Shown here one piece after another: positions 1 to 64,000 of a stretch of 64,000 nucleotides of DNA (position 1 is the first letter of the stretch; every line of letters begins with the position of its first letter). The stretch is taken from NCBI GenBank assembly GCA_023898525.1, contig CP060227.1:557634-621633 (forward strand). The letters run 5' to 3'. The stretch is from Candidatus Nomurabacteria bacterium. GTDB taxonomy: Bacteria > Patescibacteriota > Minisyncoccia > Phycocordibacterales > UBA918. Under the pieces are notes generated by a model that had not been told where the DNA came from, did not search any database, and saw only the letters and a list, made by a program, of their open reading frames with translations. Made by a program: the position numbers and the translations under genes.

Positions 1-332
1 AACTCCTTTAATAAATCGTAATCAAACTCACCACCCAGCTTGTTCGAACCGATGAGGTACTGGTCCGCTTCTTTTTTAGTAAATTGACGACTTGGTACTC
101 TGACATCAATCTGTTCATTACCTCGCCCCAATAGCTGTAACGCCCTCATTCTTTGATGACCGGCCAAAATAGTCCCGTCTTTGTTCAGGCAGGGTATCTC
201 AGCTAAACCAAATTTTTTGAGACTCTTTTTAAGTGCTGACATTTGTGTGTCAGTGATTTTTCTTGGGTTTACTTTTTGTGGAATGAGTTCATCCACGGTG
301 CGTACTTCGGTACGCCAGATAATCTTTTTCAT
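1..332 (-). CDS. ParB-like nuclease domain protein. The N-terminal part lies in the window; the gene runs off the window start.
   Basis: The reverse-strand translation begins with ATG at 330-332: MKKIIWRTEVRTVDELIPQKVNPRKITDTQMSALKKSLKKFGLAEIPCLNKDGTILAGHQRMRALQLLGRGNEQIDV... The ILAGHQRMRAL segment resembles the ParB/Sulfiredoxin GxxR motif. The gene is absent from the ORF track because it is truncated by the window edge. Confidence 0.6.
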   Translation of the reverse strand, partial: MKKIIWRTEVRTVDELIPQKVNPRKITDTQMSALKKSLKKFGLAEIPCLNKDGTILAGHQRMRALQLLGRGNEQIDVRVPSRQFTKKEADQYLIGSNKLGGEFDYDLLKE

Positions 333-400
333 AATTAAAATATGCTTACCAATAAAGTTGGTAAGCGTATTAGACACCGCAGTGTCACTTTCTCGGGGTA

Positions 401-1213
401 TTAGTTATCGATCGGTAACTCTGTATTAAGTCCAAGTCGTTTTCGCACAGTAGCAACGATACGTTTAATGTTGTCCATGTCCATCTTTTGGTCGTTGGTT
501 TCTTTCAGGTACAAAGAATAAGTTATTTCATCTAGGTGGCGCTCGTCACCAGACGCCTTCCTTTCTCTGGCCAGCTCATACAACTCATAAATACGATAGT
601 CACGATCAAAATTCTTCCACTCTTGGTTTCTGTCTAATTCCTTCCTGATAAACTCTTGCTCACTGCGTATAAAATTCCAACCTTGTACGATGTCATCCTT
701 AACAGTCCATGGAAATATTTTCACAAACATCTCTAATTTGCCGGTCTTGTCATTACGTTCGTGGACAACTGTAAAAGAAGGGTCGGTTATCTCATCTTTA
801 CCGAGAAAGACATGGTGAATGAGAAACTCATGAATTTCCTCGTCCTTAGAATCAAATCCATATTTCGCCGCAACATCTCTTAGATATTGTCCGTAGATAG
901 GTGGGACATGTTTTGCTTTCTCAGTTTCAAAATCGTCCATGGCTTCACTACCATAAATTTTATTATCATCAGGGTTGGCGTACTTCACCCATAACTCTTT
1001 GATGGTATCTGAATGCTCATACTTGCTCCAAACTTGCCAAAACTCTTCGTTCCACTTTAGGTATTCTCTGTATGAATCAAAACCGTCTGCAGGAACAGGA
1101 ACGTCATATTTAGCAAACTCACTTTTTAGCCGTGCAATATCGCTCTGAAAATCCTTGTTCTTGAGCAGAGCTTTGATTTTGTAGTAGCGCTCGTTGTATA
1201 CAGGCTTTTGCAT
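401..1213 (-). CDS. Hypothetical protein (270 aa) immediately upstream of the ParB-like gene on the same strand.
   Basis: Long uninterrupted ORF. I recognise no motif. It lies 68 nt upstream of the ParB-like gene, so the two are probably co-transcribed. Confidence 0.5.
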   Translation of the reverse strand: MQKPVYNERYYKIKALLKNKDFQSDIARLKSEFAKYDVPVPADGFDSYREYLKWNEEFWQVWSKYEHSDTIKELWVKYANPDDNKIYGSEAMDDFETEKAKHVPPIYGQYLRDVAAKYGFDSKDEEIHEFLIHHVFLGKDEITDPSFTVVHERNDKTGKLEMFVKIFPWTVKDDIVQGWNFIRSEQEFIRKELDRNQEWKNFDRDYRIYELYELARERKASGDERHLDEITYSLYLKETNDQKMDMDNIKRIVATVRKRLGLNTELPIDN

Positions 1214-1894
1214 AAACGTATTATAGACGATATGGACTTAAAGGGTGCGATTTTGCAAATCTCTATTGAACTAGAGAAACATCAACCAGAAACATTTAGT
1301 AGTACGTGGATATACACCTATGCACCACAGGCATATCGGTACGCTTTTAAAAACGTTCGCTTAGATACAGGCGGTATTGATTGGGATGTGATAACTGGAA
1401 AGTTAGATCGTACGTATCAAAAACGATGGACTAGATATCGGTATAAACAGGCTAAGCAATACGCGAGGCAGTCAGAAGTTGATTTAATTTTGAAGAGATA
1501 TCGAAATAGGTTGTATACCTTTATCGCCCAAGCAAGTGATGAAGATAAAAAGATTCAAGACCGGATGATTATTCTGCTCGTTCGTCTGAGTCAGAAAGGT
1601 AATGTATTAGCCCAAGCAGAACTTATTAAGTGGGTTACCTATATTACGAATGATTGGTTAGATCAGTACCCGCAAATGTATCGTTGGAAAGGATATGAAG
1701 ATGAAGTGCCAGATAAGATAAAAGCTTGTATACGTTGCTATCGGTATACAGGTTCATTCCTTGGATACTTATTTAAAACACTAGAATACTCAGCTCGTGG
1801 CAAGCCACCAAGAGTTTCACTTGATGACAAAATATTTGATGGCAATGCCACAAGAATAGAGTATGCAAAAGTAGATGATTTAGTTAAATACTAA
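1208..1894 (+). CDS. Hypothetical basic protein rich in Trp, Tyr and Arg, divergent from 401..1213.
   Basis: A 228-aa ORF. The listed start is a TTG that overlaps the ATG of the divergent gene. The likely true start is the ATG at 1232 (MDLKGAILQ...). I recognise no domain. Confidence 0.4.
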   Translation: MHKRIIDDMDLKGAILQISIELEKHQPETFSSTWIYTYAPQAYRYAFKNVRLDTGGIDWDVITGKLDRTYQKRWTRYRYKQAKQYARQSEVDLILKRYRNRLYTFIAQASDEDKKIQDRMIILLVRLSQKGNVLAQAELIKWVTYITNDWLDQYPQMYRWKGYEDEVPDKIKACIRCYRYTGSFLGYLFKTLEYSARGKPPRVSLDDKIFDGNATRIEYAKVDDLVKY

Positions 1895-1944
1895 ATTTGA
1901 TTTAAACTATTGATAATAATCAAATACTGTACACTTAAAAAAAT

Positions 1945-2130
1945 ATGGAACTAGCCGACCAAAAACAACTTGTAATCAATAAACTAATTGAAAAAGGGTA
2001 CACAAAGGAGCAAGCCGAAGGTTTTATAAATGCACTCCAAGATACCGACCTTGCACGACAAGTAAATGAACTTACAACCGCACTCATAACGGTAGTAGCG
2101 ACTGATATTGCGTCAGAGCTATTGCTATAA
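1945..2130 (+). CDS. Small hypothetical protein (61 aa).
   Basis: Short ORF in an accessory block. This is a weak call. Confidence 0.25.
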   Translation: MELADQKQLVINKLIEKGYTKEQAEGFINALQDTDLARQVNELTTALITVVATDIASELLL

Positions 2131-2347
2131 ACAGGTCCTGATGAAAACCTTTTTTAGAAACATTTTTACGATTGAAGCACCATTTGGCGAAATATGGTTA
2201 TCTCTAGCTATTGTAGTGATGCTGTTTTTGACACAGGTAATCGACATCAGTACCACACTCGGTTTGATTGCGAGTGGTTTGTTCTTGATCTGTATCTACT
2301 TGCTTGGTTATCTTATCCAAAAACTTTGGCATAGATACGTAAAATAA
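2108..2347 (+). CDS. Small two-TM membrane protein with a basic C-terminal tail (holin-like topology).
   Basis: There are two hydrophobic segments (LSLAIVVMLFLTQVI and LGLIASGLFLICIYLLGYLI) followed by KLWHRYVK. The probable start is the ATG near 2141 (MKTFF...). Confidence 0.3.
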   Translation: MRQSYCYKQVLMKTFFRNIFTIEAPFGEIWLSLAIVVMLFLTQVIDISTTLGLIASGLFLICIYLLGYLIQKLWHRYVK

Positions 2348-2356
2348 CTTTGTTTT

Positions 2357-2740
2357 GTGTTATATTCTCCTTCAATGGAAGCATACAAACCAGAGAAAGA
2401 ACAACAAATGAACGAGGGGCTACGTGAGTTTATTCACGAACTTTCTGAAACAACTGGTGAGTATCTACCAGTTGAATACGTTGATGGAACGTACGAGATA
2501 GAAGCTGACAACTTCACTCTGACGTTCACCAACGAAGACGAGGTCTTTGAAATCCGCAGTATTGATGTGCGTGGCAATGCTGGTCTTGGTCGCCAGATTG
2601 TCTCTGCTATTCACAACTATGCGGATGAACACGGTTTTGAGGTCATCGCCAGCAATGTGCTTGATACGGCACGAGGGTTCTGGGAGAAGATGGGCTACCA
2701 AGAGGGAGACGCTGAAGACGAGTATTTCCGAGCAGCTTAA
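2357..2740 (+). CDS. GNAT-family N-acetyltransferase-like small protein.
   Basis: VRGNAGLGRQIV resembles GNAT motif A (R/Q-x-x-G-x-G/A). The C-terminal GFWEKMGY is typical of the GNAT fold. A stem-loop plus T-run terminator follows at 2765-2785. Confidence 0.45.
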   Translation: MLYSPSMEAYKPEKEQQMNEGLREFIHELSETTGEYLPVEYVDGTYEIEADNFTLTFTNEDEVFEIRSIDVRGNAGLGRQIVSAIHNYADEHGFEVIASNVLDTARGFWEKMGYQEGDAEDEYFRAA

Positions 2741-2764
2741 CCATTCCAACAAGACACTGATGGT

Positions 2765-2793
2765 CGCCCTACGGGGCGGCTTTTTGCTATAAT
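2765..2793 (+). promoter_or_regulatory. Intrinsic terminator (cgccc-tacg-gggcg followed by TTTTT) overlapping a perfect -10 box TATAAT at 2788-2793, which sits 7 nt before the ATG at 2801.
   Basis: Seen directly in the sequence. The -10 box lies so close to the start codon that a leaderless or very short-leader mRNA for 2801..3190 is possible. Confidence 0.4.
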
Positions 2794-2800
2794 CAACTCA

Positions 2801-3190
2801 ATGAAGCTAACAGCCAGTCTTATTCTCACGTTTCTGCTCGGTGCGATGTTCGTGAGTCTGTTCCACATGTCGATGGGTATGGATATGCATGGTGGTATGT
2901 CTGACTGTCCGTTTATGGCACACGAGGAGGTAATCTGCCCAATGGATTTAGCTGACCATCTTGCAGCATGGAAGTCTGTCTTTCTGGCAGTCGCCCCAAC
3001 CATTGTTCTTTTGCTGGCAATAACTGGTGCGATGGTATTAGTAGCTACCGTTGCTCCGCATCTCTTCACTCCCAAACGTAGACCCGCACCGATACTACCC
3101 AGATTATTGCGTGAGCGTACATACAGTTTTTCATACCGACCACTCCAAGAATTATTTTCAAACGGCATCCTTCACCCCAAAGTTTTCTAG
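2801..3190 (+). CDS. Met/His/Cys-rich membrane protein, putative metal (copper) binding.
   Basis: The N-terminus has a signal/TM segment followed by HMSMGMDMHGGMSDCPFMAHEEVICPMD, which resembles MxxM/MxM copper-binding motifs. A second TM segment follows. The protein is paired with a DUF305 gene. Confidence 0.5.
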   Translation: MKLTASLILTFLLGAMFVSLFHMSMGMDMHGGMSDCPFMAHEEVICPMDLADHLAAWKSVFLAVAPTIVLLLAITGAMVLVATVAPHLFTPKRRPAPILPRLLRERTYSFSYRPLQELFSNGILHPKVF

Positions 3191-3227
3191 TGAGTAGCTT
3201 TCTACTTTATTCACTAATCTAAACAAA

Positions 3228-3887
3228 ATGAACAATCAAACTATTTTGGTAGCTATCATCGCACTTCTCATTGGTGGAATTGGTGGTTATGCTATTACAG
3301 ACAAAGATAAATCTTACGGAGACAGAGGGTACGACAAACAAATGTCAGATAATGTGCCAATGGGCATGCATCGTATGCCTGACGGTACACTAATGGGCAA
3401 TCCTACTGATGACGGTGTGGGTGGTATGAGCCAAATGGATCATATGATGGCCATGATGGTTTCAAGTGAACGTGAGTTTATCGAAGGTATGATTCCTCAT
3501 CACCAAGAAGCGGTAGATACCGCCAACGAAGTGATTGAACGTGGTGGCTCAAAACCTGAGATTAAACAATTGGTAGAAGATATCGTCGTTGCTCAAGAAG
3601 CGGAGATTGCTGAAATGAAGCAATGGTATGAAGACTGGTACGGTGAGCCATACACTGACAATGGTGAATATATGCCGATGATGCGTGAACTTGCCAATCT
3701 ATCAGGTGCTGAACTCGACCGAGTCTTCCTTGAAGATATGATTGGTCACCACATGGGAGCGATTATGATGGCTCGTAGCGTGCAGCCATATATCGAGCGT
3801 GATGAGATTGCCGAACTGACGCAGGCAATTGTTTCAACTCAATCAGCCGAAATTGCTCAGATGAGACAGATGTTGCAGGGACTATAG
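3228..3887 (+). CDS. DUF305 family protein (ferritin-like, associated with metal/copper resistance).
   Basis: It has an N-terminal TM anchor and a Met/His-rich linker (MGMHRMPDGTLMGNPTDDGVGGMSQMDHMMAMM). The two repeated motifs MIPHHQEAV and MIGHHMGAIMMA are typical of DUF305. Confidence 0.75.
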   Translation: MNNQTILVAIIALLIGGIGGYAITDKDKSYGDRGYDKQMSDNVPMGMHRMPDGTLMGNPTDDGVGGMSQMDHMMAMMVSSEREFIEGMIPHHQEAVDTANEVIERGGSKPEIKQLVEDIVVAQEAEIAEMKQWYEDWYGEPYTDNGEYMPMMRELANLSGAELDRVFLEDMIGHHMGAIMMARSVQPYIERDEIAELTQAIVSTQSAEIAQMRQMLQGL

Positions 3888-3904
3888 ACCAACAGCTGTA
3901 TTAA

Positions 3905-3939
3905 GAAAACAACCACTCTTTAAGAGAGTGGTTGTTTTC
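3905..3939. terminator. Bidirectional intrinsic terminator: a perfect 15-bp stem with loop ttaa, flanked by A/T runs.
   Basis: gaaaacaaccactct-ttaa-gagagtggttgttttc. Confidence 0.7.
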
Positions 3940-3947
3940 TTAAAAAA

Positions 3948-4001
3948 GTGACATTTGCGTGTCACATTGTGACACTGGTGTTTTTGTGTCACTTTTGTCA
4001 C
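3948..4001. promoter_or_regulatory. Operator-like cluster of GTGTCAC/GTGACAC half-sites.
   Basis: A perfect inverted repeat gtgtcaca-t-tgtgacac lies at 3959-3975. More copies of gtgacat/gtgtcac/gtcac occur at 3948-3954, 3986-3992 and 3997-4001. A GACGCGTC palindrome lies near 4013-4022. The cluster sits at the left edge of the R-M island. Confidence 0.3.
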
Positions 4002-4162
4002 TTTTTTTGCGCACGAGACGCGTCGAAATACAAAAGTTTGCAAATAGCTATTACGTCAAACCCTGCTTGACGGTTTGTGGGTTCTTGCCCGAGACCGCCC
4101 GCACAAAGCACCTGTTATCGGCAGACCCGAAGGCCTTTATTTTGAGCCAATCTGCCAAATAA

Positions 4163-4212
4163 GGTAAAACCAAAAAGTTCGAACCTAGAAGGGTCCGAAC
4201 TTTTTTGGTTTT
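4163..4212. terminator. Long hairpin terminator just downstream of the RloC-like gene.
   Basis: aaaaccaaaaagttcgaac-ctagaagg-gtccgaacttttttggtttt: arms of about 19 bp with one bulge. Confidence 0.65.
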
Positions 4213-4213
4213 A

Positions 4214-6439
4214 TTAGAGTATCTTCATTAGCTCAAAAGCATCTCTTATGTCTTTTTTGTAGTCTTCAATACCGAGTTGGGCAGTAGGATATTGACTTGT
4301 ACCGGAGTGATCGTGGTGCGCTTGATTAGTTAAGATTGCCTCAATATTTGTTCTTCGACTTGTCATTACATAGGAACCGCCTGGCTGTTCTAGTTTTGTG
4401 AGCATGTCACCTACAGTGTTAATCTCTTTGGTAATCTCAAGTGGATATTTAGTCTTGAGAATGTGTTCTATTACTTTACGTATGCTCGCATGAGCATTTT
4501 TTACGAAAGCTAAATCCTGTGAGGAATTAGCATTCTTCATATCTGCAATCCAACAATTGTAGTCACTCATAAACTCAGCATCGTCATGAGGACTACATGC
4601 TATAAAATCAGTTCCACTCGTTGTATCCATAGACAATCTTAGGAAAGTGGCGGTTGCATCACTAGAATTTTCAGCGTGTAGAAGCTGATAAAAACCCTTT
4701 TCATGAGTGAGGAGGACTAGTTGCTTACCGGTATCCTTTAAGATTCTCTTTATTTCAGTAAGAATAATTCTCTTTCGATCAGAGTCGAAGCTAGAAACAG
4801 GATCATCCATGACAACGACCTTGATTGCTGAATCGTTCTTTACAGTAGCAAGGAAGAACGCGAGAGCAAGTACCCATTTATCACTGTCGCTCAAAGCGTT
4901 CTTAATGGTCATTTCACCGTCGTCTCCATCATTAGATATCTCGCTTCCTGACATACTTAACACAAGTAAGTCTTGCCTTTGATTTCCCTTAAAATTAAAT
5001 TTTGTGACCGTGAAATCACAATTACAAGCACTAAGCACGTCATTGATATCCTGTAACATGGATGCTGACAAGCCATTTGCGTAGACTAAATACTCCTCCC
5101 AGAGTTTAGTCTTTTCAGCACTTAACGTTACGTTTTCCTTCTTTGCTTTTTGATAGCTTTCACATCTGTCTTTCCAAGAACTAAATCTTTCTTTGTTTGC
5201 TTCCAGTAATTTTAACGACGTCTCCAACTCCGCTTTTTTCTCAGTTGGATTGGTGAAATTAAGCAGTTCTTTATCAATTGTTGCTATATGCGCTACAGCT
5301 TTCGAGGAAATATCTGTAAAAGGTGTGGTATCAAAATCAGTTGCCAAATCATCCTTCTTATCAGCAACCGCCTTCTCACAAGAACCATATGGACCGTCAA
5401 CATCAGTAAAATCTATAGCTAAATCATAGCCTGCCTGCTTAAGGTCAGTTTTGATCCTACTAATCTCTGCCGTAAAGCTATCCTGTGGAAATAATGCTTC
5501 AGCATCTTTTATTGCTTGCTGTAAAGTTCTGTACTTATCGTTATAGATAAGATCGATAGTCTTCAAGAACTCTTTTACCGAAGGTTCAGTAATCTCTTGT
5601 GTACAAAATGGGCAGTATTCTTTCTCAGTTCGAGCACGTAACTTTGATCCTGTCTGTAAGAAGGAACTGTAGGACTGTTTACTTTCTTTCTGATTTACAT
5701 GACTATCGTAATGCTTAGTGACTAGCTCGCTATTTACTGAAAGTTTCTCTGAAATATTTGTACTATCAAAATCCCTGTATCGTTCAAGCAGACTTTTTAT
5801 ACTGCCGAGTTTACTCGATATCAACTCAGAATTTTTAATCTTATCGAGAGAGTTCTTTTCTTCCTCGATTTTGCGATCAATGTCAGCGACTTCTGTAAGT
5901 CCAAGAAAATCGTCAAATGATAGACCACCTAATAGGTTTTTGTTTCTGTTGTACTCTGAACTAACCGATGTCTGAGTTCGTGTATTTTCAGCAATCTGCT
6001 CAGTGAGTTTTGTAATATTCGCGTTATACTCAGCACCTTTAGCACCGAGCATAAAAGCTTCAATATTCTTTTGTTGTTCCTGTCCGATTTGCTGATTCTG
6101 TGTGTATACACTTTCTCTTACAAAGTGATTGTCAAAGACGATGATGTCCTTATATTCTGCACTCCACTTTGCCTCATCAGTAGTGTATCTGTATTCACCT
6201 GTTGGGGTGGTAACTTCAGGAATAATTTTAACTGTCTGTTTCTGAGTTCCAATCGTTTTCCTTCCAATAATATAATCTGTTCTGTTTTCCTTTAGTGCGC
6301 GAAAGATTGCAGTCAGAGTACTCTTCCCGTGAGTGTTTTTACCGTAGATAAAAGTATTCTTTTTAAAGAACTGTGCATCCCCATCAGTTTTTGCTGATTT
6401 GAAACGTCCTACGTTAGTAATCTCAATTTTCTTTATCAT
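4214..6439 (-). CDS. rloC: RloC/PrrC-like restriction-linked anticodon nuclease. It has an ABC/SMC-type ATPase head, a coiled coil with a CxxC zinc hook, and a C-terminal nuclease-like region.
   Basis: Walker A is GKNTHGKST at the N-terminus. The Walker B/D-loop is VVVMDDPVSSFD. A long Lys/Glu-rich coiled coil carries a central CPFC, a Rad50-like hook as in RloC. A His-rich C-terminus resembles the PrrC ACNase region. The gene lies directly downstream of hsdS in the same operon, the classic prr/rlo arrangement. Confidence 0.6.
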   Translation of the reverse strand: MIKKIEITNVGRFKSAKTDGDAQFFKKNTFIYGKNTHGKSTLTAIFRALKENRTDYIIGRKTIGTQKQTVKIIPEVTTPTGEYRYTTDEAKWSAEYKDIIVFDNHFVRESVYTQNQQIGQEQQKNIEAFMLGAKGAEYNANITKLTEQIAENTRTQTSVSSEYNRNKNLLGGLSFDDFLGLTEVADIDRKIEEEKNSLDKIKNSELISSKLGSIKSLLERYRDFDSTNISEKLSVNSELVTKHYDSHVNQKESKQSYSSFLQTGSKLRARTEKEYCPFCTQEITEPSVKEFLKTIDLIYNDKYRTLQQAIKDAEALFPQDSFTAEISRIKTDLKQAGYDLAIDFTDVDGPYGSCEKAVADKKDDLATDFDTTPFTDISSKAVAHIATIDKELLNFTNPTEKKAELETSLKLLEANKERFSSWKDRCESYQKAKKENVTLSAEKTKLWEEYLVYANGLSASMLQDINDVLSACNCDFTVTKFNFKGNQRQDLLVLSMSGSEISNDGDDGEMTIKNALSDSDKWVLALAFFLATVKNDSAIKVVVMDDPVSSFDSDRKRIILTEIKRILKDTGKQLVLLTHEKGFYQLLHAENSSDATATFLRLSMDTTSGTDFIACSPHDDAEFMSDYNCWIADMKNANSSQDLAFVKNAHASIRKVIEHILKTKYPLEITKEINTVGDMLTKLEQPGGSYVMTSRRTNIEAILTNQAHHDHSGTSQYPTAQLGIEDYKKDIRDAFELMKIL

Positions 6440-6440
6440 G

Positions 6441-8054
6441 TTAAATAACCGCCTTCAGTGTGCTTACCATCTCCATCAACTCTTCAACCTTTTTTACGAT
6501 GCGTTTTTGCTCAGCAAGGGGTGGGAGTGGCACTATACAAGATGACCATCTTGTAAGATTCACAAGAGGTGTTGCTCCACCAGAAGCTTTGCTCCAAACT
6601 AATTTCTGAAAGTATTCAGTCTGAAAGACAAAAGACAGATAGCGACCGTCAGTGTGAAATGGCGTGATTTTATTTATCTGCTGATTGAAAGTATAGGTTC
6701 CGTCAACGTATGCCGATTTCCCAATTGTGCCACCTATGCAAACCATTAGGACGTCGCCGGGGTGAAGATACTTTGACTCTGAAGCACCTTGAGTAGTAAC
6801 TAATTTTGAGTATGAATTAATCGTTCTGTTCTGAATGTCACCGGGACCAATAAATGGAATTTCTCCTCCATAATTTCCATTCACGCCAGTACGTGGAGTT
6901 TTGCCAGTATCCAGTTTACCAATCTCAATAAGACGTACCCAGCGCCACGATTCAGGTATTTCAAACGGCGTTTCGCCCTCTGCAACATCAAGAACTTTTG
7001 ACTTCTTACCTTTAACTTTATTATTTAGTTCTAATTGAATTTCTGTATACAAATCCTCAGCTGTGCCTTCACTTTTATCTTGAGAGACGAGTTTGCCAGA
7101 AACGGCGAGAGTAAGAATGGCGTTTTCTAGCTCCTTGATATCTTGTGGAGTTTTGATTAGTTCAGTAAGTTGTTCAAAGGCAACTTTCGAATCAGCAGAT
7201 CCGAGTGCTTGCATAGCACTTCGTGTAAGACGAACACGGATCAAATCACGTTCATTTTTTTGTGACTCTAATTCATCGAGCTGCTTCATTACCACTTCAA
7301 TTTTCTCAACGATACGTTCTTGTTCTTTGGGTGGGACAAGGACAAAGACTTCATTCGCAAATGCACTACCAGATATCTCTTTAAATGTGGTACCAGTAGC
7401 CCTTAGGTTTATATCATCAGCTCTAAGTGTTAAAAACCAATATAGAAATTTAGAGTTTATGCCCGAGTGTGGTACCAAAGATTTAAAACCTTGATTTGTT
7501 GTGAGAGGATTTTCAGCAATTCCCACATAACCAATTGGAGCGCGACTTGAAAAAATGACAGAGCCTTTAGGCATCAAGGTTGTTGATGATTTTTTATATG
7601 CCTCTTCAGTGATGTTCTTTTTACCCGACTTAATAAACACTCCACTCTGCTGGCGCATATCAGCTGGGGTAAGCCAAGGAATAGAATTTGGAGTATCAGG
7701 ATCAACGAAATAAGTTGATTTTGTAGTTGATGGCGTACCTCCTCCCACAACTTCGCCTATCTCTACCAATCGTACCCACTTCCAAGACTGTGGTACTTCA
7801 AAGGGTACCTCTTCTTGTGAAATAGGTAATATTTCTCTGGTCTTTTTTCTTCGACTTGAAGCTAATAACCCATCCTTTGTCTTGAGAATTTCATTGTAAA
7901 GATCCTGTGCTGTGCCTTCCTGTTCATCTTGAGCTAGTAGTTGACCAGACATAGCCAAAGTCAGTACCGCTTTTCGTAGACGATTTATTCCATCTGGTAC
8001 TTCTATGAAGTCATTGATATTCTCAGCAACAATTTTTACATCACTTGGTGTCAT
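6441..8054 (-). CDS. hsdS: Type I restriction-modification specificity subunit HsdS with two target-recognition domains.
   Basis: The protein has a duplicated TRD architecture with conserved central and C-terminal coiled-coil repeats (EQERIVEKIEVVMKQLDELE and LPPLAEQKRIVKKVEELMEMV). It overlaps hsdM by 14 nt. Confidence 0.9.
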   Translation of the reverse strand: MTPSDVKIVAENINDFIEVPDGINRLRKAVLTLAMSGQLLAQDEQEGTAQDLYNEILKTKDGLLASSRRKKTREILPISQEEVPFEVPQSWKWVRLVEIGEVVGGGTPSTTKSTYFVDPDTPNSIPWLTPADMRQQSGVFIKSGKKNITEEAYKKSSTTLMPKGSVIFSSRAPIGYVGIAENPLTTNQGFKSLVPHSGINSKFLYWFLTLRADDINLRATGTTFKEISGSAFANEVFVLVPPKEQERIVEKIEVVMKQLDELESQKNERDLIRVRLTRSAMQALGSADSKVAFEQLTELIKTPQDIKELENAILTLAVSGKLVSQDKSEGTAEDLYTEIQLELNNKVKGKKSKVLDVAEGETPFEIPESWRWVRLIEIGKLDTGKTPRTGVNGNYGGEIPFIGPGDIQNRTINSYSKLVTTQGASESKYLHPGDVLMVCIGGTIGKSAYVDGTYTFNQQINKITPFHTDGRYLSFVFQTEYFQKLVWSKASGGATPLVNLTRWSSCIVPLPPLAEQKRIVKKVEELMEMVSTLKAVI

Positions 8055-9486
8055 GGTGAGAAAGTGCTTCGGTAAGCACAGCGCGAATTTTTTCGAGAGT
8101 AACTTCTACTTCTTTTTTCTTAGTTCGGTAGACTTCAAGTAATTCTTCTGGAGACTCAAGCACATCAACTGGGGTACGTGGATTCTTGATATCGAGGTTG
8201 TAGTTTCGCTTTACAATCTCATCAATAGATACTTTCCATGCACGATCATTCTCTTCTCGGTTATTCCACCATTCTTTCACTGGCTCAAATTCTTCAACCC
8301 TGATTGGATTGGTCATTGAATATGCTTTCTGACCTTCTGGAAGTGAGTGTTCGTAATACCAGACCTCTTTTGTAGGTTCGCCTTTAGTAAAGAACAGGAG
8401 GTTTGTGGCAATACTTGTGTATGGAGCAAACACGCTCTTTGGAAGACGGACAATGGTGTGAAGGTTGCACTCCTCAAGCAGTTGCTTCTTTAGAGCAGTT
8501 TTCATCCCTTCACCAAAGAGAGTACCGTCTGGCAAAACGATACCTGAGCGACCATGTTTCTTGAGCAAGCGGAGAATAAGTACAAGGAAGAGGTCAGCGG
8601 TTTCTCTGGTTTGGAATTCCTTCGGAAAATTGGCTTCGATACCTGGCTCTTCAGTACCACCAAAAGGGGGATTTGTAACAACACAATCTACTTTGTCAGC
8701 ATCGGTGTAGTCTCGAATCGGTTTCTCGAGGGTATTGCCACGACGCATAGTAACCGGCTCTTCAATACCATGGAGCATCATATTGGTCAGAAGGAGCATA
8801 TACGGTAACGGTTTCTTCTCCACGCCGTGAATACTTTGCTGAATCTTCTGCTCGTCCTTTACCGACTTCACTTGCTTACGCATGTGTTCAAGCGAATGAA
8901 CCAAGAAGCCACCGGTACCCGATGCAGGGTCTAATACTGACTCGCCAACCTTTGGATCAACCATTTCAACAATGAACTGCGTCACAGCTCGTGGCGTATA
9001 CATCTCTCCAAAGTTTCCGGCACTTTGAAGACTCTTCAGAAGACGCTCGTATACATCATTGAAAACGTGACGATCTTTTGAGGCATTGAAGTCAATCTCG
9101 TTAATCTTGTTTATCACTTGCTTTAACAGTGTCCCTTTACGCATGAAGTTATAGACATCTTGAAACGCCATACGGGTAAGGTCGGTACGTTGGTTGCCAT
9201 TCTTTGGTAAATCGCGAAGCCCAGGAAGCAGATCATTGTTTACAAACTCAATGAGCTTGTCTCCCGTCATTCCATCCATAGGAGCAGCCCACGTGCGCCA
9301 TTGATACTTCACAGGAAGAGTCGGGACATATTTCTCCTTACGAATTTCCAGTGCTCGATCCTCATCATCGAGGATCTTTAGAAAGATCAGCCACACCATC
9401 TGCGATAGCCGAGTCGCATCACCGTCAACACCAATATCTTGGCGCATGATGTCCTGGATGGCTTTAATTGTTGCGGGAGTAAGCAT
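8041..9486 (-). CDS. hsdM: Type I R-M N6-adenine DNA methyltransferase HsdM.
   Basis: It has the HsdM N-terminal domain. The SAM-binding motif is VLDPASGTGGFL. The catalytic motif IV is VVTNPPFGG (NPPF). Confidence 0.95.
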   Translation of the reverse strand: MLTPATIKAIQDIMRQDIGVDGDATRLSQMVWLIFLKILDDEDRALEIRKEKYVPTLPVKYQWRTWAAPMDGMTGDKLIEFVNNDLLPGLRDLPKNGNQRTDLTRMAFQDVYNFMRKGTLLKQVINKINEIDFNASKDRHVFNDVYERLLKSLQSAGNFGEMYTPRAVTQFIVEMVDPKVGESVLDPASGTGGFLVHSLEHMRKQVKSVKDEQKIQQSIHGVEKKPLPYMLLLTNMMLHGIEEPVTMRRGNTLEKPIRDYTDADKVDCVVTNPPFGGTEEPGIEANFPKEFQTRETADLFLVLILRLLKKHGRSGIVLPDGTLFGEGMKTALKKQLLEECNLHTIVRLPKSVFAPYTSIATNLLFFTKGEPTKEVWYYEHSLPEGQKAYSMTNPIRVEEFEPVKEWWNNREENDRAWKVSIDEIVKRNYNLDIKNPRTPVDVLESPEELLEVYRTKKKEVEVTLEKIRAVLTEALSHHDTK

Positions 9487-9489
9487 AGA

Positions 9490-11856
9490 TTATTGTGCGT
9501 ACATTACATCGAGTAATTCATCGACCGTTTGGAAGTATCCTTCTTTTCCACCAAAGAGCGATACGAGTTCGTAATCAGTACCCATTGAACGAAGTGGTTC
9601 TAGAGTAAGAATTCGAACGCTCTCAATGTCTTTAAGAGTAACGTCAGCATATTTCTCAAGAAGTGCTTCAAGCACTTCTCGTGCCTTTCCGCTGTACTTA
9701 TCAAGATAGTTTGAGCGGCGTACCGCTTCAATACGCTCATTCTTCTTCATCATCTTCTTATCATAGGCAACGTGCATGATGAGATCAAACAAATCAAAAT
9801 CTGCTCCAACTTGCTTCTGAAGCTCCTCGAGCGGAATACCACTCGCATCAATTTTATCAATAATAGCTTGGCGACGTTCTGCTGATTGCCAGGCACTGAA
9901 GAAACTTTCGAGTGTTGGGTAGTGCGTGAGAATATTCTTTTTGGTGAAATCAGTAAGCGATTGTGTGAGGAGTTTGCCGTCGGGACCAAGGTATTGCACT
10001 TGTTCCTTTACCACTGCGTACGGCACGCCGCTGAGTTTGTAGACTGGTGGACGTTCTGCAACCTCTTCTGAACCTTGTGAAATAACAGCGTCTACAAGTT
10101 CGTCTTCTTCAAACTTTTCCTCGACTGACATGTCTTCTGGATCTTCCGCTTCTATAGTTTCAGCAATATCTTCATCTTCTCCAACTTCAAATACACGCTC
10201 AGCGACACCGTCAAAGGCAGGGTCAGCAAAAAGTTTTGTGGCACCTTGAAAGTCCATAATCGTGAACCACATCTTTCCTTTGTCTTCACGAACTCGGGTA
10301 CCTCGACCAATAATCTGCTTAAACTCAGTCATGCTCTCAATCGGCTTGTCGAGCACAATGAGTTTGCAGGTTTGAGCATCCACACCAGTTGAGAGAAGTT
10401 GCGAGGTAGTAACAATTGTTGGGAATCGCTCTTCTGGGTCAATGAAGCGGTCAAGTTGATTCTTTCCTTCTTCATCGTCACCTGTAATACGCATGACGTA
10501 ACGAATATCCTCTCGGGCTCGTTCACCAGCTACATTTACTAACGCACTACGCATACGTTCAGCGTGAGCAGTTGTACGGCAAAAAACAATTGTCTTTGCA
10601 TATGGGTCTTCTACTGCTTCAAGGTACTCAAATATCTTTTCTGCAATTACTTTCTCTCGCTGTGGGAAGATAACGGATTTATTAATATCGCGAAGTTCAT
10701 AGAGTCGATCTTCTACTGGATTCCCATTATCATCTACGGTACCTGGCACAGGGCGCCAGCCAGTCACATCGTTATCGAGTAATACCCGCATAACCTTGTA
10801 TGGTGCCAAGAATCCATCATCAATACCTTGCTTGAGTGAGTAGGTATAGATAGGGTCACCAAAATAGTGTGAGGTGCTGGTGTCAGCGGTTTCTTTTGGT
10901 GTAGCGGTAAGACCAAGGTGTGTTGCTCCAGTAAAGTGCTCAAGAATTTCTCGCCACTCGCTATTTTCTGAAGCGCTACCTCGGTGACACTCATCAATAA
11001 CAATAAGATCGAAGAAATCTGAAGGTAATCGTTTGAAGAGTTTCTCTTCCTCTTCCTTGCCACTCATTGCTTGGTAGAGACTAAGGAATATTTCATGAGA
11101 CATCAGTGACCCTAGATCATTGAAGTTCTGTCGTGAAATCTTAGTTAGTGCATCACCAAAGTGCTTGAGGTCATTAATGCGTGCTTGGTCAACAAGAATA
11201 TTTCTATCAGCTAAAAACAATACTCGCTTTGCGCTACCAGACTTCCAAAGACGCCAAATAATCTGTCCAGCAGTGTACGTCTTTCCAGTACCAGTAGCCA
11301 TAACGAGTAAAATGCGTTTCTGACCACGCGCTACAGCCTCAACTGCTCGATCAATAGCAATACGTTGGAAATATCGTGGCGATTTGTTTGGGTCGTCAGA
11401 ATATAGTGGGGTTTCAATTACATTCTTAACAGCTTCAGCTTCACCCTTCCATGTGAGGTATCGAGCATACAATTCATCTGGTGATGGAAATTGGTCAGGA
11501 GTGAGAGTAGTCTCAGTCTCTGGTGAGAGACCAGTTCGGTCATGAAAAAGGAAACCCTCACCATTTGCCGAGAAAACGAATGGGACATCGAGCGCTGATG
11601 CGTACCCAAGAGCCTGCTGCATTCCTGCACCAAGATCTTTGGCAGCCGACTTTGCCTCCACAAGAGCAATTGGAAGATTTGGTCGGTACTCAAGAAGAAA
11701 GTCTACTTTCTTCTTTTCTCCTCGTTTAGCAACACGTCCGCTAACGTGAATGCGGCCCATCGTGTATGGGTACTCCTCTCGTATCTGGTGATCATTCCAT
11801 CCAGCACCTACTATGGTAGGGCGAATGAGACGATTTCTTGTTTCTTCTTCATTCAT
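9490..11856 (-). CDS. hsdR: Type I restriction enzyme R subunit HsdR.
   Basis: The N-terminus is a PD-(D/E)xK nuclease (VDFLL...VEAK). The SF2 helicase region carries Walker A (LLVMATGTGKTYTA), a DEAH box (IVIDECHRG) and motif VI (GRGTR). An HsdR C-terminal helical domain follows. At 788 aa it is shorter than many HsdR proteins, but all core domains are present. Confidence 0.9.
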   Translation of the reverse strand: MNEEETRNRLIRPTIVGAGWNDHQIREEYPYTMGRIHVSGRVAKRGEKKKVDFLLEYRPNLPIALVEAKSAAKDLGAGMQQALGYASALDVPFVFSANGEGFLFHDRTGLSPETETTLTPDQFPSPDELYARYLTWKGEAEAVKNVIETPLYSDDPNKSPRYFQRIAIDRAVEAVARGQKRILLVMATGTGKTYTAGQIIWRLWKSGSAKRVLFLADRNILVDQARINDLKHFGDALTKISRQNFNDLGSLMSHEIFLSLYQAMSGKEEEEKLFKRLPSDFFDLIVIDECHRGSASENSEWREILEHFTGATHLGLTATPKETADTSTSHYFGDPIYTYSLKQGIDDGFLAPYKVMRVLLDNDVTGWRPVPGTVDDNGNPVEDRLYELRDINKSVIFPQREKVIAEKIFEYLEAVEDPYAKTIVFCRTTAHAERMRSALVNVAGERAREDIRYVMRITGDDEEGKNQLDRFIDPEERFPTIVTTSQLLSTGVDAQTCKLIVLDKPIESMTEFKQIIGRGTRVREDKGKMWFTIMDFQGATKLFADPAFDGVAERVFEVGEDEDIAETIEAEDPEDMSVEEKFEEDELVDAVISQGSEEVAERPPVYKLSGVPYAVVKEQVQYLGPDGKLLTQSLTDFTKKNILTHYPTLESFFSAWQSAERRQAIIDKIDASGIPLEELQKQVGADFDLFDLIMHVAYDKKMMKKNERIEAVRRSNYLDKYSGKAREVLEALLEKYADVTLKDIESVRILTLEPLRSMGTDYELVSLFGGKEGYFQTVDELLDVMYAQ

Positions 11857-11860
11857 AAAA

Positions 11861-12064
11861 TTAGTTGCTCTTGGTTAAAAAACTGATGATGTCCTCTTTA
11901 CGGTAGCGACGGTCTTTTCTTGTACCAAAGCGTAGTGCTTTTAATACACCGTTATTGTCCCACTTACGAAGCGTGTTGGGGTGGCAATTGAGAACATCAC
12001 AGGCCTGTTGCAAGGTCAGGATGTCTGGCAGCTCCAATAGCTTTTTTTCGTGGTTCGTTGGCAT
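11861..12064 (-). CDS. Small helix-turn-helix DNA-binding protein of the excisionase/AlpA/MerR-like HTH_17 type, immediately upstream of hsdR.
   Basis: LTLQQACDVLNCHPNTLRKWDNNGVLKALRFGTRKDRRYRKEDI matches the Xis/AlpA-like HTH signature. It could act as an excisionase or as a controller of the R-M operon. Confidence 0.65.
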   Translation of the reverse strand: MPTNHEKKLLELPDILTLQQACDVLNCHPNTLRKWDNNGVLKALRFGTRKDRRYRKEDIISFLTKSN

Positions 12065-12090
12065 AATTGCTAACTTAACACAAGTTTACA

Positions 12091-12510
12091 CTAATTTTCG
12101 AGGATGACCATTTTATTTTTAAGCTTGATTTCAGACTTGAAGCATCCCATCAACTCCCGCTTCTCTTCATTTGAACCCTCCTTTAGCACGTACTTGGCGT
12201 AGTCTCTGAGGTTTATATCTTGATGATCGCTAGCCCTCCCCTTGATGCCGAGCACCCCTTTATGGAATTTGTTGAATCGCTTCAACTCCTCCTCGAATTT
12301 AACCTGTACTCCTGTCTCATTGAGATTAATCTTGTCCATGAGCTTGCTGAACTGCTCAGTAAGCTCTTCTTCCCGCATGTATGGATTCTTGCAGTGGCGG
12401 TCTTTAGAGCGACCACACCCGTAATAGATGTACTTAGCAGTAGTGCCATCTTTTAATGCTTTATACTTTTCTTCCGCACTGATACCAGAACCACAGAGTC
12501 CACAAGTCAT
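12091..12510 (-). pseudogene. C-terminal remnant of a large serine recombinase (zinc beta-ribbon plus coiled-coil tail). The catalytic resolvase and recombinase domains are missing.
   Basis: CGLCGSGI...YIYYGCG is the recombinase zinc-ribbon signature (CxxCG...YYxC). The ORF is only 139 aa. Its reading frame stays open 10 codons upstream of the ATG (...KGKEFTFTKL-M) and then hits a stop. There is no room for the roughly 300-aa N-terminal catalytic part. Confidence 0.55.
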
Positions 12511-12622
12511 AAGCTTTGTAAAAGTAAATTCCTTGCCTTTTTATACAAACTTAGATACTGTTGCAAACGGAAATACGACACAGTGAGCAATATATACAAA
12601 CTACAACTTTAGGAGGTGTCCT

Positions 12623-13291
12623 ATGCACAGATGTGAAGGAAAATGGATTGAAGCATATCAAGATAAAAAAGCTTTTTGGATGCATAGTGGTGACAATACA
12701 AAACCACATGCCCTACTTACCAGCAGAAAACATTCAAACGGTTTCTTTAACAGTCGGTTAATAATAGCTGATGAACCACTACTGAATGAAGCGGCAGCTG
12801 ATTTGCTGGAAATGTATCTAAAACATTATGGAGGAGCGATAAATGATATCGATGGCGTAGTTGGCCCACAAACCGGTGCTACAAAATTAGCAAAATTGAT
12901 TTGTCAGCATGTAGTAAATGAGACTGGAAGCGACCGCTTTTATGCTTCACCGGCAAAATACACCGACGAAGATGGGGTTAAATCAATGGTTTTTACAGAC
13001 GAAGACTTGCTCCTATTAGCAGGAAACACAATCTTGCTCTGTGAGGACGTAGTAACCACCGGTGGAAGTATCGGGCTAACAGCAGAAGCTGCAGAAAAGG
13101 CTAACGCAACAGTAATGCCTTATATAGTTACCTTAGTGAATCGCTCTGGACAAAGTGAAATTGATAACCGAAAAATAATTTCCCTGATCAGCAAACACAT
13201 GCCCACCTGGGCAGAAGAAGAATGTCCTCTCTGCAAAACCGGCTCTCAAGCCTTACCGGCTAAAGATAACTGGAATGAGTTGAATAAGTAA
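12623..13291 (+). CDS. Phosphoribosyltransferase, orotate-PRTase-like.
   Basis: The PRPP-binding motif is ILLCEDVVTTGGS. The N-terminal region (SRKHSNGFFNSRL) resembles the OPRTase flexible loop. A strong SD sequence (aggagg) lies 7 nt upstream. Confidence 0.65.
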   Translation: MHRCEGKWIEAYQDKKAFWMHSGDNTKPHALLTSRKHSNGFFNSRLIIADEPLLNEAAADLLEMYLKHYGGAINDIDGVVGPQTGATKLAKLICQHVVNETGSDRFYASPAKYTDEDGVKSMVFTDEDLLLLAGNTILLCEDVVTTGGSIGLTAEAAEKANATVMPYIVTLVNRSGQSEIDNRKIISLISKHMPTWAEEECPLCKTGSQALPAKDNWNELNK

Positions 13292-13610
13292 AGTAATTTT
13301 TAACCTCTATGCTTTTAAAGCCCTCAATAAGTTGGGGGCTTCATCTTTATCTATTTGACATCAGACCAACCGATATTACTTTTGTTCTGTTTGATTCGTT
13401 ATTTTTACTCAACCAAGGCGTCCCTTACTTGTATATTTTCTGGGACAAAGTTTTAAAGCGGTACACACGCCCAAAACCGTTGCTGTAGATAGGTAAACAC
13501 TACTACCTATTTTTTTGGGAAATTGATTGACTCCAACCCGGATCTAAAAAAACTCTTATTTACTGTTAATGTTATACTGTCACGCACACTAGAAACTGTA
13601 GTTACTCAAC

Positions 13611-14177
13611 ATGAATAAACAAAAAAAGCGCTGTTGGAATATTTCTGAAGACGACACATTGATGGCTGATTATCACGATAACGAATGGGGTAAGCCGGTA
13701 CATGATGATCGACATTTATTTGAAATACTAATATTAGACGGCGCCCAAGCTGGTCTGTCGTGGCGGACAATTTTGAGTAAACGTGATAATTACCGCCAAG
13801 CCTTTGATAATTTTGATGTTCAAAAAGTAGCTCAATACAATGAAAAAAAGATTGAAGAACTAATGAATAACGAAGGGATAGTCCGCAACCGCCTAAAGAT
13901 TCAGTCAGCCATCAGAAACGCCAAGGTATTCATGGAAATACAAAAAGAGTTTGGGTCATTTGATAAATATATCTGGAGTTTTTCAGGCGGTAAAACCATC
14001 AAAAATAATTGGACGAAGCAAGAGGACGTACCCGCCACTTCCCCGCTCTCAGATGAGATTAGTAAGGATTTGAAAAAACGCGGTATGAATTTTGTCGGTT
14101 CCACTATTATTTATGCAGCGATTCAAAGCATTGGTATTGTCGACGACCATTTGGTCGGCTGTCATAAAAATTGGTAA
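13611..14177 (+). CDS. tag: DNA-3-methyladenine glycosylase I.
   Basis: RCWNISEDDTLMADYHDNEWGKPVHDDRHLFEILILDGAQAGLSWRTIL closely matches the Tag family signature, including the zinc-binding Cys/His. The length is typical (188 aa). Confidence 0.9.
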   Translation: MNKQKKRCWNISEDDTLMADYHDNEWGKPVHDDRHLFEILILDGAQAGLSWRTILSKRDNYRQAFDNFDVQKVAQYNEKKIEELMNNEGIVRNRLKIQSAIRNAKVFMEIQKEFGSFDKYIWSFSGGKTIKNNWTKQEDVPATSPLSDEISKDLKKRGMNFVGSTIIYAAIQSIGIVDDHLVGCHKNW

Positions 14178-14241
14178 ATATAAGAAAAGAAAAAACCAGC
14201 TGCACATGGCAACTGGCTCAATATTTTTGTTACTGCTGTTT

Positions 14242-14834
14242 TTACCCCTCAGAATAAAAGAGGTGGCTCCCCGCTCTGCAGACAAAGAATTCACGCTTTG
14301 CCCACTCTGGCGGAGTCTCCACAATGTCTGGGTTGTAGTACAAAACTGCACCCGGACAAGGATTTGCTATGCGATCAGTCAACACATCTACCACAACTTT
14401 TTCAATTTCAACATATCTGTTGAAATATTTTGGTTGCAATAACTCGCTGAACTGCACAGTACACACTCCATCGTACTGACATTTTATATCACCTGGGCGA
14501 TTTTCATTTCTTTGATAGATGACATTTATCATTCTATCTGGAAATTTTTCTGAGAACATTCTGGTCAATACAGTATACGTTACCGCAGGCCAACTGTTAG
14601 GATCCCATTTATCAACCCAGACTTCGCTGTAGACTAGCCGAGTAAGAGAATCTACAACAAACTCCCATTCTTTTTCAGAATGGATATTGTATGGATATTG
14701 TATGGATAGAATGAATAAGAAGTCACCTGAAGTGGGATTGTTAGACCGCCACTTTCATATTTGATACTAGACTTACCAGTAACCGCCCAAAACGTCAAAA
14801 TAACTACTATAAGAATTACAGAAATAATCCTCAT
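14242..14834 (-). pseudogene. Secreted protein gene (about 187 aa if repaired) disrupted by a frameshift caused by an 11-bp tandem duplication.
   Basis: ORF 14652..14834 carries a signal peptide (MRIISVILIVVILTFWAVTG) and ends ...FYPYNIHTISIL*. ORF 14242..14568 continues upstream in another frame as ...SIQYPYNIHSEKEWEFVVDSLTRLVYSEVWVDKWDPNSW... Removing one copy of atggatattgt gives one continuous ORF, ...SYSFYPYNIHSEKEWEF... Confidence 0.5.
14679..14707. repeat. Tandem repeat (atggatattgt)x2 plus a partial copy (atggata), located inside a coding sequence.
   Basis: Seen directly in the sequence. The 11-nt unit shifts the reading frame. Confidence 0.85.
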
Positions 14835-14880
14835 TTCATCCCCTTAAATAACAAAAATATATGACTCATAATAACACGAA

Positions 14881-15570
14881 TCACATTTTTGTCAATGTCT
14901 GCTGACCAACCTGTTCTGAATCGTTGTTATGATCTACAGAAAATTTTCTTAAAATTCTTGGTGCAAACGGGATTTTCTGTCTTCGCCTCATCCAGTAATA
15001 ACCAATCGTAGCAACAATGATAGCGCCTGCTCCATTAAAGATAAAATCCCACATAGTATCGGGCAAGCCATTTTCTTGCATTGTGTAACCAAACAGAGTA
15101 TCCCCTGCATATTCGTAAATTTCCCAAACCACAGATAAAGCTAAAGAAAAACAAACGGCAAACACTGAGATGAAACCGGGGCTCATAGTGAGTTTATCTG
15201 ATCGCCTGGCGTTCAAAATATAAACCATGACAAACCCTACCACCCCGAGCAATATGCCAGATTGAAAATGAAGCACCGTATCCCACCAATAGAATTTTTC
15301 ATAAAAATCATTTAGACTACCCAAAAACAAAGAGAGAAAAATAAAAACCACGATGGCAAAATCGAGTTCAAACGGCATGTAAAAACGATACTGCATCCGC
15401 AAGAAGGAAGGGGTTATCATAAGCAGCAATATAAATACCGCACTAACCGCTGACTCCCACTCACCATAGAAAAGAAAAACGAACACCGACAAAGCCACAA
15501 AGGCTCGCATTCCGAAATAAATATTTAAAGCCAGTTTATTTCGTTCACCATTATTATAGTCACGACTCAT
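14881..15570 (-). CDS. Polytopic membrane protein, hypothetical.
   Basis: It has six or more hydrophobic segments. I recognise no motif. Confidence 0.5.
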   Translation of the reverse strand: MSRDYNNGERNKLALNIYFGMRAFVALSVFVFLFYGEWESAVSAVFILLLMITPSFLRMQYRFYMPFELDFAIVVFIFLSLFLGSLNDFYEKFYWWDTVLHFQSGILLGVVGFVMVYILNARRSDKLTMSPGFISVFAVCFSLALSVVWEIYEYAGDTLFGYTMQENGLPDTMWDFIFNGAGAIIVATIGYYWMRRRQKIPFAPRILRKFSVDHNNDSEQVGQQTLTKM

Positions 15571-15644
15571 AAACTTTATTATACAAAGATTACACCTTTT
15601 TACTACACTATACGTACTTCTGAAAAATATGCTTTAATCAATGA

Positions 15645-16256
15645 GTGCATGATAAACATTCAGACCTTATAGGCTTAGGCATTGTAGTCATTTTGTTTGG
15701 TCTAGCTTTATATGTAAGCCAATCTTTTGGTGCTGAACTTGGAGCGTACTTGAACTTTGGCTTCAGTGGCATGTTCATCTATGTATTATTGGGAATAATC
15801 GCCACTGTAGCTGCCCCAATTACAACTGTCCCTTTGATACCGATTGCGACCAGCCTTTGGGGGGCTTTTATCACTGGGCTTTTAAGTGTAGTAGCATGGA
15901 CAATCGGAGCAATAATCGCCTTTATGTTAGCTCGTCGCTTTGGCAGACCAATATTAAGCAAGTACATTGACCTATCAAAAATCTCTAGGTACGAAAAGAT
16001 TTTTGGTGATGAACAAATATTTTGGCAAATTGTCATCTTGCGCATGATGATACCGGTGGATATTTTAAGTTATGCGATTGGATTATTTTCGACCGTGAAA
16101 TTAAGTACTTATACCGCCGCCACAATTATTGGTATCTCCCCTTTTGCTTTCATTCTAGCCTATATGCCCAATATGGACTTAACTATACAAATCTATGTCG
16201 GTATCTTTATCGCCATAGTAGCCTATCTTGGTTATAGAAAATTTAACCGCAAGTAG
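15645..16256 (+). CDS. DedA/TVP38/TMEM64-family membrane protein.
   Basis: VPLIPIATSLWG and the ARRFGR motif match the SNARE-associated (DedA) family. Confidence 0.7.
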   Translation: MHDKHSDLIGLGIVVILFGLALYVSQSFGAELGAYLNFGFSGMFIYVLLGIIATVAAPITTVPLIPIATSLWGAFITGLLSVVAWTIGAIIAFMLARRFGRPILSKYIDLSKISRYEKIFGDEQIFWQIVILRMMIPVDILSYAIGLFSTVKLSTYTAATIIGISPFAFILAYMPNMDLTIQIYVGIFIAIVAYLGYRKFNRK

Positions 16257-16274
16257 TCTATTTTTATTTGAGTC

Positions 16275-16973
16275 CTAGTCAGTATCTATATCTGTAAACA
16301 ACCATGTACTCTTCATTTTTCTCAAGATGCAAACTGGTGTCAAACCTTGGTTACAATCGGTATCGTTTTCCAACCTCTTTACAATAACCTGCTTTTCTTT
16401 ACCGGCTGCGTAGACGATAGCAAAATCAATTTGTTCAATCATGAAAGTTGGGGTGACGGTGATACGCTTAGTGTATTCATTTACCTCTTTTGGTACTTCA
16501 TATGACACCGCCCACTTACCCAAAGCAAAGCTATTAGCATAATCTCCCGGCATGATACCGGCCGTGTGGCCATCTAGACCAATCCCAACCGTAGCAATTA
16601 TAATTCCGGAAGGATTCTCTTGTCGCCATTCCCTCAACTCAGTCTCCCACTTTTCTGCAACCTCTTGGCAACCATTGTTATCATAAACTTTGGTGGAAAT
16701 AGTCTTTACCTTTTTACCTGACGCCCGTTTATAAAATTCTGTCTTTTCTATTTGAGCGAAGTTGTTTATATTTTCGTCAGAAGAACAGCGTTCATCCAGA
16801 ACTGTCAGTGTCAGGTTTTCACTTAAACTTTCTGCAGCTATTTGATCCAGTAATGTCAAAGCCGAGCCACCAGAAAGCATGAGTAGAACAGACTGATCTT
16901 TATATTTAATTAACAATTGTTGCAACGCTTTGCCGGCTTCTTCGGCTGGATTTTTTGATCGGATAACCTCCAT
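16275..16973 (-). CDS. pgl: 6-phosphogluconolactonase (DevB/Pgl family).
   Basis: The motifs LMLSGGS and GIGLDGHTAG fit the GlcN6P-deaminase/6PGL fold. The gene lies directly downstream of zwf-gnd. Confidence 0.7.
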   Translation of the reverse strand: MEVIRSKNPAEEAGKALQQLLIKYKDQSVLLMLSGGSALTLLDQIAAESLSENLTLTVLDERCSSDENINNFAQIEKTEFYKRASGKKVKTISTKVYDNNGCQEVAEKWETELREWRQENPSGIIIATVGIGLDGHTAGIMPGDYANSFALGKWAVSYEVPKEVNEYTKRITVTPTFMIEQIDFAIVYAAGKEKQVIVKRLENDTDCNQGLTPVCILRKMKSTWLFTDIDTD

Positions 16974-16974
16974 A

Positions 16975-17874
16975 TTAATCCTTGTTTACCACCTTATGTC
17001 CACCAAATTGATTACGCATAGAAGCTACCAACTTACCTAAATAAGACTCTTTTTCGCGAGTAACTTTTCTTTGCTCTAGGGCCGCCTTGAGGACTTTTGT
17101 CTCTCCTATAGTCAGGATATGTTCCATTTCAAATTCTGTCTCACCGGTTGGTACCACCCCAGCCACCACATCTATCTGTCCTTCTTCATAAGCCTGTCTA
17201 AGCCAGGTCACTAACTTACTCGTTATAATACTTTCGTGTTCATAGGGTTTAAACACCTCTTTTAGATCAATACCAAACTCTTCTTCATGTTCATGTAACA
17301 CAGTCACACCTTCTGCAATCGCCCCCATCATGCCATACTCAATGCCGTTATGCACCATCTTTACAAAATGTCCCGCTCCTTCATTACCTACTCGCGCATA
17401 CCCATTTGGTGCTGCCAGTGTCTCAAAAATATGTTCATGTTCAGCGAATATTTCCGGCTTTCCACCAACCATAATCGAAGCTCCATACCGAGCTCCCTCC
17501 ATACCGCCAGACATACCACAATCTAAGAAATTCAACTCCTTCTCCACTAAAGCTTTATGTCGTCTGAGTGAATCTTGATAAAAACTATTCCCACCATCAA
17601 TCACTGTGTCACCCTTAGCCAAAAGTGGTATTAGTTCATCAAGGACACTGTCGACCAGTTTGCTCGGCACCATTAGCCACACCACCCTGTCTTCGGGCAA
17701 AGCGGCCGTCATCTCAGAATAATTCTCAACCACTTCCACTCCAGCTGCTTTGGCGGCCTTTTGCGCTTCTTCGTTTGGATCAAACCCTACTACTCTATAA
17801 CCTTTTTCTACCAACAGAGCTGTCATATTTAAACCCATGCGACCAAGTCCGATAAAACCAATTTCTTTTTTCAT
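16975..17874 (-). CDS. gnd: 6-phosphogluconate dehydrogenase (decarboxylating), short YqeC-type form.
   Basis: The N-terminal Rossmann motif is IGFIGLGRMGLNM. It also has GGNS...GTSGG-like motifs (DCGMSGG). The length is about 300 aa. Confidence 0.85.
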   Translation of the reverse strand: MKKEIGFIGLGRMGLNMTALLVEKGYRVVGFDPNEEAQKAAKAAGVEVVENYSEMTAALPEDRVVWLMVPSKLVDSVLDELIPLLAKGDTVIDGGNSFYQDSLRRHKALVEKELNFLDCGMSGGMEGARYGASIMVGGKPEIFAEHEHIFETLAAPNGYARVGNEGAGHFVKMVHNGIEYGMMGAIAEGVTVLHEHEEEFGIDLKEVFKPYEHESIITSKLVTWLRQAYEEGQIDVVAGVVPTGETEFEMEHILTIGETKVLKAALEQRKVTREKESYLGKLVASMRNQFGGHKVVNKD

Positions 17875-17902
17875 AAAAAATAAATATATTAGCTAACAAA
17901 TA

Positions 17903-19384
17903 CTATTTGGCATCAGTTGGGCCACTGCTTCCTTTCGGATATTTGAGTAGCGGCAGATTTTTAAATGACTCAATAATCGGAGTCACAAAACGCCAAGCTG
18001 CCTCCACTTCATCGCTACTTACAAACCGAGTTTGGTTACCAGAAATACAGTCATACAAGACTCGCTCGTAAGCTTCGGGTGAATAGCTATCTGTAGTCTT
18101 CTCGTGCAACAGCACCAACTTTTGTTCTTTAAGAGAAAATTCGAAACCCGGCTCTTTCATCCACATTGAGAGACAGATGTGTTGTTCGAGAGCAAATTGT
18201 ATCTTGAGTACATTTTTGTGCTGATGCACTTCCTCCGTATACGCACAGTTACAATTATCAGCTGAGCGAAAAGTAATGACTGCCTCGTTAATAGTTTTGT
18301 CCAAAGCTTTTCCAGCCTCAAGCGAAAAATGTACTCCTGACCACTCAGAATCTTTAGCCACAAAAGAGATCTTAAAATATGTCTCAGTCTCCGAATCCTC
18401 TTCCACACCCAACGTTTCAGTGAACCCTTCATATTGCCCTCGCACTACCCGATCCGGGCCCTGACTCAAGAGTGAAGACAAGGCTTCGGCTCTGGCTTTC
18501 CTTACTGAAGCTGCATCATGCACGTCGACTTTAGACATGGTAAGCAAAGCCAACATTTGTAGCAAATGATTTTGCCCAACGTCTCGTAAAGTTCCTATGT
18601 TGTCATAAAATGATCCACGATTAGAAACATCCTTTTCTTCCAAAAGACGAATGTCAATTGATTCTATATTGTCTTTATTCCAAGAATCAGTCAAAATACT
18701 GTTAGCAAAACGTAAGGAGATGATATTTTCAATAGCATCTTTTTCCAAGTAGTGATCAATTCGGTACACCTGTTCATCAGTAAACAAATTGCAAAGTTTG
18801 TCTTCAAGAACCTGAGCTGTCTCCAGGTCTCGACCAAATGGTTTTTCAACCAAAAGTCGTGACCAAGAATCATGATTGTCACAAAGCGCCATGGCCTGAC
18901 TATCGTTTAATTGTTCAAAAATTATATTGTAATACTGTGGCGGCACCGCTAAATAAAACAACTTATTGGTGCATTGCTTTATTTCAGTATCATAATTTAG
19001 CAAAGCTGTTTTGATCTTGGTGTAGGCTTCGTCGTCGTCAAAGCTACCGTCGAGGTAGCGCAGGTGACTACAAAATTCAGACACAGCCTCACTGTCATGT
19101 TGATGTCCTTTTTTGTTGATACTTTCTTTTACAAAATCTCGATATTCTTGATCTGACAGAATTTTACGCGACAAGCCTATGATTACAAATTTATCTGGTA
19201 AAGCTCCTGTCACATATAAATCAAGTAAAGCTGGAAAAAGCTTAGTCTGAGCTAGATCGCCGGTTCCACCAAAAACTACTATAGCGGTCGGTAGGTTGTA
19301 CTTTTTGTTATCTATCATCATTCTCAATAATACACCCACCTCTTGAAGACTTACACCCTTCCATGTTAATATTTTAGTAATCAC
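17903..19384 (-). CDS. zwf: Glucose-6-phosphate 1-dehydrogenase.
   Basis: The NADP-binding motif is VVFGGTGDLA. The catalytic signature is RIDHYLEKD (compare RIDHYLGKE). The true start is probably an internal Met (MMIDNKK...). Confidence 0.9.
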   Translation of the reverse strand: MITKILTWKGVSLQEVGVLLRMMIDNKKYNLPTAIVVFGGTGDLAQTKLFPALLDLYVTGALPDKFVIIGLSRKILSDQEYRDFVKESINKKGHQHDSEAVSEFCSHLRYLDGSFDDDEAYTKIKTALLNYDTEIKQCTNKLFYLAVPPQYYNIIFEQLNDSQAMALCDNHDSWSRLLVEKPFGRDLETAQVLEDKLCNLFTDEQVYRIDHYLEKDAIENIISLRFANSILTDSWNKDNIESIDIRLLEEKDVSNRGSFYDNIGTLRDVGQNHLLQMLALLTMSKVDVHDAASVRKARAEALSSLLSQGPDRVVRGQYEGFTETLGVEEDSETETYFKISFVAKDSEWSGVHFSLEAGKALDKTINEAVITFRSADNCNCAYTEEVHQHKNVLKIQFALEQHICLSMWMKEPGFEFSLKEQKLVLLHEKTTDSYSPEAYERVLYDCISGNQTRFVSSDEVEAAWRFVTPIIESFKNLPLLKYPKGSSGPTDAK

Positions 19385-19402
19385 GCAAGTAATTAAATCA
19401 CT

Positions 19403-19723
19403 ATGTTAGAAAAAGAAAAAATTGAAGCCTTACGAAAAAAACTCAGCACATCAGTCGATGATGTTATATTGATTGAAACCTTCAAGCTTTTAGGCGACAA
19501 AAATCGTTTTCGGATTATCAAAATGCTAACTGAAGAAAAGGAATTATGTGTTAGCGAACTGGCTGCCATTCTTGATACCTCAATGTCAGCTGTATCGCAA
19601 CATCTTCGCATCTTAGAAATGTCGGGCTTAGTCGAAGGTAAGCGCTGTGGCCAGATGATGTGCTACACACCTTTAATAGATCATCCAAAAGTAAAGGCTA
19701 TTATCAAACTAATGGATTCTTAA
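19403..19723 (+). CDS. ArsR/SmtB-family metalloregulatory transcriptional repressor.
   Basis: It has a winged HTH (ELCVSELAAILDTSMSAVSQHLRILEMSGLV) and a size typical of the family. Confidence 0.85.
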   Translation: MLEKEKIEALRKKLSTSVDDVILIETFKLLGDKNRFRIIKMLTEEKELCVSELAAILDTSMSAVSQHLRILEMSGLVEGKRCGQMMCYTPLIDHPKVKAIIKLMDS

Positions 19724-19734
19724 TCTAGAGCAAA

Positions 19735-20373
19735 ATGCCCATTAATTTAAACATAAAAAATATTCTTGGTGCGCTTTGGATTTTAATAATACTTGCCGCC
19801 ATTTACTACTATCTAAGCCATGGCATATCGATTGAAACCATTCAAAGCAACCTAGCCGGTCTAGGTTGGTGGTCTGGACTAGTATTTATACTCGCATATA
19901 CCATTAGACCTTTAGTATTTTTTCCAGCCTCAATTATGACCCCTTTGTCGGCGGTTCTATTTGGACCCGTCATGGGTTGGGTATATACATATATAGGTGA
20001 AAATTTATCTGCTACTGTCGCCTTCTTTACCGCCCGCTACTTTGGTCGTAACTTTGTCAAAGAGAACCAAAACGCCTTTATCAAAAAATACGATGAGAAA
20101 CTGCGCTGCTGTGGCTTTGAAACAGTTTTAACCTTGCGCCTGATTCCTCTTTTCCCTTTTGATTTTGTTAACTATGCTTCTGGACTCTCCGCCATCCGTT
20201 ACAGTAGCTATATCGGCGCAACCTTGCTCGGTGTAATTCCTGGTTTAACCGCCTACATCTTTCTCGGTGGATCATTAATGAATCCTTATTTGATCATTCC
20301 AACCGTTATTCTCTTTGGTTTGATTGCTTGGTTTGTCCACCGTCATCATAAAAAGACAAAGGATCAGGCATAA
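19735..20373 (+). CDS. TVP38/TMEM64 (DedA) family membrane protein.
   Basis: The motifs FFTARYFGR and RLIPLFPFDFVNYASGL are typical of this family. Confidence 0.8.
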   Translation: MPINLNIKNILGALWILIILAAIYYYLSHGISIETIQSNLAGLGWWSGLVFILAYTIRPLVFFPASIMTPLSAVLFGPVMGWVYTYIGENLSATVAFFTARYFGRNFVKENQNAFIKKYDEKLRCCGFETVLTLRLIPLFPFDFVNYASGLSAIRYSSYIGATLLGVIPGLTAYIFLGGSLMNPYLIIPTVILFGLIAWFVHRHHKKTKDQA

Positions 20374-20377
20374 AAAA

Positions 20378-20432
20378 ATAAAAGGCCGCCCAGCCCGTCA
20401 TAAATGACGGGCTGGGCGGCCTTTTATTTTTT
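20378..20432. terminator. Bidirectional terminator formed by a perfect 22-bp-arm palindrome.
   Basis: aaaaggccgcccagcccgtcat-aaa-tgacgggctgggcggcctttt, flanked by A/T runs. Confidence 0.8.
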
Positions 20433-21865
20433 TATGCCTGCAAACGATACAACCACCGCATTATGCTTTTAACTCTCGGTGTCAGGCGTTGTCTTTGACC
20501 TTCTGCCACCAAGCGCTTATTTATTCTTGCTGCGGTTGGGTAAGGATAGGTTTTATTAAAAATAGCATTCACGGTCAAATCGTTTTGGGTTGCTAAGATT
20601 AATTCCTGGATCAGCTCTCCGGCATTAGGAGCCACCATTGTGCCACCCAATATTTTCTTAGAACTGGTCTCAACAAACATTTTGGCATGACCATACCTAG
20701 CATCATCGGTAATAGCCCGATCATCTTCAGCAAATGAAGATTCGAGCACCGCGTATTTAATCCCCCGCTTTTGTAGTTCTGTTTCTGACAAACCATAAGT
20801 CGCTAACTCAGGAGAAGTATAAGTAACCCAAGAAATCGCGTCGGTTGATAATTTATTCTTAAACAAAGGAGTTAAGAAGTTTCTGATGATAACTCCAGCG
20901 TGTATTTCCGCCGCGTGGGTAAACTGATGCTGACCAACCACGTCTCCGCAAACAAGAATATTTTTGTTGGTAGTCCGCAAATAATCGTCAACCACAATTT
21001 TGCCGCGCTCATTTACTGCTACCCCGGCTTTTTGTAAAGCTAGAGATTCAGTATTTAGCACCCGTCCAATTGATACCAAAACCGCATCGAAAGTTATCGT
21101 ATCATTAGTTTTGTTATCCCTATCTTCGATCACCAAAGTGTCTCCATTTTCAAAACGCAATGAGTTTTTATTGAAGTGAAAATTAACTCCATCCTTGATT
21201 AAACGATCAAATAAAATAGAAGAAATATCACCATCTTCTCGCGGCAGTATTCTGTCATCAATCGTCACCATATCGACCGCAGAACCAAAATGACGAAAAG
21301 CTTGACCAAGCTCAATCCCGATTGGACCAGCTCCAATCACCAGCAATCTTTTCGGTAAAGACGTTAAAGAAAAAATATTTTCGTTGGTAAACAATCTTCC
21401 TGCTTCCTGCACCACCTCTATACCGGGGATTGAAAGTGTTCGCGGTCGAGAGCCGGTGGCAATTATTATCTTCTTTCCTTTATACACTTGATCGCCTACC
21501 TTAACCGAATTTTTTGATTCAAAGTTCGCCTCACCAAGGACCACATCCATACCCTTAGAACGAAAGTGGTCAGCACTTTCGTGGGTTCGAATAATATCTT
21601 GCGTACTTTTTACATACGCCATAACCTCATCAAGATTAACTTCACCCTCTGTTTTTAGACCAAACCTGGATGCGTCTTTGGCTTCTTTAAATTTTCTAGC
21701 CACATGTATCAAAGCCTTTGAAGGTACACAACCAGTATTCAAACAGTCGCCACCAATATGATCAGCACTCTTATCAATTAAGAGCACCTTAAGGCCGATA
21801 CTGTTCATAAAAGAAGCAACATTGAGTCCTCCCGATCCGGCACCAATGATTATAATGTCGTACAT
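20432..21865 (-). CDS. FAD/NAD(P)-dependent pyridine nucleotide-disulfide oxidoreductase (dihydrolipoyl dehydrogenase / mercuric reductase family).
   Basis: The FAD motif is IIIGAGSGG. The redox-active disulfide is GGDCLNTGCVPSK. A second Rossmann motif (VIGAGPIGIELG) and a C-terminal dimerisation domain are present. I see no C-terminal vicinal Cys pair, so this is not a classical MerA. Confidence 0.85.
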   Translation of the reverse strand: MYDIIIIGAGSGGLNVASFMNSIGLKVLLIDKSADHIGGDCLNTGCVPSKALIHVARKFKEAKDASRFGLKTEGEVNLDEVMAYVKSTQDIIRTHESADHFRSKGMDVVLGEANFESKNSVKVGDQVYKGKKIIIATGSRPRTLSIPGIEVVQEAGRLFTNENIFSLTSLPKRLLVIGAGPIGIELGQAFRHFGSAVDMVTIDDRILPREDGDISSILFDRLIKDGVNFHFNKNSLRFENGDTLVIEDRDNKTNDTITFDAVLVSIGRVLNTESLALQKAGVAVNERGKIVVDDYLRTTNKNILVCGDVVGQHQFTHAAEIHAGVIIRNFLTPLFKNKLSTDAISWVTYTSPELATYGLSETELQKRGIKYAVLESSFAEDDRAITDDARYGHAKMFVETSSKKILGGTMVAPNAGELIQELILATQNDLTVNAIFNKTYPYPTAARINKRLVAEGQRQRLTPRVKSIMRWLYRLQA

Positions 21866-21948
21866 AAAAAGATATTAGCAATACTTTAGCATGTGCGCAA
21901 TTATTTAATTCACACTTATGCTAGTGTGAGGAGTCTATAAATAAAAGA

Positions 21949-21975
21949 AAAAACCAGCATCAGCTGGTTTTTTCT
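21949..21975. terminator. Bidirectional terminator hairpin aaaaaaccagc-atca-gctggtttttt.
   Basis: Seen directly in the sequence, downstream of rpsT. Confidence 0.7.
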
Positions 21976-21980
21976 TTTAT

Positions 21981-22244
21981 TTATTTTACAGTCTTTACTT
22001 TTGCTGTTAGTCGTGACTTTTTGCGAGCGGCGGTATTATCTTTGATAACTCCTCTTTTCGCAGCCTTGTCAATCGCCTTGTAAGCTTTTGGTAATAGCTC
22101 CTTAGCTTTCTTGGCGTCACCGGCAGTAACAGCTTTTGTGACATCTTTCACCACATCGTTCATGGCACCCTTACGACGAATATTAAATACTCGCTTTTTT
22201 AGTGACTGAACATGGGCTTTTTTTGCTCCTTTTGTTATCGGCAT
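21981..22244 (-). CDS. rpsT: 30S ribosomal protein S20.
   Basis: It is an 87-aa basic protein. The N-terminal MPITKGAKKAHVQSLKKRVFNIRRK and the C-terminal KRGVIKDNTAARKKSRL match the S20 pattern (AKKR...N...RKS). Confidence 0.9.
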   Translation of the reverse strand: MPITKGAKKAHVQSLKKRVFNIRRKGAMNDVVKDVTKAVTAGDAKKAKELLPKAYKAIDKAAKRGVIKDNTAARKKSRLTAKVKTVK

Positions 22245-22369
22245 ATAATTTATTTAAGTGACAGCACTATACGGCATTAACAGCAAAAAAGCAACCTTTT
22301 TACTGACCCAAACCCTGCCCGCAGACCAGTATTCTCAAGCACTCAAAGAAATGCTACTCTTTAAGTAAT

Positions 22370-23290
22370 ATGGCTAAACTTTATCCAAAATCTTTCTTTA
22401 AAGACCAGATTGTAGACACCGGGAACGCAAACTTGAACATCGCCAGCTCTGCCGTACTTTACGGTCTTAGTGTTTATACTGTCTTTCCGATATCCTTAAC
22501 ACCAGAAGGCTTAGCTGCCTTTCGTCTACCTGATCATTACAGACGCTTAATTAATTCCGCTCGCATCATCGGGATAGACACCTTTGAATTAAACTGGACT
22601 TACGAGAAATTCTTGCAAACAGTAATAGAATTGGCTAAAGCTAACAATCTGCAAGACAATGTTTTTGTTCGTGCCACGGTTCACGTTGATGAGTTGGTAC
22701 CAGGCACTAAATCACGCGGGCTAAACACCAGCCTGAGCATGTTTATCTATGAAGCAACACCCATCGTACCCCAAGACGGCATGCGGCTAAAGACCAGTGT
22801 CTGGCGCAGAATTCCTGATTATGTTATTCCCTCTCGCGCCAAGGTGAACGGAGCTTACGTAAACTCAGTCCTAGCCAAACAAGACGCCTTAGACAGCGGT
22901 TACGATGATTGTATTTTTCTCGATACTCACGGTCATGTTTGTGAACTAAGTGCGGCCAATATTTTTATTGTAAACAACGACACTCTCATTACCCCAGACA
23001 GCGCCTCTGACTTACTAGAAGGAATCAACCGACGCACTATTCTTGAATTTGCTAAAGAGCTTAATATACCAACCCAAACCAGAACCGTTGACCTCACCGA
23101 GCTCTACACCGCAGACGAAATCTTTGTTTGTGGCACCTCTTCATATATTGCACCAGTCAAAGAAATCGATGCCAGACCAATCGGTAATGGTGAATCGGGT
23201 ACTATAACCAAAACCTTTAGAGAAAAACATGAAAAAGTTTTGACCGGAAAAGATGAAAGTTATCGAAAGTATCTTACAAAACTGGACTAG
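22370..23290 (+). CDS. Class IV PLP-dependent aminotransferase (branched-chain amino acid or D-amino acid aminotransferase).
   Basis: The signatures EGINRRTI and ADEIFVCGTS are class IV aminotransferase motifs. The length is 306 aa. Confidence 0.8.
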   Translation: MAKLYPKSFFKDQIVDTGNANLNIASSAVLYGLSVYTVFPISLTPEGLAAFRLPDHYRRLINSARIIGIDTFELNWTYEKFLQTVIELAKANNLQDNVFVRATVHVDELVPGTKSRGLNTSLSMFIYEATPIVPQDGMRLKTSVWRRIPDYVIPSRAKVNGAYVNSVLAKQDALDSGYDDCIFLDTHGHVCELSAANIFIVNNDTLITPDSASDLLEGINRRTILEFAKELNIPTQTRTVDLTELYTADEIFVCGTSSYIAPVKEIDARPIGNGESGTITKTFREKHEKVLTGKDESYRKYLTKLD

Positions 23291-23340
23291 AGGCCCTTGG
23301 TTAGACAGCATTATATAACATTCCCTTCCTTTTAAGACTT

Positions 23341-23946
23341 GTGTACAATACACTTAATATGATTAGACAACTAGAAGGTAAAATCACGGCAATTTCAGAA
23401 AGTAGCATAGTAGTAATGGTAAATGGTATTGGCTACCAAGTTTTTACCAATACCAGCCGGCGCGAGTTTATCCCTGACGAGACTGTCTTTATGTACACTC
23501 ACCTCGCCGTACGCGAGACCGCCCTTGACCTCTACGGTTTTACCGACCGCGACGAACTTACCTACTTTGAACTCTTACTAAATATTCCCAAAGTCGGTCC
23601 CAAGTCTGCGCTAGCTATACTAAACCAAGCCGACATCAACCTTCTTTATAGCACCGCCGCCGAACAAGACGCTGACCAACTACACAAACTCTCTGGCATA
23701 GGGAAAAAGACTGCTATCAATATAGTTAATTATTTATCAAGTAAGCTAGACCAATTACCCAACACCGCTTCGGCCACAGCCGTTTCCAGCTCTCAGTTAT
23801 CGACCGCCCAAATTGATGCTATCGACGCTTTAATCACGCTTGGTTATGACCCAAAAGAAGCCCGCTCCTATGTAATTAAAATGAATGGATCCGATGACAC
23901 AAAAACTTTAGTGCAAGAAGTCTTAAAACAAATCCCGATTCCGTAG
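23341..23946 (+). CDS. ruvA: Holliday junction DNA helicase RuvA.
   Basis: MIRQLEGKI...VNGIGYQV...LDLYGF and the HhH motif PKVGPKSALAIL / LSGIGKKTA match RuvA. The probable start is the internal Met at 23359. Confidence 0.85.
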   Translation: MYNTLNMIRQLEGKITAISESSIVVMVNGIGYQVFTNTSRREFIPDETVFMYTHLAVRETALDLYGFTDRDELTYFELLLNIPKVGPKSALAILNQADINLLYSTAAEQDADQLHKLSGIGKKTAINIVNYLSSKLDQLPNTASATAVSSSQLSTAQIDAIDALITLGYDPKEARSYVIKMNGSDDTKTLVQEVLKQIPIP

Positions 23947-23972
23947 AAATACAGAGGATTTTTCAAAAAACC

Positions 23973-23999
23973 ACTAGACACTTGTGTCTAGTGGAGAAA
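23973..23999. terminator. Bidirectional terminator ccactagacac-ttg-tgtctagtgg.
   Basis: A perfect 11-bp stem. Confidence 0.7.
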
Positions 24000-24023
24000 T
24001 AACCACAAAAAAGAACAAAATAA

Positions 24024-24893
24024 CTATAATAAAGTCATAGCATCAACCGCATACCACTGACCAGTAACACCGGTCTGTTGTGGATTGAGCCATACACCTT
24101 CTATATCGTTGTATGTTTCAGTCTTGTATTTATCAAACTCTTCCTCCGGTTCTATCAACTCAACCGTCTTAAGGATTTTGGTGAAGAGAGCTTCGGTTTC
24201 TTCGACGTCAGCGGTTTGGGGAGGCAATAGTGAGATAAAAATATTTCGATAATTCTTAGGTTCTGCAACATAAGAATATTGAGCCTCTTGTTCAAAAAAA
24301 CCCCGATTCTCTCTATATGTAGACCAACCCTCCAAGAGATTTGTTTCCAAACATCCTGGTCTACTAGCTGGATTGTCACACCGAGACTTAAATCCAGTGT
24401 TGGGAAAGATATCGGCTTTATACACTACAGATAAGCGATAGCCAGATTTAACAATATATCCGCCATCCATAAACAAGGGTTCTTGCCTAGTTTTAAAATC
24501 ACTAGTTTCATAAACATCTTGAGTACTAAATAAATATTTACTCTGATATGGATGTGAGTACTTGTGTGTACTTGAACTGACATGAATAAACTCCATATCT
24601 CTCGGCACCCCAAATCTCACTGTGCCCGAAGAAATAATAAACTCCTCAAAGTCTTCAGGCAGTGGTGTGAGTTCACTGTATTTCTTTGGTGACACCTTAG
24701 GTATCATGTATTCTTCCTTTTCAGGATCTGTAGTGTAGGATTTATATTGAGTGGTGGTTGCTTGGTTTTGTGTACTATTGTTTGTTTGTTGGTTTTTAGT
24801 ATTGTCTGTTGTTTTTTCTTGGTCAAACAGCATAAATGCCAAGCTGGCTATAACCGCCAATGATATAAGGAAGATGATGTGGTTTTTGTTCAC
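24024..24893 (-). CDS. Membrane-anchored secreted protein, paralog A of a local family.
   Basis: It has an N-terminal TM segment (MNKNHIIFLISLAVIASLAFMLFDQEKT). The shared block is KSYTTDPEKEEYMIPKV.PKKYSELTPLPEDFEEFII.SGTVRFG.P.D. The shared C-terminus is PPQTAD.EETEALFT.ILKTVELIE, matching 25534..26274. The central region has diverged. Confidence 0.6.
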   Translation of the reverse strand: MNKNHIIFLISLAVIASLAFMLFDQEKTTDNTKNQQTNNSTQNQATTTQYKSYTTDPEKEEYMIPKVSPKKYSELTPLPEDFEEFIISSGTVRFGVPRDMEFIHVSSSTHKYSHPYQSKYLFSTQDVYETSDFKTRQEPLFMDGGYIVKSGYRLSVVYKADIFPNTGFKSRCDNPASRPGCLETNLLEGWSTYRENRGFFEQEAQYSYVAEPKNYRNIFISLLPPQTADVEETEALFTKILKTVELIEPEEEFDKYKTETYNDIEGVWLNPQQTGVTGQWYAVDAMTLL

Positions 24894-24932
24894 AAAAACA
24901 AAATATTATTTACAATCTTATGAGTAAAATTA

Positions 24933-25463
24933 TTACTCAATAATACCTATATACTCGTAAGAACTATAACAAGCACCTACACCATGTCCACCCACCGGCT
25001 TTTTCTGAAACTGTAGAGATATAGGATCAACAACAGATGACTGTATTACCGCCTTATCTTTCTCCGGTATCTCATGCCAAGGAAGATTTAATAATACTCC
25101 ACCGGTCTCACTCAAGGAATACACTCCATTACCACGCTTAATACGATCAACAATTGACAGAACTTCTTCACCAAACGGTTCTTTAATTTCAATCATGTGA
25201 CATATGCCATTTTCATCAATACTTTTACTATATTCAAAATCTCTGTCTGGAACATTATAGTCAATTATCGTGTATGTTCCCGTAAACACAACTAGTCCAG
25301 AAATTGGTTTAGACTTCTCATCATCAATATTTATAAAGTCACTATCATGGGTATTTGTTGTATGTTCTTCAACTTCATTTAAAGTTATGTGATTAAAAAT
25401 AACAACAAATAATCCCATAATAATCACGATCACTATAATATAAGCTATATATACTTTATTCAT
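24933..25463 (-). CDS. Membrane-anchored hypothetical protein (176 aa).
   Basis: It has an N-terminal TM segment (YIAYIIVIVIIMGLFVVIF) and sits between the two paralogs. Confidence 0.45.
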   Translation of the reverse strand: MNKVYIAYIIVIVIIMGLFVVIFNHITLNEVEEHTTNTHDSDFINIDDEKSKPISGLVVFTGTYTIIDYNVPDRDFEYSKSIDENGICHMIEIKEPFGEEVLSIVDRIKRGNGVYSLSETGGVLLNLPWHEIPEKDKAVIQSSVVDPISLQFQKKPVGGHGVGACYSSYEYIGIIE

Positions 25464-25533
25464 AGTGAAAACCGTACCACAACAGTGTATAAAAAGAAAT
25501 CTCTAGATCGATTTTTTAAAAGAGAAGTTGGAC

Positions 25534-26274
25534 TTATTCTTTCACTACTTCTATCAGCTCCACTGTTTTAAGAATCTCGGTAAAGAGAGCTTCTGTTTCT
25601 TCAATGTCGGCGGTTTGGGGGGGATAGAGTGTCATCTCTAAACTACCGAATATTTTAGACTGTGCAATATATATATATTGTAGATTTTCTTCAAAATAAT
25701 TATCGTTTAGTCTGTAAGTGTACCAGTTATCTAGAAGATCGGTCTCATAACAAGTTTTACGATTTATAGCTAATAAACATCTAGAACCGTACCCTTTGTC
25801 TCCGTAACTTAAATTAAGTTGGACGAATAGCTGATATCCAGATGTAACCACGTAATCGTCTTCACCTTGAAGATCAGCGGCTATTATCTGGTTATAATCT
25901 TTGGTTTGATAATGATAAGTATTGTCACTAGAGCCAGTATTTACCAAACCTAAGTCTTTAGGTAACCCAAACCGCACGGTACCACTAGCAATAATAAACT
26001 CCTCAAAGTCTTCCGGTAGTGGAGTTAGTTCACTATACTTCTTTGGTTCTACCTTAGGTATCATGTATTCTTCCTTTTCAGGATCTGTAGTGTAGGATTT
26101 GTATTGAGTGGTGGTTGATATAGCTGTTTTATCATTAAGAATGTTGTTGGTTTTTTCTTGATCAAACAGTATAAAGGCCAGACCGGCGGTCACTGCCAAC
26201 ATAACGAGAAAGATGATGTGGTTTTTATTCATGATGGAAACCGTATCACAACAGTGTATAAAAAGAAACCCCAT
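25534..26274 (-). CDS. Membrane-anchored secreted protein, paralog B.
   Basis: It is conserved at the N- and C-termini with 24024..24893. The true start is probably MNKNHIIFLVMLAV (ATG near 26232). The upstream region (26224-26270) is near-identical to 25461-25504. Confidence 0.6.
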   Translation of the reverse strand: MGFLFIHCCDTVSIMNKNHIIFLVMLAVTAGLAFILFDQEKTNNILNDKTAISTTTQYKSYTTDPEKEEYMIPKVEPKKYSELTPLPEDFEEFIIASGTVRFGLPKDLGLVNTGSSDNTYHYQTKDYNQIIAADLQGEDDYVVTSGYQLFVQLNLSYGDKGYGSRCLLAINRKTCYETDLLDNWYTYRLNDNYFEENLQYIYIAQSKIFGSLEMTLYPPQTADIEETEALFTEILKTVELIEVVKE

Positions 26275-26325
26275 AATCAGTTACCTGATTATGGGGTTTT
26301 TAAAGAACTACTTACCTGCGAAGAA

Positions 26326-29160
26326 CTATATCAGCTGGTCCATGTTATACCAAACTTGCTCATCCTGAAACCAAACACCAACAATACCGATGTAGGTTTC
26401 GTGACCATAAGGACTATCAACCGAAACACTGGCATCAGCATTTTCAGTGAAAGTAAAGTTACTGCGATGAGAGTTTGGCCCATGATAATCCACCTGATCA
26501 GGTCCACCTCCACCCACATAAATATCATCACCTAAGCTACCAAAAAAAGTATCGTGACCATCTCCACCGGCAAAAAGATCATTGCTGTCAGTACCGGTCA
26601 AGACCTCGTCGGAATTGGTACCCGGTACGATGTTATACAAACCATCACTGAAGACAATCCTTTCCACACCCTCCAAGATATCAACTCCGTAATCAATGTT
26701 GTATACGGAAATAACACCGTCAGTATGTAGCTGAGTATTAAACTCGGTTACAGGTTTGTTATAAGTGATGGTGTCAACTCCGTCGTCACCAAAGTAGTGA
26801 TTGTCACCGCTTTCACCGATGAAGTTATCGTCACCTTTGGTGCCGATAATTGGATAGACCGATATAGGTAACGGACCGATAAAATCAATGTTGCCTAGAC
26901 TGGTAGGTTGCAGATTGAGACCGTCGCCGACCGGCACATCACCCAGTCCGATTAAGTACACCGCCGGTATAGCAATACCACCTTCTTCAGGATCGTGGAT
27001 GTTGGTGGTGATTTCGTGCGGAACATCTTCAGCACCACTTTTGGTAACACTCTTGCTTCCTTCCCACTCAAAACCAGCACCACGATATGTATCCGTTCCA
27101 AAAGAAACATGGATATGCTTACCTTCCACAAATCCAGTAGCTCCCACAATCCCTAGAGGAGTACCTGCTTCCACATGAGCATCCTTCCAGTTGTCTGGAA
27201 ACTGAGCCGCAATAGAGCCGGTCTTGGCGTGAGCGTAGGTCATGTACACATCATGCTTTTCTCCGTTTATGGTAGCTTTTTGGTCAAGCAAGATGGTAAT
27301 TGAGTTACCCAGTTCTCCTGGCCCATTACCGGTAGTGTTGTCTATATAAGATACCACTTTACCGGAAGCTTGGGCGTAGAAGTACGGATCTACTCCAGGA
27401 GTTTGTAAATAGCCTCCCGTTAGATTGTAATCTAAGGAAACTTCTTGGTGACCAAAAGACGGTAATCCGGACGGAGTACTTTTCCCTTCAGTAATATGAC
27501 TAGTCATACCGTTTCCCCCATCACTCATACCTTGTACCACTTGCCAACGATGCCCATCAATAGCTAGTGAGTCAAATGGTTGCCCTATGACCACCTTACC
27601 ATCAACAGTATCGTTGATCCGAAGAGCAAGATCAGAAAAACCAGGTCTTTCAAGATCCTCCCTTGTCCACTCTACCGGCGGGGTATAAACGCCAAACTCC
27701 TGCTTATTAATTCTGATGCCTTTATTTACTTCGTTTTGCACAGAATCTAAAGCCGGCAATTCACCAACACTGGCATAAGCAGTACTAGCAGAAAACCAGC
27801 TAACCGCACTCAAAAAACTCTGCGAAAGCAAACCTCCCACCGCTTCCATAGTTTTACCCAAAGAGGAAAGTAGGTGGTTGTCACCCACAAAGTCAGCGGC
27901 AGAAGTAGTTCCCACATCTGCCTCCAGCTTATTAAAAGCCTCTGCATGCGTAGCTAAATCAGCTTTAGTGATAGCCGGTGTTATCTCCCACGTTGCGACA
28001 TCAATTATTTTTAACATCACCTTATCGTTAGCAAGATTGGCTCCTTGCACGTTACTGACTCCGAGTTCAAACAATTCCTCCGCCCAATCTTCAGAATCAG
28101 GGTTTTGGATGGTCTTTACCGGAATCGCTACTTTGGTTTGACCAGCCGGTATAGTGAAGCTTATGTCGATAAAGCCTTCATAGTCTCCACCAGCACCTAA
28201 TACATTAGCTTGATTGTACGTGCCTTTGTAGGTGGTGGCGGTAAAGGTCACATCATGACCGACCGCTTTATCCAACTCCGCGTAAGAGGTGGTAAAGTCA
28301 CCTTCATTGGTATCACCTCCGGCGTAGAGAGAAAGCGTAGGTAAGGTCTCCGCTACCAGTGTAGTGTTATACACCGTACCATAGGCTGTTCCGTCGGTAA
28401 TGACAAAATTATCATCATAAGAAAATAGTTTAACATCAATCCGTCGGTTATCGGTCTGACCATCATCAACTGTCTTAATATTGATTGTGACCGAAGTCTC
28501 ACCAGCCCTAATAACACCACTAACCCACCACGAACCATCAGCAATACTGGCGGTGGTGGTATATGGATTTACTTGCAAATAGACAAGCGTGTCATAGGGT
28601 ACCGGCTTTTCTGCCCCTACCACAAAACCAACACTACCACCTTCATTACCGGTGGTGTTATTTACCCACAAGCCAATCTGAGTCCGATCATCATCAACGA
28701 TACCAATACTAGTAATCGGAGAAAGAGTCTCGTGCTGTGAGCTAGCCACCACATGTGAATCTAGAGACAATTCTTGTACATCAGTTATTTCAACTGTAAG
28801 ACCTTCAAGTAAAGTACTTTCATCGATGGAGTCGTTTACGAGTTCGATTTTTATATCGAACTCAGTTTGACCACTAGCAAAATAATAGTACCCATCGACC
28901 AATGAGTCTGATTGTGGCTTTGTAACTATCCTGTAGTCACTACTAGTCAGCCCGTTCCAGTGGTACCAATCCAATTTAAACCAAGTGATTTGGTAAGGAT
29001 TTGTCGCCTCACCCACCGGTTCACGCTTGATGGTAAAAGTAATGGTTCCATCACTCTCATTATATAGAGCAAAGGTATTGTCACCATTTACCGGATTGTT
29101 GTTACGTTTAAAACCATACACAACAGGCATAATTGCCTCCTTATTTTTGGTTAATTTCAA
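26326..29160 (-). CDS. Large (944 aa) multidomain protein: N-terminal beta-rich repeat domains, a central M23 (LytM-type) metallopeptidase domain, and C-terminal RTX-type Ca-binding repeats. It has no N-terminal signal peptide.
   Basis: The M23 signature is HDVYMTYAH...GTPLGIVGATGFVEGKHIHVSF (HxxxD ... G-x-T-G-x-x-x-G-x-H-L/I-H-F). The C-terminal repeats (GDDNFIGESGDNHYFGDDGVDTI and LTGTDSNDLFAGGDGHDTFFGSLGDDIYVGGGGPDQV) are of the GGxGxDxL type. The N-terminus is hydrophilic. Confidence 0.7.
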   Translation of the reverse strand: MKLTKNKEAIMPVVYGFKRNNNPVNGDNTFALYNESDGTITFTIKREPVGEATNPYQITWFKLDWYHWNGLTSSDYRIVTKPQSDSLVDGYYYFASGQTEFDIKIELVNDSIDESTLLEGLTVEITDVQELSLDSHVVASSQHETLSPITSIGIVDDDRTQIGLWVNNTTGNEGGSVGFVVGAEKPVPYDTLVYLQVNPYTTTASIADGSWWVSGVIRAGETSVTINIKTVDDGQTDNRRIDVKLFSYDDNFVITDGTAYGTVYNTTLVAETLPTLSLYAGGDTNEGDFTTSYAELDKAVGHDVTFTATTYKGTYNQANVLGAGGDYEGFIDISFTIPAGQTKVAIPVKTIQNPDSEDWAEELFELGVSNVQGANLANDKVMLKIIDVATWEITPAITKADLATHAEAFNKLEADVGTTSAADFVGDNHLLSSLGKTMEAVGGLLSQSFLSAVSWFSASTAYASVGELPALDSVQNEVNKGIRINKQEFGVYTPPVEWTREDLERPGFSDLALRINDTVDGKVVIGQPFDSLAIDGHRWQVVQGMSDGGNGMTSHITEGKSTPSGLPSFGHQEVSLDYNLTGGYLQTPGVDPYFYAQASGKVVSYIDNTTGNGPGELGNSITILLDQKATINGEKHDVYMTYAHAKTGSIAAQFPDNWKDAHVEAGTPLGIVGATGFVEGKHIHVSFGTDTYRGAGFEWEGSKSVTKSGAEDVPHEITTNIHDPEEGGIAIPAVYLIGLGDVPVGDGLNLQPTSLGNIDFIGPLPISVYPIIGTKGDDNFIGESGDNHYFGDDGVDTITYNKPVTEFNTQLHTDGVISVYNIDYGVDILEGVERIVFSDGLYNIVPGTNSDEVLTGTDSNDLFAGGDGHDTFFGSLGDDIYVGGGGPDQVDYHGPNSHRSNFTFTENADASVSVDSPYGHETYIGIVGVWFQDEQVWYNMDQLI

Positions 29161-29339
29161 AGAACATGACGAATTTTTTATTCGTCGTCGTTTAGTATAC
29201 TGGTCTATACTGTAAATACAATTGACTATTAATTACCGACCAACTGAACGACAAATTTACATATTAAAAAAAGACAAAGCTTCTAGATACAGCCTCATCA
29301 GGTTATAAACCACTCTAAAACAAATCACGATACCACAAT

Positions 29340-29368
29340 ATAAAAGTACTCGTGGTAAATTCACGAGT
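29340..29368. terminator. Hairpin aagtactcgtg-gtaaatt-cacgagtactt.
   Basis: A perfect 11-bp stem downstream of the 29388..29654 gene on the minus strand. Confidence 0.55.
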
Positions 29369-29387
29369 ACTTTATTTAACATTTTTA

Positions 29388-29654
29388 TCAAATTAGTCCA
29401 AAAAAAACCGCTCCTTTTAGCCAAGTCATAGATTCTAAAACAACATAGGACATGAACCACAAGACTGCACCGATTATGTAGAATACAATATAAACAAACA
29501 ATACACAGAAAATTAATAGAAAGGTAGCGGCAAAATACCGGACTGATACCTCCTTACTCGGTATTTTGTCAAATAAATTTCTATTAGCAAATCTATAGGC
29601 AGCAAAAGAGACTAGCGCTAAAACAACAACACCGACCGTTATCTGAATATCCAT
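29388..29654 (-). CDS. Small membrane protein (3 TM), hypothetical.
   Basis: An 88-aa hydrophobic ORF. Confidence 0.4.
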   Translation of the reverse strand: MDIQITVGVVVLALVSFAAYRFANRNLFDKIPSKEVSVRYFAATFLLIFCVLFVYIVFYIIGAVLWFMSYVVLESMTWLKGAVFFGLI

Positions 29655-29674
29655 CTATTTTCCTTTCTTTTTGA

Positions 29675-31045
29675 TTGAAAAACCTGAGCTGTACAGGACT
29701 GGGAGTATTTATACATACAAATTATCTTTTGGCAAATACACCAATTACTCGTATACTATATAGTATGTCACGTATCATACTGTTATTGAAAAAGTTAATC
29801 CCGAAACCCTTATTAGACTTTATTTTACCGTACTATCACTACAGCCTCGCCTACCTAGCTGACCGTTGGTACAAACATCCATCTAAAGAAATTTTTGTAA
29901 TCGGAGTCACTGGCACCAAAGGAAAGTCCAGTGTAACCGAGCTTATGGCCCGCATCTTAGAAGCTAATGGTCACAAAGTTGCTTCGCTTTCAACTATTCA
30001 GTTTAAAATTGGTGACGACGTTGAGCGCAACCTTTTTAAAATGACGATGCCTGGTCGCTTTTTTGTCCAACGTTTCTTGCGACAGGCAGTAGAGGCTGGT
30101 TGTTCGCATGCAGTAATTGAAATTACCTCTGAGGGAGCTCGGCAGTTTCGTCATAACTTTTTAGAATTAAACGCACTTATTTTTACCAACCTCAGTCCTG
30201 AACATATTGAATCACACGGTTCGTTTGAAAAATACAAACAAGCCAAGTTATCAATTGCCAAACGAGTAGAAGATTCAATTAAACGACCTCGCTACATAGT
30301 CGCCAACATTGATGACGAACACGGTCAGGATTTTCTTAACTTTGATGTTGAGCAAAAACTTCCGTATAGCTTAGGTGATCTTTCCTTATACTCCCTACAC
30401 CGCGATAGTGTCAGTCTGGTTTTTGGCGACACCACCATTCGCGTGCCAATGATTGGTCTCTTTAATGTATACAATATATTAGCCGCTATTACTTTAGCCA
30501 AAAGTTTTGGTATATCTTATATGACCATCGACAAAGCCCTTCGCAATATTCCCAAGATTGCCGGACGAGTAGAAAAATTCACCAGTCCCAAAAATGCTAC
30601 AAAAAATGTCACTGCGATTGTCGACTACGCACACACCACCGACTCGCTGGAAAAGCTCTACCAAGCCTTTCCTGATACCACCAGAATCTGTGTTTTGGGC
30701 AATACCGGCGGCGGACGCGATACCTGGAAACGACCGGAGATGGGAGCAATTGCTGATAAGTATTGTGACCAGATTATCCTGACCAATGAAGACCCTTATG
30801 ACGAAAACCCACGCAGTATAGTAGACCAAATGGCTAAAGGTATCGAAAACAAAGATAAACTAGAAATAATTATGGATCGCCGAGAAGCGATTAGAGTGGC
30901 AATTGACAAGACTCCTAGCGGTGGTTATGTCATAGTGTCCGGCAAAGGCACCGACCCGTACATCATGGGACCAAATGGCACCAAGACGGTTTGGAGTGAC
31001 GCTGAAGTGGTACAAGAAGAGTTAGCTGAACTGGCTATAAATTAA
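29675..31045 (+). CDS. murE: Mur ligase: UDP-N-acetylmuramoyl-L-alanyl-D-glutamate--2,6-diaminopimelate (or L-Lys) ligase.
   Basis: The motifs GVTGTKGKSS (P-loop), TMPG and the catalytic domain match the MurE pattern. The true start is probably MSRIILLLKK (ATG near 29765). Confidence 0.8.
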   Translation: MKNLSCTGLGVFIHTNYLLANTPITRILYSMSRIILLLKKLIPKPLLDFILPYYHYSLAYLADRWYKHPSKEIFVIGVTGTKGKSSVTELMARILEANGHKVASLSTIQFKIGDDVERNLFKMTMPGRFFVQRFLRQAVEAGCSHAVIEITSEGARQFRHNFLELNALIFTNLSPEHIESHGSFEKYKQAKLSIAKRVEDSIKRPRYIVANIDDEHGQDFLNFDVEQKLPYSLGDLSLYSLHRDSVSLVFGDTTIRVPMIGLFNVYNILAAITLAKSFGISYMTIDKALRNIPKIAGRVEKFTSPKNATKNVTAIVDYAHTTDSLEKLYQAFPDTTRICVLGNTGGGRDTWKRPEMGAIADKYCDQIILTNEDPYDENPRSIVDQMAKGIENKDKLEIIMDRREAIRVAIDKTPSGGYVIVSGKGTDPYIMGPNGTKTVWSDAEVVQEELAELAIN

Positions 31046-32606
31046 GCGCTCCGATTTGCCAATCTTTATCTTCTTTAATTATTTCTGGAATAACTTTCTT
31101 GCCCCCTGCAGTATACAGTGCCCCTTCCCCCATATTGCCAGCACTAATAATTGACACTCGACTCCAGACCGCCTGGATCTTGAGCATATTATCTATTTCA
31201 GAACGAAGAATTTTTGAGTCATGAAACCAAGCATGAGAAAACGGATGAGCAACAAAGGGGACATTTTCTCTCCCTTGTACCGCCTGTCTTACCCGCACCG
31301 GATCCACGACACCGTAACAAAATAATATTCCCGGAATATCAGCTGAAAAATCTACCTGAGAAGCTTGTGGACCGGGTTTGAAATACGACCGCTTATCAAT
31401 TCGAGCCAGAACGTCAGTCTGCCCAAATAGTCGCAAAAAACCGGTATAGAGATAGGGTAAGAATTCACCTTGTGGAGTTAGGTACTGCTTGTCAGCATAC
31501 CAACTGGTTTTATTTTTACCGTCATAAATAATAGATCTGACCGTAGTAAGCTTTTCGCTACTCAATTTGGCTGTACTAGTGAAGACCACAACCGTTTCTG
31601 GGTCAGAATAGTTAAAACGAAATAAATTATAAGCTGCTTTAGGGGTAAGGTTATGAGGATTTAGTCCAACCCCTTCTGGTAAAACCAAATAATCAGGCTT
31701 GGTTTCCAAAGCCGCCGCCACTGCTTTAGAGACAGCAGCAAACTCATATTCTTGCTGCTCTAAAGAGTCACGATACCCGCCACCAAACTTAGTATTTATA
31801 ATAGCTACTGTTTTATCTTCAGCTGACTCAACTTTTAACCAATTAAGGTGAGCCGTTGCCCCGAAACCAATCACTGTAAAAGCCAAGGTGTAGTAGAAAA
31901 ACATCTTTGACTGTGAGTGATAAATAAACCAAACCAGTCCCCCGACCGTCGCCGCCAGTAGTGACAGAACATAAACACCACCAAACTGCGCAAGCAAGAT
32001 AAGACCACTATGCTCGCCCAAAAGATAGCCGATATGACCTAAGCTGTAGCCTGCGTTGATCGAGCCCCCCGGACCATAAGTAAGAATTGAAAACATAAAG
32101 GCTCCGAGCCATTCACTTAAAACCAAGATAAACGGTAGGCCAATCAAAAAAACTTTGATTGGATGTTTATTTTTCAAATACCACAAGCCGGCTCCAGCCA
32201 ATAAACCACCAAAGCCAATGACCAAAGAAACAATCATCCAATACAAACCAATAATAATTAATTCAATTCTTCCCAAACTGATTTCACTAATCAACAAAGG
32301 GTAAGCGCTCCAATACATGGAAGTAGCAAACAAAGCCTTGATGGTAAAAGTTATCAAGCTACCAAGTAAGGCCGACTTTAAAGTTTCTGTCCGACTGACC
32401 GCTACCAAAAAAACGAGAACACCTATAAATACCGTTACCCAAAGCGTCGGTACAACAAACCCGATTCCCAACAAAACCCCACTAACTATGTATAAAAATA
32501 ATGGTGAACCTGGACTCATCCTATACATGATACAACACAATACCGGCTGTAACAGAAACATTAAGAGATTCCTTCCGGCCAAGCATCGGTAATTCCAAAA
32601 CCACAT
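31035..32606 (-). CDS. lnt: Apolipoprotein N-acyltransferase-like protein (polytopic membrane domain plus C-terminal CN-hydrolase domain).
   Basis: It has eight or more TM segments followed by a nitrilase-superfamily domain with DYLVLPEG (catalytic Glu) and GILFCYGVV (catalytic Cys). The true start is probably an internal Met (MYRMSPG...), which avoids overlap with the SpoU gene. Confidence 0.55.
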   Translation of the reverse strand: MWFWNYRCLAGRNLLMFLLQPVLCCIMYRMSPGSPLFLYIVSGVLLGIGFVVPTLWVTVFIGVLVFLVAVSRTETLKSALLGSLITFTIKALFATSMYWSAYPLLISEISLGRIELIIIGLYWMIVSLVIGFGGLLAGAGLWYLKNKHPIKVFLIGLPFILVLSEWLGAFMFSILTYGPGGSINAGYSLGHIGYLLGEHSGLILLAQFGGVYVLSLLAATVGGLVWFIYHSQSKMFFYYTLAFTVIGFGATAHLNWLKVESAEDKTVAIINTKFGGGYRDSLEQQEYEFAAVSKAVAAALETKPDYLVLPEGVGLNPHNLTPKAAYNLFRFNYSDPETVVVFTSTAKLSSEKLTTVRSIIYDGKNKTSWYADKQYLTPQGEFLPYLYTGFLRLFGQTDVLARIDKRSYFKPGPQASQVDFSADIPGILFCYGVVDPVRVRQAVQGRENVPFVAHPFSHAWFHDSKILRSEIDNMLKIQAVWSRVSIISAGNMGEGALYTAGGKKVIPEIIKEDKDWQIGALNL

Positions 32607-33024
32607 CTACCATATTGAGTATTTCCTCCGGCAAACCTTCTGTTTCAGAACCAAATATATAAACCACTTTTTCAGGAACCTTAAAGTCGTGAAGTGAAAC
32701 CGAATTCTCCGCCTGTTCTACTGCTACAGTTTTTACCCCTTTACTCTTTAGTCTCTCAATTAAACCAATCACGTCTTCAACCTTTTCCCAAGATATAAAG
32801 TCCTCGGCTCCCAATGCTGTCTTACTAATCTCCGGCACCTTCCGGCCAAACCGGTCTTCTGGAGCTGGGGTAAATCCAGTCAAATAAATTTTACTTACCC
32901 CTGCCCCGTCGCTGGTTCGAAAAATAGCCCCAACATTGTAGTGACTACGTATATCACACAACACAACTTGTTTCATACATGCTACACTACCAAATAATCT
33001 ATGCTGAATCCATTCCCAATTCAA
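32521..33024 (-). CDS. SpoU/TrmH-family RNA 2'-O-methyltransferase.
   Basis: The SPOUT motifs are VVLCDIRSHYNVGAIFRTSDGAGV, IFGSETEGL and ESLNVSVTAGIVLY. The start is probably MKQVVLCD... Confidence 0.8.
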   Translation of the reverse strand: MNWEWIQHRLFGSVACMKQVVLCDIRSHYNVGAIFRTSDGAGVSKIYLTGFTPAPEDRFGRKVPEISKTALGAEDFISWEKVEDVIGLIERLKSKGVKTVAVEQAENSVSLHDFKVPEKVVYIFGSETEGLPEEILNMVDVVLELPMLGRKESLNVSVTAGIVLYHV

Positions 33025-33399
33025 TTTTTAGCTCTCTTTGCCTATTTCTTACTTCGAGTCATAACCGGACTGGTACTTTTAACCTTAGGTTACAAACACT
33101 GGAAAAGTAGAAAAGAACTTTTTTATACTTTGGCATTACCAATTTTTCCGCACGGAAAATTTATTACTGCGATGCTAATATTTACCGAGATTCTTATTGG
33201 TGTAATGCTGATAATTGGATGGTATACGCAAATAGCCGCTCTTATCTTAATCCTCCTGTCCATCAAAACTTTAATCTTCCACAAACACATAAAACACGGA
33301 ACTATCCCTGGCCGATTGGCCTACATTTTACTTTTTGGAATCGGTTTATCTCTATTTATTACTGGAGCCGGCGTATTTGCATTTGATTTACCGATATAA
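33001..33399 (+). CDS. DoxX-family membrane protein.
   Basis: It has four TM segments and the DoxX-like pattern (LRV.TGLVLL..G..HW...; TQIAALILILLS). Confidence 0.65.
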   Translation: MLNPFPIQFLALFAYFLLRVITGLVLLTLGYKHWKSRKELFYTLALPIFPHGKFITAMLIFTEILIGVMLIIGWYTQIAALILILLSIKTLIFHKHIKHGTIPGRLAYILLFGIGLSLFITGAGVFAFDLPI

Positions 33400-33432
33400 T
33401 ATGGTAAAGTGTCCCCACAAAAAGATAAATAT

Positions 33433-33505
33433 GCGCCTTTAGCTCAGTTGGTAGAGCAGCTCCCTTTTAAGGAGACGGTCCAAGGTTCGAGCCCTTGAAG
33501 GCGCA
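33433..33505 (+). tRNA. tRNA-Lys (anticodon UUU).
   Basis: The cloverleaf was folded by hand. The acceptor stem is gcgcctt/aaggcgc. The D arm is gctc-agttggta-gagc. The anticodon arm is gctcc-CTTTTAA-ggaga (27:43 is a G.A mismatch; the loop equals the E. coli tRNA-Lys loop). The T arm is caagg-TTCGAGC-ccttg. The discriminator is A, and no CCA is encoded. Confidence 0.85.
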
Positions 33506-33558
33506 CAAATATTAAAACCCTCCGAACGGAGGGTTTTAATATTTGTGCGCCTTCAAGG
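33494..33558. repeat. A perfect inverted repeat with 31-bp arms whose left arm starts inside the tRNA-Lys 3' end (T-stem and acceptor strand).
   Basis: cttgaaggcgcacaaatattaaaaccctccg-aac-cggagggttttaatatttgtgcgccttcaag. Confidence 0.85.
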
Positions 33559-33635
33559 CGCAGCCTAGCCCTACTTTTTGAACTAACTACCCTAGACTTA
33601 CAACAACATAGGGCACCTATGGCAGCTTTGCTGTC

Positions 33636-33668
33636 ATAAAAAAACCACCTACTGAAGGCGGTTTTTCA
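33636..33668. terminator. Hairpin aaaaaccacc-tactgaa-ggcggttttt downstream of the minus-strand gene 33679..33900.
   Basis: A 10-bp stem with one mismatch. Confidence 0.5.
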
Positions 33669-33678
33669 AGGCCGAGAG

Positions 33679-33900
33679 TCAGCATTTTAGACTCCTCATT
33701 TCAAAACCATCAGAATTTGGATTATTTGAATAAATATCAAGACATAGTTCTCGTGTAACAACTTCACCTAAACCAGCTTCTACTTTAAACTTTCCTTTTT
33801 CCAATTTTCTTTTAATTCTTAACATCTTCCTCTTCAGGTTAGATTCTTTACACTGAACCCTATCCAAAAGCTGACCGGCACTATATATTTTTATTAGCAT
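33679..33900 (-). CDS. Small basic hypothetical protein (73 aa).
   Basis: ORF only. Confidence 0.3.
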   Translation of the reverse strand: MLIKIYSAGQLLDRVQCKESNLKRKMLRIKRKLEKGKFKVEAGLGEVVTRELCLDIYSNNPNSDGFEMRSLKC

Positions 33901-33957
33901 TTTATTGTCCTCAAAAGAAAGTGGCTGCCGAGACTATAGTATAAAATAACAATAAAT

Positions 33958-34374
33958 TCAACAACAGACACCTATATAGTCCCGAAACCTCTCTTTCAAA
34001 GCAAGTATCACATCCTCTCTTTCAAAAAATTCTTCTTGAGTAAATAATCTCCACTTCTGCCCTTCGGTTAAATTAATTTCACCCACATCCACTTTTTCTA
34101 GTTTAGCCACCATAAATACCGCTTTTTGATTGGGATCTTTTTGTGCAGGATATATTTTTTCCCAAACAATGGCTTCTTCTGCTAGAGACAAACCTATCTC
34201 TTCTTTTACCTCTCTAATCACACACCCGATCGGTGTTTCATCACCCTCTCTGCCTCCACCCAAAAAATCCCATTTGTTAGCATTAAAAAGACCCGGCTTG
34301 TTATCACGCAAATACATCAATATTTTGTCATCCATCAATATCGCTATTTTCGCTCCATGAAAGTCCATAAACAA
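33958..34374 (-). CDS. NUDIX hydrolase.
   Basis: The Nudix box is GGGREGDETPIGCVIREVKEEIGL (Gx5Ex7REUxEExGU). Confidence 0.85.
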   Translation of the reverse strand: MFMDFHGAKIAILMDDKILMYLRDNKPGLFNANKWDFLGGGREGDETPIGCVIREVKEEIGLSLAEEAIVWEKIYPAQKDPNQKAVFMVAKLEKVDVGEINLTEGQKWRLFTQEEFFEREDVILALKERFRDYIGVCC

Positions 34375-34377
34375 TAA

Positions 34378-35082
34378 TTACCTCCCCTTAAGCAAAAGCA
34401 ACCTAAAAACATTCCCGACCACACCAACCAACAATCCAAACAATAGCAACCCCACAAACCTCGTCGCTACATACACCACTTCCCCAAACTGAGTGTCAGG
34501 CACAGTCACTGCCATACCTCCCATAAAAACTTTTAAAGACCACCACATACCAGCCGGTATACTTGCAAACGATTCTGTATCTGATTCTGCCAAATAAATT
34601 AAAGTCCCCATTACAAGCAAACTCAGCAAGAGCGTTGCTCCGTATATCAAAATATTAAACCCGTAAACACCAAAAGACTCTTCAATATCTTGACCTTTCG
34701 GATTACGAGTTATTTTCGCCAGACGTAATATACGCAACAATCTAATTATACGAATCGCTCTAGCTGATTTGAGAAAAGTTAAATTACCTAAACCAAGAAG
34801 GGTTGGCAAAATCGCCACCAAATCAATTATTCCAAAGAAACTAAATACATACCTGTACCTAGGTTTAGTTACCAAAAGACGTCCTAAATACTCTAGAGAA
34901 AAGATAATTACCGCCACCCACTCAATCAATAAAAACCATTTTTCATACACACTAAGAGACGGGACTGTTTCGAGTACAACCGCCAAAATGGAAACGATCG
35001 TTACAACCGCCAAAAAGTTACCGGTCCTAGAAAATGTTTTTGACTCCGTATCAAGAAACGCTCGCCTTAGTATTTCACACAT
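34378..35082 (-). CDS. Voltage-gated ion-channel-family membrane protein (Ion_trans-like).
   Basis: It has an S4-like voltage-sensor helix with Arg at every third position (RAIRIIRLLRILRLAK), then a pore helix and TM segments. There is no canonical TVGYG K+ filter. Confidence 0.6.
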   Translation of the reverse strand: MCEILRRAFLDTESKTFSRTGNFLAVVTIVSILAVVLETVPSLSVYEKWFLLIEWVAVIIFSLEYLGRLLVTKPRYRYVFSFFGIIDLVAILPTLLGLGNLTFLKSARAIRIIRLLRILRLAKITRNPKGQDIEESFGVYGFNILIYGATLLLSLLVMGTLIYLAESDTESFASIPAGMWWSLKVFMGGMAVTVPDTQFGEVVYVATRFVGLLLFGLLVGVVGNVFRLLLLKGR

Positions 35083-35128
35083 ACTTCAATGATATCATGT
35101 ACTGTATCGCTACTTGTTTCTAGCCATA

Positions 35129-35836
35129 TCATATCCCCAAAACCCACTCCTCCAAAGCCATATCTATATCTCGCCTGCCAGCATGCGACTCGTGGTACAG
35201 CTTTAATAATTTGGCGGAAATTTTTTCTATCTCACCTAGCTTAAAATTACGTAGCGCCTGCTTGGCTTTATTGTACGGATAATCTTTTACTCCCGCCTCT
35301 TGTGCAGATGAGGTTAACGCCGCAAGTCTTAATGTTTTTAGTTGCCACCAGAGCGTGCCGATTATTTCTTCAGCTACCAAGTTATTTTGCCTAGCTTCTT
35401 GGAGCAACACCCAGAGCAGGCGTTTATCTTTACGAGCCAGGGCATCCGCCATCACAAACGGATTAAACCTGGCATCACTAGTCTTTTTATACTCATTTAT
35501 TTTTTCGGCGTGCTTAGCGAATTTCTTTTTTTCGGCAGCTAGTAACTCCTTTTCTACCACTACAAAAGTAGAGGGTGCAGAAGCCAAGTTATCCAGCAGC
35601 CCCAAAAGTTCATCGTAGAAATCTTTGTGCAAAGAAGCGGTATCTATCAAATAAAGCGGGGTTAAGCCAAAAAGTACATTAGCCTGAGTAAAGTTGGTTA
35701 ATTGTCCCGGTTCGTAGTTATCGGCCTCCAGTTTTATCACTAATTGATCATCGTGAATTGATTCATCAATATACCGATGCGCCTGTTTGCGCACTTCAAT
35801 TTGATCATTACCACAAAACACTACAAACATACACAA
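35129..35836 (-). CDS. holA: DNA polymerase III delta subunit-like protein.
   Basis: Size and an N-terminal pattern (FVVFCGNDQIEV...) weakly resemble HolA. It lies immediately downstream of polA. Confidence 0.4.
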   Translation of the reverse strand: MCMFVVFCGNDQIEVRKQAHRYIDESIHDDQLVIKLEADNYEPGQLTNFTQANVLFGLTPLYLIDTASLHKDFYDELLGLLDNLASAPSTFVVVEKELLAAEKKKFAKHAEKINEYKKTSDARFNPFVMADALARKDKRLLWVLLQEARQNNLVAEEIIGTLWWQLKTLRLAALTSSAQEAGVKDYPYNKAKQALRNFKLGEIEKISAKLLKLYHESHAGRRDIDMALEEWVLGI

Positions 35837-35842
35837 AGAATA

Positions 35843-38269
35843 TTAAACATCCTTTAAATCAGCCCAATTAGGACCAACTGCTACATCTACTGCGATTGGT
35901 ACCCCAAGCGTCTCTTTTTCCGCCAAGGCTCCCTCCATTATTTCTGCCAATTTCGGTACTATTGTATCAACTAATTCAGTTTTAATTTCGAAGACCAATT
36001 CATCATGTACCTGAAGCAAAATCCGCACGTCATCTAATTTATTTTCAGATTCCAGATATTGGTAGACATTATTCATTGCTAGTCGCATTACATCGGCCGC
36101 TGTACCTTGAATCGGCGCGTTGATCGCCATACGCTCCGCCCGCGCCCGAATAAAGGGAGCCGATGACTTTATACCAGGAAAATGTCGACGCCGACCAAAC
36201 AAGGTCTCGGTATATCCATGGTTTCTAGCAAATTCTTTGGTTTCCTCTAAATACTCGGCTAGGCGCGTAAAAGTATGAAAATAAGCATTCAAGAAACTCT
36301 GCGCTTCTTCCCTGGAAGTTTCCTCGCCCAGATTTGTCCGCAAAGCGTTTACGCCCATACCATAAAGGATACCGAAGTTAATCACCTTGGCCTTGCGACG
36401 CATTTCACTGGTAACCTCATCCGCATTAACTCCAAACACCCTGACCGCAACTCCGGTATGAACGTCTTCGCCCCGTCTAAAAATATCTACCAACTTAGCA
36501 TCATGCGACATAATCGCCGCAATCCTAAGCTCAATCTGCGAGTAATCTATTCCGACCATGGTAAACCCTTCATCCGCTACAAACGCTCGTCTGATTGCCC
36601 GACTCTCCTCGGTGCGGATTGGAATGTTCTGCAAATTTGGATCCTTCGACGAAATTCTCCCCGTGGTAGTACCGGTCTGCAAAAAAGTAGTGTGCACTCG
36701 CCCGTCATCCGCCACCTGATTTGGTAAAGTGTCGATGTAGGTGGAGACTAGTTTTTGTAGTTCTCGATATCTAAGTAATTTAGGAATAATTATGTGTTCA
36801 TCCTTCAATTTCTCTAACTCAGATTCCTTAGTAGACCGTTGTCCACCAGCGGTCTTTTTTTGATTTTTTGGTTTGAGACCCAGTTTATCAAACAACACTT
36901 CCCCCAGCTGCTTCGGTGAATTGATATTAAATTCAACTCCGGCATCTTCATAGATTCCAGTCTGTAACGACCCCAACTCAGTATGCATTTCTTTAGATAG
37001 CTGTGCTAAATAGTTAGAGTCCAACTTAATCCCCACCGCATTCATGTTGGCAATTACTGTTTGAAGTGGTAACTCAATTTTTTCATAAACAGAATACAAC
37101 TGTCCAGTCTCTTTCACATTCTTTAGCAATTGTTTTTTTATTTTATGGAAATCACTAGTCTCAAAACGAGCACGTCCATAATCAATAATGTCATTTAAAC
37201 CAGAATTAGTTCTTTCACTCTCAAGAAGCCACAGTAAAACTCCCGCTTCTACCACTTCTTTTTGATCGATATTTTGAATTTGGTTTTCCAAAGACACATC
37301 GGCCTCAAGACCCAGTACATTCTTCAAACGAATCATTAAGGTCTTGAAACCAAGCTCACTAAAGAGTGTTGCGATTTTCTCCACCCGAATAGATTCTCGC
37401 CATGACTCAGTCGGTAGAGTAAACTCGACCGGTACATCAGTACGAATAGTCGCCAGCATTTTTGAAAACTGCGCTTCTTCCTCACCTTCTTTGAGCAGCT
37501 TTATAATTCTCGGTTTTATTCCCGCCTCAAGAAAAGCTGGTTCGTCTTTTTTTAACTTTTTATAAATAGAATCAATGTCGCCAAACTTTGTTATAAGCTC
37601 GGTCGCTGTTTTCTCACCAATCCCGACAATTCCTGGGATATTATCAGACGTATCACCACGCAATCCCTTGTAGTCAGGAATCAGCTTTGGTGGAAAACCA
37701 AACCGTTCCTTTACCGCTTTTTCATCATATATAATTGTATCTTTGATACCTTTCTTGAGGGTATAAACCTGGACTCGCTTACCTTCAATACACTGCATCG
37801 TATCCATATCACCCGAGGCGATAATTACTTCCAAATTGGACCTATCTTTTGTCTGGTGTGCTATCGTTCCCAACAAGTCATCAGCCTCAAAACCAGCCTG
37901 CTCATAAAGCGGAATACCGAAGGCGGTAAATATATCCCTAGAACGAATGATTTGTGTCACCAGAGTATCATCAGTTTTTTCTCGCTTACCCTTGTAGTCA
38001 GCAAAAGCGTCGTGACGATAGGTTGGTTCTGGTAGATCAAAACAAGCCACAATGTAGTGTGGGTCAAATTCCTCCACAATTTTAAGTAGCATAGCTACCA
38101 CTCCATATAAGGCACCGGTTGGTTCGCCATTAGGGGCAGTGAAGTCAGGTAGAGCATGGAAGGCGCGGTGCAAAATCGCGTGAGCATCTAAAATTACTAA
38201 CCGTTCTTTTTGTTTAGAGTCTTTCACTCTACCAGTATACTGATTTTTTATGCATCCCGCACTAGACAA
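35843..38269 (-). CDS. polA: DNA polymerase I (5'-3' exonuclease plus polymerase domains; no obvious 3'-5' exonuclease domain).
   Basis: The N-terminal 5' nuclease is LVILDAHAILHRAFHA...GIPGIVGIGEKTA. Pol motif A is VGIDYSQIELRI. Motif B is RRKAKVINFGILYGMG. Motif C is LQVHDELVFE. Confidence 0.95.
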   Translation of the reverse strand: MSSAGCIKNQYTGRVKDSKQKERLVILDAHAILHRAFHALPDFTAPNGEPTGALYGVVAMLLKIVEEFDPHYIVACFDLPEPTYRHDAFADYKGKREKTDDTLVTQIIRSRDIFTAFGIPLYEQAGFEADDLLGTIAHQTKDRSNLEVIIASGDMDTMQCIEGKRVQVYTLKKGIKDTIIYDEKAVKERFGFPPKLIPDYKGLRGDTSDNIPGIVGIGEKTATELITKFGDIDSIYKKLKKDEPAFLEAGIKPRIIKLLKEGEEEAQFSKMLATIRTDVPVEFTLPTESWRESIRVEKIATLFSELGFKTLMIRLKNVLGLEADVSLENQIQNIDQKEVVEAGVLLWLLESERTNSGLNDIIDYGRARFETSDFHKIKKQLLKNVKETGQLYSVYEKIELPLQTVIANMNAVGIKLDSNYLAQLSKEMHTELGSLQTGIYEDAGVEFNINSPKQLGEVLFDKLGLKPKNQKKTAGGQRSTKESELEKLKDEHIIIPKLLRYRELQKLVSTYIDTLPNQVADDGRVHTTFLQTGTTTGRISSKDPNLQNIPIRTEESRAIRRAFVADEGFTMVGIDYSQIELRIAAIMSHDAKLVDIFRRGEDVHTGVAVRVFGVNADEVTSEMRRKAKVINFGILYGMGVNALRTNLGEETSREEAQSFLNAYFHTFTRLAEYLEETKEFARNHGYTETLFGRRRHFPGIKSSAPFIRARAERMAINAPIQGTAADVMRLAMNNVYQYLESENKLDDVRILLQVHDELVFEIKTELVDTIVPKLAEIMEGALAEKETLGVPIAVDVAVGPNWADLKDV

Positions 38270-38283
38270 ACACTGGATCTAAT

Positions 38284-38733
38284 CTAGCTATAGGTAATTT
38301 CTCTCTCGTTTTCACCGATCACCTTAATATCAATACTAAACATATCGTCCGGTAAGACCGCCATGATTTTTTCCGACCACTCAATACAGACCAGATTATT
38401 ATTATCAGACATAAGTTCTCCCAATCTAAGTGGTGCTACTTCAGATAAATCGTCTATACGATAAGCATCAATATGGACTAGCTGCTTAAACTTTTGATCA
38501 CCATTTATTTGGTAAATTTTCATAATAGTGAAAGTTGGACTGGTGACAGTTTCAGTTATTCCAAGTTCCTTTGCTACAAGTTGGACAAAAGTGGTCTTAC
38601 CCGCTCCGAGTTCACCAGAAAAAGCCACAACAATGGCCTGAGTAGTAGCTTTGTCTTTGATTAGAGTAATATAGTTTTTGGCAAATTTTTCGAGATCCGA
38701 CTGATCTTTGATAGTAATTTGTTTTAGTGACAT
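38284..38733 (-). CDS. tsaE: tRNA threonylcarbamoyladenosine biosynthesis ATPase TsaE.
   Basis: FSGELGAGKTTFVQ (P-loop), SPTFTI and HIDAYR are the TsaE/YjeE signatures. Confidence 0.85.
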   Translation of the reverse strand: MSLKQITIKDQSDLEKFAKNYITLIKDKATTQAIVVAFSGELGAGKTTFVQLVAKELGITETVTSPTFTIMKIYQINGDQKFKQLVHIDAYRIDDLSEVAPLRLGELMSDNNNLVCIEWSEKIMAVLPDDMFSIDIKVIGENEREITYS

Positions 38734-38796
38734 AAATATTCAAATAGCGTAGAAGGTAATAGCCAATACAATGATTGGCTATTATTTGTTGGTGTA

Positions 38797-39102
38797 TTAT
38801 AAACATCTGTTTTCTTCTAACAGCTTGATCGACTCAGGATCGTTGGCAGAAGTTCCGTTCTCGTGCATAGTTGTTAAAATTCTTTCACATGCTTCATTTA
38901 CACTGAAAAAACTTAACACTGTTTCTCCCAACCTGAACTTATCATCTGACCACCCTCTCGATTCCATAGTATCGAATCCGGCACAACCGATAAAACCCCA
39001 GCTGATTAAAAGAATTATAAATACTTTAAAAAATTTAACCTTCATTCCTACCCCTCCTACAGAGTAAATAAATAAAGTAAATACGTAAGTGTATTGGTAC
39101 AA
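38797..39102 (-). CDS. Small putative lipoprotein.
   Basis: There is a probable start at MKVKFFKVFIILLISWGFIGCAG (lipobox FIGC). The ORF as listed has extra N-terminal residues. Confidence 0.4.
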   Translation of the reverse strand: MYQYTYVFTLFIYSVGGVGMKVKFFKVFIILLISWGFIGCAGFDTMESRGWSDDKFRLGETVLSFFSVNEACERILTTMHENGTSANDPESIKLLEENRCL

Positions 39103-39226
39103 AAGTTACCATTTCACTTATACCACACCAGTACAAAAGTCGCAAGGGCGATAACCATTCTAACAACAAATTTATTTAGACACGATACTATCACCTGTCA
39201 CAATCAAGCATGGTACAATTTATTAC

Positions 39227-40960
39227 ATGATTAAGTTTAACGATCAGTCCTCCAACACTCGCATTGCTGACCTAAGAAAAAGTGAAGAAGAGAAATTAGT
39301 GCAAATTTTGGCACCCCAACGGGGCTACGATTATATAAACCTGCACGGCTACACCATAAACCCGGAAGCGGTAGCTTTATACCCTGAAAAAAAAGCGCGC
39401 GCTGCCAATTTAGTTATTTTTGACTCAACTCACGACCTACTTTCAGTAGCAGTCAAAAACCCAAGCGATCCAGTTACTGAACAAGCTTTAGCAGAAATTC
39501 AAAACAACCGCCAAAACATCCAAGTATTTATGTGTTCCACTGGAAGCCTAGAACACGCCTGGGAACGTTACGCTGATCTAGTAAAAACCTCAGCTCGTAA
39601 AAAGGGAGTGTTCGATATTGATACCAATGACATTGCCGCCTATATGAGTCATATAAAAAATAAAGAAGATGCAGCGACAGAGCTCAAGAACATTTCCACC
39701 ATCAATAACTCAAAACGAGTAACCGAAACAATTGAAATGATGTTTGCCGGAGCCATTAGTCTTTACGCTTCAGATATTCACATTGAGCCGGAAGAAAATG
39801 TAATTAGAGTTCGCTACCGCCTTGACGGTGTACTTCACGACATCTTTGATATTGACCGCTACATCTATGAAAGACTGATGTCTAGATTAAAGTTACTAGC
39901 CGGTATGACCCTGAACAAACGGCAAGAAGCGCAAGATGGGCGCTTCACTTTCGTGGTAATAGACCGCGAACTAGAAATTCGTGTCTCGGTCATTCCTGGT
40001 GCCTCCGGCGAATCGATGGTTATGCGTCTTCTTGACCCAAGTGTGGCGACTTTTAGAATTGAAAATATTGACCTCAATCCAATCATCCGAAAAGTTGTAG
40101 ATGACGAATTAAAAAAACCAAATGGATTAATTATCACTACCGGTCCAACCGGCTCTGGAAAAACCACCGCTCTTTATACTTTTCTTAAAGAAACCCACAA
40201 GGAAGGCGTAAAGATTATCACTATTGAAAATCCGGTGGAATATAAACTTGAAGGAATTGTCCAAACGCAAATCGGTGATGAATACACCTTTGCTTCCGGA
40301 CTACGAGCAATCTTACGTCAAGACCCCGACATCATCATGATTGGTGAGATTCGCGATCATGAAGTAGCCGAAACCGCAATACATGCCGCCCAGACCGGTC
40401 ACCTGGTTTTCTCCACCCTTCACACCAACAGTGCTGTGGGGGGCTTCCCTCGCCTACTAGACTTAGGAATTGATGCCCGAATTATCAGCAGCTCAGTTAG
40501 TCTCATGATGGGACAAAGATTGATGCGAAAACTTTGTAACGACTGCAAGCAACAGTACGAGGCCCCACCAGAGGAAATTAGGGTTGTAAAAGATATACTA
40601 AGTCAGCACCCAGGTAAACCGACCGTTCCAGAGCCATTAATACTATTTAAAGCGGTAGGTTGTACTGCTTGTGGTGGCACCGGTTTTAAAGGACGAATGG
40701 GTATTTTTGAAGCCATCCGAATGGATGAGAAAGTGGAAGAAGTGATAATTCGCGACCCGCGTGAACACGCTATTTTAGAAGCAGCTGCCCCGCAAGGAAT
40801 ACCAACCATGGTGGAAGACGGGGTGGAAAAAGTAGTACGAGGAATTACCTCACTAGCTGAACTAGAAAGAGTTGTGGTAATGCCTAAACCAAAATCTGAC
40901 CTAGTACCAGAAACAGAAATGGGTAGCGATGACTTATTTTTAGCTCACACTATAGCCTAA
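39227..40960 (+). CDS. pilB: Type IV pilus / type II secretion assembly ATPase (PilB/GspE family).
   Basis: It has a T2SSE N-terminal domain. Walker A is TGPTGSGKTT. The Asp and His boxes are IMIGEIRD and LVFSTLHTNSA. The C-terminal tetracysteine zinc motif is CNDC...CTACGGTG. Confidence 0.9.
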   Translation: MIKFNDQSSNTRIADLRKSEEEKLVQILAPQRGYDYINLHGYTINPEAVALYPEKKARAANLVIFDSTHDLLSVAVKNPSDPVTEQALAEIQNNRQNIQVFMCSTGSLEHAWERYADLVKTSARKKGVFDIDTNDIAAYMSHIKNKEDAATELKNISTINNSKRVTETIEMMFAGAISLYASDIHIEPEENVIRVRYRLDGVLHDIFDIDRYIYERLMSRLKLLAGMTLNKRQEAQDGRFTFVVIDRELEIRVSVIPGASGESMVMRLLDPSVATFRIENIDLNPIIRKVVDDELKKPNGLIITTGPTGSGKTTALYTFLKETHKEGVKIITIENPVEYKLEGIVQTQIGDEYTFASGLRAILRQDPDIIMIGEIRDHEVAETAIHAAQTGHLVFSTLHTNSAVGGFPRLLDLGIDARIISSSVSLMMGQRLMRKLCNDCKQQYEAPPEEIRVVKDILSQHPGKPTVPEPLILFKAVGCTACGGTGFKGRMGIFEAIRMDEKVEEVIIRDPREHAILEAAAPQGIPTMVEDGVEKVVRGITSLAELERVVVMPKPKSDLVPETEMGSDDLFLAHTIA

Positions 40961-40980
40961 AAATGCCTCTGAAAAATAAA

Positions 40981-41008
40981 AAACAGCTACGGTCAAGCTG
41001 TTTTTTAT
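40981..41008 (+). terminator. Intrinsic terminator aaaaaacagct-acggtca-agctgtttttt after pilB.
   Basis: A 10-bp stem followed by a T-run. Confidence 0.75.
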
Positions 41009-41019
41009 TTTGAGTATGA

Positions 41020-41200
41020 TATAGTCTGAACAACAACCTTGTTCATCACCATTTCGAGAGGATAACTCTCTAAGCAAAGCTTCCGCATTGAAAGTGGATA
41101 CCGCGCTAAGAGAATTTTCAGCAGCCTCACTCTAAAGGTGAGAGCCAAAAAAACCTCGCAACGTACCCGAGTTGCTTAGAGAGTTATCATCTAGAAAAAG
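41020..41200. ncRNA. Candidate structured non-coding RNA of unknown class, in a 410-bp convergent intergenic region.
   Basis: A long closing helix pairs gagaggataactctctaagcaa (41055-41076) with ttgcttagagagttatcatc (41172-41193), enclosing about 95 nt that contain local hairpins. There is no ORF. A sigma70-like promoter (TTGACA, 17 nt, TAAGAT) on the minus strand near 41270-41300 points into the region. Confidence 0.25.
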
Positions 41201-41373
41201 CCAGTTTAATTAAAAAAACATCCCTAAACAACCCGCTCTGAGTAATTTAGCTTGAGAACACTAAGTTGCAGACTATCTTAGCATATATATTTTTTTTGTC
41301 AACACCAAAACATAATCTTGGCTTAATTCCATTACTAAACACAGTTTTGAGCTTCTTAAAAATTTTCAAATAT

Positions 41374-41883
41374 TTAACTTTCAGGTGTAATATACGGCTC
41401 TAATTCACGTTCATTTAGAAAAGTCCTGCCCGACAAACCATCCTTAACCATAATAAAAGGCAGGTGTGTCACCCTAACTGACAAACCATTAACGTCTTCA
41501 CCAGCAGGTACTTTCAAAATAGTCGCTAGAGTAAAATCAGCCACCTTACCCTCTGGTAAATAATACTGATTTTGACTAATCTTGGCTGTACTCAACACCA
41601 AAGCACTGATCCCACTCTTAAAATCAATTGGTTTTCCATCTCTCAATACCTCATAACCAACATAAGGTGAATCACTTATGTTTTCCAACCCCCAAGCAGC
41701 ACCAATCGGCATATACACTTCTCGACTCGAAAAACCAAACCTGTAAGTGATAGTAAAAAGTAATGTGTTATCGCTAACTTTATATACATTTTGATCAGTG
41801 GTTTTATAGGCTGACACAGTATTTGGTAGTGAAATAATCACTACAAATAAACCCGTAAATAAATATAAGCTAATTTTTTTCAT
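41374..41883 (-). CDS. Secreted hypothetical protein (Sec signal peptide).
   Basis: The signal peptide is MKKISLYLFTGLFVVIISLPNTVSA-YK. Confidence 0.5.
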   Translation of the reverse strand: MKKISLYLFTGLFVVIISLPNTVSAYKTTDQNVYKVSDNTLLFTITYRFGFSSREVYMPIGAAWGLENISDSPYVGYEVLRDGKPIDFKSGISALVLSTAKISQNQYYLPEGKVADFTLATILKVPAGEDVNGLSVRVTHLPFIMVKDGLSGRTFLNERELEPYITPES

Positions 41884-41934
41884 GACAGCTATTTTAACAT
41901 TTATTTTGACAAATCACGAACTACCAAATTTAAG

Positions 41935-41994
41935 AAAAACGGTAAAGGGCAACCCTAGGCAGACTTGCCTAGGGTTGCCCTTTACCGTTTTTCT
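41935..41994. terminator. A perfect inverted repeat with 27-bp arms.
   Basis: aaaaacggtaaagggcaaccctaggca-gac-ttgcctagggttgccctttaccgttttt. Confidence 0.7.
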
Positions 41995-42048
41995 TCTTGA
42001 ACGAAACCAATACTAACCGACACCCAAAAAATTTGCTAATATAGCTTA

Positions 42049-43044
42049 ATGTCAAGCAATGCAAGAAAACAGACTATAACCAGAGACGACAACAGCAACC
42101 TCGACCAAACCCTTAGACCACAAACTTGGGATGATTATATCGGTCAAACAAAAATCAAAGAAAATCTTCGTATTCTTTTAACCGCCGCTAAAGAACGTGG
42201 TCACGCAGCCGAGCATATCCTACTTTATGGACCACCAGGCCTTGGCAAAACCACCCTAGCCCACCTAATAGCCAAAACCCTTGGCACCAACATGCGTACC
42301 ACTTCCGGACCAGCCATTGAAAGAGTTGGTGATCTAGCCGCCATCTTAACCAACCTATCACCAGGTGACGTTCTATTTATAGATGAAATTCACCGCCTCT
42401 CTAAAAGTATTGAGGAAGTACTTTATCCGGCTATGGAATCTGGGGTACTGGACATCATTATCGGTAAAGGTCCATCAGCTCGCACAGTCCAACTAGACCT
42501 TCCCCCCTTCACTTTAGTAGCTGCTACCACCCGCATTTCAATGTTATCGGCACCGCTGCGCTCACGTTTTTCTGGTGGAACCTTTCGCTTAGAATTTTAT
42601 AGTCCAGAAGATATCTCTTCTATCCTTACCCACTCAGCTAAGATATTGGCTATTGATTCCAATCCAGAAACCATGATGAAAATTGCCACCCGTTGTCGTG
42701 CCACCCCCCGAACCGCCAATTATTTACTAAAACGTTGTCGTGATATGGCCCAGCTAGACGGCGGAGAACTTACTAATGATATTATTGACCGCACTTTTTC
42801 GCTTCTGGAAATAGATAATCTTGGTTTAGGAACCCCAGATCGCGCTGTACTGGAAGTGATAATTAGTAAATTTAAAGGTGGACCAGTCGGACTAAACACC
42901 ATCGCCGCCGCTACTGGCGAGGAGCAGTCCACTATCGAAGACGTGATTGAACCTTACCTGATTAGACAAGGTCTCTTGGAACGCACCCCCCGCGGTCGCA
43001 TGACCACCATAGAAGCTGATAGACATATGGGATTTTCAGATTAA
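42049..43044 (+). CDS. ruvB: Holliday junction branch-migration ATPase RuvB.
   Basis: It is an AAA+ protein. Walker A is LLYGPPGLGKTTLA. Walker B is VLFIDEIHRL. Sensor 2 is present, and there is a C-terminal winged helix. Confidence 0.95.
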   Translation: MSSNARKQTITRDDNSNLDQTLRPQTWDDYIGQTKIKENLRILLTAAKERGHAAEHILLYGPPGLGKTTLAHLIAKTLGTNMRTTSGPAIERVGDLAAILTNLSPGDVLFIDEIHRLSKSIEEVLYPAMESGVLDIIIGKGPSARTVQLDLPPFTLVAATTRISMLSAPLRSRFSGGTFRLEFYSPEDISSILTHSAKILAIDSNPETMMKIATRCRATPRTANYLLKRCRDMAQLDGGELTNDIIDRTFSLLEIDNLGLGTPDRAVLEVIISKFKGGPVGLNTIAAATGEEQSTIEDVIEPYLIRQGLLERTPRGRMTTIEADRHMGFSD

Positions 43045-43090
43045 ACTAATGTCAGTATTTTATTAATTTAACTTAAATAAAAATAATAGT

Positions 43091-43630
43091 ATGTCAGGAC
43101 ACAATAAATGGTCTAAGATCAAACACAAAAAAGCTGCTACCGATGCCCAGAAAAGTAAAATCTTTTCTAAGCACTCAAGTTTAATCACAATGGAATCAAA
43201 GAAAGCCGGTGGTGATATTAACTCACCCGGGTTAGCCGCTGCGATTGAACGCGCCAAGAAAGATTCAATGCCTAAAGAAAATATTGATCGCGCAGTAGCT
43301 AAAGGAAGTGGGGCTGGCGGAGAATCAATGCAAGAAGTTATGTTTGAAGCCTACGGCCCTGGTGGGGTAGCTATCTTAATAACCGCCGTAACTGACAACA
43401 ACAACCGTACCAACCAAGAAATAAAGCATATTTTTTCTAAAACCGGCTACCAACTTGGAACACCCGGCTCGGCTGCTTGGGCCTTCACAAAAAAAGATGG
43501 TGATTATATACCAAACTCTCCGCTGGAACTATCAGATGACGATGGTGAAAAACTAGCCAGCCTTATTGAACAGATTGAGGAGCAAGATGATGTACAAGAT
43601 ATCTACACCACCGCTGATGATGTAGAATAA
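43091..43630 (+). CDS. yebC: YebC/PmpR (TACO1) family transcriptional regulator-like protein, shorter than usual.
   Basis: The N-terminus MSGHNKWSKIKHKKAATDAQKSKIFSK...AIERAKKDSMPKENIDRAVAKG is a clear YebC signature. At 179 aa it is shorter than the usual ~240 aa. Confidence 0.8.
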   Translation: MSGHNKWSKIKHKKAATDAQKSKIFSKHSSLITMESKKAGGDINSPGLAAAIERAKKDSMPKENIDRAVAKGSGAGGESMQEVMFEAYGPGGVAILITAVTDNNNRTNQEIKHIFSKTGYQLGTPGSAAWAFTKKDGDYIPNSPLELSDDDGEKLASLIEQIEEQDDVQDIYTTADDVE

Positions 43631-43635
43631 GTAAC

Positions 43636-44115
43636 ATGAAAGTGTTAGCTGTCGATCCTGGCTACGACCGTATCGGTGTAGCTATCCTGGAAAAGAACCA
43701 AGGTGGCGAATTTTTGCATTACTCTACCTGTATAGAAACCAGTAAAAATAACTCTTTAACTGAACGTATTTTTTACGCCGGAGAAACTATTGCAAAGTTA
43801 CTAAACGAACATCAGCCACAAGCCGTGGCTATTGAAACTCTGTTCTTTAATAAAAACATCAAAACCGCCATTGGTGTAGCCCAGGCGAGAGGAATGATAA
43901 TTTATTTAGCAAAAAAACACGACTGCCAGGTATTTGAATATGGACCACAGGAAATAAAAATCGCCACTACTGGCTACGGGAAGAGTGATAAACAGGCTGT
44001 TATCCAAATGGTTAAGCGATTGGTTAAAAACGTACCACAAGAGGCTCTGGACGATGAATACGATGCGATTGCGGTTGGGATTACCTGTCTTGCACACAAC
44101 GCTAATGACAGGTAA
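43636..44115 (+). CDS. ruvC: Crossover junction endodeoxyribonuclease RuvC.
   Basis: MKVLAVDPGYDRIGVAIL (catalytic Asp), EYGPQEIK and DAIAVGI are RuvC motifs. Confidence 0.9.
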   Translation: MKVLAVDPGYDRIGVAILEKNQGGEFLHYSTCIETSKNNSLTERIFYAGETIAKLLNEHQPQAVAIETLFFNKNIKTAIGVAQARGMIIYLAKKHDCQVFEYGPQEIKIATTGYGKSDKQAVIQMVKRLVKNVPQEALDDEYDAIAVGITCLAHNANDR

Positions 44116-44187
44116 AATCCTCCAAACATATTGAAATATGTGTAAAGTTTTGTTACAACAACTGTAATAAATAATTAAAATATAAAT

Positions 44188-44460
44188 ATGATATTTTTAC
44201 ATAGCGATGAAGAAGAAGAGTTGGAAGATGATAGTGAAAACCCGGACGATGATAACGGTTTAGATGATGATTTACTGGATGAAGTAACCGACGAAGACGG
44301 AGAAGAAGATAGTGGCATGGAAGGTTTTGGGTTAGTTGATGACGAAAATGATGACGGTGAAGATAATGAAGAGGAAGACGAACTGGACGAAGAAGAGTCG
44401 CTCGAGGACGACGCTGAAGATGTAGACTTTGATACTTTTGATGACATTGATGAGATGTAA
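44188..44460 (+). CDS. Extremely acidic small protein (about 60% Asp/Glu).
   Basis: A 90-aa ORF on the plus strand. It is followed by a perfect palindrome terminator (aacagggttt-aaac-aaaccctgtt at 44489-44514) with a T-run on the plus strand. The antisense frames encode only poly-Ser/Leu low-complexity sequence. Confidence 0.4.
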   Translation: MIFLHSDEEEELEDDSENPDDDNGLDDDLLDEVTDEDGEEDSGMEGFGLVDDENDDGEDNEEEDELDEEESLEDDAEDVDFDTFDDIDEM

Positions 44461-44550
44461 GACATAATTCAAACCTAAAAATATGTAAAACAGGGTTAAA
44501 CAAACCCTGTTTTTTATTAGCCTAAAAAACACCTATTTACAAATAACTTT

Positions 44551-46812
44551 TTGACTGTAAAGTGTCTGACAATCTGTGCTACTATTGGTTTTATATTGAA
44601 TAAATTAAATATGAGAATAAAAAAATTAATAAAATTTCCGCTTAGTATAAAGAATCTTTTTATAGATTTATTTATTGTACTAATAGCCCTAGGAATCATA
44701 CTGTCAGCAGTGTTCTTAATCTGGATTTCAACCTTAAAAATACCAGATTTATCCTCTTTTGAAGAAAGACGTGTGTTACAGTCCACAAAAATTTATGATC
44801 GTACCGGCGAAATTCTTCTTTATGACCTCCACCAAGATGTTAGGCGGACCGTAGTTCCATTTGAAGATATTAATCGTCATATTAAAAATGCCACCATAGC
44901 CATTGAAGATGATGAATTCTATAAACATCACGGAATTGAACCCAAAGCCATTATTAGAGCAGTGGTAACAAACCTAACCCAAGGTGACCTACTAGGTGGA
45001 CAAGGTGGCTCAACCATAACCCAACAAGTGGTTAAAAACTCGCTTCTTCAAAACGAAAAAACTTTAACTCGAAAAGTTAAAGAGTGGATACTTGCTATTA
45101 AGTTAGAGAAAAACTTGTCCAAAGATGAGATTTTAGCCATCTATTTAAACGAGTCACCTTATGGTGGAACCATTTATGGTGTAGAAGAAGCAGCTCAATC
45201 ATTCTTTGGCAAACATGCTAGCGAGTTAACCTTAGCCGAATCAGCTTACATTGCCTCACTACCACAAGCCCCAACCTTTCTTTCACCTTATGGAAACCAT
45301 CGTGACGAATTAGATAAGCGACAAAAATTAGTACTAGAAAGAATGTTGGTAAATAATTTCATCAACCAAGAAGAGTATAGCGAGGCTGTTGCTGAAATAG
45401 TTACTTTCCAACCACAGGCTGTTGGTAGTATCCGGGCTCCGCACTTTGTAATGTACATTAGAGAGCAATTAGTTCAAAAGTATGGCGAAGAAGCTTTGTC
45501 AGAAAGAGGACTTCGAGTAATCACAACCTTAGACTGGGACTTACAAAAGGAAGCAGAAAGAATTGTCTACGAACGCGGACTAACTAATGTCGATAAATTC
45601 AAAGCTACTAACGCTGGACTAGTGGCTGTTGACCCAAAGACTGGTGATCTACTAACAATGGTTGGTTCCCGTGACTATTTCAGTGAAGATATAGATGGTA
45701 ACTTCAATGTTGCTTTAGCTACTCGTCAACCAGGTTCGTCAATCAAACCTTTTATCTATGCCAAAGCTTTTGAGAAAGGTTACCTACCAGATACGGTTGT
45801 GTTTGATGTAAAAACACAATTTTCACCACTTTGCGCCGCTGACAGTTTTAGTTCTGAGTCACCATGTTATTCTCCAAACAACTACAACCATAAGACGATT
45901 GGTCCAATAAACCTTCGTAACGCCTTAGCTCAATCACTAAACATACCGGCAGTTAAAACACTGTACTTAGCTGGTATTAAAGATTCCTTAAAACTTGCTT
46001 CAGATATGGGTCTAACCACCCTAAACGACCCAGACCGTTATGGACTAACCTTGGTACTAGGTGGTGGAGAAGTTAGATTGATTGACATGGCCTATGCTTA
46101 TGGAGTATTTGCCAATGAAGGTATCAAAGCTGAACCAAGATCTATTCTAAGAATTGAAGACACACGCGGCAACATCATTGAAGAGAGTCAAATCTCCACT
46201 AAACGAGTATTAGATAAAAACGCTGCTTTAATGATTAGCGATGTACTATCAGACAACATAGCTAGAACCCCACTCTGGGGAACCAACTCACCAATAAACT
46301 TCCCTAATCGCGATGTGGCCGCTAAATCAGGTAGTACCAACAACTTACGGGATGCTTGGATTATGGGTTACGCTCCAAACATAGCTGTTGGTGCCTGGGT
46401 AGGAAATAACGACAATTCTCCAATGGGAGGAGGTTTATCAGGACTTATTACAACACCAATGTGGCGAGAGTTTATGGATGTTGCTCTAGAAAAATTACCC
46501 GAAGAAAACTTCACCGAACCAACCATAAACCGGGTTGGTGTTAAACCAATAATTCGCGGAGAATATATAGACACTAGTAAATTATTTGAAATAATGGCTA
46601 GTGGAGACGAAATAAACGCAGACTCCTTAAATCAAATCTATAACGACATTCATAACATTCTTCATTACGTAAACAAAAACGATCCTCAAGGACCAACTCC
46701 AAGCAATCCACGCCAAGACGACCAATATGACAATTGGGAATACGCAGTCCAACTCTGGAAAAATGAAACCTATAACCTAAATAAAACAGAAGAAACTACT
46801 AACCAAAACTAA
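44551..46812 (+). CDS. Class A penicillin-binding protein (bifunctional glycosyltransferase/transpeptidase, PBP1A-type).
   Basis: The GT51 motifs are IAIEDDEFYKHHGIEPKA and GGSTITQQ. The TPase motifs are SGSSIKPF (SxxK), SxN and KSGST (KTG). The start is probably MRIKKLIKFP (ATG near 44611). Confidence 0.9.
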   Translation: MTVKCLTICATIGFILNKLNMRIKKLIKFPLSIKNLFIDLFIVLIALGIILSAVFLIWISTLKIPDLSSFEERRVLQSTKIYDRTGEILLYDLHQDVRRTVVPFEDINRHIKNATIAIEDDEFYKHHGIEPKAIIRAVVTNLTQGDLLGGQGGSTITQQVVKNSLLQNEKTLTRKVKEWILAIKLEKNLSKDEILAIYLNESPYGGTIYGVEEAAQSFFGKHASELTLAESAYIASLPQAPTFLSPYGNHRDELDKRQKLVLERMLVNNFINQEEYSEAVAEIVTFQPQAVGSIRAPHFVMYIREQLVQKYGEEALSERGLRVITTLDWDLQKEAERIVYERGLTNVDKFKATNAGLVAVDPKTGDLLTMVGSRDYFSEDIDGNFNVALATRQPGSSIKPFIYAKAFEKGYLPDTVVFDVKTQFSPLCAADSFSSESPCYSPNNYNHKTIGPINLRNALAQSLNIPAVKTLYLAGIKDSLKLASDMGLTTLNDPDRYGLTLVLGGGEVRLIDMAYAYGVFANEGIKAEPRSILRIEDTRGNIIEESQISTKRVLDKNAALMISDVLSDNIARTPLWGTNSPINFPNRDVAAKSGSTNNLRDAWIMGYAPNIAVGAWVGNNDNSPMGGGLSGLITTPMWREFMDVALEKLPEENFTEPTINRVGVKPIIRGEYIDTSKLFEIMASGDEINADSLNQIYNDIHNILHYVNKNDPQGPTPSNPRQDDQYDNWEYAVQLWKNETYNLNKTEETTNQN

Positions 46813-46814
46813 AA

Positions 46815-46866
46815 TAAGTCTATTTTATAAAAACCAGCCTTAAGGCTGGTTTTTATAAAATAGACT
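46815..46866. terminator. A perfect 23-bp-arm palindrome between convergent genes, overlapping the stop of 46853..47146.
   Basis: agtctattttataaaaaccagcc-ttaa-ggctggtttttataaaatagact. Confidence 0.7.
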
Positions 46867-47146
46867 GCGGCGCATTCTTTGTTCCTAATCTTTTTTTCAA
46901 TTCTTCAAGAATAGCCTGACAATGGAACCTAAGCTCCTGTTTTATAAGACTGGAAGCAGTAATAGCTAAAGTTCTGCTCGCAGGAGTGTATTTAACCTGT
47001 TTTTCGGTTAATTTTAACCCAGAAATTTCACCAATCACCCTTACTGCCTCTAGCTCTACAGTTTTTTGCGGCGCTTGTAATGTACGACGATACTTCTCAA
47101 ACAAATCCTTAACAGCAACAATTTCACCTCTTCGTTTAGCTGCCAT
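46853..47146 (-). CDS. Small DUF721-like protein, as often found near dnaN/recF.
   Basis: It is 97 aa and lies immediately downstream of dnaN. The assignment rests on position and size only. Confidence 0.35.
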   Translation of the reverse strand: MAAKRRGEIVAVKDLFEKYRRTLQAPQKTVELEAVRVIGEISGLKLTEKQVKYTPASRTLAITASSLIKQELRFHCQAILEELKKRLGTKNAPQSIL

Positions 47147-47155
47147 ATAAATTAA

Positions 47156-48253
47156 CTAACGATTCATCGGCATCACCAAATACCTTAAGGTATTGTCTGA
47201 CACACCATTTATCACGAGTGGTCGACCAATACCAGCAAAATGCATAACAATACTGTCATCAGAGATATGAGACAATGGCTCTATTAAATATTGCTGATTG
47301 AAGTTTAAGGATAGTTCTTCACCTTCAATTACAGCCTTAACAGTATCAGTAATATGCCCTACCTCGTTATTTTGTGAAGAAACAACAATATTACCATCAG
47401 TTAAAGACAGCGAAACTTGATGGAATTTATTTAAAAACACAGAAGTTTTCTTAAAAGCATTTAGGAGTTCACTTTTTAGCACCGTAACATGTGTAATGTA
47501 CTCTTTCGGTATTATCTGTTCATAATCTGGAAAAGACCCTGACACCAACCGAGAGGTTACGTATACCCCCTCAGAAACAAAATCCAAAGCACACTGGTTA
47601 TCGGTCACTGTTAAAACCGGATCATCTTCCAATAAATCACAAATACGAGCCAATTCAATCGCATTCTTTTGTGGCACCAAAAACGAGTGATCAAGCACCA
47701 CCCCTTTTTGCGGCACTCGCTTTTCCATTAAGCGAAAAGAATCGGTGGATACAAAAGTTAAAGAGTGTTCCCTTTTTTGCTGAACATAAACACTACCTAA
47801 CTCAGGCTTTATAGAAGACTGTGAAGCAGCAAAGGCGGTAGTTTTTATACCCGAAGCAAAAAGAGGTCTATTAACCTTCACTCCTCCACCCTCAAGGTGT
47901 CTTATAGTTGGAAATTCCTCGAAAGGAATTGACTTAATAGAAGTATTAGTTTGCTTTGATTCAATCAATAATACACCATCTTCGTCACGAAGGGTTATTT
48001 CTGATTGATTAATATACTGAATACTTTGCAGTAGAGTTGTCATCGGTACCGCTATTGTCCCAATTTCATTTATTTTACCTGGAATAGTAACTTCGATACT
48101 CAACTCCAGATTAGTAGCCTTGATGGATATGGTATCTGCCGTTGCATTAATTAAAGCACACTGCAAAACAGGTAGAGTCACATGCTTAGTGCTGATACGA
48201 CTGATGAGTTCCAGAGTTTTAATTAGTTGTGGATGAGGGGTTATTATTTCCAT
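47156..48253 (-). CDS. dnaN: DNA polymerase III beta subunit (sliding clamp).
   Basis: It is 365 aa with a three-domain clamp pattern. It lies downstream of dnaA. Confidence 0.9.
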   Translation of the reverse strand: MEIITPHPQLIKTLELISRISTKHVTLPVLQCALINATADTISIKATNLELSIEVTIPGKINEIGTIAVPMTTLLQSIQYINQSEITLRDEDGVLLIESKQTNTSIKSIPFEEFPTIRHLEGGGVKVNRPLFASGIKTTAFAASQSSIKPELGSVYVQQKREHSLTFVSTDSFRLMEKRVPQKGVVLDHSFLVPQKNAIELARICDLLEDDPVLTVTDNQCALDFVSEGVYVTSRLVSGSFPDYEQIIPKEYITHVTVLKSELLNAFKKTSVFLNKFHQVSLSLTDGNIVVSSQNNEVGHITDTVKAVIEGEELSLNFNQQYLIEPLSHISDDSIVMHFAGIGRPLVINGVSDNTLRYLVMPMNR

Positions 48254-48627
48254 ATTTAAATCATATTCTACTCTTTATTATTAGGGTTGTGGAAGTGTGC
48301 ATATCTCAAAAATATGTTGTATTTATAATCGTTTTTTATCAACAATACCTATTGGTGATAGTTGGTATCGTGTTTGAGAGTTTGGGATAAGGTGTGAATA
48401 TTAAGCTGGTGACTAAAAAGGCTAAAAATAATGTTGATAAGATGGTAGGCAAACCAACACTTTTTCCTAGTATAACACTGTCTTACTAACAGGTTTTCCG
48501 AGTCATAACCCAAAACATTTTTAAAGTTATTAACAAGGTAATTAACATGTGGTTGGTTAAGTTTTTATAAACAAATAACCCCAAGCACTAGTGGGGTTAT
48601 TTGTTTATATTAATTACTTTACTTCAT

Positions 48628-50034
48628 CTACTTAAGAAGCATCCTTATTTGGGTTATTTCTTCCTCCAGTTCGGAATTGGACTTTAGTTCTAGTTTTATT
48701 TTTTCACAAGAGTGGATCACGGTGGTGTGGTCGCGACCGCCAAGTTTTTTACCAATGGCTGGATAAGAGACTTGAAAATCCTCTCTTAGAATATACATGA
48801 TAATTTGTCTAGGTTTAACAATTTCTTTTCGTCTGGTTTTTTCATAAATACTAGATTGGTCTATATCAAAATATCGAGCCACTTTATCCACCACATCAGA
48901 AACTGCGAGAGTTTTTCTTGGTTTTGAACTGTTTTTAATTATCGACTTTACTTCATCTAATGATAGGGTTTTACCTAATAGTTGTGATTGGCACATGATG
49001 GTGTTTAATGCACCTTCCAGTTCCCGTATATTACCTTCGATTGTATAGGCTAGATGGTCTACTACATCGTCTGATAGTGTAATACTGTTTTGGGCTGCTT
49101 TAGCTTTCAAAATAGCGGCTCTTGACTCAAGGTCTGGGGCTGGTATGTCCACAATCATCCCTTGAGAAAAACGAGACAGTAATCTCTCTTCTAAACCAGA
49201 CAATAAAGCGGGGTGAACATCACTTGAAAACACTATTTGTTTATTGGTGTCGTGTAAAGCGTTAAACAAATGGAACAGCTCCTCTTGCGTTTTTTCTTTA
49301 TTGGCCAAGAATTGTACATCGTCCATTATTAAAACATCATACTGACGATATTTATCCTTAAAGCTATTAGCGGTGCCGCTTTGAAGTGAGTTGAAGTAGT
49401 CAACTGCAAAACGTTCGCTGGTAACATAGTATACTTTTTTACCAGTTTTTTTAACCTGATTACCTACTGCTTGGATAAGGTGAGTCTTACCGTGGCCGGT
49501 CTTACCGTAAATAAAAAGCGGATTATAAGCTATCCCTGGTCGTTCACTAACAGCTTTAGCGGCGGTATGGGCCAAGGCGTTGTAGGGGCCAATAACAAAG
49601 GTGTCAAAAGAATATTTTGGATTAAGGTTATCGCTTTTGTTTATATAATATTCTTCCAGCGGTAGGGCTGCGTTAACAGTCTGAGTTTTATTACTATCAG
49701 CTCTACGGTCAGTGCGCTGCACTACTTCATATTCAACACTGCGAACATAAGGAGTTAAATCCCTAAGAGTTTTAAGAATCATTGATTGAAATTTGTCTTG
49801 TAGCCAATCGCGAACAAAAACACTAGGTACCGCCAGACTAATCGTACCATCCTCTAGAGATAGAATGTATGTATCTCTAAACCAAGTCTTAAAATTGGCT
49901 GGAGTAATAGAGAGTTCAATTTTAACCAAAGCATCGTCCCACAACTTTTTTACATCTATATGTTCAGTGCGAACTATACTATTGGTTGGTTGTGGGTGTG
50001 AGATTTGGTTCATAATCAGAAGTGTATAACACAC
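48628..50034 (-). CDS. dnaA: Chromosomal replication initiator DnaA.
   Basis: The AAA+ Walker A is GKTGHGKTHL. Walker B is LIMDDVQFL. The sensors are present. The C-terminal DNA-binding domain is IGKKLGGRDHTTVIHSCEKI. The start is probably MNQISHP... Confidence 0.95.
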   Translation of the reverse strand: MCYTLLIMNQISHPQPTNSIVRTEHIDVKKLWDDALVKIELSITPANFKTWFRDTYILSLEDGTISLAVPSVFVRDWLQDKFQSMILKTLRDLTPYVRSVEYEVVQRTDRRADSNKTQTVNAALPLEEYYINKSDNLNPKYSFDTFVIGPYNALAHTAAKAVSERPGIAYNPLFIYGKTGHGKTHLIQAVGNQVKKTGKKVYYVTSERFAVDYFNSLQSGTANSFKDKYRQYDVLIMDDVQFLANKEKTQEELFHLFNALHDTNKQIVFSSDVHPALLSGLEERLLSRFSQGMIVDIPAPDLESRAAILKAKAAQNSITLSDDVVDHLAYTIEGNIRELEGALNTIMCQSQLLGKTLSLDEVKSIIKNSSKPRKTLAVSDVVDKVARYFDIDQSSIYEKTRRKEIVKPRQIIMYILREDFQVSYPAIGKKLGGRDHTTVIHSCEKIKLELKSNSELEEEITQIRMLLK

Positions 50035-50267
50035 TGCATTATACCCTCATTCTCAAAGCTGTAAAACCCATACGTACTTTTGAAGTAAAACCAATAACTT
50101 TTTTTAAAAATAAAAATGCAACTGTGTATAACCTGTGTATAAAATGTAATTAAAAATATACCACCCTACCCTCTTTTTTGTGACCTATACAACAAATCTA
50201 ACTAAGCTATTGAATTATTTATTTAATCATGTATAGTGTGACGGTAAATTACATTAGCTGAAATCAT
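50035..50267. promoter_or_regulatory. Candidate oriC / DnaA-box region between divergent dnaA and rpmH.
   Basis: The region is AT-rich. Two direct TGTGTATAA boxes (matching TGTGNAWAA) lie at 50123-50131 and 50134-50142, one helical turn apart. Degenerate boxes (TTATCAACA, TGTTGATAA) also occur in the dnaA-dnaN spacer at 48254-48627. Confidence 0.4.
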
Positions 50268-50417
50268 ATGAGTAAAAGAACTTATCAACCAAGCAAAAGA
50301 AAAAGGGCTACTACCCATGGTTTTTTGGTACGCAGCGCCACCCCTTCTGGAGCTAAGGTTTTACAAGCAAGACGTCGTAAAGGACGGGCACAACTAACGG
50401 TCAAAAAAGCTCGCTAA
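50268..50417 (+). CDS. rpmH: 50S ribosomal protein L34.
   Basis: It is not in the ORF track because it is shorter than 60 aa. My translation is [49 protein letters not shown], a classic L34. It lies upstream of rnpA. Confidence 0.85.
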
Positions 50418-50465
50418 GAGCTTTTTTGTTATATGAAATAACGTTATTATAATAATAGTTATTTT

Positions 50466-50792
50466 ATGTTAAAAAAAACCAGTCGCCTAAACTCTGCTTC
50501 CTTTAATACACTTTTAGCTCAAGGTAGAAGATTACATAATATGTATTCTACCGTCATTTACGCACCAGCCACCAGTTTTGCTTGTGTGGTGGTGGTTGGT
50601 AAGAAGATTTTTAAAAAGGCTCATGACCGCAATCGGTTGCGGCGACGTGTTTATGCAGTTATTAGTCGATTGGTTGCTGATAAAAAACCAACCGGTGCTT
50701 ATATTGTGTTGATAAAACCGAATATTAAGGAGTTGACGAAAAACGAAGTTATAGAGGTTATTAAAAAAGAAGTTGGACGAGTAATAAAATAA
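50466..50792 (+). CDS. rnpA: Ribonuclease P protein component.
   Basis: It is a 108-aa basic protein with KKAHDRNRLRRRVYA (the RNR motif). The rpmH-rnpA-yidC synteny supports the call. Confidence 0.85.
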   Translation: MLKKTSRLNSASFNTLLAQGRRLHNMYSTVIYAPATSFACVVVVGKKIFKKAHDRNRLRRRVYAVISRLVADKKPTGAYIVLIKPNIKELTKNEVIEVIKKEVGRVIK

Positions 50793-50808
50793 AGGTAGAA
50801 TAGTCACC

Positions 50809-51537
50809 ATGAGTTATATTTGGCATACATTTTTTTTCGACCCTGTTTACAACGGGTTAATATTTTTTATTGACATTATTCCTGGAGGTGATGTTGGGGT
50901 GGCGATTATCGCTACGGTGGCGGTAGTTAAGTTTATTTTGTTACCACTTTCTATCAAAGCGGCTAAAACGCAAAAAATAATGCGGGAAATTGAACCTAAG
51001 TTGCGAGAAATAAAAGAGAAGCACAAAGACAATAAAGAAGAACAAGCTAGGGCGATGATGGAAATTTATCGCGATGCTGGTATGAATCCATTTGCTAGTT
51101 TGTTTTTGGTTTTTCTGCAAATTCCGATCATTATTGCCCTTTACTTTTCGGTTTATAGTGGCGGCGGGGTAGCTTTACCGGAAATTAACACCGCTCTACT
51201 CTACTCTTTTGTGTCTACTCCCAGTTTGGTTGATATGAATTTCCTAGGCATGATTGATATATCTGGTAAGAGTGTACTATTGGCTGCTTTAGCGGGTGTT
51301 ACCCAATACTATCAGGTTAAACTGGCGATGCCTCAAATGGCCCCACGAGATCCTAATAAGGCTCCTGACATGAAAGAGGATATTATGCGCAATATGCAGC
51401 TACAAATGCGCTATGTTATGCCGGTCATTATTTTTGTAGTATCTTACGTTATATCAGCAGCGATTGCTCTTTACTTCTTTGTTAGCAATGTGGCAGCTAT
51501 CTTACAAGAATTACATATAAAAAAGCATCATCGGTAA
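50809..51537 (+). CDS. yidC: Membrane protein insertase YidC (short Gram-positive/Oxa1-like form).
   Basis: LLPLSIKAAKTQKIMREIEPKLREIKEKHKDNKEEQARAMMEIYRDAGMNP is the hallmark YidC C1-loop region. It has five TM segments. Confidence 0.85.
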   Translation: MSYIWHTFFFDPVYNGLIFFIDIIPGGDVGVAIIATVAVVKFILLPLSIKAAKTQKIMREIEPKLREIKEKHKDNKEEQARAMMEIYRDAGMNPFASLFLVFLQIPIIIALYFSVYSGGGVALPEINTALLYSFVSTPSLVDMNFLGMIDISGKSVLLAALAGVTQYYQVKLAMPQMAPRDPNKAPDMKEDIMRNMQLQMRYVMPVIIFVVSYVISAAIALYFFVSNVAAILQELHIKKHHR

Positions 51538-51597
51538 AAAGTATTGATAGTAAAATAAAAAAACCACCACAATCGTGGTGATTTTTTTATTATGTTT

Positions 51598-52347
51598 TTA
51601 CTGATTGTATGGATCGTAAGTACAGGCAATTTTAGTATTATCGGTGATATCGCCCCAGGTGTTGGTTGGGTGGAAAGCGGTACCTTTTAAATCTGCACAG
51701 GCGGCTTCTTGAGCGCTACAGTCGTAATTAGGCACCATATAAGTTACACCGGATTTAGGGTCTGTAAAAGGAACGTTACCGTCCCCTGGAACACATCCAA
51801 ATACTTTAGTGGTCAAAGACACATCGCTGGATTTGCGGATACACCACCAACTACCAGCTTCGCTGGTTGGTTGTGCTGTGCCACCTATATCTTCACAAGC
51901 AGCTTTACTGCTAACAACAGATAAGGTTTCTCCAGCACCTGCATTGTAAGCCGGTTCTGCTCCCAGTCTTTCAGCTTGAGTTGGGCCGTTGAGTTCGTTT
52001 GGTGGTGCTAGAAATATCTGTGTATTAGCTAGTTGTGGGTTAATGGTAGTGAGGACTAGAACGGCCGAGATAACAATTAATAAACCAAGGGTGGCGCCCC
52101 AAATATCACTCTTAGCTTCTTGTTTGGAGGTAACAATATCAGACAGCATCCACCTAAGCCCGGCGATGATGATCTTTATAACCGCCAGTAAAGCAGCGAC
52201 AGCGATTGAAAGGGCGTATAATCTATTTATATAAGTGCCGAAGTCGGTGTTTGGATCAACTCCAATACCGACCAGTTGTTGGTATTGAGCTAAGGTTATG
52301 GAAGGTAGCAATATAATTGCCAGTATAAATAGTGTTTTATAATTCAT
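51598..52347 (-). CDS. Secreted protein with a VirB2/TrbC-pilin-like N-terminal half (signal peptide plus two TM helices) and a Cys-rich C-terminal extension. It is the last gene of the T4SS-like operon.
   Basis: The signal peptide is MNYKTLFILAIILLPSITLA. Two hydrophobic helices (LYALSIAVAALLAVIKIIIAGL and IWGATLGLLIVISAVLVLTTI) are separated by a charged loop. The last 140 aa contain 8 Cys. Confidence 0.3.
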   Translation of the reverse strand: MNYKTLFILAIILLPSITLAQYQQLVGIGVDPNTDFGTYINRLYALSIAVAALLAVIKIIIAGLRWMLSDIVTSKQEAKSDIWGATLGLLIVISAVLVLTTINPQLANTQIFLAPPNELNGPTQAERLGAEPAYNAGAGETLSVVSSKAACEDIGGTAQPTSEAGSWWCIRKSSDVSLTTKVFGCVPGDGNVPFTDPKSGVTYMVPNYDCSAQEAACADLKGTAFHPTNTWGDITDNTKIACTYDPYNQ

Positions 52348-53530
52348 ACATCCAAAGAGTGTTATCGTTCTTGTTTATAAAGTATACTGCTTTTTCGCTG
52401 CTTCCGATACCTAGGTTTGTCACATCAATCTCTCTTTGACTTTCGGTAAAAGTATCAACCAATAAGTTGGCAGTTAAATCGGTGCTGGAAATTAACCAAA
52501 GAGAATCCTTGAAATTGGTCTCCCCTTGGTACCAGCTGTCCGGAAGGTTGATTGATTGATTGGTGCTACTGTCATAAGCACAGATAAAATTAGAAGTGTT
52601 TTCGGCGGTAATACATTTTTCCGGCAAGAAACTTACTGGAAGAGGAAAGTTTGCTTCGGTGTTAGATTCTCTGTTATAGATAAAAGCTCTATATTCAGTA
52701 CCAGTGTTTTTACTATAAGCAATAATTTTATTATTAGCTAAGGCGGTAAAACCGGCCCCATCGGCTGGTAAACGATTTATTTTTCCAGCCTTTATTTCCG
52801 CTAAGTAACCTTCCAAGATCGAAGCTGGCTTTGGGTACATGTAATGGGTGGCTGAGCTGTCACTTCCCCATTCAATAATCGCTTCACTTATTGGTAAGTC
52901 AAAGATGGTTTTATCGGTCTCGGTTTTTAAATTATAACTATGCCCTGTTAAACCAGTACTTTCCTTCACTGAATATAAAAGTTCTTGCCCATCATTACTA
53001 AGAGTAAAACTGTCGGCTGAAGTTGTGATTTGCTCCGTTGTAAGATCACTACTGGTGCTTATTTCACCAACAGTTAAGGTCGTGTTTTTGGAATTTCCCG
53101 GTGTACCCATCACCACATAGTCACCAGCTGGAGACACCATCGCGGTAGTAGCTCCTACTATAGTGGTACCAGAGACCCTAGCTTCCTCACCAGTTTCTAA
53201 ATTTAAGCTATAGATGTGACCAGTTCCCATTTCTACATAATAAATCGTTGGTAGCTCAGTAGTAGTAGTTCCTTGGTCGATTTCTCCCCAACCAGCAACC
53301 ATTTTAGTGGTTAGTTGGCGTAATTTTGGACGATTAGTGTTTACAATTGGGGTTTCTTCTTCTAGATTTTGACCTTGGTTGTTATCAATCACTTCTTCAC
53401 TACCTAGTCCAAAATTAGCATATATGTCATCAGCTGACTTGGGTGTACCGAAGAATAATAAATATGCCCAGATAATGATTAATATAAAAATAATGATGGC
53501 GCCGACAATAATGAAGATTGGTTTATTCAT
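52337..53530 (-). CDS. Membrane-anchored extracytoplasmic protein (Thr/Ser-rich, beta-rich), T4SS-operon component.
   Basis: It has an N-terminal TM segment (IFIIVGAIIIFILIIIWAYLLFF) and sits within the operon. Confidence 0.45.
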   Translation of the reverse strand: MNKPIFIIVGAIIIFILIIIWAYLLFFGTPKSADDIYANFGLGSEEVIDNNQGQNLEEETPIVNTNRPKLRQLTTKMVAGWGEIDQGTTTTELPTIYYVEMGTGHIYSLNLETGEEARVSGTTIVGATTAMVSPAGDYVVMGTPGNSKNTTLTVGEISTSSDLTTEQITTSADSFTLSNDGQELLYSVKESTGLTGHSYNLKTETDKTIFDLPISEAIIEWGSDSSATHYMYPKPASILEGYLAEIKAGKINRLPADGAGFTALANNKIIAYSKNTGTEYRAFIYNRESNTEANFPLPVSFLPEKCITAENTSNFICAYDSSTNQSINLPDSWYQGETNFKDSLWLISSTDLTANLLVDTFTESQREIDVTNLGIGSSEKAVYFINKNDNTLWMYEL

Positions 53531-53539
53531 ACACTATAC

Positions 53540-54499
53540 TTAGAAATTTACCTTAAAGCTACCTTTGGCTCCTTGTAAAAAGTTGGTTGTGCTGTTGATT
53601 CGGAAACTAACATTCGAAACGCCAGATGATCCTTGTCTAGCCAAGGTTACTTCATAAGGGTTGTTGCCGGCACTCGGACTTCTTTGTCCATCAATCTTCC
53701 ATTCCAGAACATCGGGACGGTTATAAGTGTTTATGTCTACAAAGTAAGGTTCGGCTTGAACGCTAACGCTGTTACCAATCAAATTTAAGGTCCTATCAAT
53801 TGGTATATGCTTTACACCGTATAAAGTATTGGTTTCGTAGAATAGCATTTTTGGATCACCGTAAACGAGTGGAATAGTGCGTTTGGCAACTAGTTCACCG
53901 GCTAGGTTGGTGATGGTGACAGTCACAACATTTTGGTAGCCTGGTGGAACCTTGAGGGCTACTTTATAATTTCCACGAAGTGATCCTCCAGCCAATACAG
54001 TGTCGTTTAAAGACCAGTTGTAAATATAATTTTCAGAGTCACTCAAACTACTGTTGATAAGAGCGGTTAGGTTAATAGTGCTTTCTAGTGTGGGAATGGC
54101 ACGGCCTTGGTAAAAGCTTGGTGTTTTAGTTTGTGGTTCTATAACAATATCTAGGTAGAATGGTCTAATCACTCTTTTAGCTGAAAAAATAATCCCCTCA
54201 AAGGTTTTGGCAGATACTTCTATGGTGGTAGGTTGGCCAATATCTTTGGTGGTAAAATCAACAGTTTTTTGATTATTGGCTTCGGGTACAGCTTCACCAT
54301 CTATTTTCCAGCTGATACCAGTAATGTTTAGTGGTACAGAGTAATCATCTACTGTAGCGGTGTTTTTAGAGAACGGCTTTGTATATTCATCTTTTAGAGT
54401 GATACTTAAATTAGTTTGTTGATTAACACTGAAATTGCTTTGGGCGTAGGTAAAACTTATGGGCAGAAAAATAGTGAAAATAAATATTAGGTATCTCAT
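53540..54499 (-). CDS. Secreted protein (Sec signal peptide), T4SS-operon component.
   Basis: The signal peptide is MRYLIFIFTIFLPISFTYA-QS. Confidence 0.45.
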   Translation of the reverse strand: MRYLIFIFTIFLPISFTYAQSNFSVNQQTNLSITLKDEYTKPFSKNTATVDDYSVPLNITGISWKIDGEAVPEANNQKTVDFTTKDIGQPTTIEVSAKTFEGIIFSAKRVIRPFYLDIVIEPQTKTPSFYQGRAIPTLESTINLTALINSSLSDSENYIYNWSLNDTVLAGGSLRGNYKVALKVPPGYQNVVTVTITNLAGELVAKRTIPLVYGDPKMLFYETNTLYGVKHIPIDRTLNLIGNSVSVQAEPYFVDINTYNRPDVLEWKIDGQRSPSAGNNPYEVTLARQGSSGVSNVSFRINSTTNFLQGAKGSFKVNF

Positions 54500-54546
54500 G
54501 GTTATTATAATAACAAACTATAGGCAAAAAAAAGCATCTTTAGACA

Positions 54547-55329
54547 CTATCTTGGGTATTTCCAAATAGCAGCAATCCAAAAGCCGATCCATGGAAAAAG
54601 ATTTAGTAGCGGTACAGCATAACCAACCATAGCCAGCAAAAGCGTACCGTATTTCAGGCTAGAGTGACTACCTGCTAATGGTCTGACTCGAGCTAAGGTG
54701 TATTGTATATAAATAGTTGATATAGTTCCTGCTCCAATGGCTAGTACTATAAAATAACCAGCTAAGAAAAGGCTGGCGGCAATATCACTGGCTCCGAACA
54801 TGTTGGCTATCCCTGCTATGCTGCTAATAACAAAATTTTTAGTTTTTTCCCATAGACCCTGATCTTCATTGTTTTGGCCAGCAAAATCACCTGATAAGCC
54901 GGCGGCAGCAGCTAGGCCAACCAAAGACACAAAGGCAAAGAAAAGTTGTGCCATATAAACCCAGCCCACCCAAGAAGCAATGGCAGCGGTAGCTCTATTG
55001 GCACGTAGGCGACGGGCCGGAGATATATCTTTAGGTTGTTCAACTTTTATTTTAGATATATAGTTATCGTCATTAACGGGTGCTATTGTATTAACTTGAG
55101 ACCGATAGCTTGTTACCAATGTGTCCCCCACTTGCTGTGTACCGATTTTTTTTGGTTGTCTGATGGTGGTGGAGTTTAAACCCTGGCTTTTATGAGTCAG
55201 GTTAAATTTCTGGTCGGTAGTTGGATGGTTTGGTTCAGTTGCTTGATCCAAATATTCCCAATCATTATTAATACGCTGCTTATCAATTCGGCGCGCGTTT
55301 CTGATTGGTTGTGCGTTTGCTTCAGCCAT
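54547..55329 (-). CDS. Membrane protein (hydrophilic N-terminus, 4-5 C-terminal TM segments), T4SS-operon component.
   Basis: Hydrophobicity pattern only. It lies immediately downstream of the VirB4 gene. Confidence 0.45.
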   Translation of the reverse strand: MAEANAQPIRNARRIDKQRINNDWEYLDQATEPNHPTTDQKFNLTHKSQGLNSTTIRQPKKIGTQQVGDTLVTSYRSQVNTIAPVNDDNYISKIKVEQPKDISPARRLRANRATAAIASWVGWVYMAQLFFAFVSLVGLAAAAGLSGDFAGQNNEDQGLWEKTKNFVISSIAGIANMFGASDIAASLFLAGYFIVLAIGAGTISTIYIQYTLARVRPLAGSHSSLKYGTLLLAMVGYAVPLLNLFPWIGFWIAAIWKYPR

Positions 55330-55347
55330 AGCTTTATTCTAACAGGT

Positions 55348-57141
55348 TTACTGTCTAGATAACTGTAGTTCTTCCCGTGCCTTTTTGATTTGGAGAAGTT
55401 GAGAAGGGTCTGAAGTAATGATCTGGTCTTCGGTGTATGAAGCAATAACCTTGATGGCGACATGCTTTAAACCGGCGAAAAATATCCCCTCCCCTACATT
55501 CGATTCAAGAAGTAAGAATTTTTCTTCATCAGTTAAGTTGAAGGTTTTTTGAATATTATCAATCGCGGTGGCTGATTGTTTCATTAGGAACTGAATAGAA
55601 GAGTTGGTGATCATTGGTACTCCATAAGGTGACCGCAAAAAGTCATCAACATCCTGAGTAATGGTGGCAATACCTAAGTAATATTTACGTCCTCGCTTGG
55701 CTAGGCTAAATAGAAAGGAAGCGGTGTCTTCAGATTTCATCATCCACCAAGCCTCGTCAATAACCAATAGTCGCTTAACCATCCTTCGTCTAACGGAGCT
55801 CCAAATGAAGTTGGTAATAATGTACATGGCAATGGTTTTAAGCTCGTCTTCCATGTCACGTAGTGAAAAGACGACAAATTTTTGGTTGATGTCGACGTTG
55901 GTAGGTTTGTTCATAAAACCTGACCAAGTACCAGAGGTGTATTTTTGGAGGCGGGTAATCAGTGAAGCACTACCATCCATACCAGCTAGTACCATCTCAA
56001 AATCAGACAAAAGCGGCGGTTCTTGTTCGGAAAAGTCTGTATCACCGGTGATATCTTTAAGGGCATAGGTTTCCTGAATAGCTAAGTCCAAGATAGTCTC
56101 TTCCTCTGGTGCGAGGCCGCCAAGCATTAGTCGGAAAAGACCGATCAGTTCAATGATGTGAGCCCTGAGTACGTCTCTAGGATCTTCGTCTGCTTGGGGT
56201 GGTGGTAAGTCAAAAGGATTGATGTGGTGGTCAGATGAAAGAGAAATGTTAAAAAAGCGACCGCCGGTAGCTTCGGCTAAGTATTCATATTCTCGCTCTG
56301 GATCCAGTACAATAACTTCGGTACCAAACATTAAAGAGCGCAAAATTTCCAGCTTTAAACCGTATGATTTACCAGCACCCGAAGTGGCAAAGGTAACTGA
56401 ATTATAGTTAGTGAGAGAAAAACGATCAAAAAGGACCAGTGATGAGTTGTGGCGATTTATACCGTAAAGGATTCCGGTGTCTGAGGTGAGGTCAAAAGAA
56501 GTGAAGGGAAAGAAGCTGGATAGAGGAGATGAATTAAATTTGCTGTGAACCAAGAGTTTGTCACTGGCGGTAGGAAAGATACTTTGAATACCCTGTTCTT
56601 GTTGAAAGAGGGCGGGTTTTAGATAGATTAATCTAGAGTCAAGAATACCCTTTACATCATTTTCGGTTTTGTTTAAAGTTGCTTCATCTTTTCCATAAAT
56701 AGTAACGTAAAAACCAACATTAAAGAGTTTTTCTTCAGCTTGCTGTAAGCGGTCTCTTAGTTCTTCAAGGTTTCGGTAAGCAGCCTCGAGTTGCGGGTCA
56801 CGCACCTCCCCTTTTTCGGCCTTAATATTAATCTGACTTTGTACCTCCGCTACCTTTTTTTGAAACTTTTTTAGACTGTCAGCAGTATCAATGGGGTGAA
56901 TGAAAATAGAAACATCAAGTTCTTTATCCATATTTAATACTGGTTCCATCCATCCGGCGTTGAGATAGTGAGGATAAGCCACTGCGTACAAGACCCTAAC
57001 ATCCACTCCGCTTAAGTTTATGCCACGTGGGGTGATATTGACAGCCGAAGGAGCTACAACATCAACCAGGGTTAGCAACTGGTCACTAACAGAAGGCTCG
57101 TTGGATTTTTTTTGTGGTTTAAATTGATCAAAGATACCCAT
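55348..57141 (-). CDS. virB4: VirB4/TrbE/CagE-family type IV secretion ATPase, C-terminal ATPase portion.
   Basis: Walker A is FATSGAGKSYGLK. Walker B is LLVIDEAWWMM. The conserved IATITQ region of VirB4/TraC ATPases is present. It lies in frame with, and 6 nt downstream of, 57148..57789. Confidence 0.8.
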   Translation of the reverse strand: MGIFDQFKPQKKSNEPSVSDQLLTLVDVVAPSAVNITPRGINLSGVDVRVLYAVAYPHYLNAGWMEPVLNMDKELDVSIFIHPIDTADSLKKFQKKVAEVQSQINIKAEKGEVRDPQLEAAYRNLEELRDRLQQAEEKLFNVGFYVTIYGKDEATLNKTENDVKGILDSRLIYLKPALFQQEQGIQSIFPTASDKLLVHSKFNSSPLSSFFPFTSFDLTSDTGILYGINRHNSSLVLFDRFSLTNYNSVTFATSGAGKSYGLKLEILRSLMFGTEVIVLDPEREYEYLAEATGGRFFNISLSSDHHINPFDLPPPQADEDPRDVLRAHIIELIGLFRLMLGGLAPEEETILDLAIQETYALKDITGDTDFSEQEPPLLSDFEMVLAGMDGSASLITRLQKYTSGTWSGFMNKPTNVDINQKFVVFSLRDMEDELKTIAMYIITNFIWSSVRRRMVKRLLVIDEAWWMMKSEDTASFLFSLAKRGRKYYLGIATITQDVDDFLRSPYGVPMITNSSIQFLMKQSATAIDNIQKTFNLTDEEKFLLLESNVGEGIFFAGLKHVAIKVIASYTEDQIITSDPSQLLQIKKAREELQLSRQ

Positions 57142-57147
57142 AGTGTT

Positions 57148-57789
57148 TTATTTGTTAAAAGTCGGAGCTGATCCGGTGGCGTCAATTGGATTATAAATGT
57201 GATAAAAAAGTTCAACCAAATCATCACTGCCTAAAGCAGTGGTTCTAACTCCAATTCTGCCTAATCCCTGTTCTACTACAGCCACTCTTTGCTCAAGCTG
57301 AACTCTCTGTTCCTCAAAACGCATCTCAGTGGAGTTATTGCTAGAGGTTTTTGGTTTAGTCGAGAAAAGTGAGGTAATGCCTTTGGTTATATTGGTCGGA
57401 GTTGGTGAGTAAGGTATAACCACAAAGAAGTTTTTACTCATGATGTCAACCTCGGTGGTAAAGGTGTTTATGAATTCTATGTATTCACGCAACTGAATTC
57501 GCATCAGATCATTATCTTGCTTTGATTCTCTGGTTTTAAGTAGTTCCAGATAGGGTTCGATATTTAGACGTCTGGATTGCACGTAGATTTGCAGAGAAAA
57601 ATCAAGGGTGTTAAGGAAGGTTTGGAATTGTTGTAGTATCGCCTGTTGTTCATCGTTTGACTTCAAAGCAAAGTTAATTGATGTGGCAAGTAGAATGGTA
57701 CATAATTGACCAGATTTTAATACTAAAATCCCGTCTTTTACATCTTTAATAGCAACGAATTGTTGGGTGGCGGCTGTAGTTTTAGGCAT
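57148..57789 (-). CDS. VirB4 N-terminal domain, encoded as a separate ORF.
   Basis: FVAIKDVKDGILVLKSGQLCTILLATSINFALKSNDEQQAILQQFQTFLNTLDFSLQI resembles the conserved N-terminus of Gram-positive VirB4 homologs (Tn916 Orf16/PrgJ/TcpF type). It ends ...PTFNK-TAA-AAC-ACT-ATG-GGT... so a single stop separates it from the ATPase ORF in the same frame. Confidence 0.5.
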   Translation of the reverse strand: MPKTTAATQQFVAIKDVKDGILVLKSGQLCTILLATSINFALKSNDEQQAILQQFQTFLNTLDFSLQIYVQSRRLNIEPYLELLKTRESKQDNDLMRIQLREYIEFINTFTTEVDIMSKNFFVVIPYSPTPTNITKGITSLFSTKPKTSSNNSTEMRFEEQRVQLEQRVAVVEQGLGRIGVRTTALGSDDLVELFYHIYNPIDATGSAPTFNK

Positions 57790-57790
57790 A

Positions 57791-58243
57791 TTATTCTTTC
57801 TTTTGGATAGCTTCTAATTCTAAGCGACGGGCTAATGAGGTAGTGCTTTGACGGTTGGTTGGTTGTCCGAGATTTTGACTTTGACGTGGATCCGGATAGT
57901 TAACTGTATTAGGTGTAAACATGTCTTTGTGGATCACGTCTTCTTTTTGTCTCCACAAATATAGTTTTGTACTAGATAGATAGGTAAATATAGCTTCAAG
58001 AAAAAAGGAAAATGGACGGTTGTTAACCGGGTAAAAGGCTAAGGCTATAGCTAAAAGAGCTAATGGTAGTCCAAGAATAAGAAATAGTATTTTATTTATA
58101 AAAAATAAAACTACACCCATTCCGACTCCTCCACCAAGATAGAGAAACTGTCGCCAAGTTAACGGCCCGAAGATTTTGTCTTCAATATCAATAAATTGTG
58201 GTACTTCAAATCGCATAACACACGTACAAAATACATTATACAC
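57791..58243 (-). CDS. PrgI/TcpE-like small membrane protein (the VirB3 analogue of Gram-positive-type T4SS).
   Basis: MRFEVPQFIDIEDKIFGPLTWRQFLYLGGGVGMGVVLFFI matches the PrgI-family consensus (F..P.F.D.EDKI.G.LT.RQ) followed by two TM helices. The true start is probably MRFEV... Confidence 0.55.
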   Translation of the reverse strand: MYNVFCTCVMRFEVPQFIDIEDKIFGPLTWRQFLYLGGGVGMGVVLFFINKILFLILGLPLALLAIALAFYPVNNRPFSFFLEAIFTYLSSTKLYLWRQKEDVIHKDMFTPNTVNYPDPRQSQNLGQPTNRQSTTSLARRLELEAIQKKE

Positions 58244-58286
58244 TTTATATGAAAAAAGCAGTGTTGGTTTTGTGTATAGATGTTAA

Positions 58287-58325
58287 GACAAACACTCTGC
58301 GCCTACGGCGCAGAGTGTTTGTTGT
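58287..58325. terminator. A perfect 16-bp hairpin inside the T4SS operon, between the 166-aa gene and the PrgI-like gene.
   Basis: gacaaacactctgcgcc-tacg-gcgcagagtgtttgttg. On the transcribed (minus) strand the T-run is weak. It could be an attenuator, a partial terminator or an RNA-processing site. Confidence 0.4.
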
Positions 58326-58826
58326 CTATTGATTGGCGTACCCGATAGGTGGATTTGGTGGGCTGGGCGGCGGAGGTGGTGTTGTGTTATTTACAGATCC
58401 GGAAGCGACAAATTGGGTGGCGGCGGTACTTTGGTGGTTGGACTGTAGTGTTTTAGTGGGGTCGTTGTGTGTCTCTGTTTTTTCCATATTTGATGGATAT
58501 GGTTTTGGGTAACTACCCTCCTCAGCTTGATAAGCCACATTGTCTGTCAATTTCTTTATAAAATCCAATATTTTTATAGACATAACCTGAGTAGTATCAC
58601 TATCTACATCTAATTTTGTTAACTCATCAGGTATATCCTTGTCGGAAAAAATTCCTAACAGCTTATTTGAAGTTATAACAATCAACTTCATTTTCAAATT
58701 ACTATACTGTGTATTGCTTATTAGACTATCTATAAATAATCCTATTTTATCAGAATCAATTATATCTCGTAAACCTTGATCTGCATTACTGTAAGCTTCT
58801 ATAAATTTTTCAAAAGTATTTTCCAT
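58326..58826 (-). CDS. Hypothetical protein with a Pro-rich C-terminus (PPPPPSPPNPP), T4SS-operon component.
   Basis: ORF and operon position only. Confidence 0.4.
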   Translation of the reverse strand: MENTFEKFIEAYSNADQGLRDIIDSDKIGLFIDSLISNTQYSNLKMKLIVITSNKLLGIFSDKDIPDELTKLDVDSDTTQVMSIKILDFIKKLTDNVAYQAEEGSYPKPYPSNMEKTETHNDPTKTLQSNHQSTAATQFVASGSVNNTTPPPPPSPPNPPIGYANQ

Positions 58827-58829
58827 ATT

Positions 58830-60833
58830 TTATGCGAAGAATTGTGCGGCGTAGGTTGAATTTCCGTTTGCCCATTTAACCCATGGATTATTTGGTCCTA
58901 ACGCGACAGTTGGTACAGTTGTACTTGCAATACCTAAGTTTGCCGACAAGGCATTTCTAATTTCGGTTCTATCAGTGGTTGATATACCATTCTTAATTCT
59001 TTCTTCGAGCATAGCGGGAGTTATATGATCAAACATACTCTGTTGCTTGAAGACATCCACCGGCATCTTTCCGATATCCTTAACATTTTTGCTAAACATT
59101 GAAGATTTTTGATCAACCGTGCTAGCGTTTGGGTGTGAATATAGTAGTGCTCCTGTAGAATTCTTTCCTGCACCAAGGACATTACCGTGAGTTGCAATAT
59201 TAGTATAAGCTTCATTTCTGGTGTTTTTAATATCTTGAATTTGCTGTGATGAGAATTTACCTGTTTTTTCTAGATTGCTTATATCGTCATCTGATAGGTG
59301 CATGGCCACTTTCTGATTGTTTAGTTTTTCAAATCCGAGCTTTTCTTTTTCAATTCCAGTCATTTTCCTAATAGTCTTTCCTAACTCATCAAAAGCATCT
59401 GATAGGTCTGTGGCCAACTTGGTTTTATCGTCAAGGGTTTTGTTATATGTTTCAAATTGTCTTTTACGTTCAAGCTCTCCTTCTGTTTGGTTTGCTCTAG
59501 CTTGTGTTGATTGCCTGTATTCTTTTTCCTTCAGGTTTGTGGTTCCTGTACCAAGTTCAGCGTTTTTTAGTTTCTCTGCGCCGCCTCTAGCTGCTCTATC
59601 AACCCAGTTCCATCTTGATATAGTTCCAGCTAAACCACTTCGTGTCTGTAGTTCGTTCAATCTTCTTTCTCTATTTGCACCATAAGCATTTGCTGCCATA
59701 CGTGCTCCTGCTCTAGCTGGATAAGTTATGCCAAAAGTCACACTACCAGCTGCGCGACGAGCACGACCACTTAAGTGTTTTCCAAAAGTGACCATGGCAT
59801 TACCACCGGTCATACCAATCTTTTGTCCTACAACAATAGCTGCCATTAGGAAAGCAATCATAATTAGGAAGTAAGGTACAGTGGTGGCAAATGCTTCAGT
59901 GGCAGTGGCGACATTGTTGCTGGCAAAAGCGGTAGCAAAAGAGTTTGACTTGGCCAGAACTGAAAATTCATTAAAGACCACATAAGCAAAATAAAGCATT
60001 AAAATATAGGCGGGAGCATAAAAAGCTCGGGCCAAAAAATTCTGCCAATACTCAGTTGAGTATCTCTGCAGATTTGGAAAAACCCAACCCAGAAACATAA
60101 TCGGAGAAAGAATCATGTATAGATTTAATACCACAAATCTTATGATTAATAATATGGCACCAGCAAAGAAAGCAAAAGCTGTCACCATGAATAGAAAGAG
60201 GGTTCCGAAGATATAAGTGTAACCATTACCATTACTGGATGAAAAAGCGGTAAGGTCACCGTCAAATATGCTAGTAAGACCTAATCTCTCTACAAATTTT
60301 CCAGCCGCTTCGTATTCACCTGCCCCGTTTGAAAATGCACCAGCCACCTGCATAGCAGCAATGTTGGAGAAATCAACAATAAATTTGGTGATAAATAAGC
60401 TAAAGTTCACCAACAGCGCCGCTAGAATGATGTGGACCAACATTTTTTTGGCGCTACTGTCACCTACGTTTAATATCATTTTAAAACCGATATAAACTAG
60501 ACCGAAGATAAAGGTTAGGTTAAAAATGTCGCGAACGGTTTGCCAGAGATTATCAACGGCAAAGCCAAGTCCAGTATTAATAAATAGGTCACCAAATCCT
60601 ATAACAAAGGTGGTAATGGCAGTATCGAGAAGTTTTCCAGCCATCCATACTAGAAAGCCAAATACTCCATTAACTACTCCCCACAGTAGGTCTTGAAACC
60701 AACTAGACCCCAATTTTTCATCTGCCCCACCATCGCCAACTGCGAAAGCCAAAGTAGGAAGAATCAATAGCAAAAAAGCTCCAATTCCTATTAAGAGTCC
60801 TGTGTACTTTTTATTCGCTATGAAGTTTGTCAT
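58830..60833 (-). CDS. Large polytopic membrane protein, VirB6/TrbL-like candidate (first gene of the T4SS-like operon).
   Basis: It has about 8-9 TM helices over 350 aa, followed by a hydrophilic coiled-coil-like tail. Its position is as expected for a VirB6 analogue. Confidence 0.45.
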   Translation of the reverse strand: MTNFIANKKYTGLLIGIGAFLLLILPTLAFAVGDGGADEKLGSSWFQDLLWGVVNGVFGFLVWMAGKLLDTAITTFVIGFGDLFINTGLGFAVDNLWQTVRDIFNLTFIFGLVYIGFKMILNVGDSSAKKMLVHIILAALLVNFSLFITKFIVDFSNIAAMQVAGAFSNGAGEYEAAGKFVERLGLTSIFDGDLTAFSSSNGNGYTYIFGTLFLFMVTAFAFFAGAILLIIRFVVLNLYMILSPIMFLGWVFPNLQRYSTEYWQNFLARAFYAPAYILMLYFAYVVFNEFSVLAKSNSFATAFASNNVATATEAFATTVPYFLIMIAFLMAAIVVGQKIGMTGGNAMVTFGKHLSGRARRAAGSVTFGITYPARAGARMAANAYGANRERRLNELQTRSGLAGTISRWNWVDRAARGGAEKLKNAELGTGTTNLKEKEYRQSTQARANQTEGELERKRQFETYNKTLDDKTKLATDLSDAFDELGKTIRKMTGIEKEKLGFEKLNNQKVAMHLSDDDISNLEKTGKFSSQQIQDIKNTRNEAYTNIATHGNVLGAGKNSTGALLYSHPNASTVDQKSSMFSKNVKDIGKMPVDVFKQQSMFDHITPAMLEERIKNGISTTDRTEIRNALSANLGIASTTVPTVALGPNNPWVKWANGNSTYAAQFFA

Positions 60834-61188
60834 GTTGGATATTGTGGTGGTTTACCGGAAAGTCAGGCTACTGCTAACGGTTCTTCTTGTGTAGTTGATC
60901 TTATCTATTATATAACTACCGGTTGCAAAAAGAAGTCTAAATATCACCACCGGTAATAAGTCAGGATTGTTATAGTGTTTTGAATTCAAAGCGGCTCCCA
61001 TGAGTTTATAAAAGATGAATAACCTTACTGTAACGTTATCATATTGATAATTAGCATTTATTTCCTTATACACACTCTTACGTGCCCAGTTAAGGTAAAC
61101 AGATAGTATGTAAAGCTGACTTGACATTAAAAAGTTTGGTATATTATCATGATACTGCAAGTTAATTAATATTAAATCTTACCTAATC

Positions 61189-61683
61189 ATGAATCCAAAT
61201 AACCAAAAAACAGGACATTATGTTTCTATTACCCTAATAATATTTATACTAATTATTATTGTTGGTTTTGCTGCTTCAAAGCCGGCGGCAACCACGGAAT
61301 TGGTTCAACAAGATAATTTTGAAAAAGCTGCGACTCAAACTAATAAGGTGGAGAATAAACCAGCTACAGATTCTGAGGCGGGTGTGTATAAGGCATACTC
61401 AGCTTCAGCGGTGGCTAATAGTAATGCAGAAAACATCGTTCTGTTTTTTTATGCCACTTGGTGCCCAAGTTGTCGGGCTTTAGATGCTGAAATTAGTAGT
61501 CATTTAAGTAGCATTCCGGTTGGAACAGAAATCTATAAAGTAGATTACGATACAGCAACTGAGCTCAAGAAAAGGTATGGCGTTACCACTCAACATACCT
61601 TGGTTCAGATTAAGAATGATGGCACTATGGTTAATAAGTGGAGTGGTGGTGACTTAAAACACCTCTTAACTTCATTAAAATAA
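61189..61683 (+). CDS. Membrane-anchored thioredoxin-fold protein (TlpA/ResA-like).
   Basis: It has an N-terminal TM anchor and a WCPSC active site. It lies upstream of a CcdA-like gene. Confidence 0.8.
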   Translation: MNPNNQKTGHYVSITLIIFILIIIVGFAASKPAATTELVQQDNFEKAATQTNKVENKPATDSEAGVYKAYSASAVANSNAENIVLFFYATWCPSCRALDAEISSHLSSIPVGTEIYKVDYDTATELKKRYGVTTQHTLVQIKNDGTMVNKWSGGDLKHLLTSLK

Positions 61684-61684
61684 A

Positions 61685-63367
61685 ATGACACTACTTATTA
61701 TTTCTTTTTTAGCTGGTGTTTTAACGGTTTTAGCGCCGTGTGTTTTGCCGCTGTTGCCGGTCGTGATCGGTAGTAGTGTCGGTGCCAGAAGTCGGGCTAC
61801 TCCTTATATAGTGATTGGTTCGCTAGCTTTATCAATCTTGCTTTTCACCTATCTGCTTAAAGCCTCTACAGCACTCATCAGTATACCGGCTGTTTTTTGG
61901 TCGTATTTATCGGGTGGTATTTTGGCTGGTTTTGGTTTGATCCTACTCTTCCCTGTTCTTTGGGAGTCTCTACCTTTTGTAGCTAAAGCTAGTCGTGATG
62001 CCAATCAGCTTATGAGTACCGGCTATCAAAAAAAGAGTGTGTGGGGTGATGTGCTTATTGGTGCTTCTCTCGGTCCGGTCTTTTCTACCTGTAGTCCAAC
62101 TTATTTTGTAATTCTCGGTACTGTTTTGCCAGCCAGTTTTTGGCTTGGTACAGTCTATTTAATTACTTATCTTATTGGTCTTATTTTAGTTTTGGCTTTA
62201 ATTGCTCTATTGGGGCAACGTTTGACCGGTAGACTTAACCTACTCGCTGACAACCACGGCAAGTTTAAACGAGGACTGGGAGTAATTTTTCTTATCGTTG
62301 GTTTAGCTATCATTTCTGGTTTGGATAAAAAAATAGAAGCAGCCATTCTTGATACTGGCTATTTAGATATTTCTAAATTTGAACAAAAAATCTTAGATTC
62401 AGCCACCGAGACATCGATTGTTCCAGCTGGTAATAGTTTGTCTGTAATAGATGAACAGACCACGAAACCAGCAACTGCTGTCGAAAATATTCCCAAACAT
62501 CTGCAAAAAGCTTTTCCTAAAACAGACTGGTCAAAAAATAACCCCAACATAGCTAATGCAATTTCTGGTGGGCCTGGAAAAGACGGTATTCCTGCGATTG
62601 ATAATCCGACCTTTGTTCCAATCTTTGAATTTTCCCACAGTGATGAAACGCAGGCGATTGTGGTGTTTGGTGAAAATGATATCAAAGTCTATCCCTACAA
62701 CATCCTTAATTGGCACGAAATCGTAAATGATGAAATTGATGGTAAGCCTATATTAATTGCCTTTTGTCCGCTGTGTTGGAGTGCGATTGTTTATGACCGT
62801 ACTTTACCGGATGGAAAGACACCAACTTTCGGTGTTAGTGGCAGTTTGCTTGAAAGTAATATGATAATGTACGACCGTTTAACTGAGAGTCTTTGGCAAC
62901 AAAGTACTGGTAAAGTTTTGGCGGGTACGTATTATCCGGCTGAGCTTACAGCTCTTCCCTTTCAGCTCTTAACAATTGGTGAGATCAAAAAACTTTATCC
63001 ATACTCTATGCTGCTTAGTGAAGATACTGGCTACTCGCGTGACTATTCCAGGGACCCATACGTGGGTTACGAAACTAACAGCCAATTTGTTTTCGATCCA
63101 AGTTCTCTGGATAATAAGTTTCCACCCAAAACTATCATGGTTGTCTTTAGGGCGGGTGATGTTACGGTGTCAGTACCTTGGTTAAAACTGCGCGAAGTGA
63201 GCTCGGTTGTTGAAATTATTAACAATATTAAGTACACTCTGACAGTCACCGATACTGGTGAATTGATTATTGTTGACGAGTCGGGAGCTGTTCAACCTTT
63301 CTATTTTGAAATGTGGTTTAGCTTTGCCGTTCAGCACAGTGATCAGATTCACGTTATTGAATTATAA
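61685..63367 (+). CDS. ccdA: CcdA/DsbD-type thiol:disulfide transmembrane electron transporter fused to a C-terminal DUF3179-like soluble domain.
   Basis: LAPCVLPLLPVVIG and the second Cys helix (VFSTCSPTYF) match the CcdA topology. The C-terminal domain of about 300 aa shows a DUF3179-like pattern (ILNWHEIVND...FGVSGSLLESNMIMYDRLTESLWQQ). Confidence 0.65.
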   Translation: MTLLIISFLAGVLTVLAPCVLPLLPVVIGSSVGARSRATPYIVIGSLALSILLFTYLLKASTALISIPAVFWSYLSGGILAGFGLILLFPVLWESLPFVAKASRDANQLMSTGYQKKSVWGDVLIGASLGPVFSTCSPTYFVILGTVLPASFWLGTVYLITYLIGLILVLALIALLGQRLTGRLNLLADNHGKFKRGLGVIFLIVGLAIISGLDKKIEAAILDTGYLDISKFEQKILDSATETSIVPAGNSLSVIDEQTTKPATAVENIPKHLQKAFPKTDWSKNNPNIANAISGGPGKDGIPAIDNPTFVPIFEFSHSDETQAIVVFGENDIKVYPYNILNWHEIVNDEIDGKPILIAFCPLCWSAIVYDRTLPDGKTPTFGVSGSLLESNMIMYDRLTESLWQQSTGKVLAGTYYPAELTALPFQLLTIGEIKKLYPYSMLLSEDTGYSRDYSRDPYVGYETNSQFVFDPSSLDNKFPPKTIMVVFRAGDVTVSVPWLKLREVSSVVEIINNIKYTLTVTDTGELIIVDESGAVQPFYFEMWFSFAVQHSDQIHVIEL

Positions 63368-63381
63368 AATCACATAAGACC

Positions 63382-63591
63382 ATGAATACAGAGCTAATAA
63401 ATAAAGTTCTGGATTACCGTTTAGAAGCCGGCTTAACACAAGTTGAACTGGCTGAAAGAGTTGGGGTAACCAGGCAGACCATTATTTCGATTGAAAAAGG
63501 AAACTATATCCCATCGGTCGTTTTGGCTCTACGTTTGGCGAAGGTTTTTAGATGCCCATTAGAAAAACTTTTTATTGAAAATAAAAAATAA
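63382..63591 (+). CDS. XRE-family (Cro/CI-type) HTH transcriptional regulator.
   Basis: LTQVELAERVGVTRQTIISIEKGNYIPSVVLALRLAKVF is a textbook HTH_3. Confidence 0.85.
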   Translation: MNTELINKVLDYRLEAGLTQVELAERVGVTRQTIISIEKGNYIPSVVLALRLAKVFRCPLEKLFIENKK

Positions 63592-63597
63592 CCAACC

Positions 63598-63954
63598 ATG
63601 AAACAGCAAACTCTATTACCAATTCTTGTTTCCGTCTTAGCGCTACTATTTCTTGATCCGTTTCATATCTTGATGCCGGATGGGATGGAGATGGTGCTGC
63701 TTGGCGTGCTCATGTTGTCTACTATTTCTTATGGATTGTTTATTTACAACGAGCGTCCACAAGATGAACGTGAGGTGTCGATCAGAGCTTTTGTTGACCA
63801 CACTACTTACCTAGTTGGAATGGTTCTCTTGGTGGTGGCTATTGCCTATCGTTTGATTGTTGATGGGCACGTTTACCCAGAAATTATTTTGATACTGGTT
63901 ATAATGATAATTTCAAAAACTATCGCTCATTCCTACGCTTGTAAAAACCGGTAG
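63598..63954 (+). CDS. Small three-TM membrane protein partnered with the XRE regulator.
   Basis: Hydrophobic profile. It starts 7 nt after the XRE gene, a common two-gene module. Confidence 0.5.
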   Translation: MKQQTLLPILVSVLALLFLDPFHILMPDGMEMVLLGVLMLSTISYGLFIYNERPQDEREVSIRAFVDHTTYLVGMVLLVVAIAYRLIVDGHVYPEIILILVIMIISKTIAHSYACKNR

Positions 63955-64000
63955 AAGTAGAAGATTAAATCATTACAATTTTTCTTTTAATTCTCGGATG

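Follow-up and report, generated by a model that had tools for sequence, protein, structure and literature searches.

Nine genes on the minus strand of a Candidatus Nomurabacteria chromosome form an operon (positions 51598 to 60833 of the window, the whole 64-kb stretch of DNA analyzed here) that encodes a VirB6-like protein, a PrgI/VirB3-like protein, a split VirB4, a VirB2-like pilin, and lineage-specific partners. The locus is probably the Paceibacteria version of a chromosomal Patescibacteria type IV secretion system (T4SS) derived from MPF-FATA machinery, used for exchange upon host contact and not for conjugation. The sequence comes from a MAG of an ultrasmall member of the class Paceibacteria (not Saccharibacteria) with a 1.09-Mb genome. 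ORF calling recovered all nine co-directional minus-strand genes listed in a preliminary description of this DNA, at the same coordinates, with neighboring genes overlapping by at most 11 nt and standing at most 82 nt apart.

We compared the operon with related loci in species genomes, using the best 80 of 585 confirmed VirB4 relatives, one locus each. The titles of all 80 name either a Patescibacteria/CPR lineage or an unclassified "bacterium" MAG, and VirB4 identity to them is 67 to 94%. Positional orthologues of all nine genes were found in 30 to 79 of the 80 loci, so none of the nine is a chance ORF.

VirB4, PrgI, the VirB6-like protein, and adjacent proteins

The VirB4-family ATPase (597 aa; 55348..57141) is of the monoderm MPF-FATA type. 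It matched the NCBIfam model NF045971 (CD1110 family) at 347.7 bits (cutoff of 325) and PF19044 with an E value of 1.7e-26, and the closest solved structure is VirB4 of the Firmicute Thermoanaerobacter (PDB 4AG5; E = 9e-41). The Walker A (ATSGAGKS, read off the translation) and Walker B (LLVIDE) motifs are both intact. By sequence comparison, the ATPase is assigned to the FATA lineage and groups with Patescibacteria sequences. The adjacent TrsD-like protein (213 aa; 57148..57789) corresponds to a separate VirB4 N domain: it aligned only with the N-terminal part of VirB4 models (NF045975, E = 4e-10; NF045971, E = 1.8e-7) and with TrsD/TraD (NF041427, E = 2.8e-7), all below the cutoffs, and its public precomputed match is PF26593 (TraC-like). 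The split, already proposed in the preliminary description, is kept in 79 of the 80 loci and is therefore not a frameshift.

The PrgI-family protein, a VirB3 analogue (150 aa; 57791..58243), matched PF12666 at 41.9 bits (cutoff of 27), so that both the PrgI and the VirB4 assignments, when put to profile validation, scored above curated cutoffs. The public gene call starts at an ATG at 58216 and yields a 141-aa protein that also carries PF12666; this ATG is likely the true start, in which case the spacing in the operon reaches 109 nt. We infer that the protein is a membrane hairpin that docks VirB4.

The 667-aa protein (58830..60833) has the layout of a VirB6/TrbL-like polytopic channel protein, with an N-terminal signal or anchor and at least five hydrophobic segments in residues 1 to 336 (hydropathy), followed by a hydrophilic C-terminal region of ~330 aa ("extended VirB6"). 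Its own match to PF04610 (TrbL) is below the cutoff (20.8 versus 25.9 bits; E = 3.5e-4), and a precomputed match to PF19590 (TrbL_3) is weak; 13 of 44 orthologues match PF04610, the best with an E value of 2e-8. The topology fits the VirB6-like reading given earlier, and this assignment, like that of the pilin below, is supported by profiles at the family level.

The same ATPase could instead drive a T4SS working in reverse, which, like Helicobacter pylori ComB or archaeal Ced, would draw in host DNA or nucleotides. Such import would suit Patescibacteria, which lack de novo nucleotide synthesis; because competence is dispensable in Southlakia epibionticum, the alternative uptake route was suggested to be the T4SS (PMC11665869). 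T4SS genes of the ABY1 class adjoin comF, recG, and radA (PMC12102498), and the VirB4 described above is weakly and partially similar to the DNA import ATPase CedB (E = 1.1e-10). That match, however, reaches 40.8 bits against a cutoff of 700 and covers the shared P-loop region only. Profile scans found no DNA-binding, nuclease, or ComEC-like gene in or next to the operon, and the partner families CedA, CedA1/A2, and ComB2, -3, and -6 to -10 were not detected among the nine proteins. We consider import unlikely. In the preferred reading, a translocon for host-contact exchange, a VirB4 hexamer with its N domain supplied in trans would be docked at the membrane via PrgI and VirB6.

Two further products of this part of the operon had no family match. 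The small soluble Pro-rich protein (166 aa; 58326..58826) is predicted to consist of a helical N domain of ~100 aa and a Pro-rich disordered tail, with no hydrophobic segment by hydropathy and no match in Pfam, NCBIfam, or PDB. An iterative HMM found its family between VirB6 and PrgI in 68 of the 80 loci; it is a fast-evolving, lineage-specific component whose position is always between these two genes. The 260-aa membrane protein (54547..55329) has a variable, disordered cytoplasmic N region, about three TM segments (hydropathy), and a conserved P..N.FPW motif, with no match in Pfam or NCBIfam; its family lies directly downstream of VirB4 in 30 to 45 of the 80 loci.

The pilin and its extracellular partners

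The last gene encodes a VirB2-like T4SS pilin (249 aa; 51598..52347) composed of a signal peptide, a helical hairpin (residues 36 to 72 and 75 to 102), a linker, and a beta-rich C-terminal domain (residues ~135 to 245) with six cysteines. The AlphaFold2 model has a pLDDT of 80 overall and >90 over the C-terminal domain, for which no PDB match was found. For this protein the PF18895 match is below the cutoff (19.7 versus 26.6 bits; E = 9e-4), while 56 of the 58 family members match PF18895 and 15 match TrbC/VirB2. Median identity within the family is 74% in the N domain versus 20% in the C domain.

Two partners are predicted to be extracellular. The 319-aa protein (53540..54499) has a signal peptide ending in AQ, followed by three ~100-aa repeats that look Ig-like: the family profile matched the Ig-like domains of T4 Hoc over two stretches (E = 3.3e-5), and W64, W162, and W267, spaced ~100 aa apart, are invariant in the family. 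The 397-aa protein (52337..53530) is predicted to be a membrane-anchored beta-propeller, with a TM helix at residues 3 to 27, a disordered linker at residues 39 to 61, and an invariant Cys306/Cys317 pair. Its AlphaFold2 model (mean pLDDT, 88.5; pTM, 0.79) retrieved beta-propellers from PDB with Foldseek at an E value of ~3e-9, and the family profile matched TolB (E = 4e-5). Orthologues of the Ig-like and propeller proteins were found in 72 and 67 of the 80 loci, respectively.

These results bear out the pilin-like gene and the two secreted or anchored beta-rich proteins of the preliminary description. Its statement that half of the components lack a recognizable family holds for the 166-aa and 260-aa proteins, but the Ig-like and propeller proteins have now gained fold assignments. 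As judged from sequence relatives, the components then called unassigned are conserved lineage-specific parts. We infer roles for the 166-aa, 260-aa, Ig-like, and propeller proteins from conserved position and predicted location only.

A near-invariant pilin core with a hypervariable outer domain is what would be expected of a host recognition surface, and the locus might accordingly specify a pilus-only adhesion device, in which VirB4, VirB3, VirB6, and the pilin build a host-binding filament and nothing is translocated. The extracellular Ig-like and propeller partners, the lack of a coupling protein among the scanned ORFs of the window, and the high expression of T4SS pilins in cultures of parasitic Patescibacteria (PMC10936435) would all agree with such a device. 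However, the genome already has type IV pili for adhesion, and a working translocon would account no less well for how extremely conserved VirB4, VirB6, and PrgI are; we regard a pilus without translocation as quite unlikely. Adhesion and translocation roles are not mutually exclusive.

In the translocation reading that we favor, the pilin, once processed by signal peptidase, would be pulled from the membrane by VirB4 and polymerized into a filament or conduit crossing the wall. The hypervariable, disulfide-bonded C-terminal domain would decorate this filament and touch the host surface, and the secreted Ig-like protein, together with the anchored propeller, may form part of an extracellular scaffold or adhesin. 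On contact with a host cell, the machine would then either export effector proteins into it or take up material from it.

Position at the replication origin and search for conjugation functions

The operon sits at the replication origin, a conserved position. The pilin side is flanked by yidC, rnpA, dnaA, and dnaN, with dnaA 1.6 kb from the end of the operon, and the VirB6 side is flanked by a thioredoxin gene and then a CcdA-like/DUF3179 fusion; the core gene flanks named in the preliminary description (yidC; thioredoxin and ccdA) were thus identified on both sides. A terminator-like hairpin (51563..51580; consensus match only), with T-runs on both strands, lies where yidC and the pilin gene converge and is likely the operon's end, although terminator counts across the region are not above chance. 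At the other end, a 355-nt divergent intergenic region (60834..61188) separates the VirB6 and thioredoxin genes. Its minus strand has no sigma-70-like site above chance, so the presumed promoter is placed there by position alone. A 102-aa ORF within this region (60852-61160) looks spurious. Elsewhere in the window, a PilB-like ATPase of type IV pili is encoded at 39227-40960.

The order VirB6-x-PrgI-TrsD-VirB4-(TM)-Ig-propeller/pilin-yidC-rnpA-dnaA-dnaN is kept in ~50 to 60 of the 80 species, with the VirB6 orthologue present in 62 loci and the PrgI orthologue in 77 to 78. Synteny with relatives breaks at 60834..61188: the uvrD-ksgA-300 aa-~535 aa block that lies upstream of VirB6 in relatives is detached and elsewhere in this genome. 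In one common set of 50 loci, median identity is 70% for VirB4, 62% for DnaA, and 41% for DnaN, and the GC content of the operon (0.38 to 0.415) equals that of the rest of the window. The fixed gene order and a VirB4 more conserved than DnaA point to a vertically inherited core system rather than a mobile element.

None of the ORFs scanned against Pfam belonged to a relaxase, T4CP, or integrase family. The scan took in the ORFs of at least 300 aa outside the operon, apart from PBP1a, DnaN, and DnaA, which were recognized by eye from the translation, as well as smaller flanking ORFs, leaving aside ORFs of 120 to 299 aa at 1 to 38.7 kb. The VirB6 side was examined over 3.2 kb plus ~0.8 kb of the public contig (~4 kb). 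No VirD4/TcpA-type coupling protein was found in the window, no tRNA flanking the operon or repeat signature was seen, and no hydrolase family, and so no VirB1-like hydrolase, was detected among the nine proteins (Pfam, NCBIfam). A VirB8-like component (NTF2 fold; PrgL/TraM/TcpC) was not recognizable in the operon; the sole bitopic candidate, the 397-aa protein, is a predicted beta-propeller (AlphaFold2, Foldseek), and the 319-aa protein looks Ig-like by its family profile.

If the locus were a conjugative element or ICE remnant, it could still move DNA by means of a relaxase and a coupling protein from other parts of the genome. Its machinery is derived from the conjugation systems of monoderms (VirB4 profiles; PDB 4AG5; PMC12102498), our relaxase and T4CP search lies within a 64-kb window of a 1.09-Mb genome, and a survey of Patescibacteria reports 109 relaxases in 103 genomes, with VirD4-like T4CP homologues common elsewhere in the genomes (PMC12102498). 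The same source, however, counts only 15 relaxases near virB4 among 2,474 virB4 genes. The fixed place between core genes, the host-like GC composition, the conservation of VirB4, and the absence of mobility signatures from the scanned parts of the window likewise argue against such an element, which we regard as highly improbable. The profile searches, the structure predictions, and the gene order shared among 80 species all support the chromosomal, probably nonconjugative T4SS first proposed for this locus.

Comparison with known type IV secretion systems

A relaxase-less, dnaA-proximal T4SS of the same composition has already been described across Patescibacteria. Quinonero-Coronel et al. 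(2025, Microb Genom; PMC12102498) reported relaxase-less, MPF-FATA-derived T4SSs in most Patescibacteria classes, including Paceibacteria. These systems share with our operon the MPF-FATA VirB4, the TrsD-like protein next to it, PrgI/VirB3, and a VirB2-like pilin, and their VirB6 has a probable counterpart in our VirB6-like protein; they are likewise chromosomal beside dnaA, dnaN, and rnpA (ksgA in relatives), in a cluster without relaxase or T4CP. There is no essential difference, the detached uvrD-ksgA block of the present genome aside. Neither of the two beta-rich accessory proteins (propeller and Ig-like) nor the C-terminal domain of the pilin is mentioned in the sections of that report consulted here.

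Genetic evidence is available for only one member, the T4SS of S. epibionticum ML1 (SEML1_0006-0019), an organism of a different class, Saccharimonadia (Wang et al. 2023, Cell, PMC10633639). There the T4SS and its pilins are essential for growth as an epibiont, and competence (comEC) is dispensable (PMC10633639; PMC12857230). This T4SS is also monoderm-type and has pilins, its cluster contains neither a recognizable relaxase nor a recognizable coupling protein, and its low locus tag numbers suggest an origin-proximal position. It differs in its array of six divergent small pilins, against the single pilin of our operon with its large variable C domain, and in the essential genes for peptidase/lysozyme that follow virB4; our operon has no hydrolase but a propeller and Ig-like pair. 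T4SS pilins are also among the highly expressed genes of unknown function with predicted structures in Patescibacteria-methanogen enrichment cultures (PMC10936435), and a 2024 perspective called the role of the Patescibacteria T4SS "completely unknown" (PMC11665869).

The conjugative MPF-FATA systems of Gram-positive bacteria (pGO1 TrsC/TrsD/TrsE, pCF10 PrgH/PrgI/PrgJ, and CTn2) share the CD1110-type VirB4, the PrgI family, and a VirB6-like polytopic protein; pGO1 has the same TrsD/VirB4 split, and these systems, like ours, have no outer membrane core complex. In contrast to them, our operon has no relaxase, T4CP, VirB1-like hydrolase, VirB8-like protein (PrgL/TcpC), or PrgB-type adhesin, but encodes a VirB2-like pilin, which they lack, and it appears vertically inherited in the chromosome, unlike mobile plasmids and ICEs. 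H. pylori ComB and archaeal Ced are likewise T4SS-derived and relaxase-less and serve the physiology of their own cell rather than plasmid spread; similarity here is limited to the weak P-loop match to CedB, with no ComB- or Ced-specific component detected. Against this background, what is new here is the fold assignments of two accessory proteins, a constant-core pilin with a hypervariable, disulfide-rich C-terminal domain, and the relocation in this genome of two genes that belong to the cluster in relatives.

The operon and its secretion core

The preliminary description placed nine open reading frames (ORFs) of a Gram-positive-flavored type IV secretion system (T4SS)-like operon at 51598-60833. 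All nine are present at exactly those positions on the minus strand, and all are co-directional. They are tightly packed, as claimed, although the extremes of spacing are an overlap of 11 nt and a gap of 82 nt rather than 0 and 80 nt. A terminator-like hairpin at 51563-51580 lies at the operon end and is common to the convergent yidC gene; sigma-70 promoter and terminator scans returned nothing above chance for the region, and this hairpin alone was positionally sensible.

The 150-aa protein (57791-58243) proposed as a PrgI/VirB3 analogue gave a Pfam-level match of 41.9 bits (gathering score, 27), and the 597-aa protein (55348-57141) proposed as the VirB4 ATPase scored 347.7 bits against the NCBIfam CD1110-family cut-off of 325. 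Thus, both assignments, for which profile validation had been called for, lie above curated cut-offs. VirB4 carries Walker A (ATSGAGKS, read off the translation) and Walker B (LLVIDE) motifs. By profile search, its nearest solved structure is 4AG5, the C-terminal domain of VirB4 from the firmicute Thermoanaerobacter (E of 9e-41), while the Gram-negative TrwK matched at 1e-5 only. The 213-aa protein (57148-57789), read earlier as the VirB4 N-domain, aligns with TrsD/TraD and, in VirB4 models, with no more than the N-terminal region. A frameshift artifact was ruled out as the source of the split VirB4 because the division into 213 and ~600 aa is kept in 79 of the 80 species compared below.

For two other components, the family supports what the single sequence does not. 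The 667-aa VirB6-like protein (58830-60833) is itself below threshold for TrbL/VirB6, but 13 of 44 orthologues match, with E values down to 2e-8; its hydropathy profile shows six or more hydrophobic segments and, after them, ~330 aa of hydrophilic tail. Similarly, the 249-aa pilin-like protein (51598-52347) is sub-threshold for T4SS_pilin, but 56 of 58 relatives match that family and 15 match TrbC/VirB2. No VirB8-like or VirB1-like signature was found among the nine operon proteins.

Conservation and genomic setting

A Candidatus Nomurabacteria metagenome-assembled genome (MAG) encodes identical copies of two operon proteins on a 1,087,875-bp contig, where they are annotated as hypothetical (H6779_02840 and H6779_02845). 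The organism therefore belongs to Paceibacteria and not to Saccharibacteria. When each species was represented by a single genome, VirB4 relatives were encoded at no fewer than 585 loci. The best 80 of these share 67 to 94% VirB4 identity with the window and carry titles of Patescibacteria/CPR lineages or of unclassified "bacterium" MAGs. Many third-party-assembled MAGs with the Paceibacteria-type locus (L003, L005, L009, and others in our set) bear the title "uncultured Candidatus Saccharibacteria bacterium"; they agree in VirB4, DnaA, and synteny with Paceibacteria, Kaiserbacteria, and Nomurabacteria genomes, and the titles look generic or wrong.

A check of synteny across Saccharibacteria/CPR had been proposed. 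The order VirB6-small protein-PrgI-TrsD-VirB4-(membrane protein)-Ig-like-propeller/pilin-yidC-rnpA-dnaA-dnaN-PBP1a occurs in ~50 to 60 of the best 80 species, and the sole variation among syntenic loci is that the final two operon genes are swapped or the membrane protein is sometimes lost. For the 50 loci that hold all marker genes, median identity to the window proteins was 70% for VirB4, 62% for DnaA, 54% for TrsD, 50% for YidC, and 41% for DnaN, and VirB4 identity exceeded DnaA identity in 36 of the 50. Conserved gene order together with VirB4 identity above that of DnaA marks the T4SS as a core system, inherited vertically and strongly constrained. Because VirB4 is more tightly constrained than DnaA, the T4SS behaves like part of the core cell machinery rather than an accessory trait.

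The flanks are core genes, as originally described, with yidC on one side and, on the other, a thioredoxin gene in divergent orientation and the gene for a CcdA-like/DUF3179 fusion. On this VirB6 side, an 8.6-kb public contig carried the view ~0.8 kb past the window. Past yidC the order is rnpA, dnaA, dnaN, a DUF721-like gene, PBP1a, ruvC, yebC, ruvB, and a PilB-type ATPase. The genes dnaN, dnaA, rnpA, and yidC (47156-51537) form a replication-origin neighborhood, and the cumulative GC skew minimum at ~47 to 49 kb of the window places the operon at the origin. DnaA boxes were not significantly enriched window-wide (25 matches versus 19 expected); one-mismatch boxes cluster loosely at 48228-50715.

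The earlier description had seen no relaxase, coupling protein, or integrase within 10 kb on either side. None was found in window ORFs of ≥300 aa outside the operon, which were assigned by Pfam or, for PBP1a, DnaN, and DnaA, by eye; for ORFs of 120 to 299 aa, the scan was confined to positions outside 1 to 38.7 kb. The GC content of the operon is the same as that of its surroundings, and the sole tRNA gene in the window lies 18 kb away. On synteny, composition, and the lack of integrase, relaxase, and coupling protein genes in the window ORFs scanned, a mobile element or ICE was rejected; a machine that still conjugates is unlikely, and the initial reading of a chromosomal, non-conjugative T4SS is supported.

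Several neighbors deserve mention. On the plus strand, 61189-63367 encodes a membrane-anchored thioredoxin and then a 560-aa protein in which a polytopic N-half, CcdA-like by our reading of the sequence, is fused to DUF3179. This flank is conserved beside the T4SS in none of the 80 relatives, and its closeness to an operon rich in disulfide-containing exported proteins may be coincidence. A PilB/GspE-type ATPase with T2SSE and MshEN domains (39227-40960, plus strand) lies ~10 kb from the operon; therefore, machinery of the type IV pilus or T2SS-like kind is encoded in this genome too. A protein of 944 aa (26326-29160, minus strand; ~22 kb from the operon) combines RTX calcium-binding repeats with a weak match to Peptidase_M23 and is a possible secreted cell wall hydrolase or effector. 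Also on the minus strand, 4214-11856 encodes a type I restriction-modification system (HsdR, HsdM, and HsdS) and then an AAA_13-family ATPase.

Immediately upstream of VirB6, 46 to 50 of 57 related loci carry four co-directional genes: uvrD, ksgA, and a pair (3628-6073 in the related locus L030) whose products are a membrane protein of 300 aa and a protein of ~535 aa, the latter gene stopping 6 nt short of VirB6. None of the four is in the window. The window's genome holds three paralogues of the ~535-aa family, of 783 to 880 aa, one of them H6779_03920; the right-handed beta-helix family is matched by two, and the third has a sub-threshold, weak pectate lyase match (E of 0.0037). On another public contig (L083, 9088-12352), a uvrD-ksgA-300 aa-783 aa block lies upstream of fusA-tuf-S10, with a copy identical to one paralogue. 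Since the four genes are absent from the window and this identical 783-aa copy sits in the fusA-tuf-S10 block, we conclude that a rearrangement immediately upstream of VirB6 detached the block in this genome. The ~535-aa family shares a conserved, Cys-containing N-domain of ~370 aa, for which neither Pfam nor PDB gave a match. Between VirB6 and the divergent thioredoxin gene, the AT-rich intergenic region contains a 102-aa ORF (60852-61160, minus strand; a 91-aa gene on a public contig) that has a low-complexity translation and looks spurious.

Accessory proteins and the pilin

Half of the components had been described as lacking a recognizable family. The five unassigned proteins are all conserved components, and two now have a fold assignment. 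The 166-aa protein (58326-58826) had no orthologue by tblastn, yet an iterative HMM found family members in the equivalent place at 68 loci; it is therefore a real but fast-evolving protein and not an ORFan. About 100 aa of helical N-domain precede a Pro-rich tail, and searches of Pfam, NCBIfam, and, with the family profile, PDB gave no relative. Many orthologues end in short conserved motifs after the Pro-rich linker (RTMxxD... and DPYREP; family alignment A3), and the DPYREP tail is absent from the window's copy. The 260-aa protein (54547-55329) has a disordered N-region, approximately three transmembrane segments, and a conserved P..N.FPW motif.

Of the two proteins described as beta-rich and secreted or anchored, the 319-aa protein looks Ig-like by profile and the 397-aa protein is a beta-propeller by model. 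The former (53540-54499) has a signal peptide and three ~100-aa repeats, and its family profile hit Ig-like domains in the Hoc protein of phage T4 (E of 3e-5). The high-confidence model of the latter (52337-53530; pLDDT of 88.5, pTM of 0.79) comprises an N-terminal transmembrane helix, a flexible linker, and the propeller; a VirB8/TcpC analogue by fold was rejected on this ground. A cysteine pair is invariant in its family, consistent with an extracytoplasmic location.

In the pilin model (pLDDT of 80), the signal peptide is followed by a helical hairpin like that of VirB2, a linker, and a beta-rich C-terminal domain that is well predicted and holds six cysteines. The pilin profile matched no solved structure, and Foldseek with the whole two-domain model as the query returned nothing under an E value of 0.2, leaving the C-terminal domain without a PDB match in that search. 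Across 57 relatives, identity was 74% in the hairpin domain and 20% in the C-domain, which varies in length and always has an even number of cysteines (6 to 10). The family is mosaic (alignment A4): the signal peptide and hairpin are near-invariant, with a conserved LVGIPGV motif behind the AQ cleavage site, and the C-terminal domain, rich in Cys, is hypervariable both in its sequence and in its length (whole protein, 198 to 401 aa).

Proposed function and relation to known systems

Patescibacteria possibly account for a quarter of bacterial diversity, and almost none have been cultivated. By analogy with established T4SS biology, VirB4 hexamers would dock on VirB3 and VirB6, and VirB4 would drive pilin extraction and polymerization; the Ig-like protein, the propeller, and the variable head of the pilin would be the best candidates for crossing the wall and contacting the host. 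Contact-dependent exchange with the host, and not conjugation, is in our judgment the most likely function of the operon. A DNA or nucleotide import machine is a live rival: a 2024 perspective, which calls the role of the T4SS "completely unknown," floats both effector delivery and nucleotide uptake (PMC11665869). So is a device that makes a pilus for adhesion only. A 2025 review describes the Patescibacteria systems as the first T4SS on which the survival of the carrier bacterium depends and notes their potential to make pili (PMC12857230).

A bolder reading, which we consider rather doubtful, joins the variable-head pilin, the three-Ig protein, and the propeller into an extracellular host recognition module, with the relocated and expanded ~370-aa-N-domain family as a possible tip adhesin or substrate. 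The conserved helical core of the pilin would polymerize, and its hypervariable, disulfide-bonded C-terminal domain (~110 to 180 aa) would be exposed all along the filament, serving as an exchangeable head that binds receptors. The secreted three-Ig protein and the anchored beta-propeller would stand in for the missing VirB8 and cell-wall-spanning parts, and the N-domain family, fused in the three paralogues to pectate lyase-like beta-helix domains, could act at the tip or be secreted. If so, variation in the pilin head and beta-helix would encode host range in a large uncultivated class. The constant-core/variable-head pilin is a candidate host specificity determinant open to experiment, and the defined nine-gene parts list and two fold assignments for "hypothetical" components give further experimental handles.

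In Southlakia epibionticum (S. epibionticum), Tn-seq established the T4SS, pilins included, as essential to epibiotic growth, and the cluster is without relaxase and coupling proteins (Wang et al. 2023, PMC10633639). The conserved relaxase-less Patescibacteria T4SS is essential in the one species tested. T4SS pilins were also among the highly expressed genes of unknown function picked for structure prediction in Patescibacteria-methanogen enrichments (PMC10936435). Quinonero-Coronel et al. (2025, PMC12102498) report VirB4 in 2,417 out of 3,035 genomes of Patescibacteria, and a single clade nested within MPF-FATA holds almost all of these VirB4 proteins; virB4 is accompanied there by TrsD, PrgI/VirB3, VirB6, and VirB2-like pilins and almost never by a relaxase, and T4SS genes lie near dnaA, dnaN, rnpA, and ksgA in Paceibacteria and other classes. 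The present locus belongs to this recently described kind and introduces no new principle; it offers a clean and complete case from Paceibacteria, close to the origin, in a MAG with a largest contig of ~1.09 Mb. To what is known of such systems it adds, modestly, a taxonomic correction, quantified core-gene-like constraint, fold assignments for two accessory proteins, a constant-core/variable-head pilin, and relocated upstream genes.

Follow-up and report, generated by a model that had tools for sequence, protein, structure and literature searches.

Here we report that the type IV secretion ATPase VirB4 of a Candidatus Nomurabacteria genome is very probably encoded by two real, co-transcribed genes, one for a TrsD-like protein and one for the rest of VirB4, and that this is a normal two-gene VirB4 in which the reading frame common to both genes is coincidental. 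The genes lie in a 64,000-nt stretch of contig CP060227.1 (the window). A two-gene VirB4 has already been published for Patescibacteria (Quinonero-Coronel et al. 2025, Microb Genom; PMC12102498) and the arrangement is ordinary and not new; what is added below to the portion of that paper drawn on here are statistics on the junction, rare orthologues with fused genes, and a structural match.

Both genes are on the minus strand. The trsD-like gene (57148..57789; ORF call, 213 aa, ATG start) ends in a TAA at 57150-57148, and a 6-nt intergenic spacer with the sequence AACACT (57142..57147) leads to the ATG at 57141-57139 of a virB4/traC-type ATPase gene (55348..57141; 597 aa), which by ORF call and profile matches is without the first N-terminal subdomain. 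The two ORFs share one reading frame, with TAA-AAC-ACT-ATG between them. A preliminary description of this DNA had reported the same arrangement, and its coordinates, frame and spacer were confirmed, as were the peptide strings that it quoted from the ORF translations. The emphasis that it placed on the single in-frame TAA was nevertheless misleading, as neither frame nor spacer is conserved among relatives and the ATPase begins at a conserved start of its own.

No Shine-Dalgarno-like motif or terminator was found in the 6-nt spacer, which was also empty in a promoter and terminator scan of 51-62 kb that returned no more sites than shuffled sequence, and a Shine-Dalgarno motif is absent upstream of the ATPase ATG. 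Such motifs occur at 3 of 78 orthologous junctions and at background frequency throughout the window (8/48 ORFs vs 11% of random 20-mers), and because they are at background across the whole window, the missing motif is uninformative on translational coupling. When the window was scanned for Rfam families and tRNAs, only a tRNA-Lys (33433-33506) was found, and no recoding-related RNA.

The preliminary description had placed a Walker A/B ATPase core in the 597-aa ORF, and both motifs were located: Walker A (ATSGAGKS, residues 252-259; 56365..56388, minus strand) and Walker B (LLVIDEAW, residues 458-465; 55747..55770, minus strand). They lie within a RecA-like ATPase domain (residues 218-577; 55411-56490, minus strand) that is matched by the C-terminal domain of VirB4 in PDB entry 4ag5 (E 9e-41), and residues 1-217 (56491-57141, minus strand) form what remains of the N-terminal region. 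The ORF scored 347.7 bits against NCBIfam NF045971 (CD1110; cut-off 325) and 93.3 bits against Pfam P-loop_TraG (cut-off 25.8), with further Pfam matches to AAA_10 and DUF87, and BLASTP aligned it with TraE of pSK41 at 3e-36 and 24% identity. It is not a full-length single-chain VirB4: its match to the CD1110 profile begins at position 179 and runs to 733, while positions 2-166 of the 752 fall on the 213-aa ORF, so that, taken together, the ORFs span a single VirB4 profile in colinear order. The break between them, at about profile position 170, is inside the classical N-terminal domain and not at the boundary between N- and C-terminal domains.

The smaller ORF had been described as carrying a VirB4 N-terminal segment, and NCBIfam profiles bear this out. 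Besides the CD1110-type profile, it matches the Mbov_0397 VirB4 profile (positions 101-249/894), TIGR00929 (18-166/792) and the TrsD/TraD family NF041427 (30.6 bits, E 2.8e-7, positions 16-143/201), the last well below its curated cut-off of 200 bits. Comparison of its family with TrsD of pSK41 by hhalign gave E 7e-5 over 166 columns. Judged by sequence, the 213-aa protein is a distant, not a close, homologue of staphylococcal TrsD and falls outside the curated NF041427 subfamily, and it has the defining setting of TrsD, namely that of a VirB4-N homologue of about 200 aa directly upstream of a VirB4 without that portion. The precomputed annotation of an identical protein (P0001), and of all 120 best matches, carries PF26593.2 'TraC-like', and a Pfam-A scan of the ORF itself gave no family.

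The fold agrees with this assignment. An AF2 model of the 213-aa ORF (pLDDT 88.6) was compared with the PDB by Foldseek, and the top 14 matches were all TrwK/VirB4 chains of the R388 type IV secretion system (T4SS), each with probability 1.00 and a query TM of 0.37-0.61 (at least 0.47 in 13 of them), over 176-221 aligned columns (mostly about 210), a measure of extent that the Foldseek output gives in place of the exact TrwK residue range. The next match had E>0.1. The link to TrwK comes from fold comparison only; sequence-only searches of PDB chains with the ORF and its family profile gave nothing meaningful. The protein has no strongly hydrophobic stretch (maximum Kyte-Doolittle 19-residue mean 1.57) and is a soluble equivalent of the initial part of VirB4's N-terminal domain. 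Distant TrsD-like members have long tails, rich in P/A/Q, that reach about 230 aa.

TrsD itself is well documented. According to PMC12102498, no T4SS component of Patescibacteria is more abundant; TrsD is remotely homologous to the N-terminal portion of VirB4 and is essential in S. epibionticum ML1, and 2,272 homologues are counted there, 1,664 of which adjoin virB4. TrsD is not mentioned by name in the main text of Guglielmini et al. 2014 (PMC4027160). In Gracilibacteria, PMC12102498 describes the homologues as often or mostly located away from virB4, so that TrsD could have a degree of functional independence, and together with the long tails of distant members this is what speaks for a TrsD-like protein with a function of its own, e.g. 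as a regulator or substrate adaptor, that does not simply complete VirB4. We consider such a role very improbable in the present case, given that the VirB4 profile is covered colinearly, that the protein folds like a VirB4 N-terminus, that it is almost universally encoded beside virB4 in Paceibacteria and that it is naturally fused to the ATPase in some cases.

The split proved to be conserved when related CPR genomes were compared for fused and separate forms, as the preliminary description had proposed: the two genes are separate in the window and in 77 of 77 other species-level genomes of Patescibacteria. The best 120 homologues of the 213-aa ORF are 203-216 aa long (69-100% identity), and those of the 597-aa ORF 575-618 aa (84-100% identity). 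The best 150 50%-identity cluster representatives (35-72% identity) comprise 148 short ones, of 112-443 aa, and just two fused ones. Fused orthologues in the same PrgI/dnaA context do exist (P0153, and P0234 in 5 contigs from at least 3 samples), which demonstrates that both parts function as a single unit.

The junction itself is unconstrained. At the 78 junctions available (77 species-level genomes and the window), the trsD-like gene ends in TAA (57), TAG (16) or TGA (5), the ATPase follows in the same frame (21), in +1 (38) or in +2 (19), and the gap between trsD-like gene and virB4 is 1-496 nt long. At one locus (L024) the two genes are separated by an unrelated gene that is complete (23S_rRNA_IVP, E 8e-36), and at another (L035) by a degraded copy of it. 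The ATPase invariably starts at an ATG of its own with a conserved MG[IL]FD N-terminus, and its length is 590-654 aa. The shared frame in the window is a coincidence, not above chance expectation, because 5 of the 9 gene junctions of the same operon, with gaps of 3-18 nt, are in frame, as are only 21 of the 78 orthologous junctions.

These data decide between the four causes that the preliminary description had offered, of which the genuinely bipartite VirB4 stood, strongly backed by the 77 split species, the best 120 homologues of each ORF, the 148 short representatives and the TrsD/TraD precedent, and the other three fell. Programmed stop-codon readthrough, which would yield a functional fused VirB4 beside the two separate proteins, could appeal to the in-frame ORFs, the 6-nt spacer and the viability of fused forms in nature, but it is extremely unlikely: the fraction of in-frame orthologous junctions is below the one third expected by chance, several of these junctions carry 2-3 stops, all three stop codons are used with no conserved stop context among orthologues, gaps reach a length that may hold another gene, and in-frame junctions are commonplace in this operon anyway. 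A recent nonsense mutation in what had been one 812-aa virB4, leaving a pseudogene or broken gene, would account for two in-frame ORFs with one stop between them and for the rare fused orthologues, yet its probability is close to nil, as all close relatives are split, as are hundreds of protein clusters, junctions occur in all three frames, the start codon and N-terminus of the ATPase are conserved, and both parts retain high identity among close relatives (69-85% for the 213-aa ORF and 84-92% for the 597-aa ORF); the comparative data already refute it, and it was rejected. A false stop codon from sequencing or assembly error, conceivable in a metagenome-assembled genome, is just as negligible, since the identical 213-aa protein is found on two contigs, in NCBI and Logan assemblies, and orthologues from dozens of independent assemblies share this end point, whether the stop codon is TAA, TAG or TGA.

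This Paceibacteria/Nomurabacteria genome carries the pair on its chromosome, near oriC, in a type IV secretion operon of Gram-positive (MPF-FATA-like) type. One nucleotide upstream of the trsD-like gene is a gene for a PrgI-family (VirB3-like) membrane protein (57791..58243, minus strand; Pfam PrgI 41.9 bits, cut-off 27), and the same operon contains a gene for a VirB6/TrbL-like polytopic membrane protein (58830..60833, minus strand; Pfam TrbL E 3.5e-4, below the gathering cut-off). The last operon gene (51598..52347, minus strand) has a weak profile match to T4SS pilins and is followed by a terminator-like hairpin (51579-51563). The ATPase therefore lies in a T4SS cluster, in which the PrgI match is above cut-off and the VirB6-like and pilin-like matches are weak; no relaxase was found among the window ORFs scanned. 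The markers of the replication-origin neighbourhood are dnaN and dnaA (47156..50034, minus strand) and a change of GC-skew sign near 48 kb of the window. This neighbourhood is typical of the T4SS in Paceibacteria, and T4SS in Patescibacteria are often near dnaA/dnaN according to the cited portion of PMC12102498.

Set beside the chromosomal T4SS of Patescibacteria as presented in that portion, the window is one instance of the same system and shows no substantive difference. The likeness extends from the phylum- and class-level context and the TrsD-like gene immediately upstream of virB4 to the PrgI/VirB3-like, VirB6-like and nearby pilin-like genes and the adjoining dnaA/dnaN/yidC. Both parts are also homologous to the TrsD/TraD and TrsE/TraE proteins of pGO1/pSK41 (MPF-FATA, pGO1 subclass); in pSK41 a TrsD of 227 aa is followed, after a 14-nt gap, by a VirB4 homologue of 672 aa, in the same order as in the window, and an unnamed 135-aa gene occupies the position corresponding to that of the PrgI gene. 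These systems differ in that their sequences are distant and in that they belong to conjugative plasmids, which also encode a relaxase and a T4CP; the system in the window lies on the chromosome, near oriC. Pontibacillus and Geobacillus plasmids have the same VirB4 split, but with overlaps of 11-14 nt, and Geobacillus pGspE55-1 shares the order PrgI, TrsD-like, VirB4. Single-chain VirB4 proteins (CD1110 of CTn2, TrwK of R388, TraC of F) have a domain content equal to the sum of the two window ORFs, in one polypeptide each instead of two. The VirB3-VirB4 fusion proteins of some conjugative systems likewise illustrate that the number of polypeptides in this module varies, in the direction of fusion and thus opposite to the fission in the window; in Patescibacteria no such fusions were found, as stated in the cited portion of PMC12102498.

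With regard to mechanism, each gene is translated from its own ATG, and the 6-nt spacer together with the general absence of Shine-Dalgarno motifs suggests tight, probably coupled, SD-independent initiation. The TrsD-like protein corresponds to the foremost subdomain of VirB4's N-terminal domain, and the ATPase ORF encodes the second N-terminal part and the Walker A/B domain. We infer that the two polypeptides associate non-covalently and that, together with the PrgI/VirB3-like protein, they may rebuild the membrane-proximal N-terminal platform of a single-chain VirB4, through which the two proteins would take part in docking the ATPase hexamer to VirB3/VirB6. An AF2 pseudo-fusion of both ORFs, modelled with an unpaired alignment, had a pLDDT of 57.1 and a pTM of 0.32, and no interface could be read from it. 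It is also conceivable, albeit unlikely, that the fission of VirB4 is not neutral and is functionally exploited, with a free TrsD-like subunit pre-assembling with PrgI/VirB3 as a membrane docking platform, the ATPase hexamer being recruited to it in a regulated or sub-stoichiometric manner, and partner-specific contacts being added by the low-complexity tails, variable among themselves, that distant TrsD-like proteins carry. If true, this would be an assembly logic unlike that of single-chain VirB4, in a T4SS without which, as reported, at least one cultured member of the phylum cannot lead its epibiotic life.

The main value of the finding is in annotation. Neither automated nor visual scans should label pairs of a TrsD-like gene and a short VirB4 gene as pseudogenes, frameshifts or recoding sites, a caution that covers Patescibacteria as well as pGO1/pIP501-type Gram-positive elements, and the 213-aa 'hypothetical protein' of this metagenome-assembled genome can be named as a TrsD-like VirB4 N-terminal-domain protein. 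The unconstrained junction, the rare natural fusions and the inserted genes could aid the design of constructs for work on assembly. The pair belongs to the T4SS that, as reported in the cited portion of PMC12102498, a cultured Saccharimonadia strain needs for epibiotic growth, and the assembly of a two-piece VirB4 is therefore a legitimate, if incremental, structural question.

We show that ORF1, a trsD-like gene of 213 aa (57148..57789, minus strand), and ORF2, a virB4 ATPase gene of 597 aa (55348..57141, minus strand), are distinct genes, each with its own initiation and each conserved as a separate unit, which jointly carry the full domain content of VirB4. The junction is exactly as the preliminary description had it: ORF1 ends in a TAA at 57150-57148, and after six bases (AACACT) ORF2 begins, in the same frame, with an ATG at 57141. 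The Walker A and B core does lie in the larger product (ATSGAGKS, residues 252-259; LLVIDEAW, residues 458-465), which scores 93.3 bits against Pfam P-loop_TraG (cut-off 25.8) and 347.7 bits against the NCBIfam profile “VirB4-like conjugal transfer ATPase, CD1110 family” (cut-off 325), covering only positions 179-733 of its 752. Positions 2-166, absent from ORF2, are matched by ORF1, as are the N-terminal regions of two further NCBIfam VirB4 models, bearing out the assignment of the small ORF to the VirB4 N-terminal segment. ORF1 also matches the “TrsD/TraD family conjugative transfer protein” model (E 2.8e-7, far under the model cut-off). The protein database's precomputed annotation of an identical protein is PF26593 “TraC-like”; a local Pfam-A scan gave ORF1 no family, the two Pfam copies probably being of different releases.

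The crystallised VirB4 C-terminal domain (4ag5) aligns to ORF2 residues 218-577 (E 9e-41), and since this alignment begins at residue 218, about 215 residues of N-terminal region remain in ORF2. As judged from these alignments, the gene break cuts through the classical N-terminal domain of VirB4 instead of falling at the domain boundary. Strongly hydrophobic stretches are absent from both products (the highest Kyte-Doolittle mean over 19 residues is 1.57 in ORF1 and 1.41 in ORF2). Searched by sequence alone, with ORF1 and with its family profile, the PDB returned no meaningful match. Its AlphaFold2 model, built from an alignment of 44 homologues, is confident (pLDDT 88.6). Each of the model's 14 best PDB matches is a TrwK/VirB4 chain from the R388 secretion system (probability 1.00; query TM reaching 0.61), and the first match to anything else has E > 0.1. 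In this predicted structure the small protein adopts the VirB4 N-terminal fold. A model of ORF1 with ORF2 from an unpaired alignment was of low confidence (pLDDT 57).

Relatives of both products were sought in a database of 5.8 billion proteins. Every one of the best 120 relatives of ORF1 (69-100% identity) is 203-216 aa long, and every one of the best 120 of ORF2 (84-100% identity) 575-618 aa; the 150 best 50%-identity cluster representatives (35-72% identity to ORF1) comprise 148 short proteins of 112-443 aa and only two ATPase fusions, of 797 and 898 aa. Of 80 loci from species-representative genomes, the 77 with both genes, all split, were analysed together with the window. The N-domain gene always has its stop (TAA 57, TAG 16, TGA 5), and every ATPase gene has its own ATG and a conserved MG[IL]FD-type N-terminus, with a product of 590-654 aa. 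The gap between the genes ranges from 1 to 496 nt and their relative frame is the same in 21 cases, +1 in 38 and +2 in 19, so that same-frame junctions are not above chance frequency. Frame +1 with gaps of 1, 4, 7 or 10 nt (e.g. TAAtATG) is in excess (38/78 against 26 expected), which may reflect a preferred termination-reinitiation spacing.

In some Paceibacteria an unrelated gene separates the pair. Locus L024 carries a complete 119-aa 23S_rRNA_IVP/four-helix-bundle gene (L024:5667-6026, plus strand; PF05635, Pfam E 8e-36) between the trsD-like gene and virB4, and locus L035 a degraded, frameshifted copy (L035:5665-6040, plus strand); at L036 and L051 the gaps measure 421 and 451 nt. The inserted gene seems to be mobile and to tolerate insertion into the T4SS operon.

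Four causes had been proposed for the split. Stop-codon readthrough would draw on the shared frame and single TAA of this junction; in frame, though, are only 21 of the 77 loci and window, and at five of these junctions the ORFs are separated by two or three stops. In the surrounding operon, five of nine gene junctions likewise keep one frame across gaps of 3-18 nt (3 nt, for example, between the VirB6-like gene and the 166-aa ORF after it), so that a common frame with a single stop is frequent in this compact genome and no signal on its own. A recent nonsense mutation would likewise leave two ORFs in one frame, and is contradicted by the split relatives, the ATPase's own ATG, and the variable gap and frame. 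Sequencing error is dismissed by the split in relatives and by an identical 213-aa protein on two contigs (NCBI and Logan assemblies). The lengths of relatives, junction variability, the inserted gene, operon frames and the recovery on two contigs together therefore reject lesion, error and programmed readthrough, leaving a genuinely bipartite VirB4, its split conserved across relatives, as the sole surviving candidate.

Translation of ORF2 requires no special mechanism. Shine-Dalgarno (SD)-like 4-mers are at background frequency across the window (upstream of 8/48 long ORFs, against 11% of random 20-mers) and occur at 3/78 virB4 starts in the junctions of the L003-L082 set, which suggests that initiation is largely SD-independent in this lineage; a spacer of 6 nt would allow coupled re-initiation.

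TrsD-VirB4 fusions are rare inside an otherwise split clade, and both that were met are borne out by the DNA. P0153 (797 aa; L084:544-2937) follows PrgI in another MAG, near yidC/rnpA/dnaA/dnaN; P0234 (898 aa; L085:5001-7697, also L086 and L087) is present on five contigs, which come from three or more independent samples, a P/A-rich linker of ~100 residues joining its two parts. From their DNA context, fused and split forms have the same genomic role. Three distant TrsD-like proteins of 356-443 aa (P0130, P0185 and P0226) carry, after a conserved YNP motif, low-complexity C-terminal tails of 130-230 residues rich in Pro, Ala, Gln and Thr.

Both genes belong to a minus-strand T4SS operon (roughly 61160 to 51598), in which 1 nt separates ORF1 from the end of an upstream PrgI-family (VirB3-like) gene; farther upstream there is a TrbL/VirB6-like gene. 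Downstream lie several unannotated membrane or secreted proteins and, last, a gene with a weak T4SS-pilin match followed by a terminator-like hairpin. Four operon genes, of 397, 319, 260 and 166 aa (52337-55329 and 58326-58826, minus strand), have no Pfam match; by eye, the 319-aa product has a hydrophobic, signal-peptide-like N-terminus and the 260-aa product a hydrophobic-rich C-terminal half. They may be lineage-specific channel or surface parts of the T4SS, because VirB8-like functions are reported undetected in most Patescibacteria. The operon directly adjoins yidC, dnaA and dnaN (47156-51537), and GC skew switches sign near 48 kb; the T4SS therefore adjoins the replication origin. Lying right of this putative origin, it is transcribed towards it, and a mirrored layout of this same kind surrounds the fused orthologue in L084.

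Precedents exist on plasmids. In pSK41, a conjugative plasmid of staphylococci, 14 nt separate trsD (227 aa), which directly follows an unnamed 135-aa gene, from the downstream gene for a 672-aa VirB4 homologue; the ORF1 family profile matches the pSK41 TrsD (hhalign E 7e-5, 166 columns) and ORF2 the pSK41 ATPase (3e-36). On Pontibacillus and Geobacillus plasmids the gene for a 274-318-aa protein runs 11-14 nt into that for a 621-636-aa VirB4, the Geobacillus pair being preceded by a PrgI gene. A survey of T4SS genes across Patescibacteria (Quinonero-Coronel et al. 2025, PMC12102498) reports 2,272 TrsD homologues in 2,221 assemblies (1,664 near virB4), gives that of S. epibionticum ML1 as listed among essential genes, states that no VirB3-VirB4 fusions were found, and often places the cluster in the vicinity of dnaA/dnaN, rnpA and genes for ribosomal proteins; the window fits this description as a textbook case. 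A 2025 review, too, regards the T4SS of Patescibacteria as established (PMC12857230).

In R388, as summarised in that review, the N-terminal domains of VirB4 are responsible for dimerisation, for association with the membrane and for contacting VirB3 and VirB8. By analogy, the TrsD-like protein would most likely form a non-covalent complex with the ATPase's N-terminal region and, jointly with PrgI, would most likely hold the hexameric motor at the membrane channel. A more novel but improbable reading, for which the variable tails seen among distant TrsD-like proteins would speak, is that the fission serves regulated motor assembly. The feature exists, but it is an ordinary and conserved one that has been published before; its value lies in annotation: the 213-aa ORF should be named a TrsD-like VirB4 N-domain protein, not a pseudogene or a recoding site.
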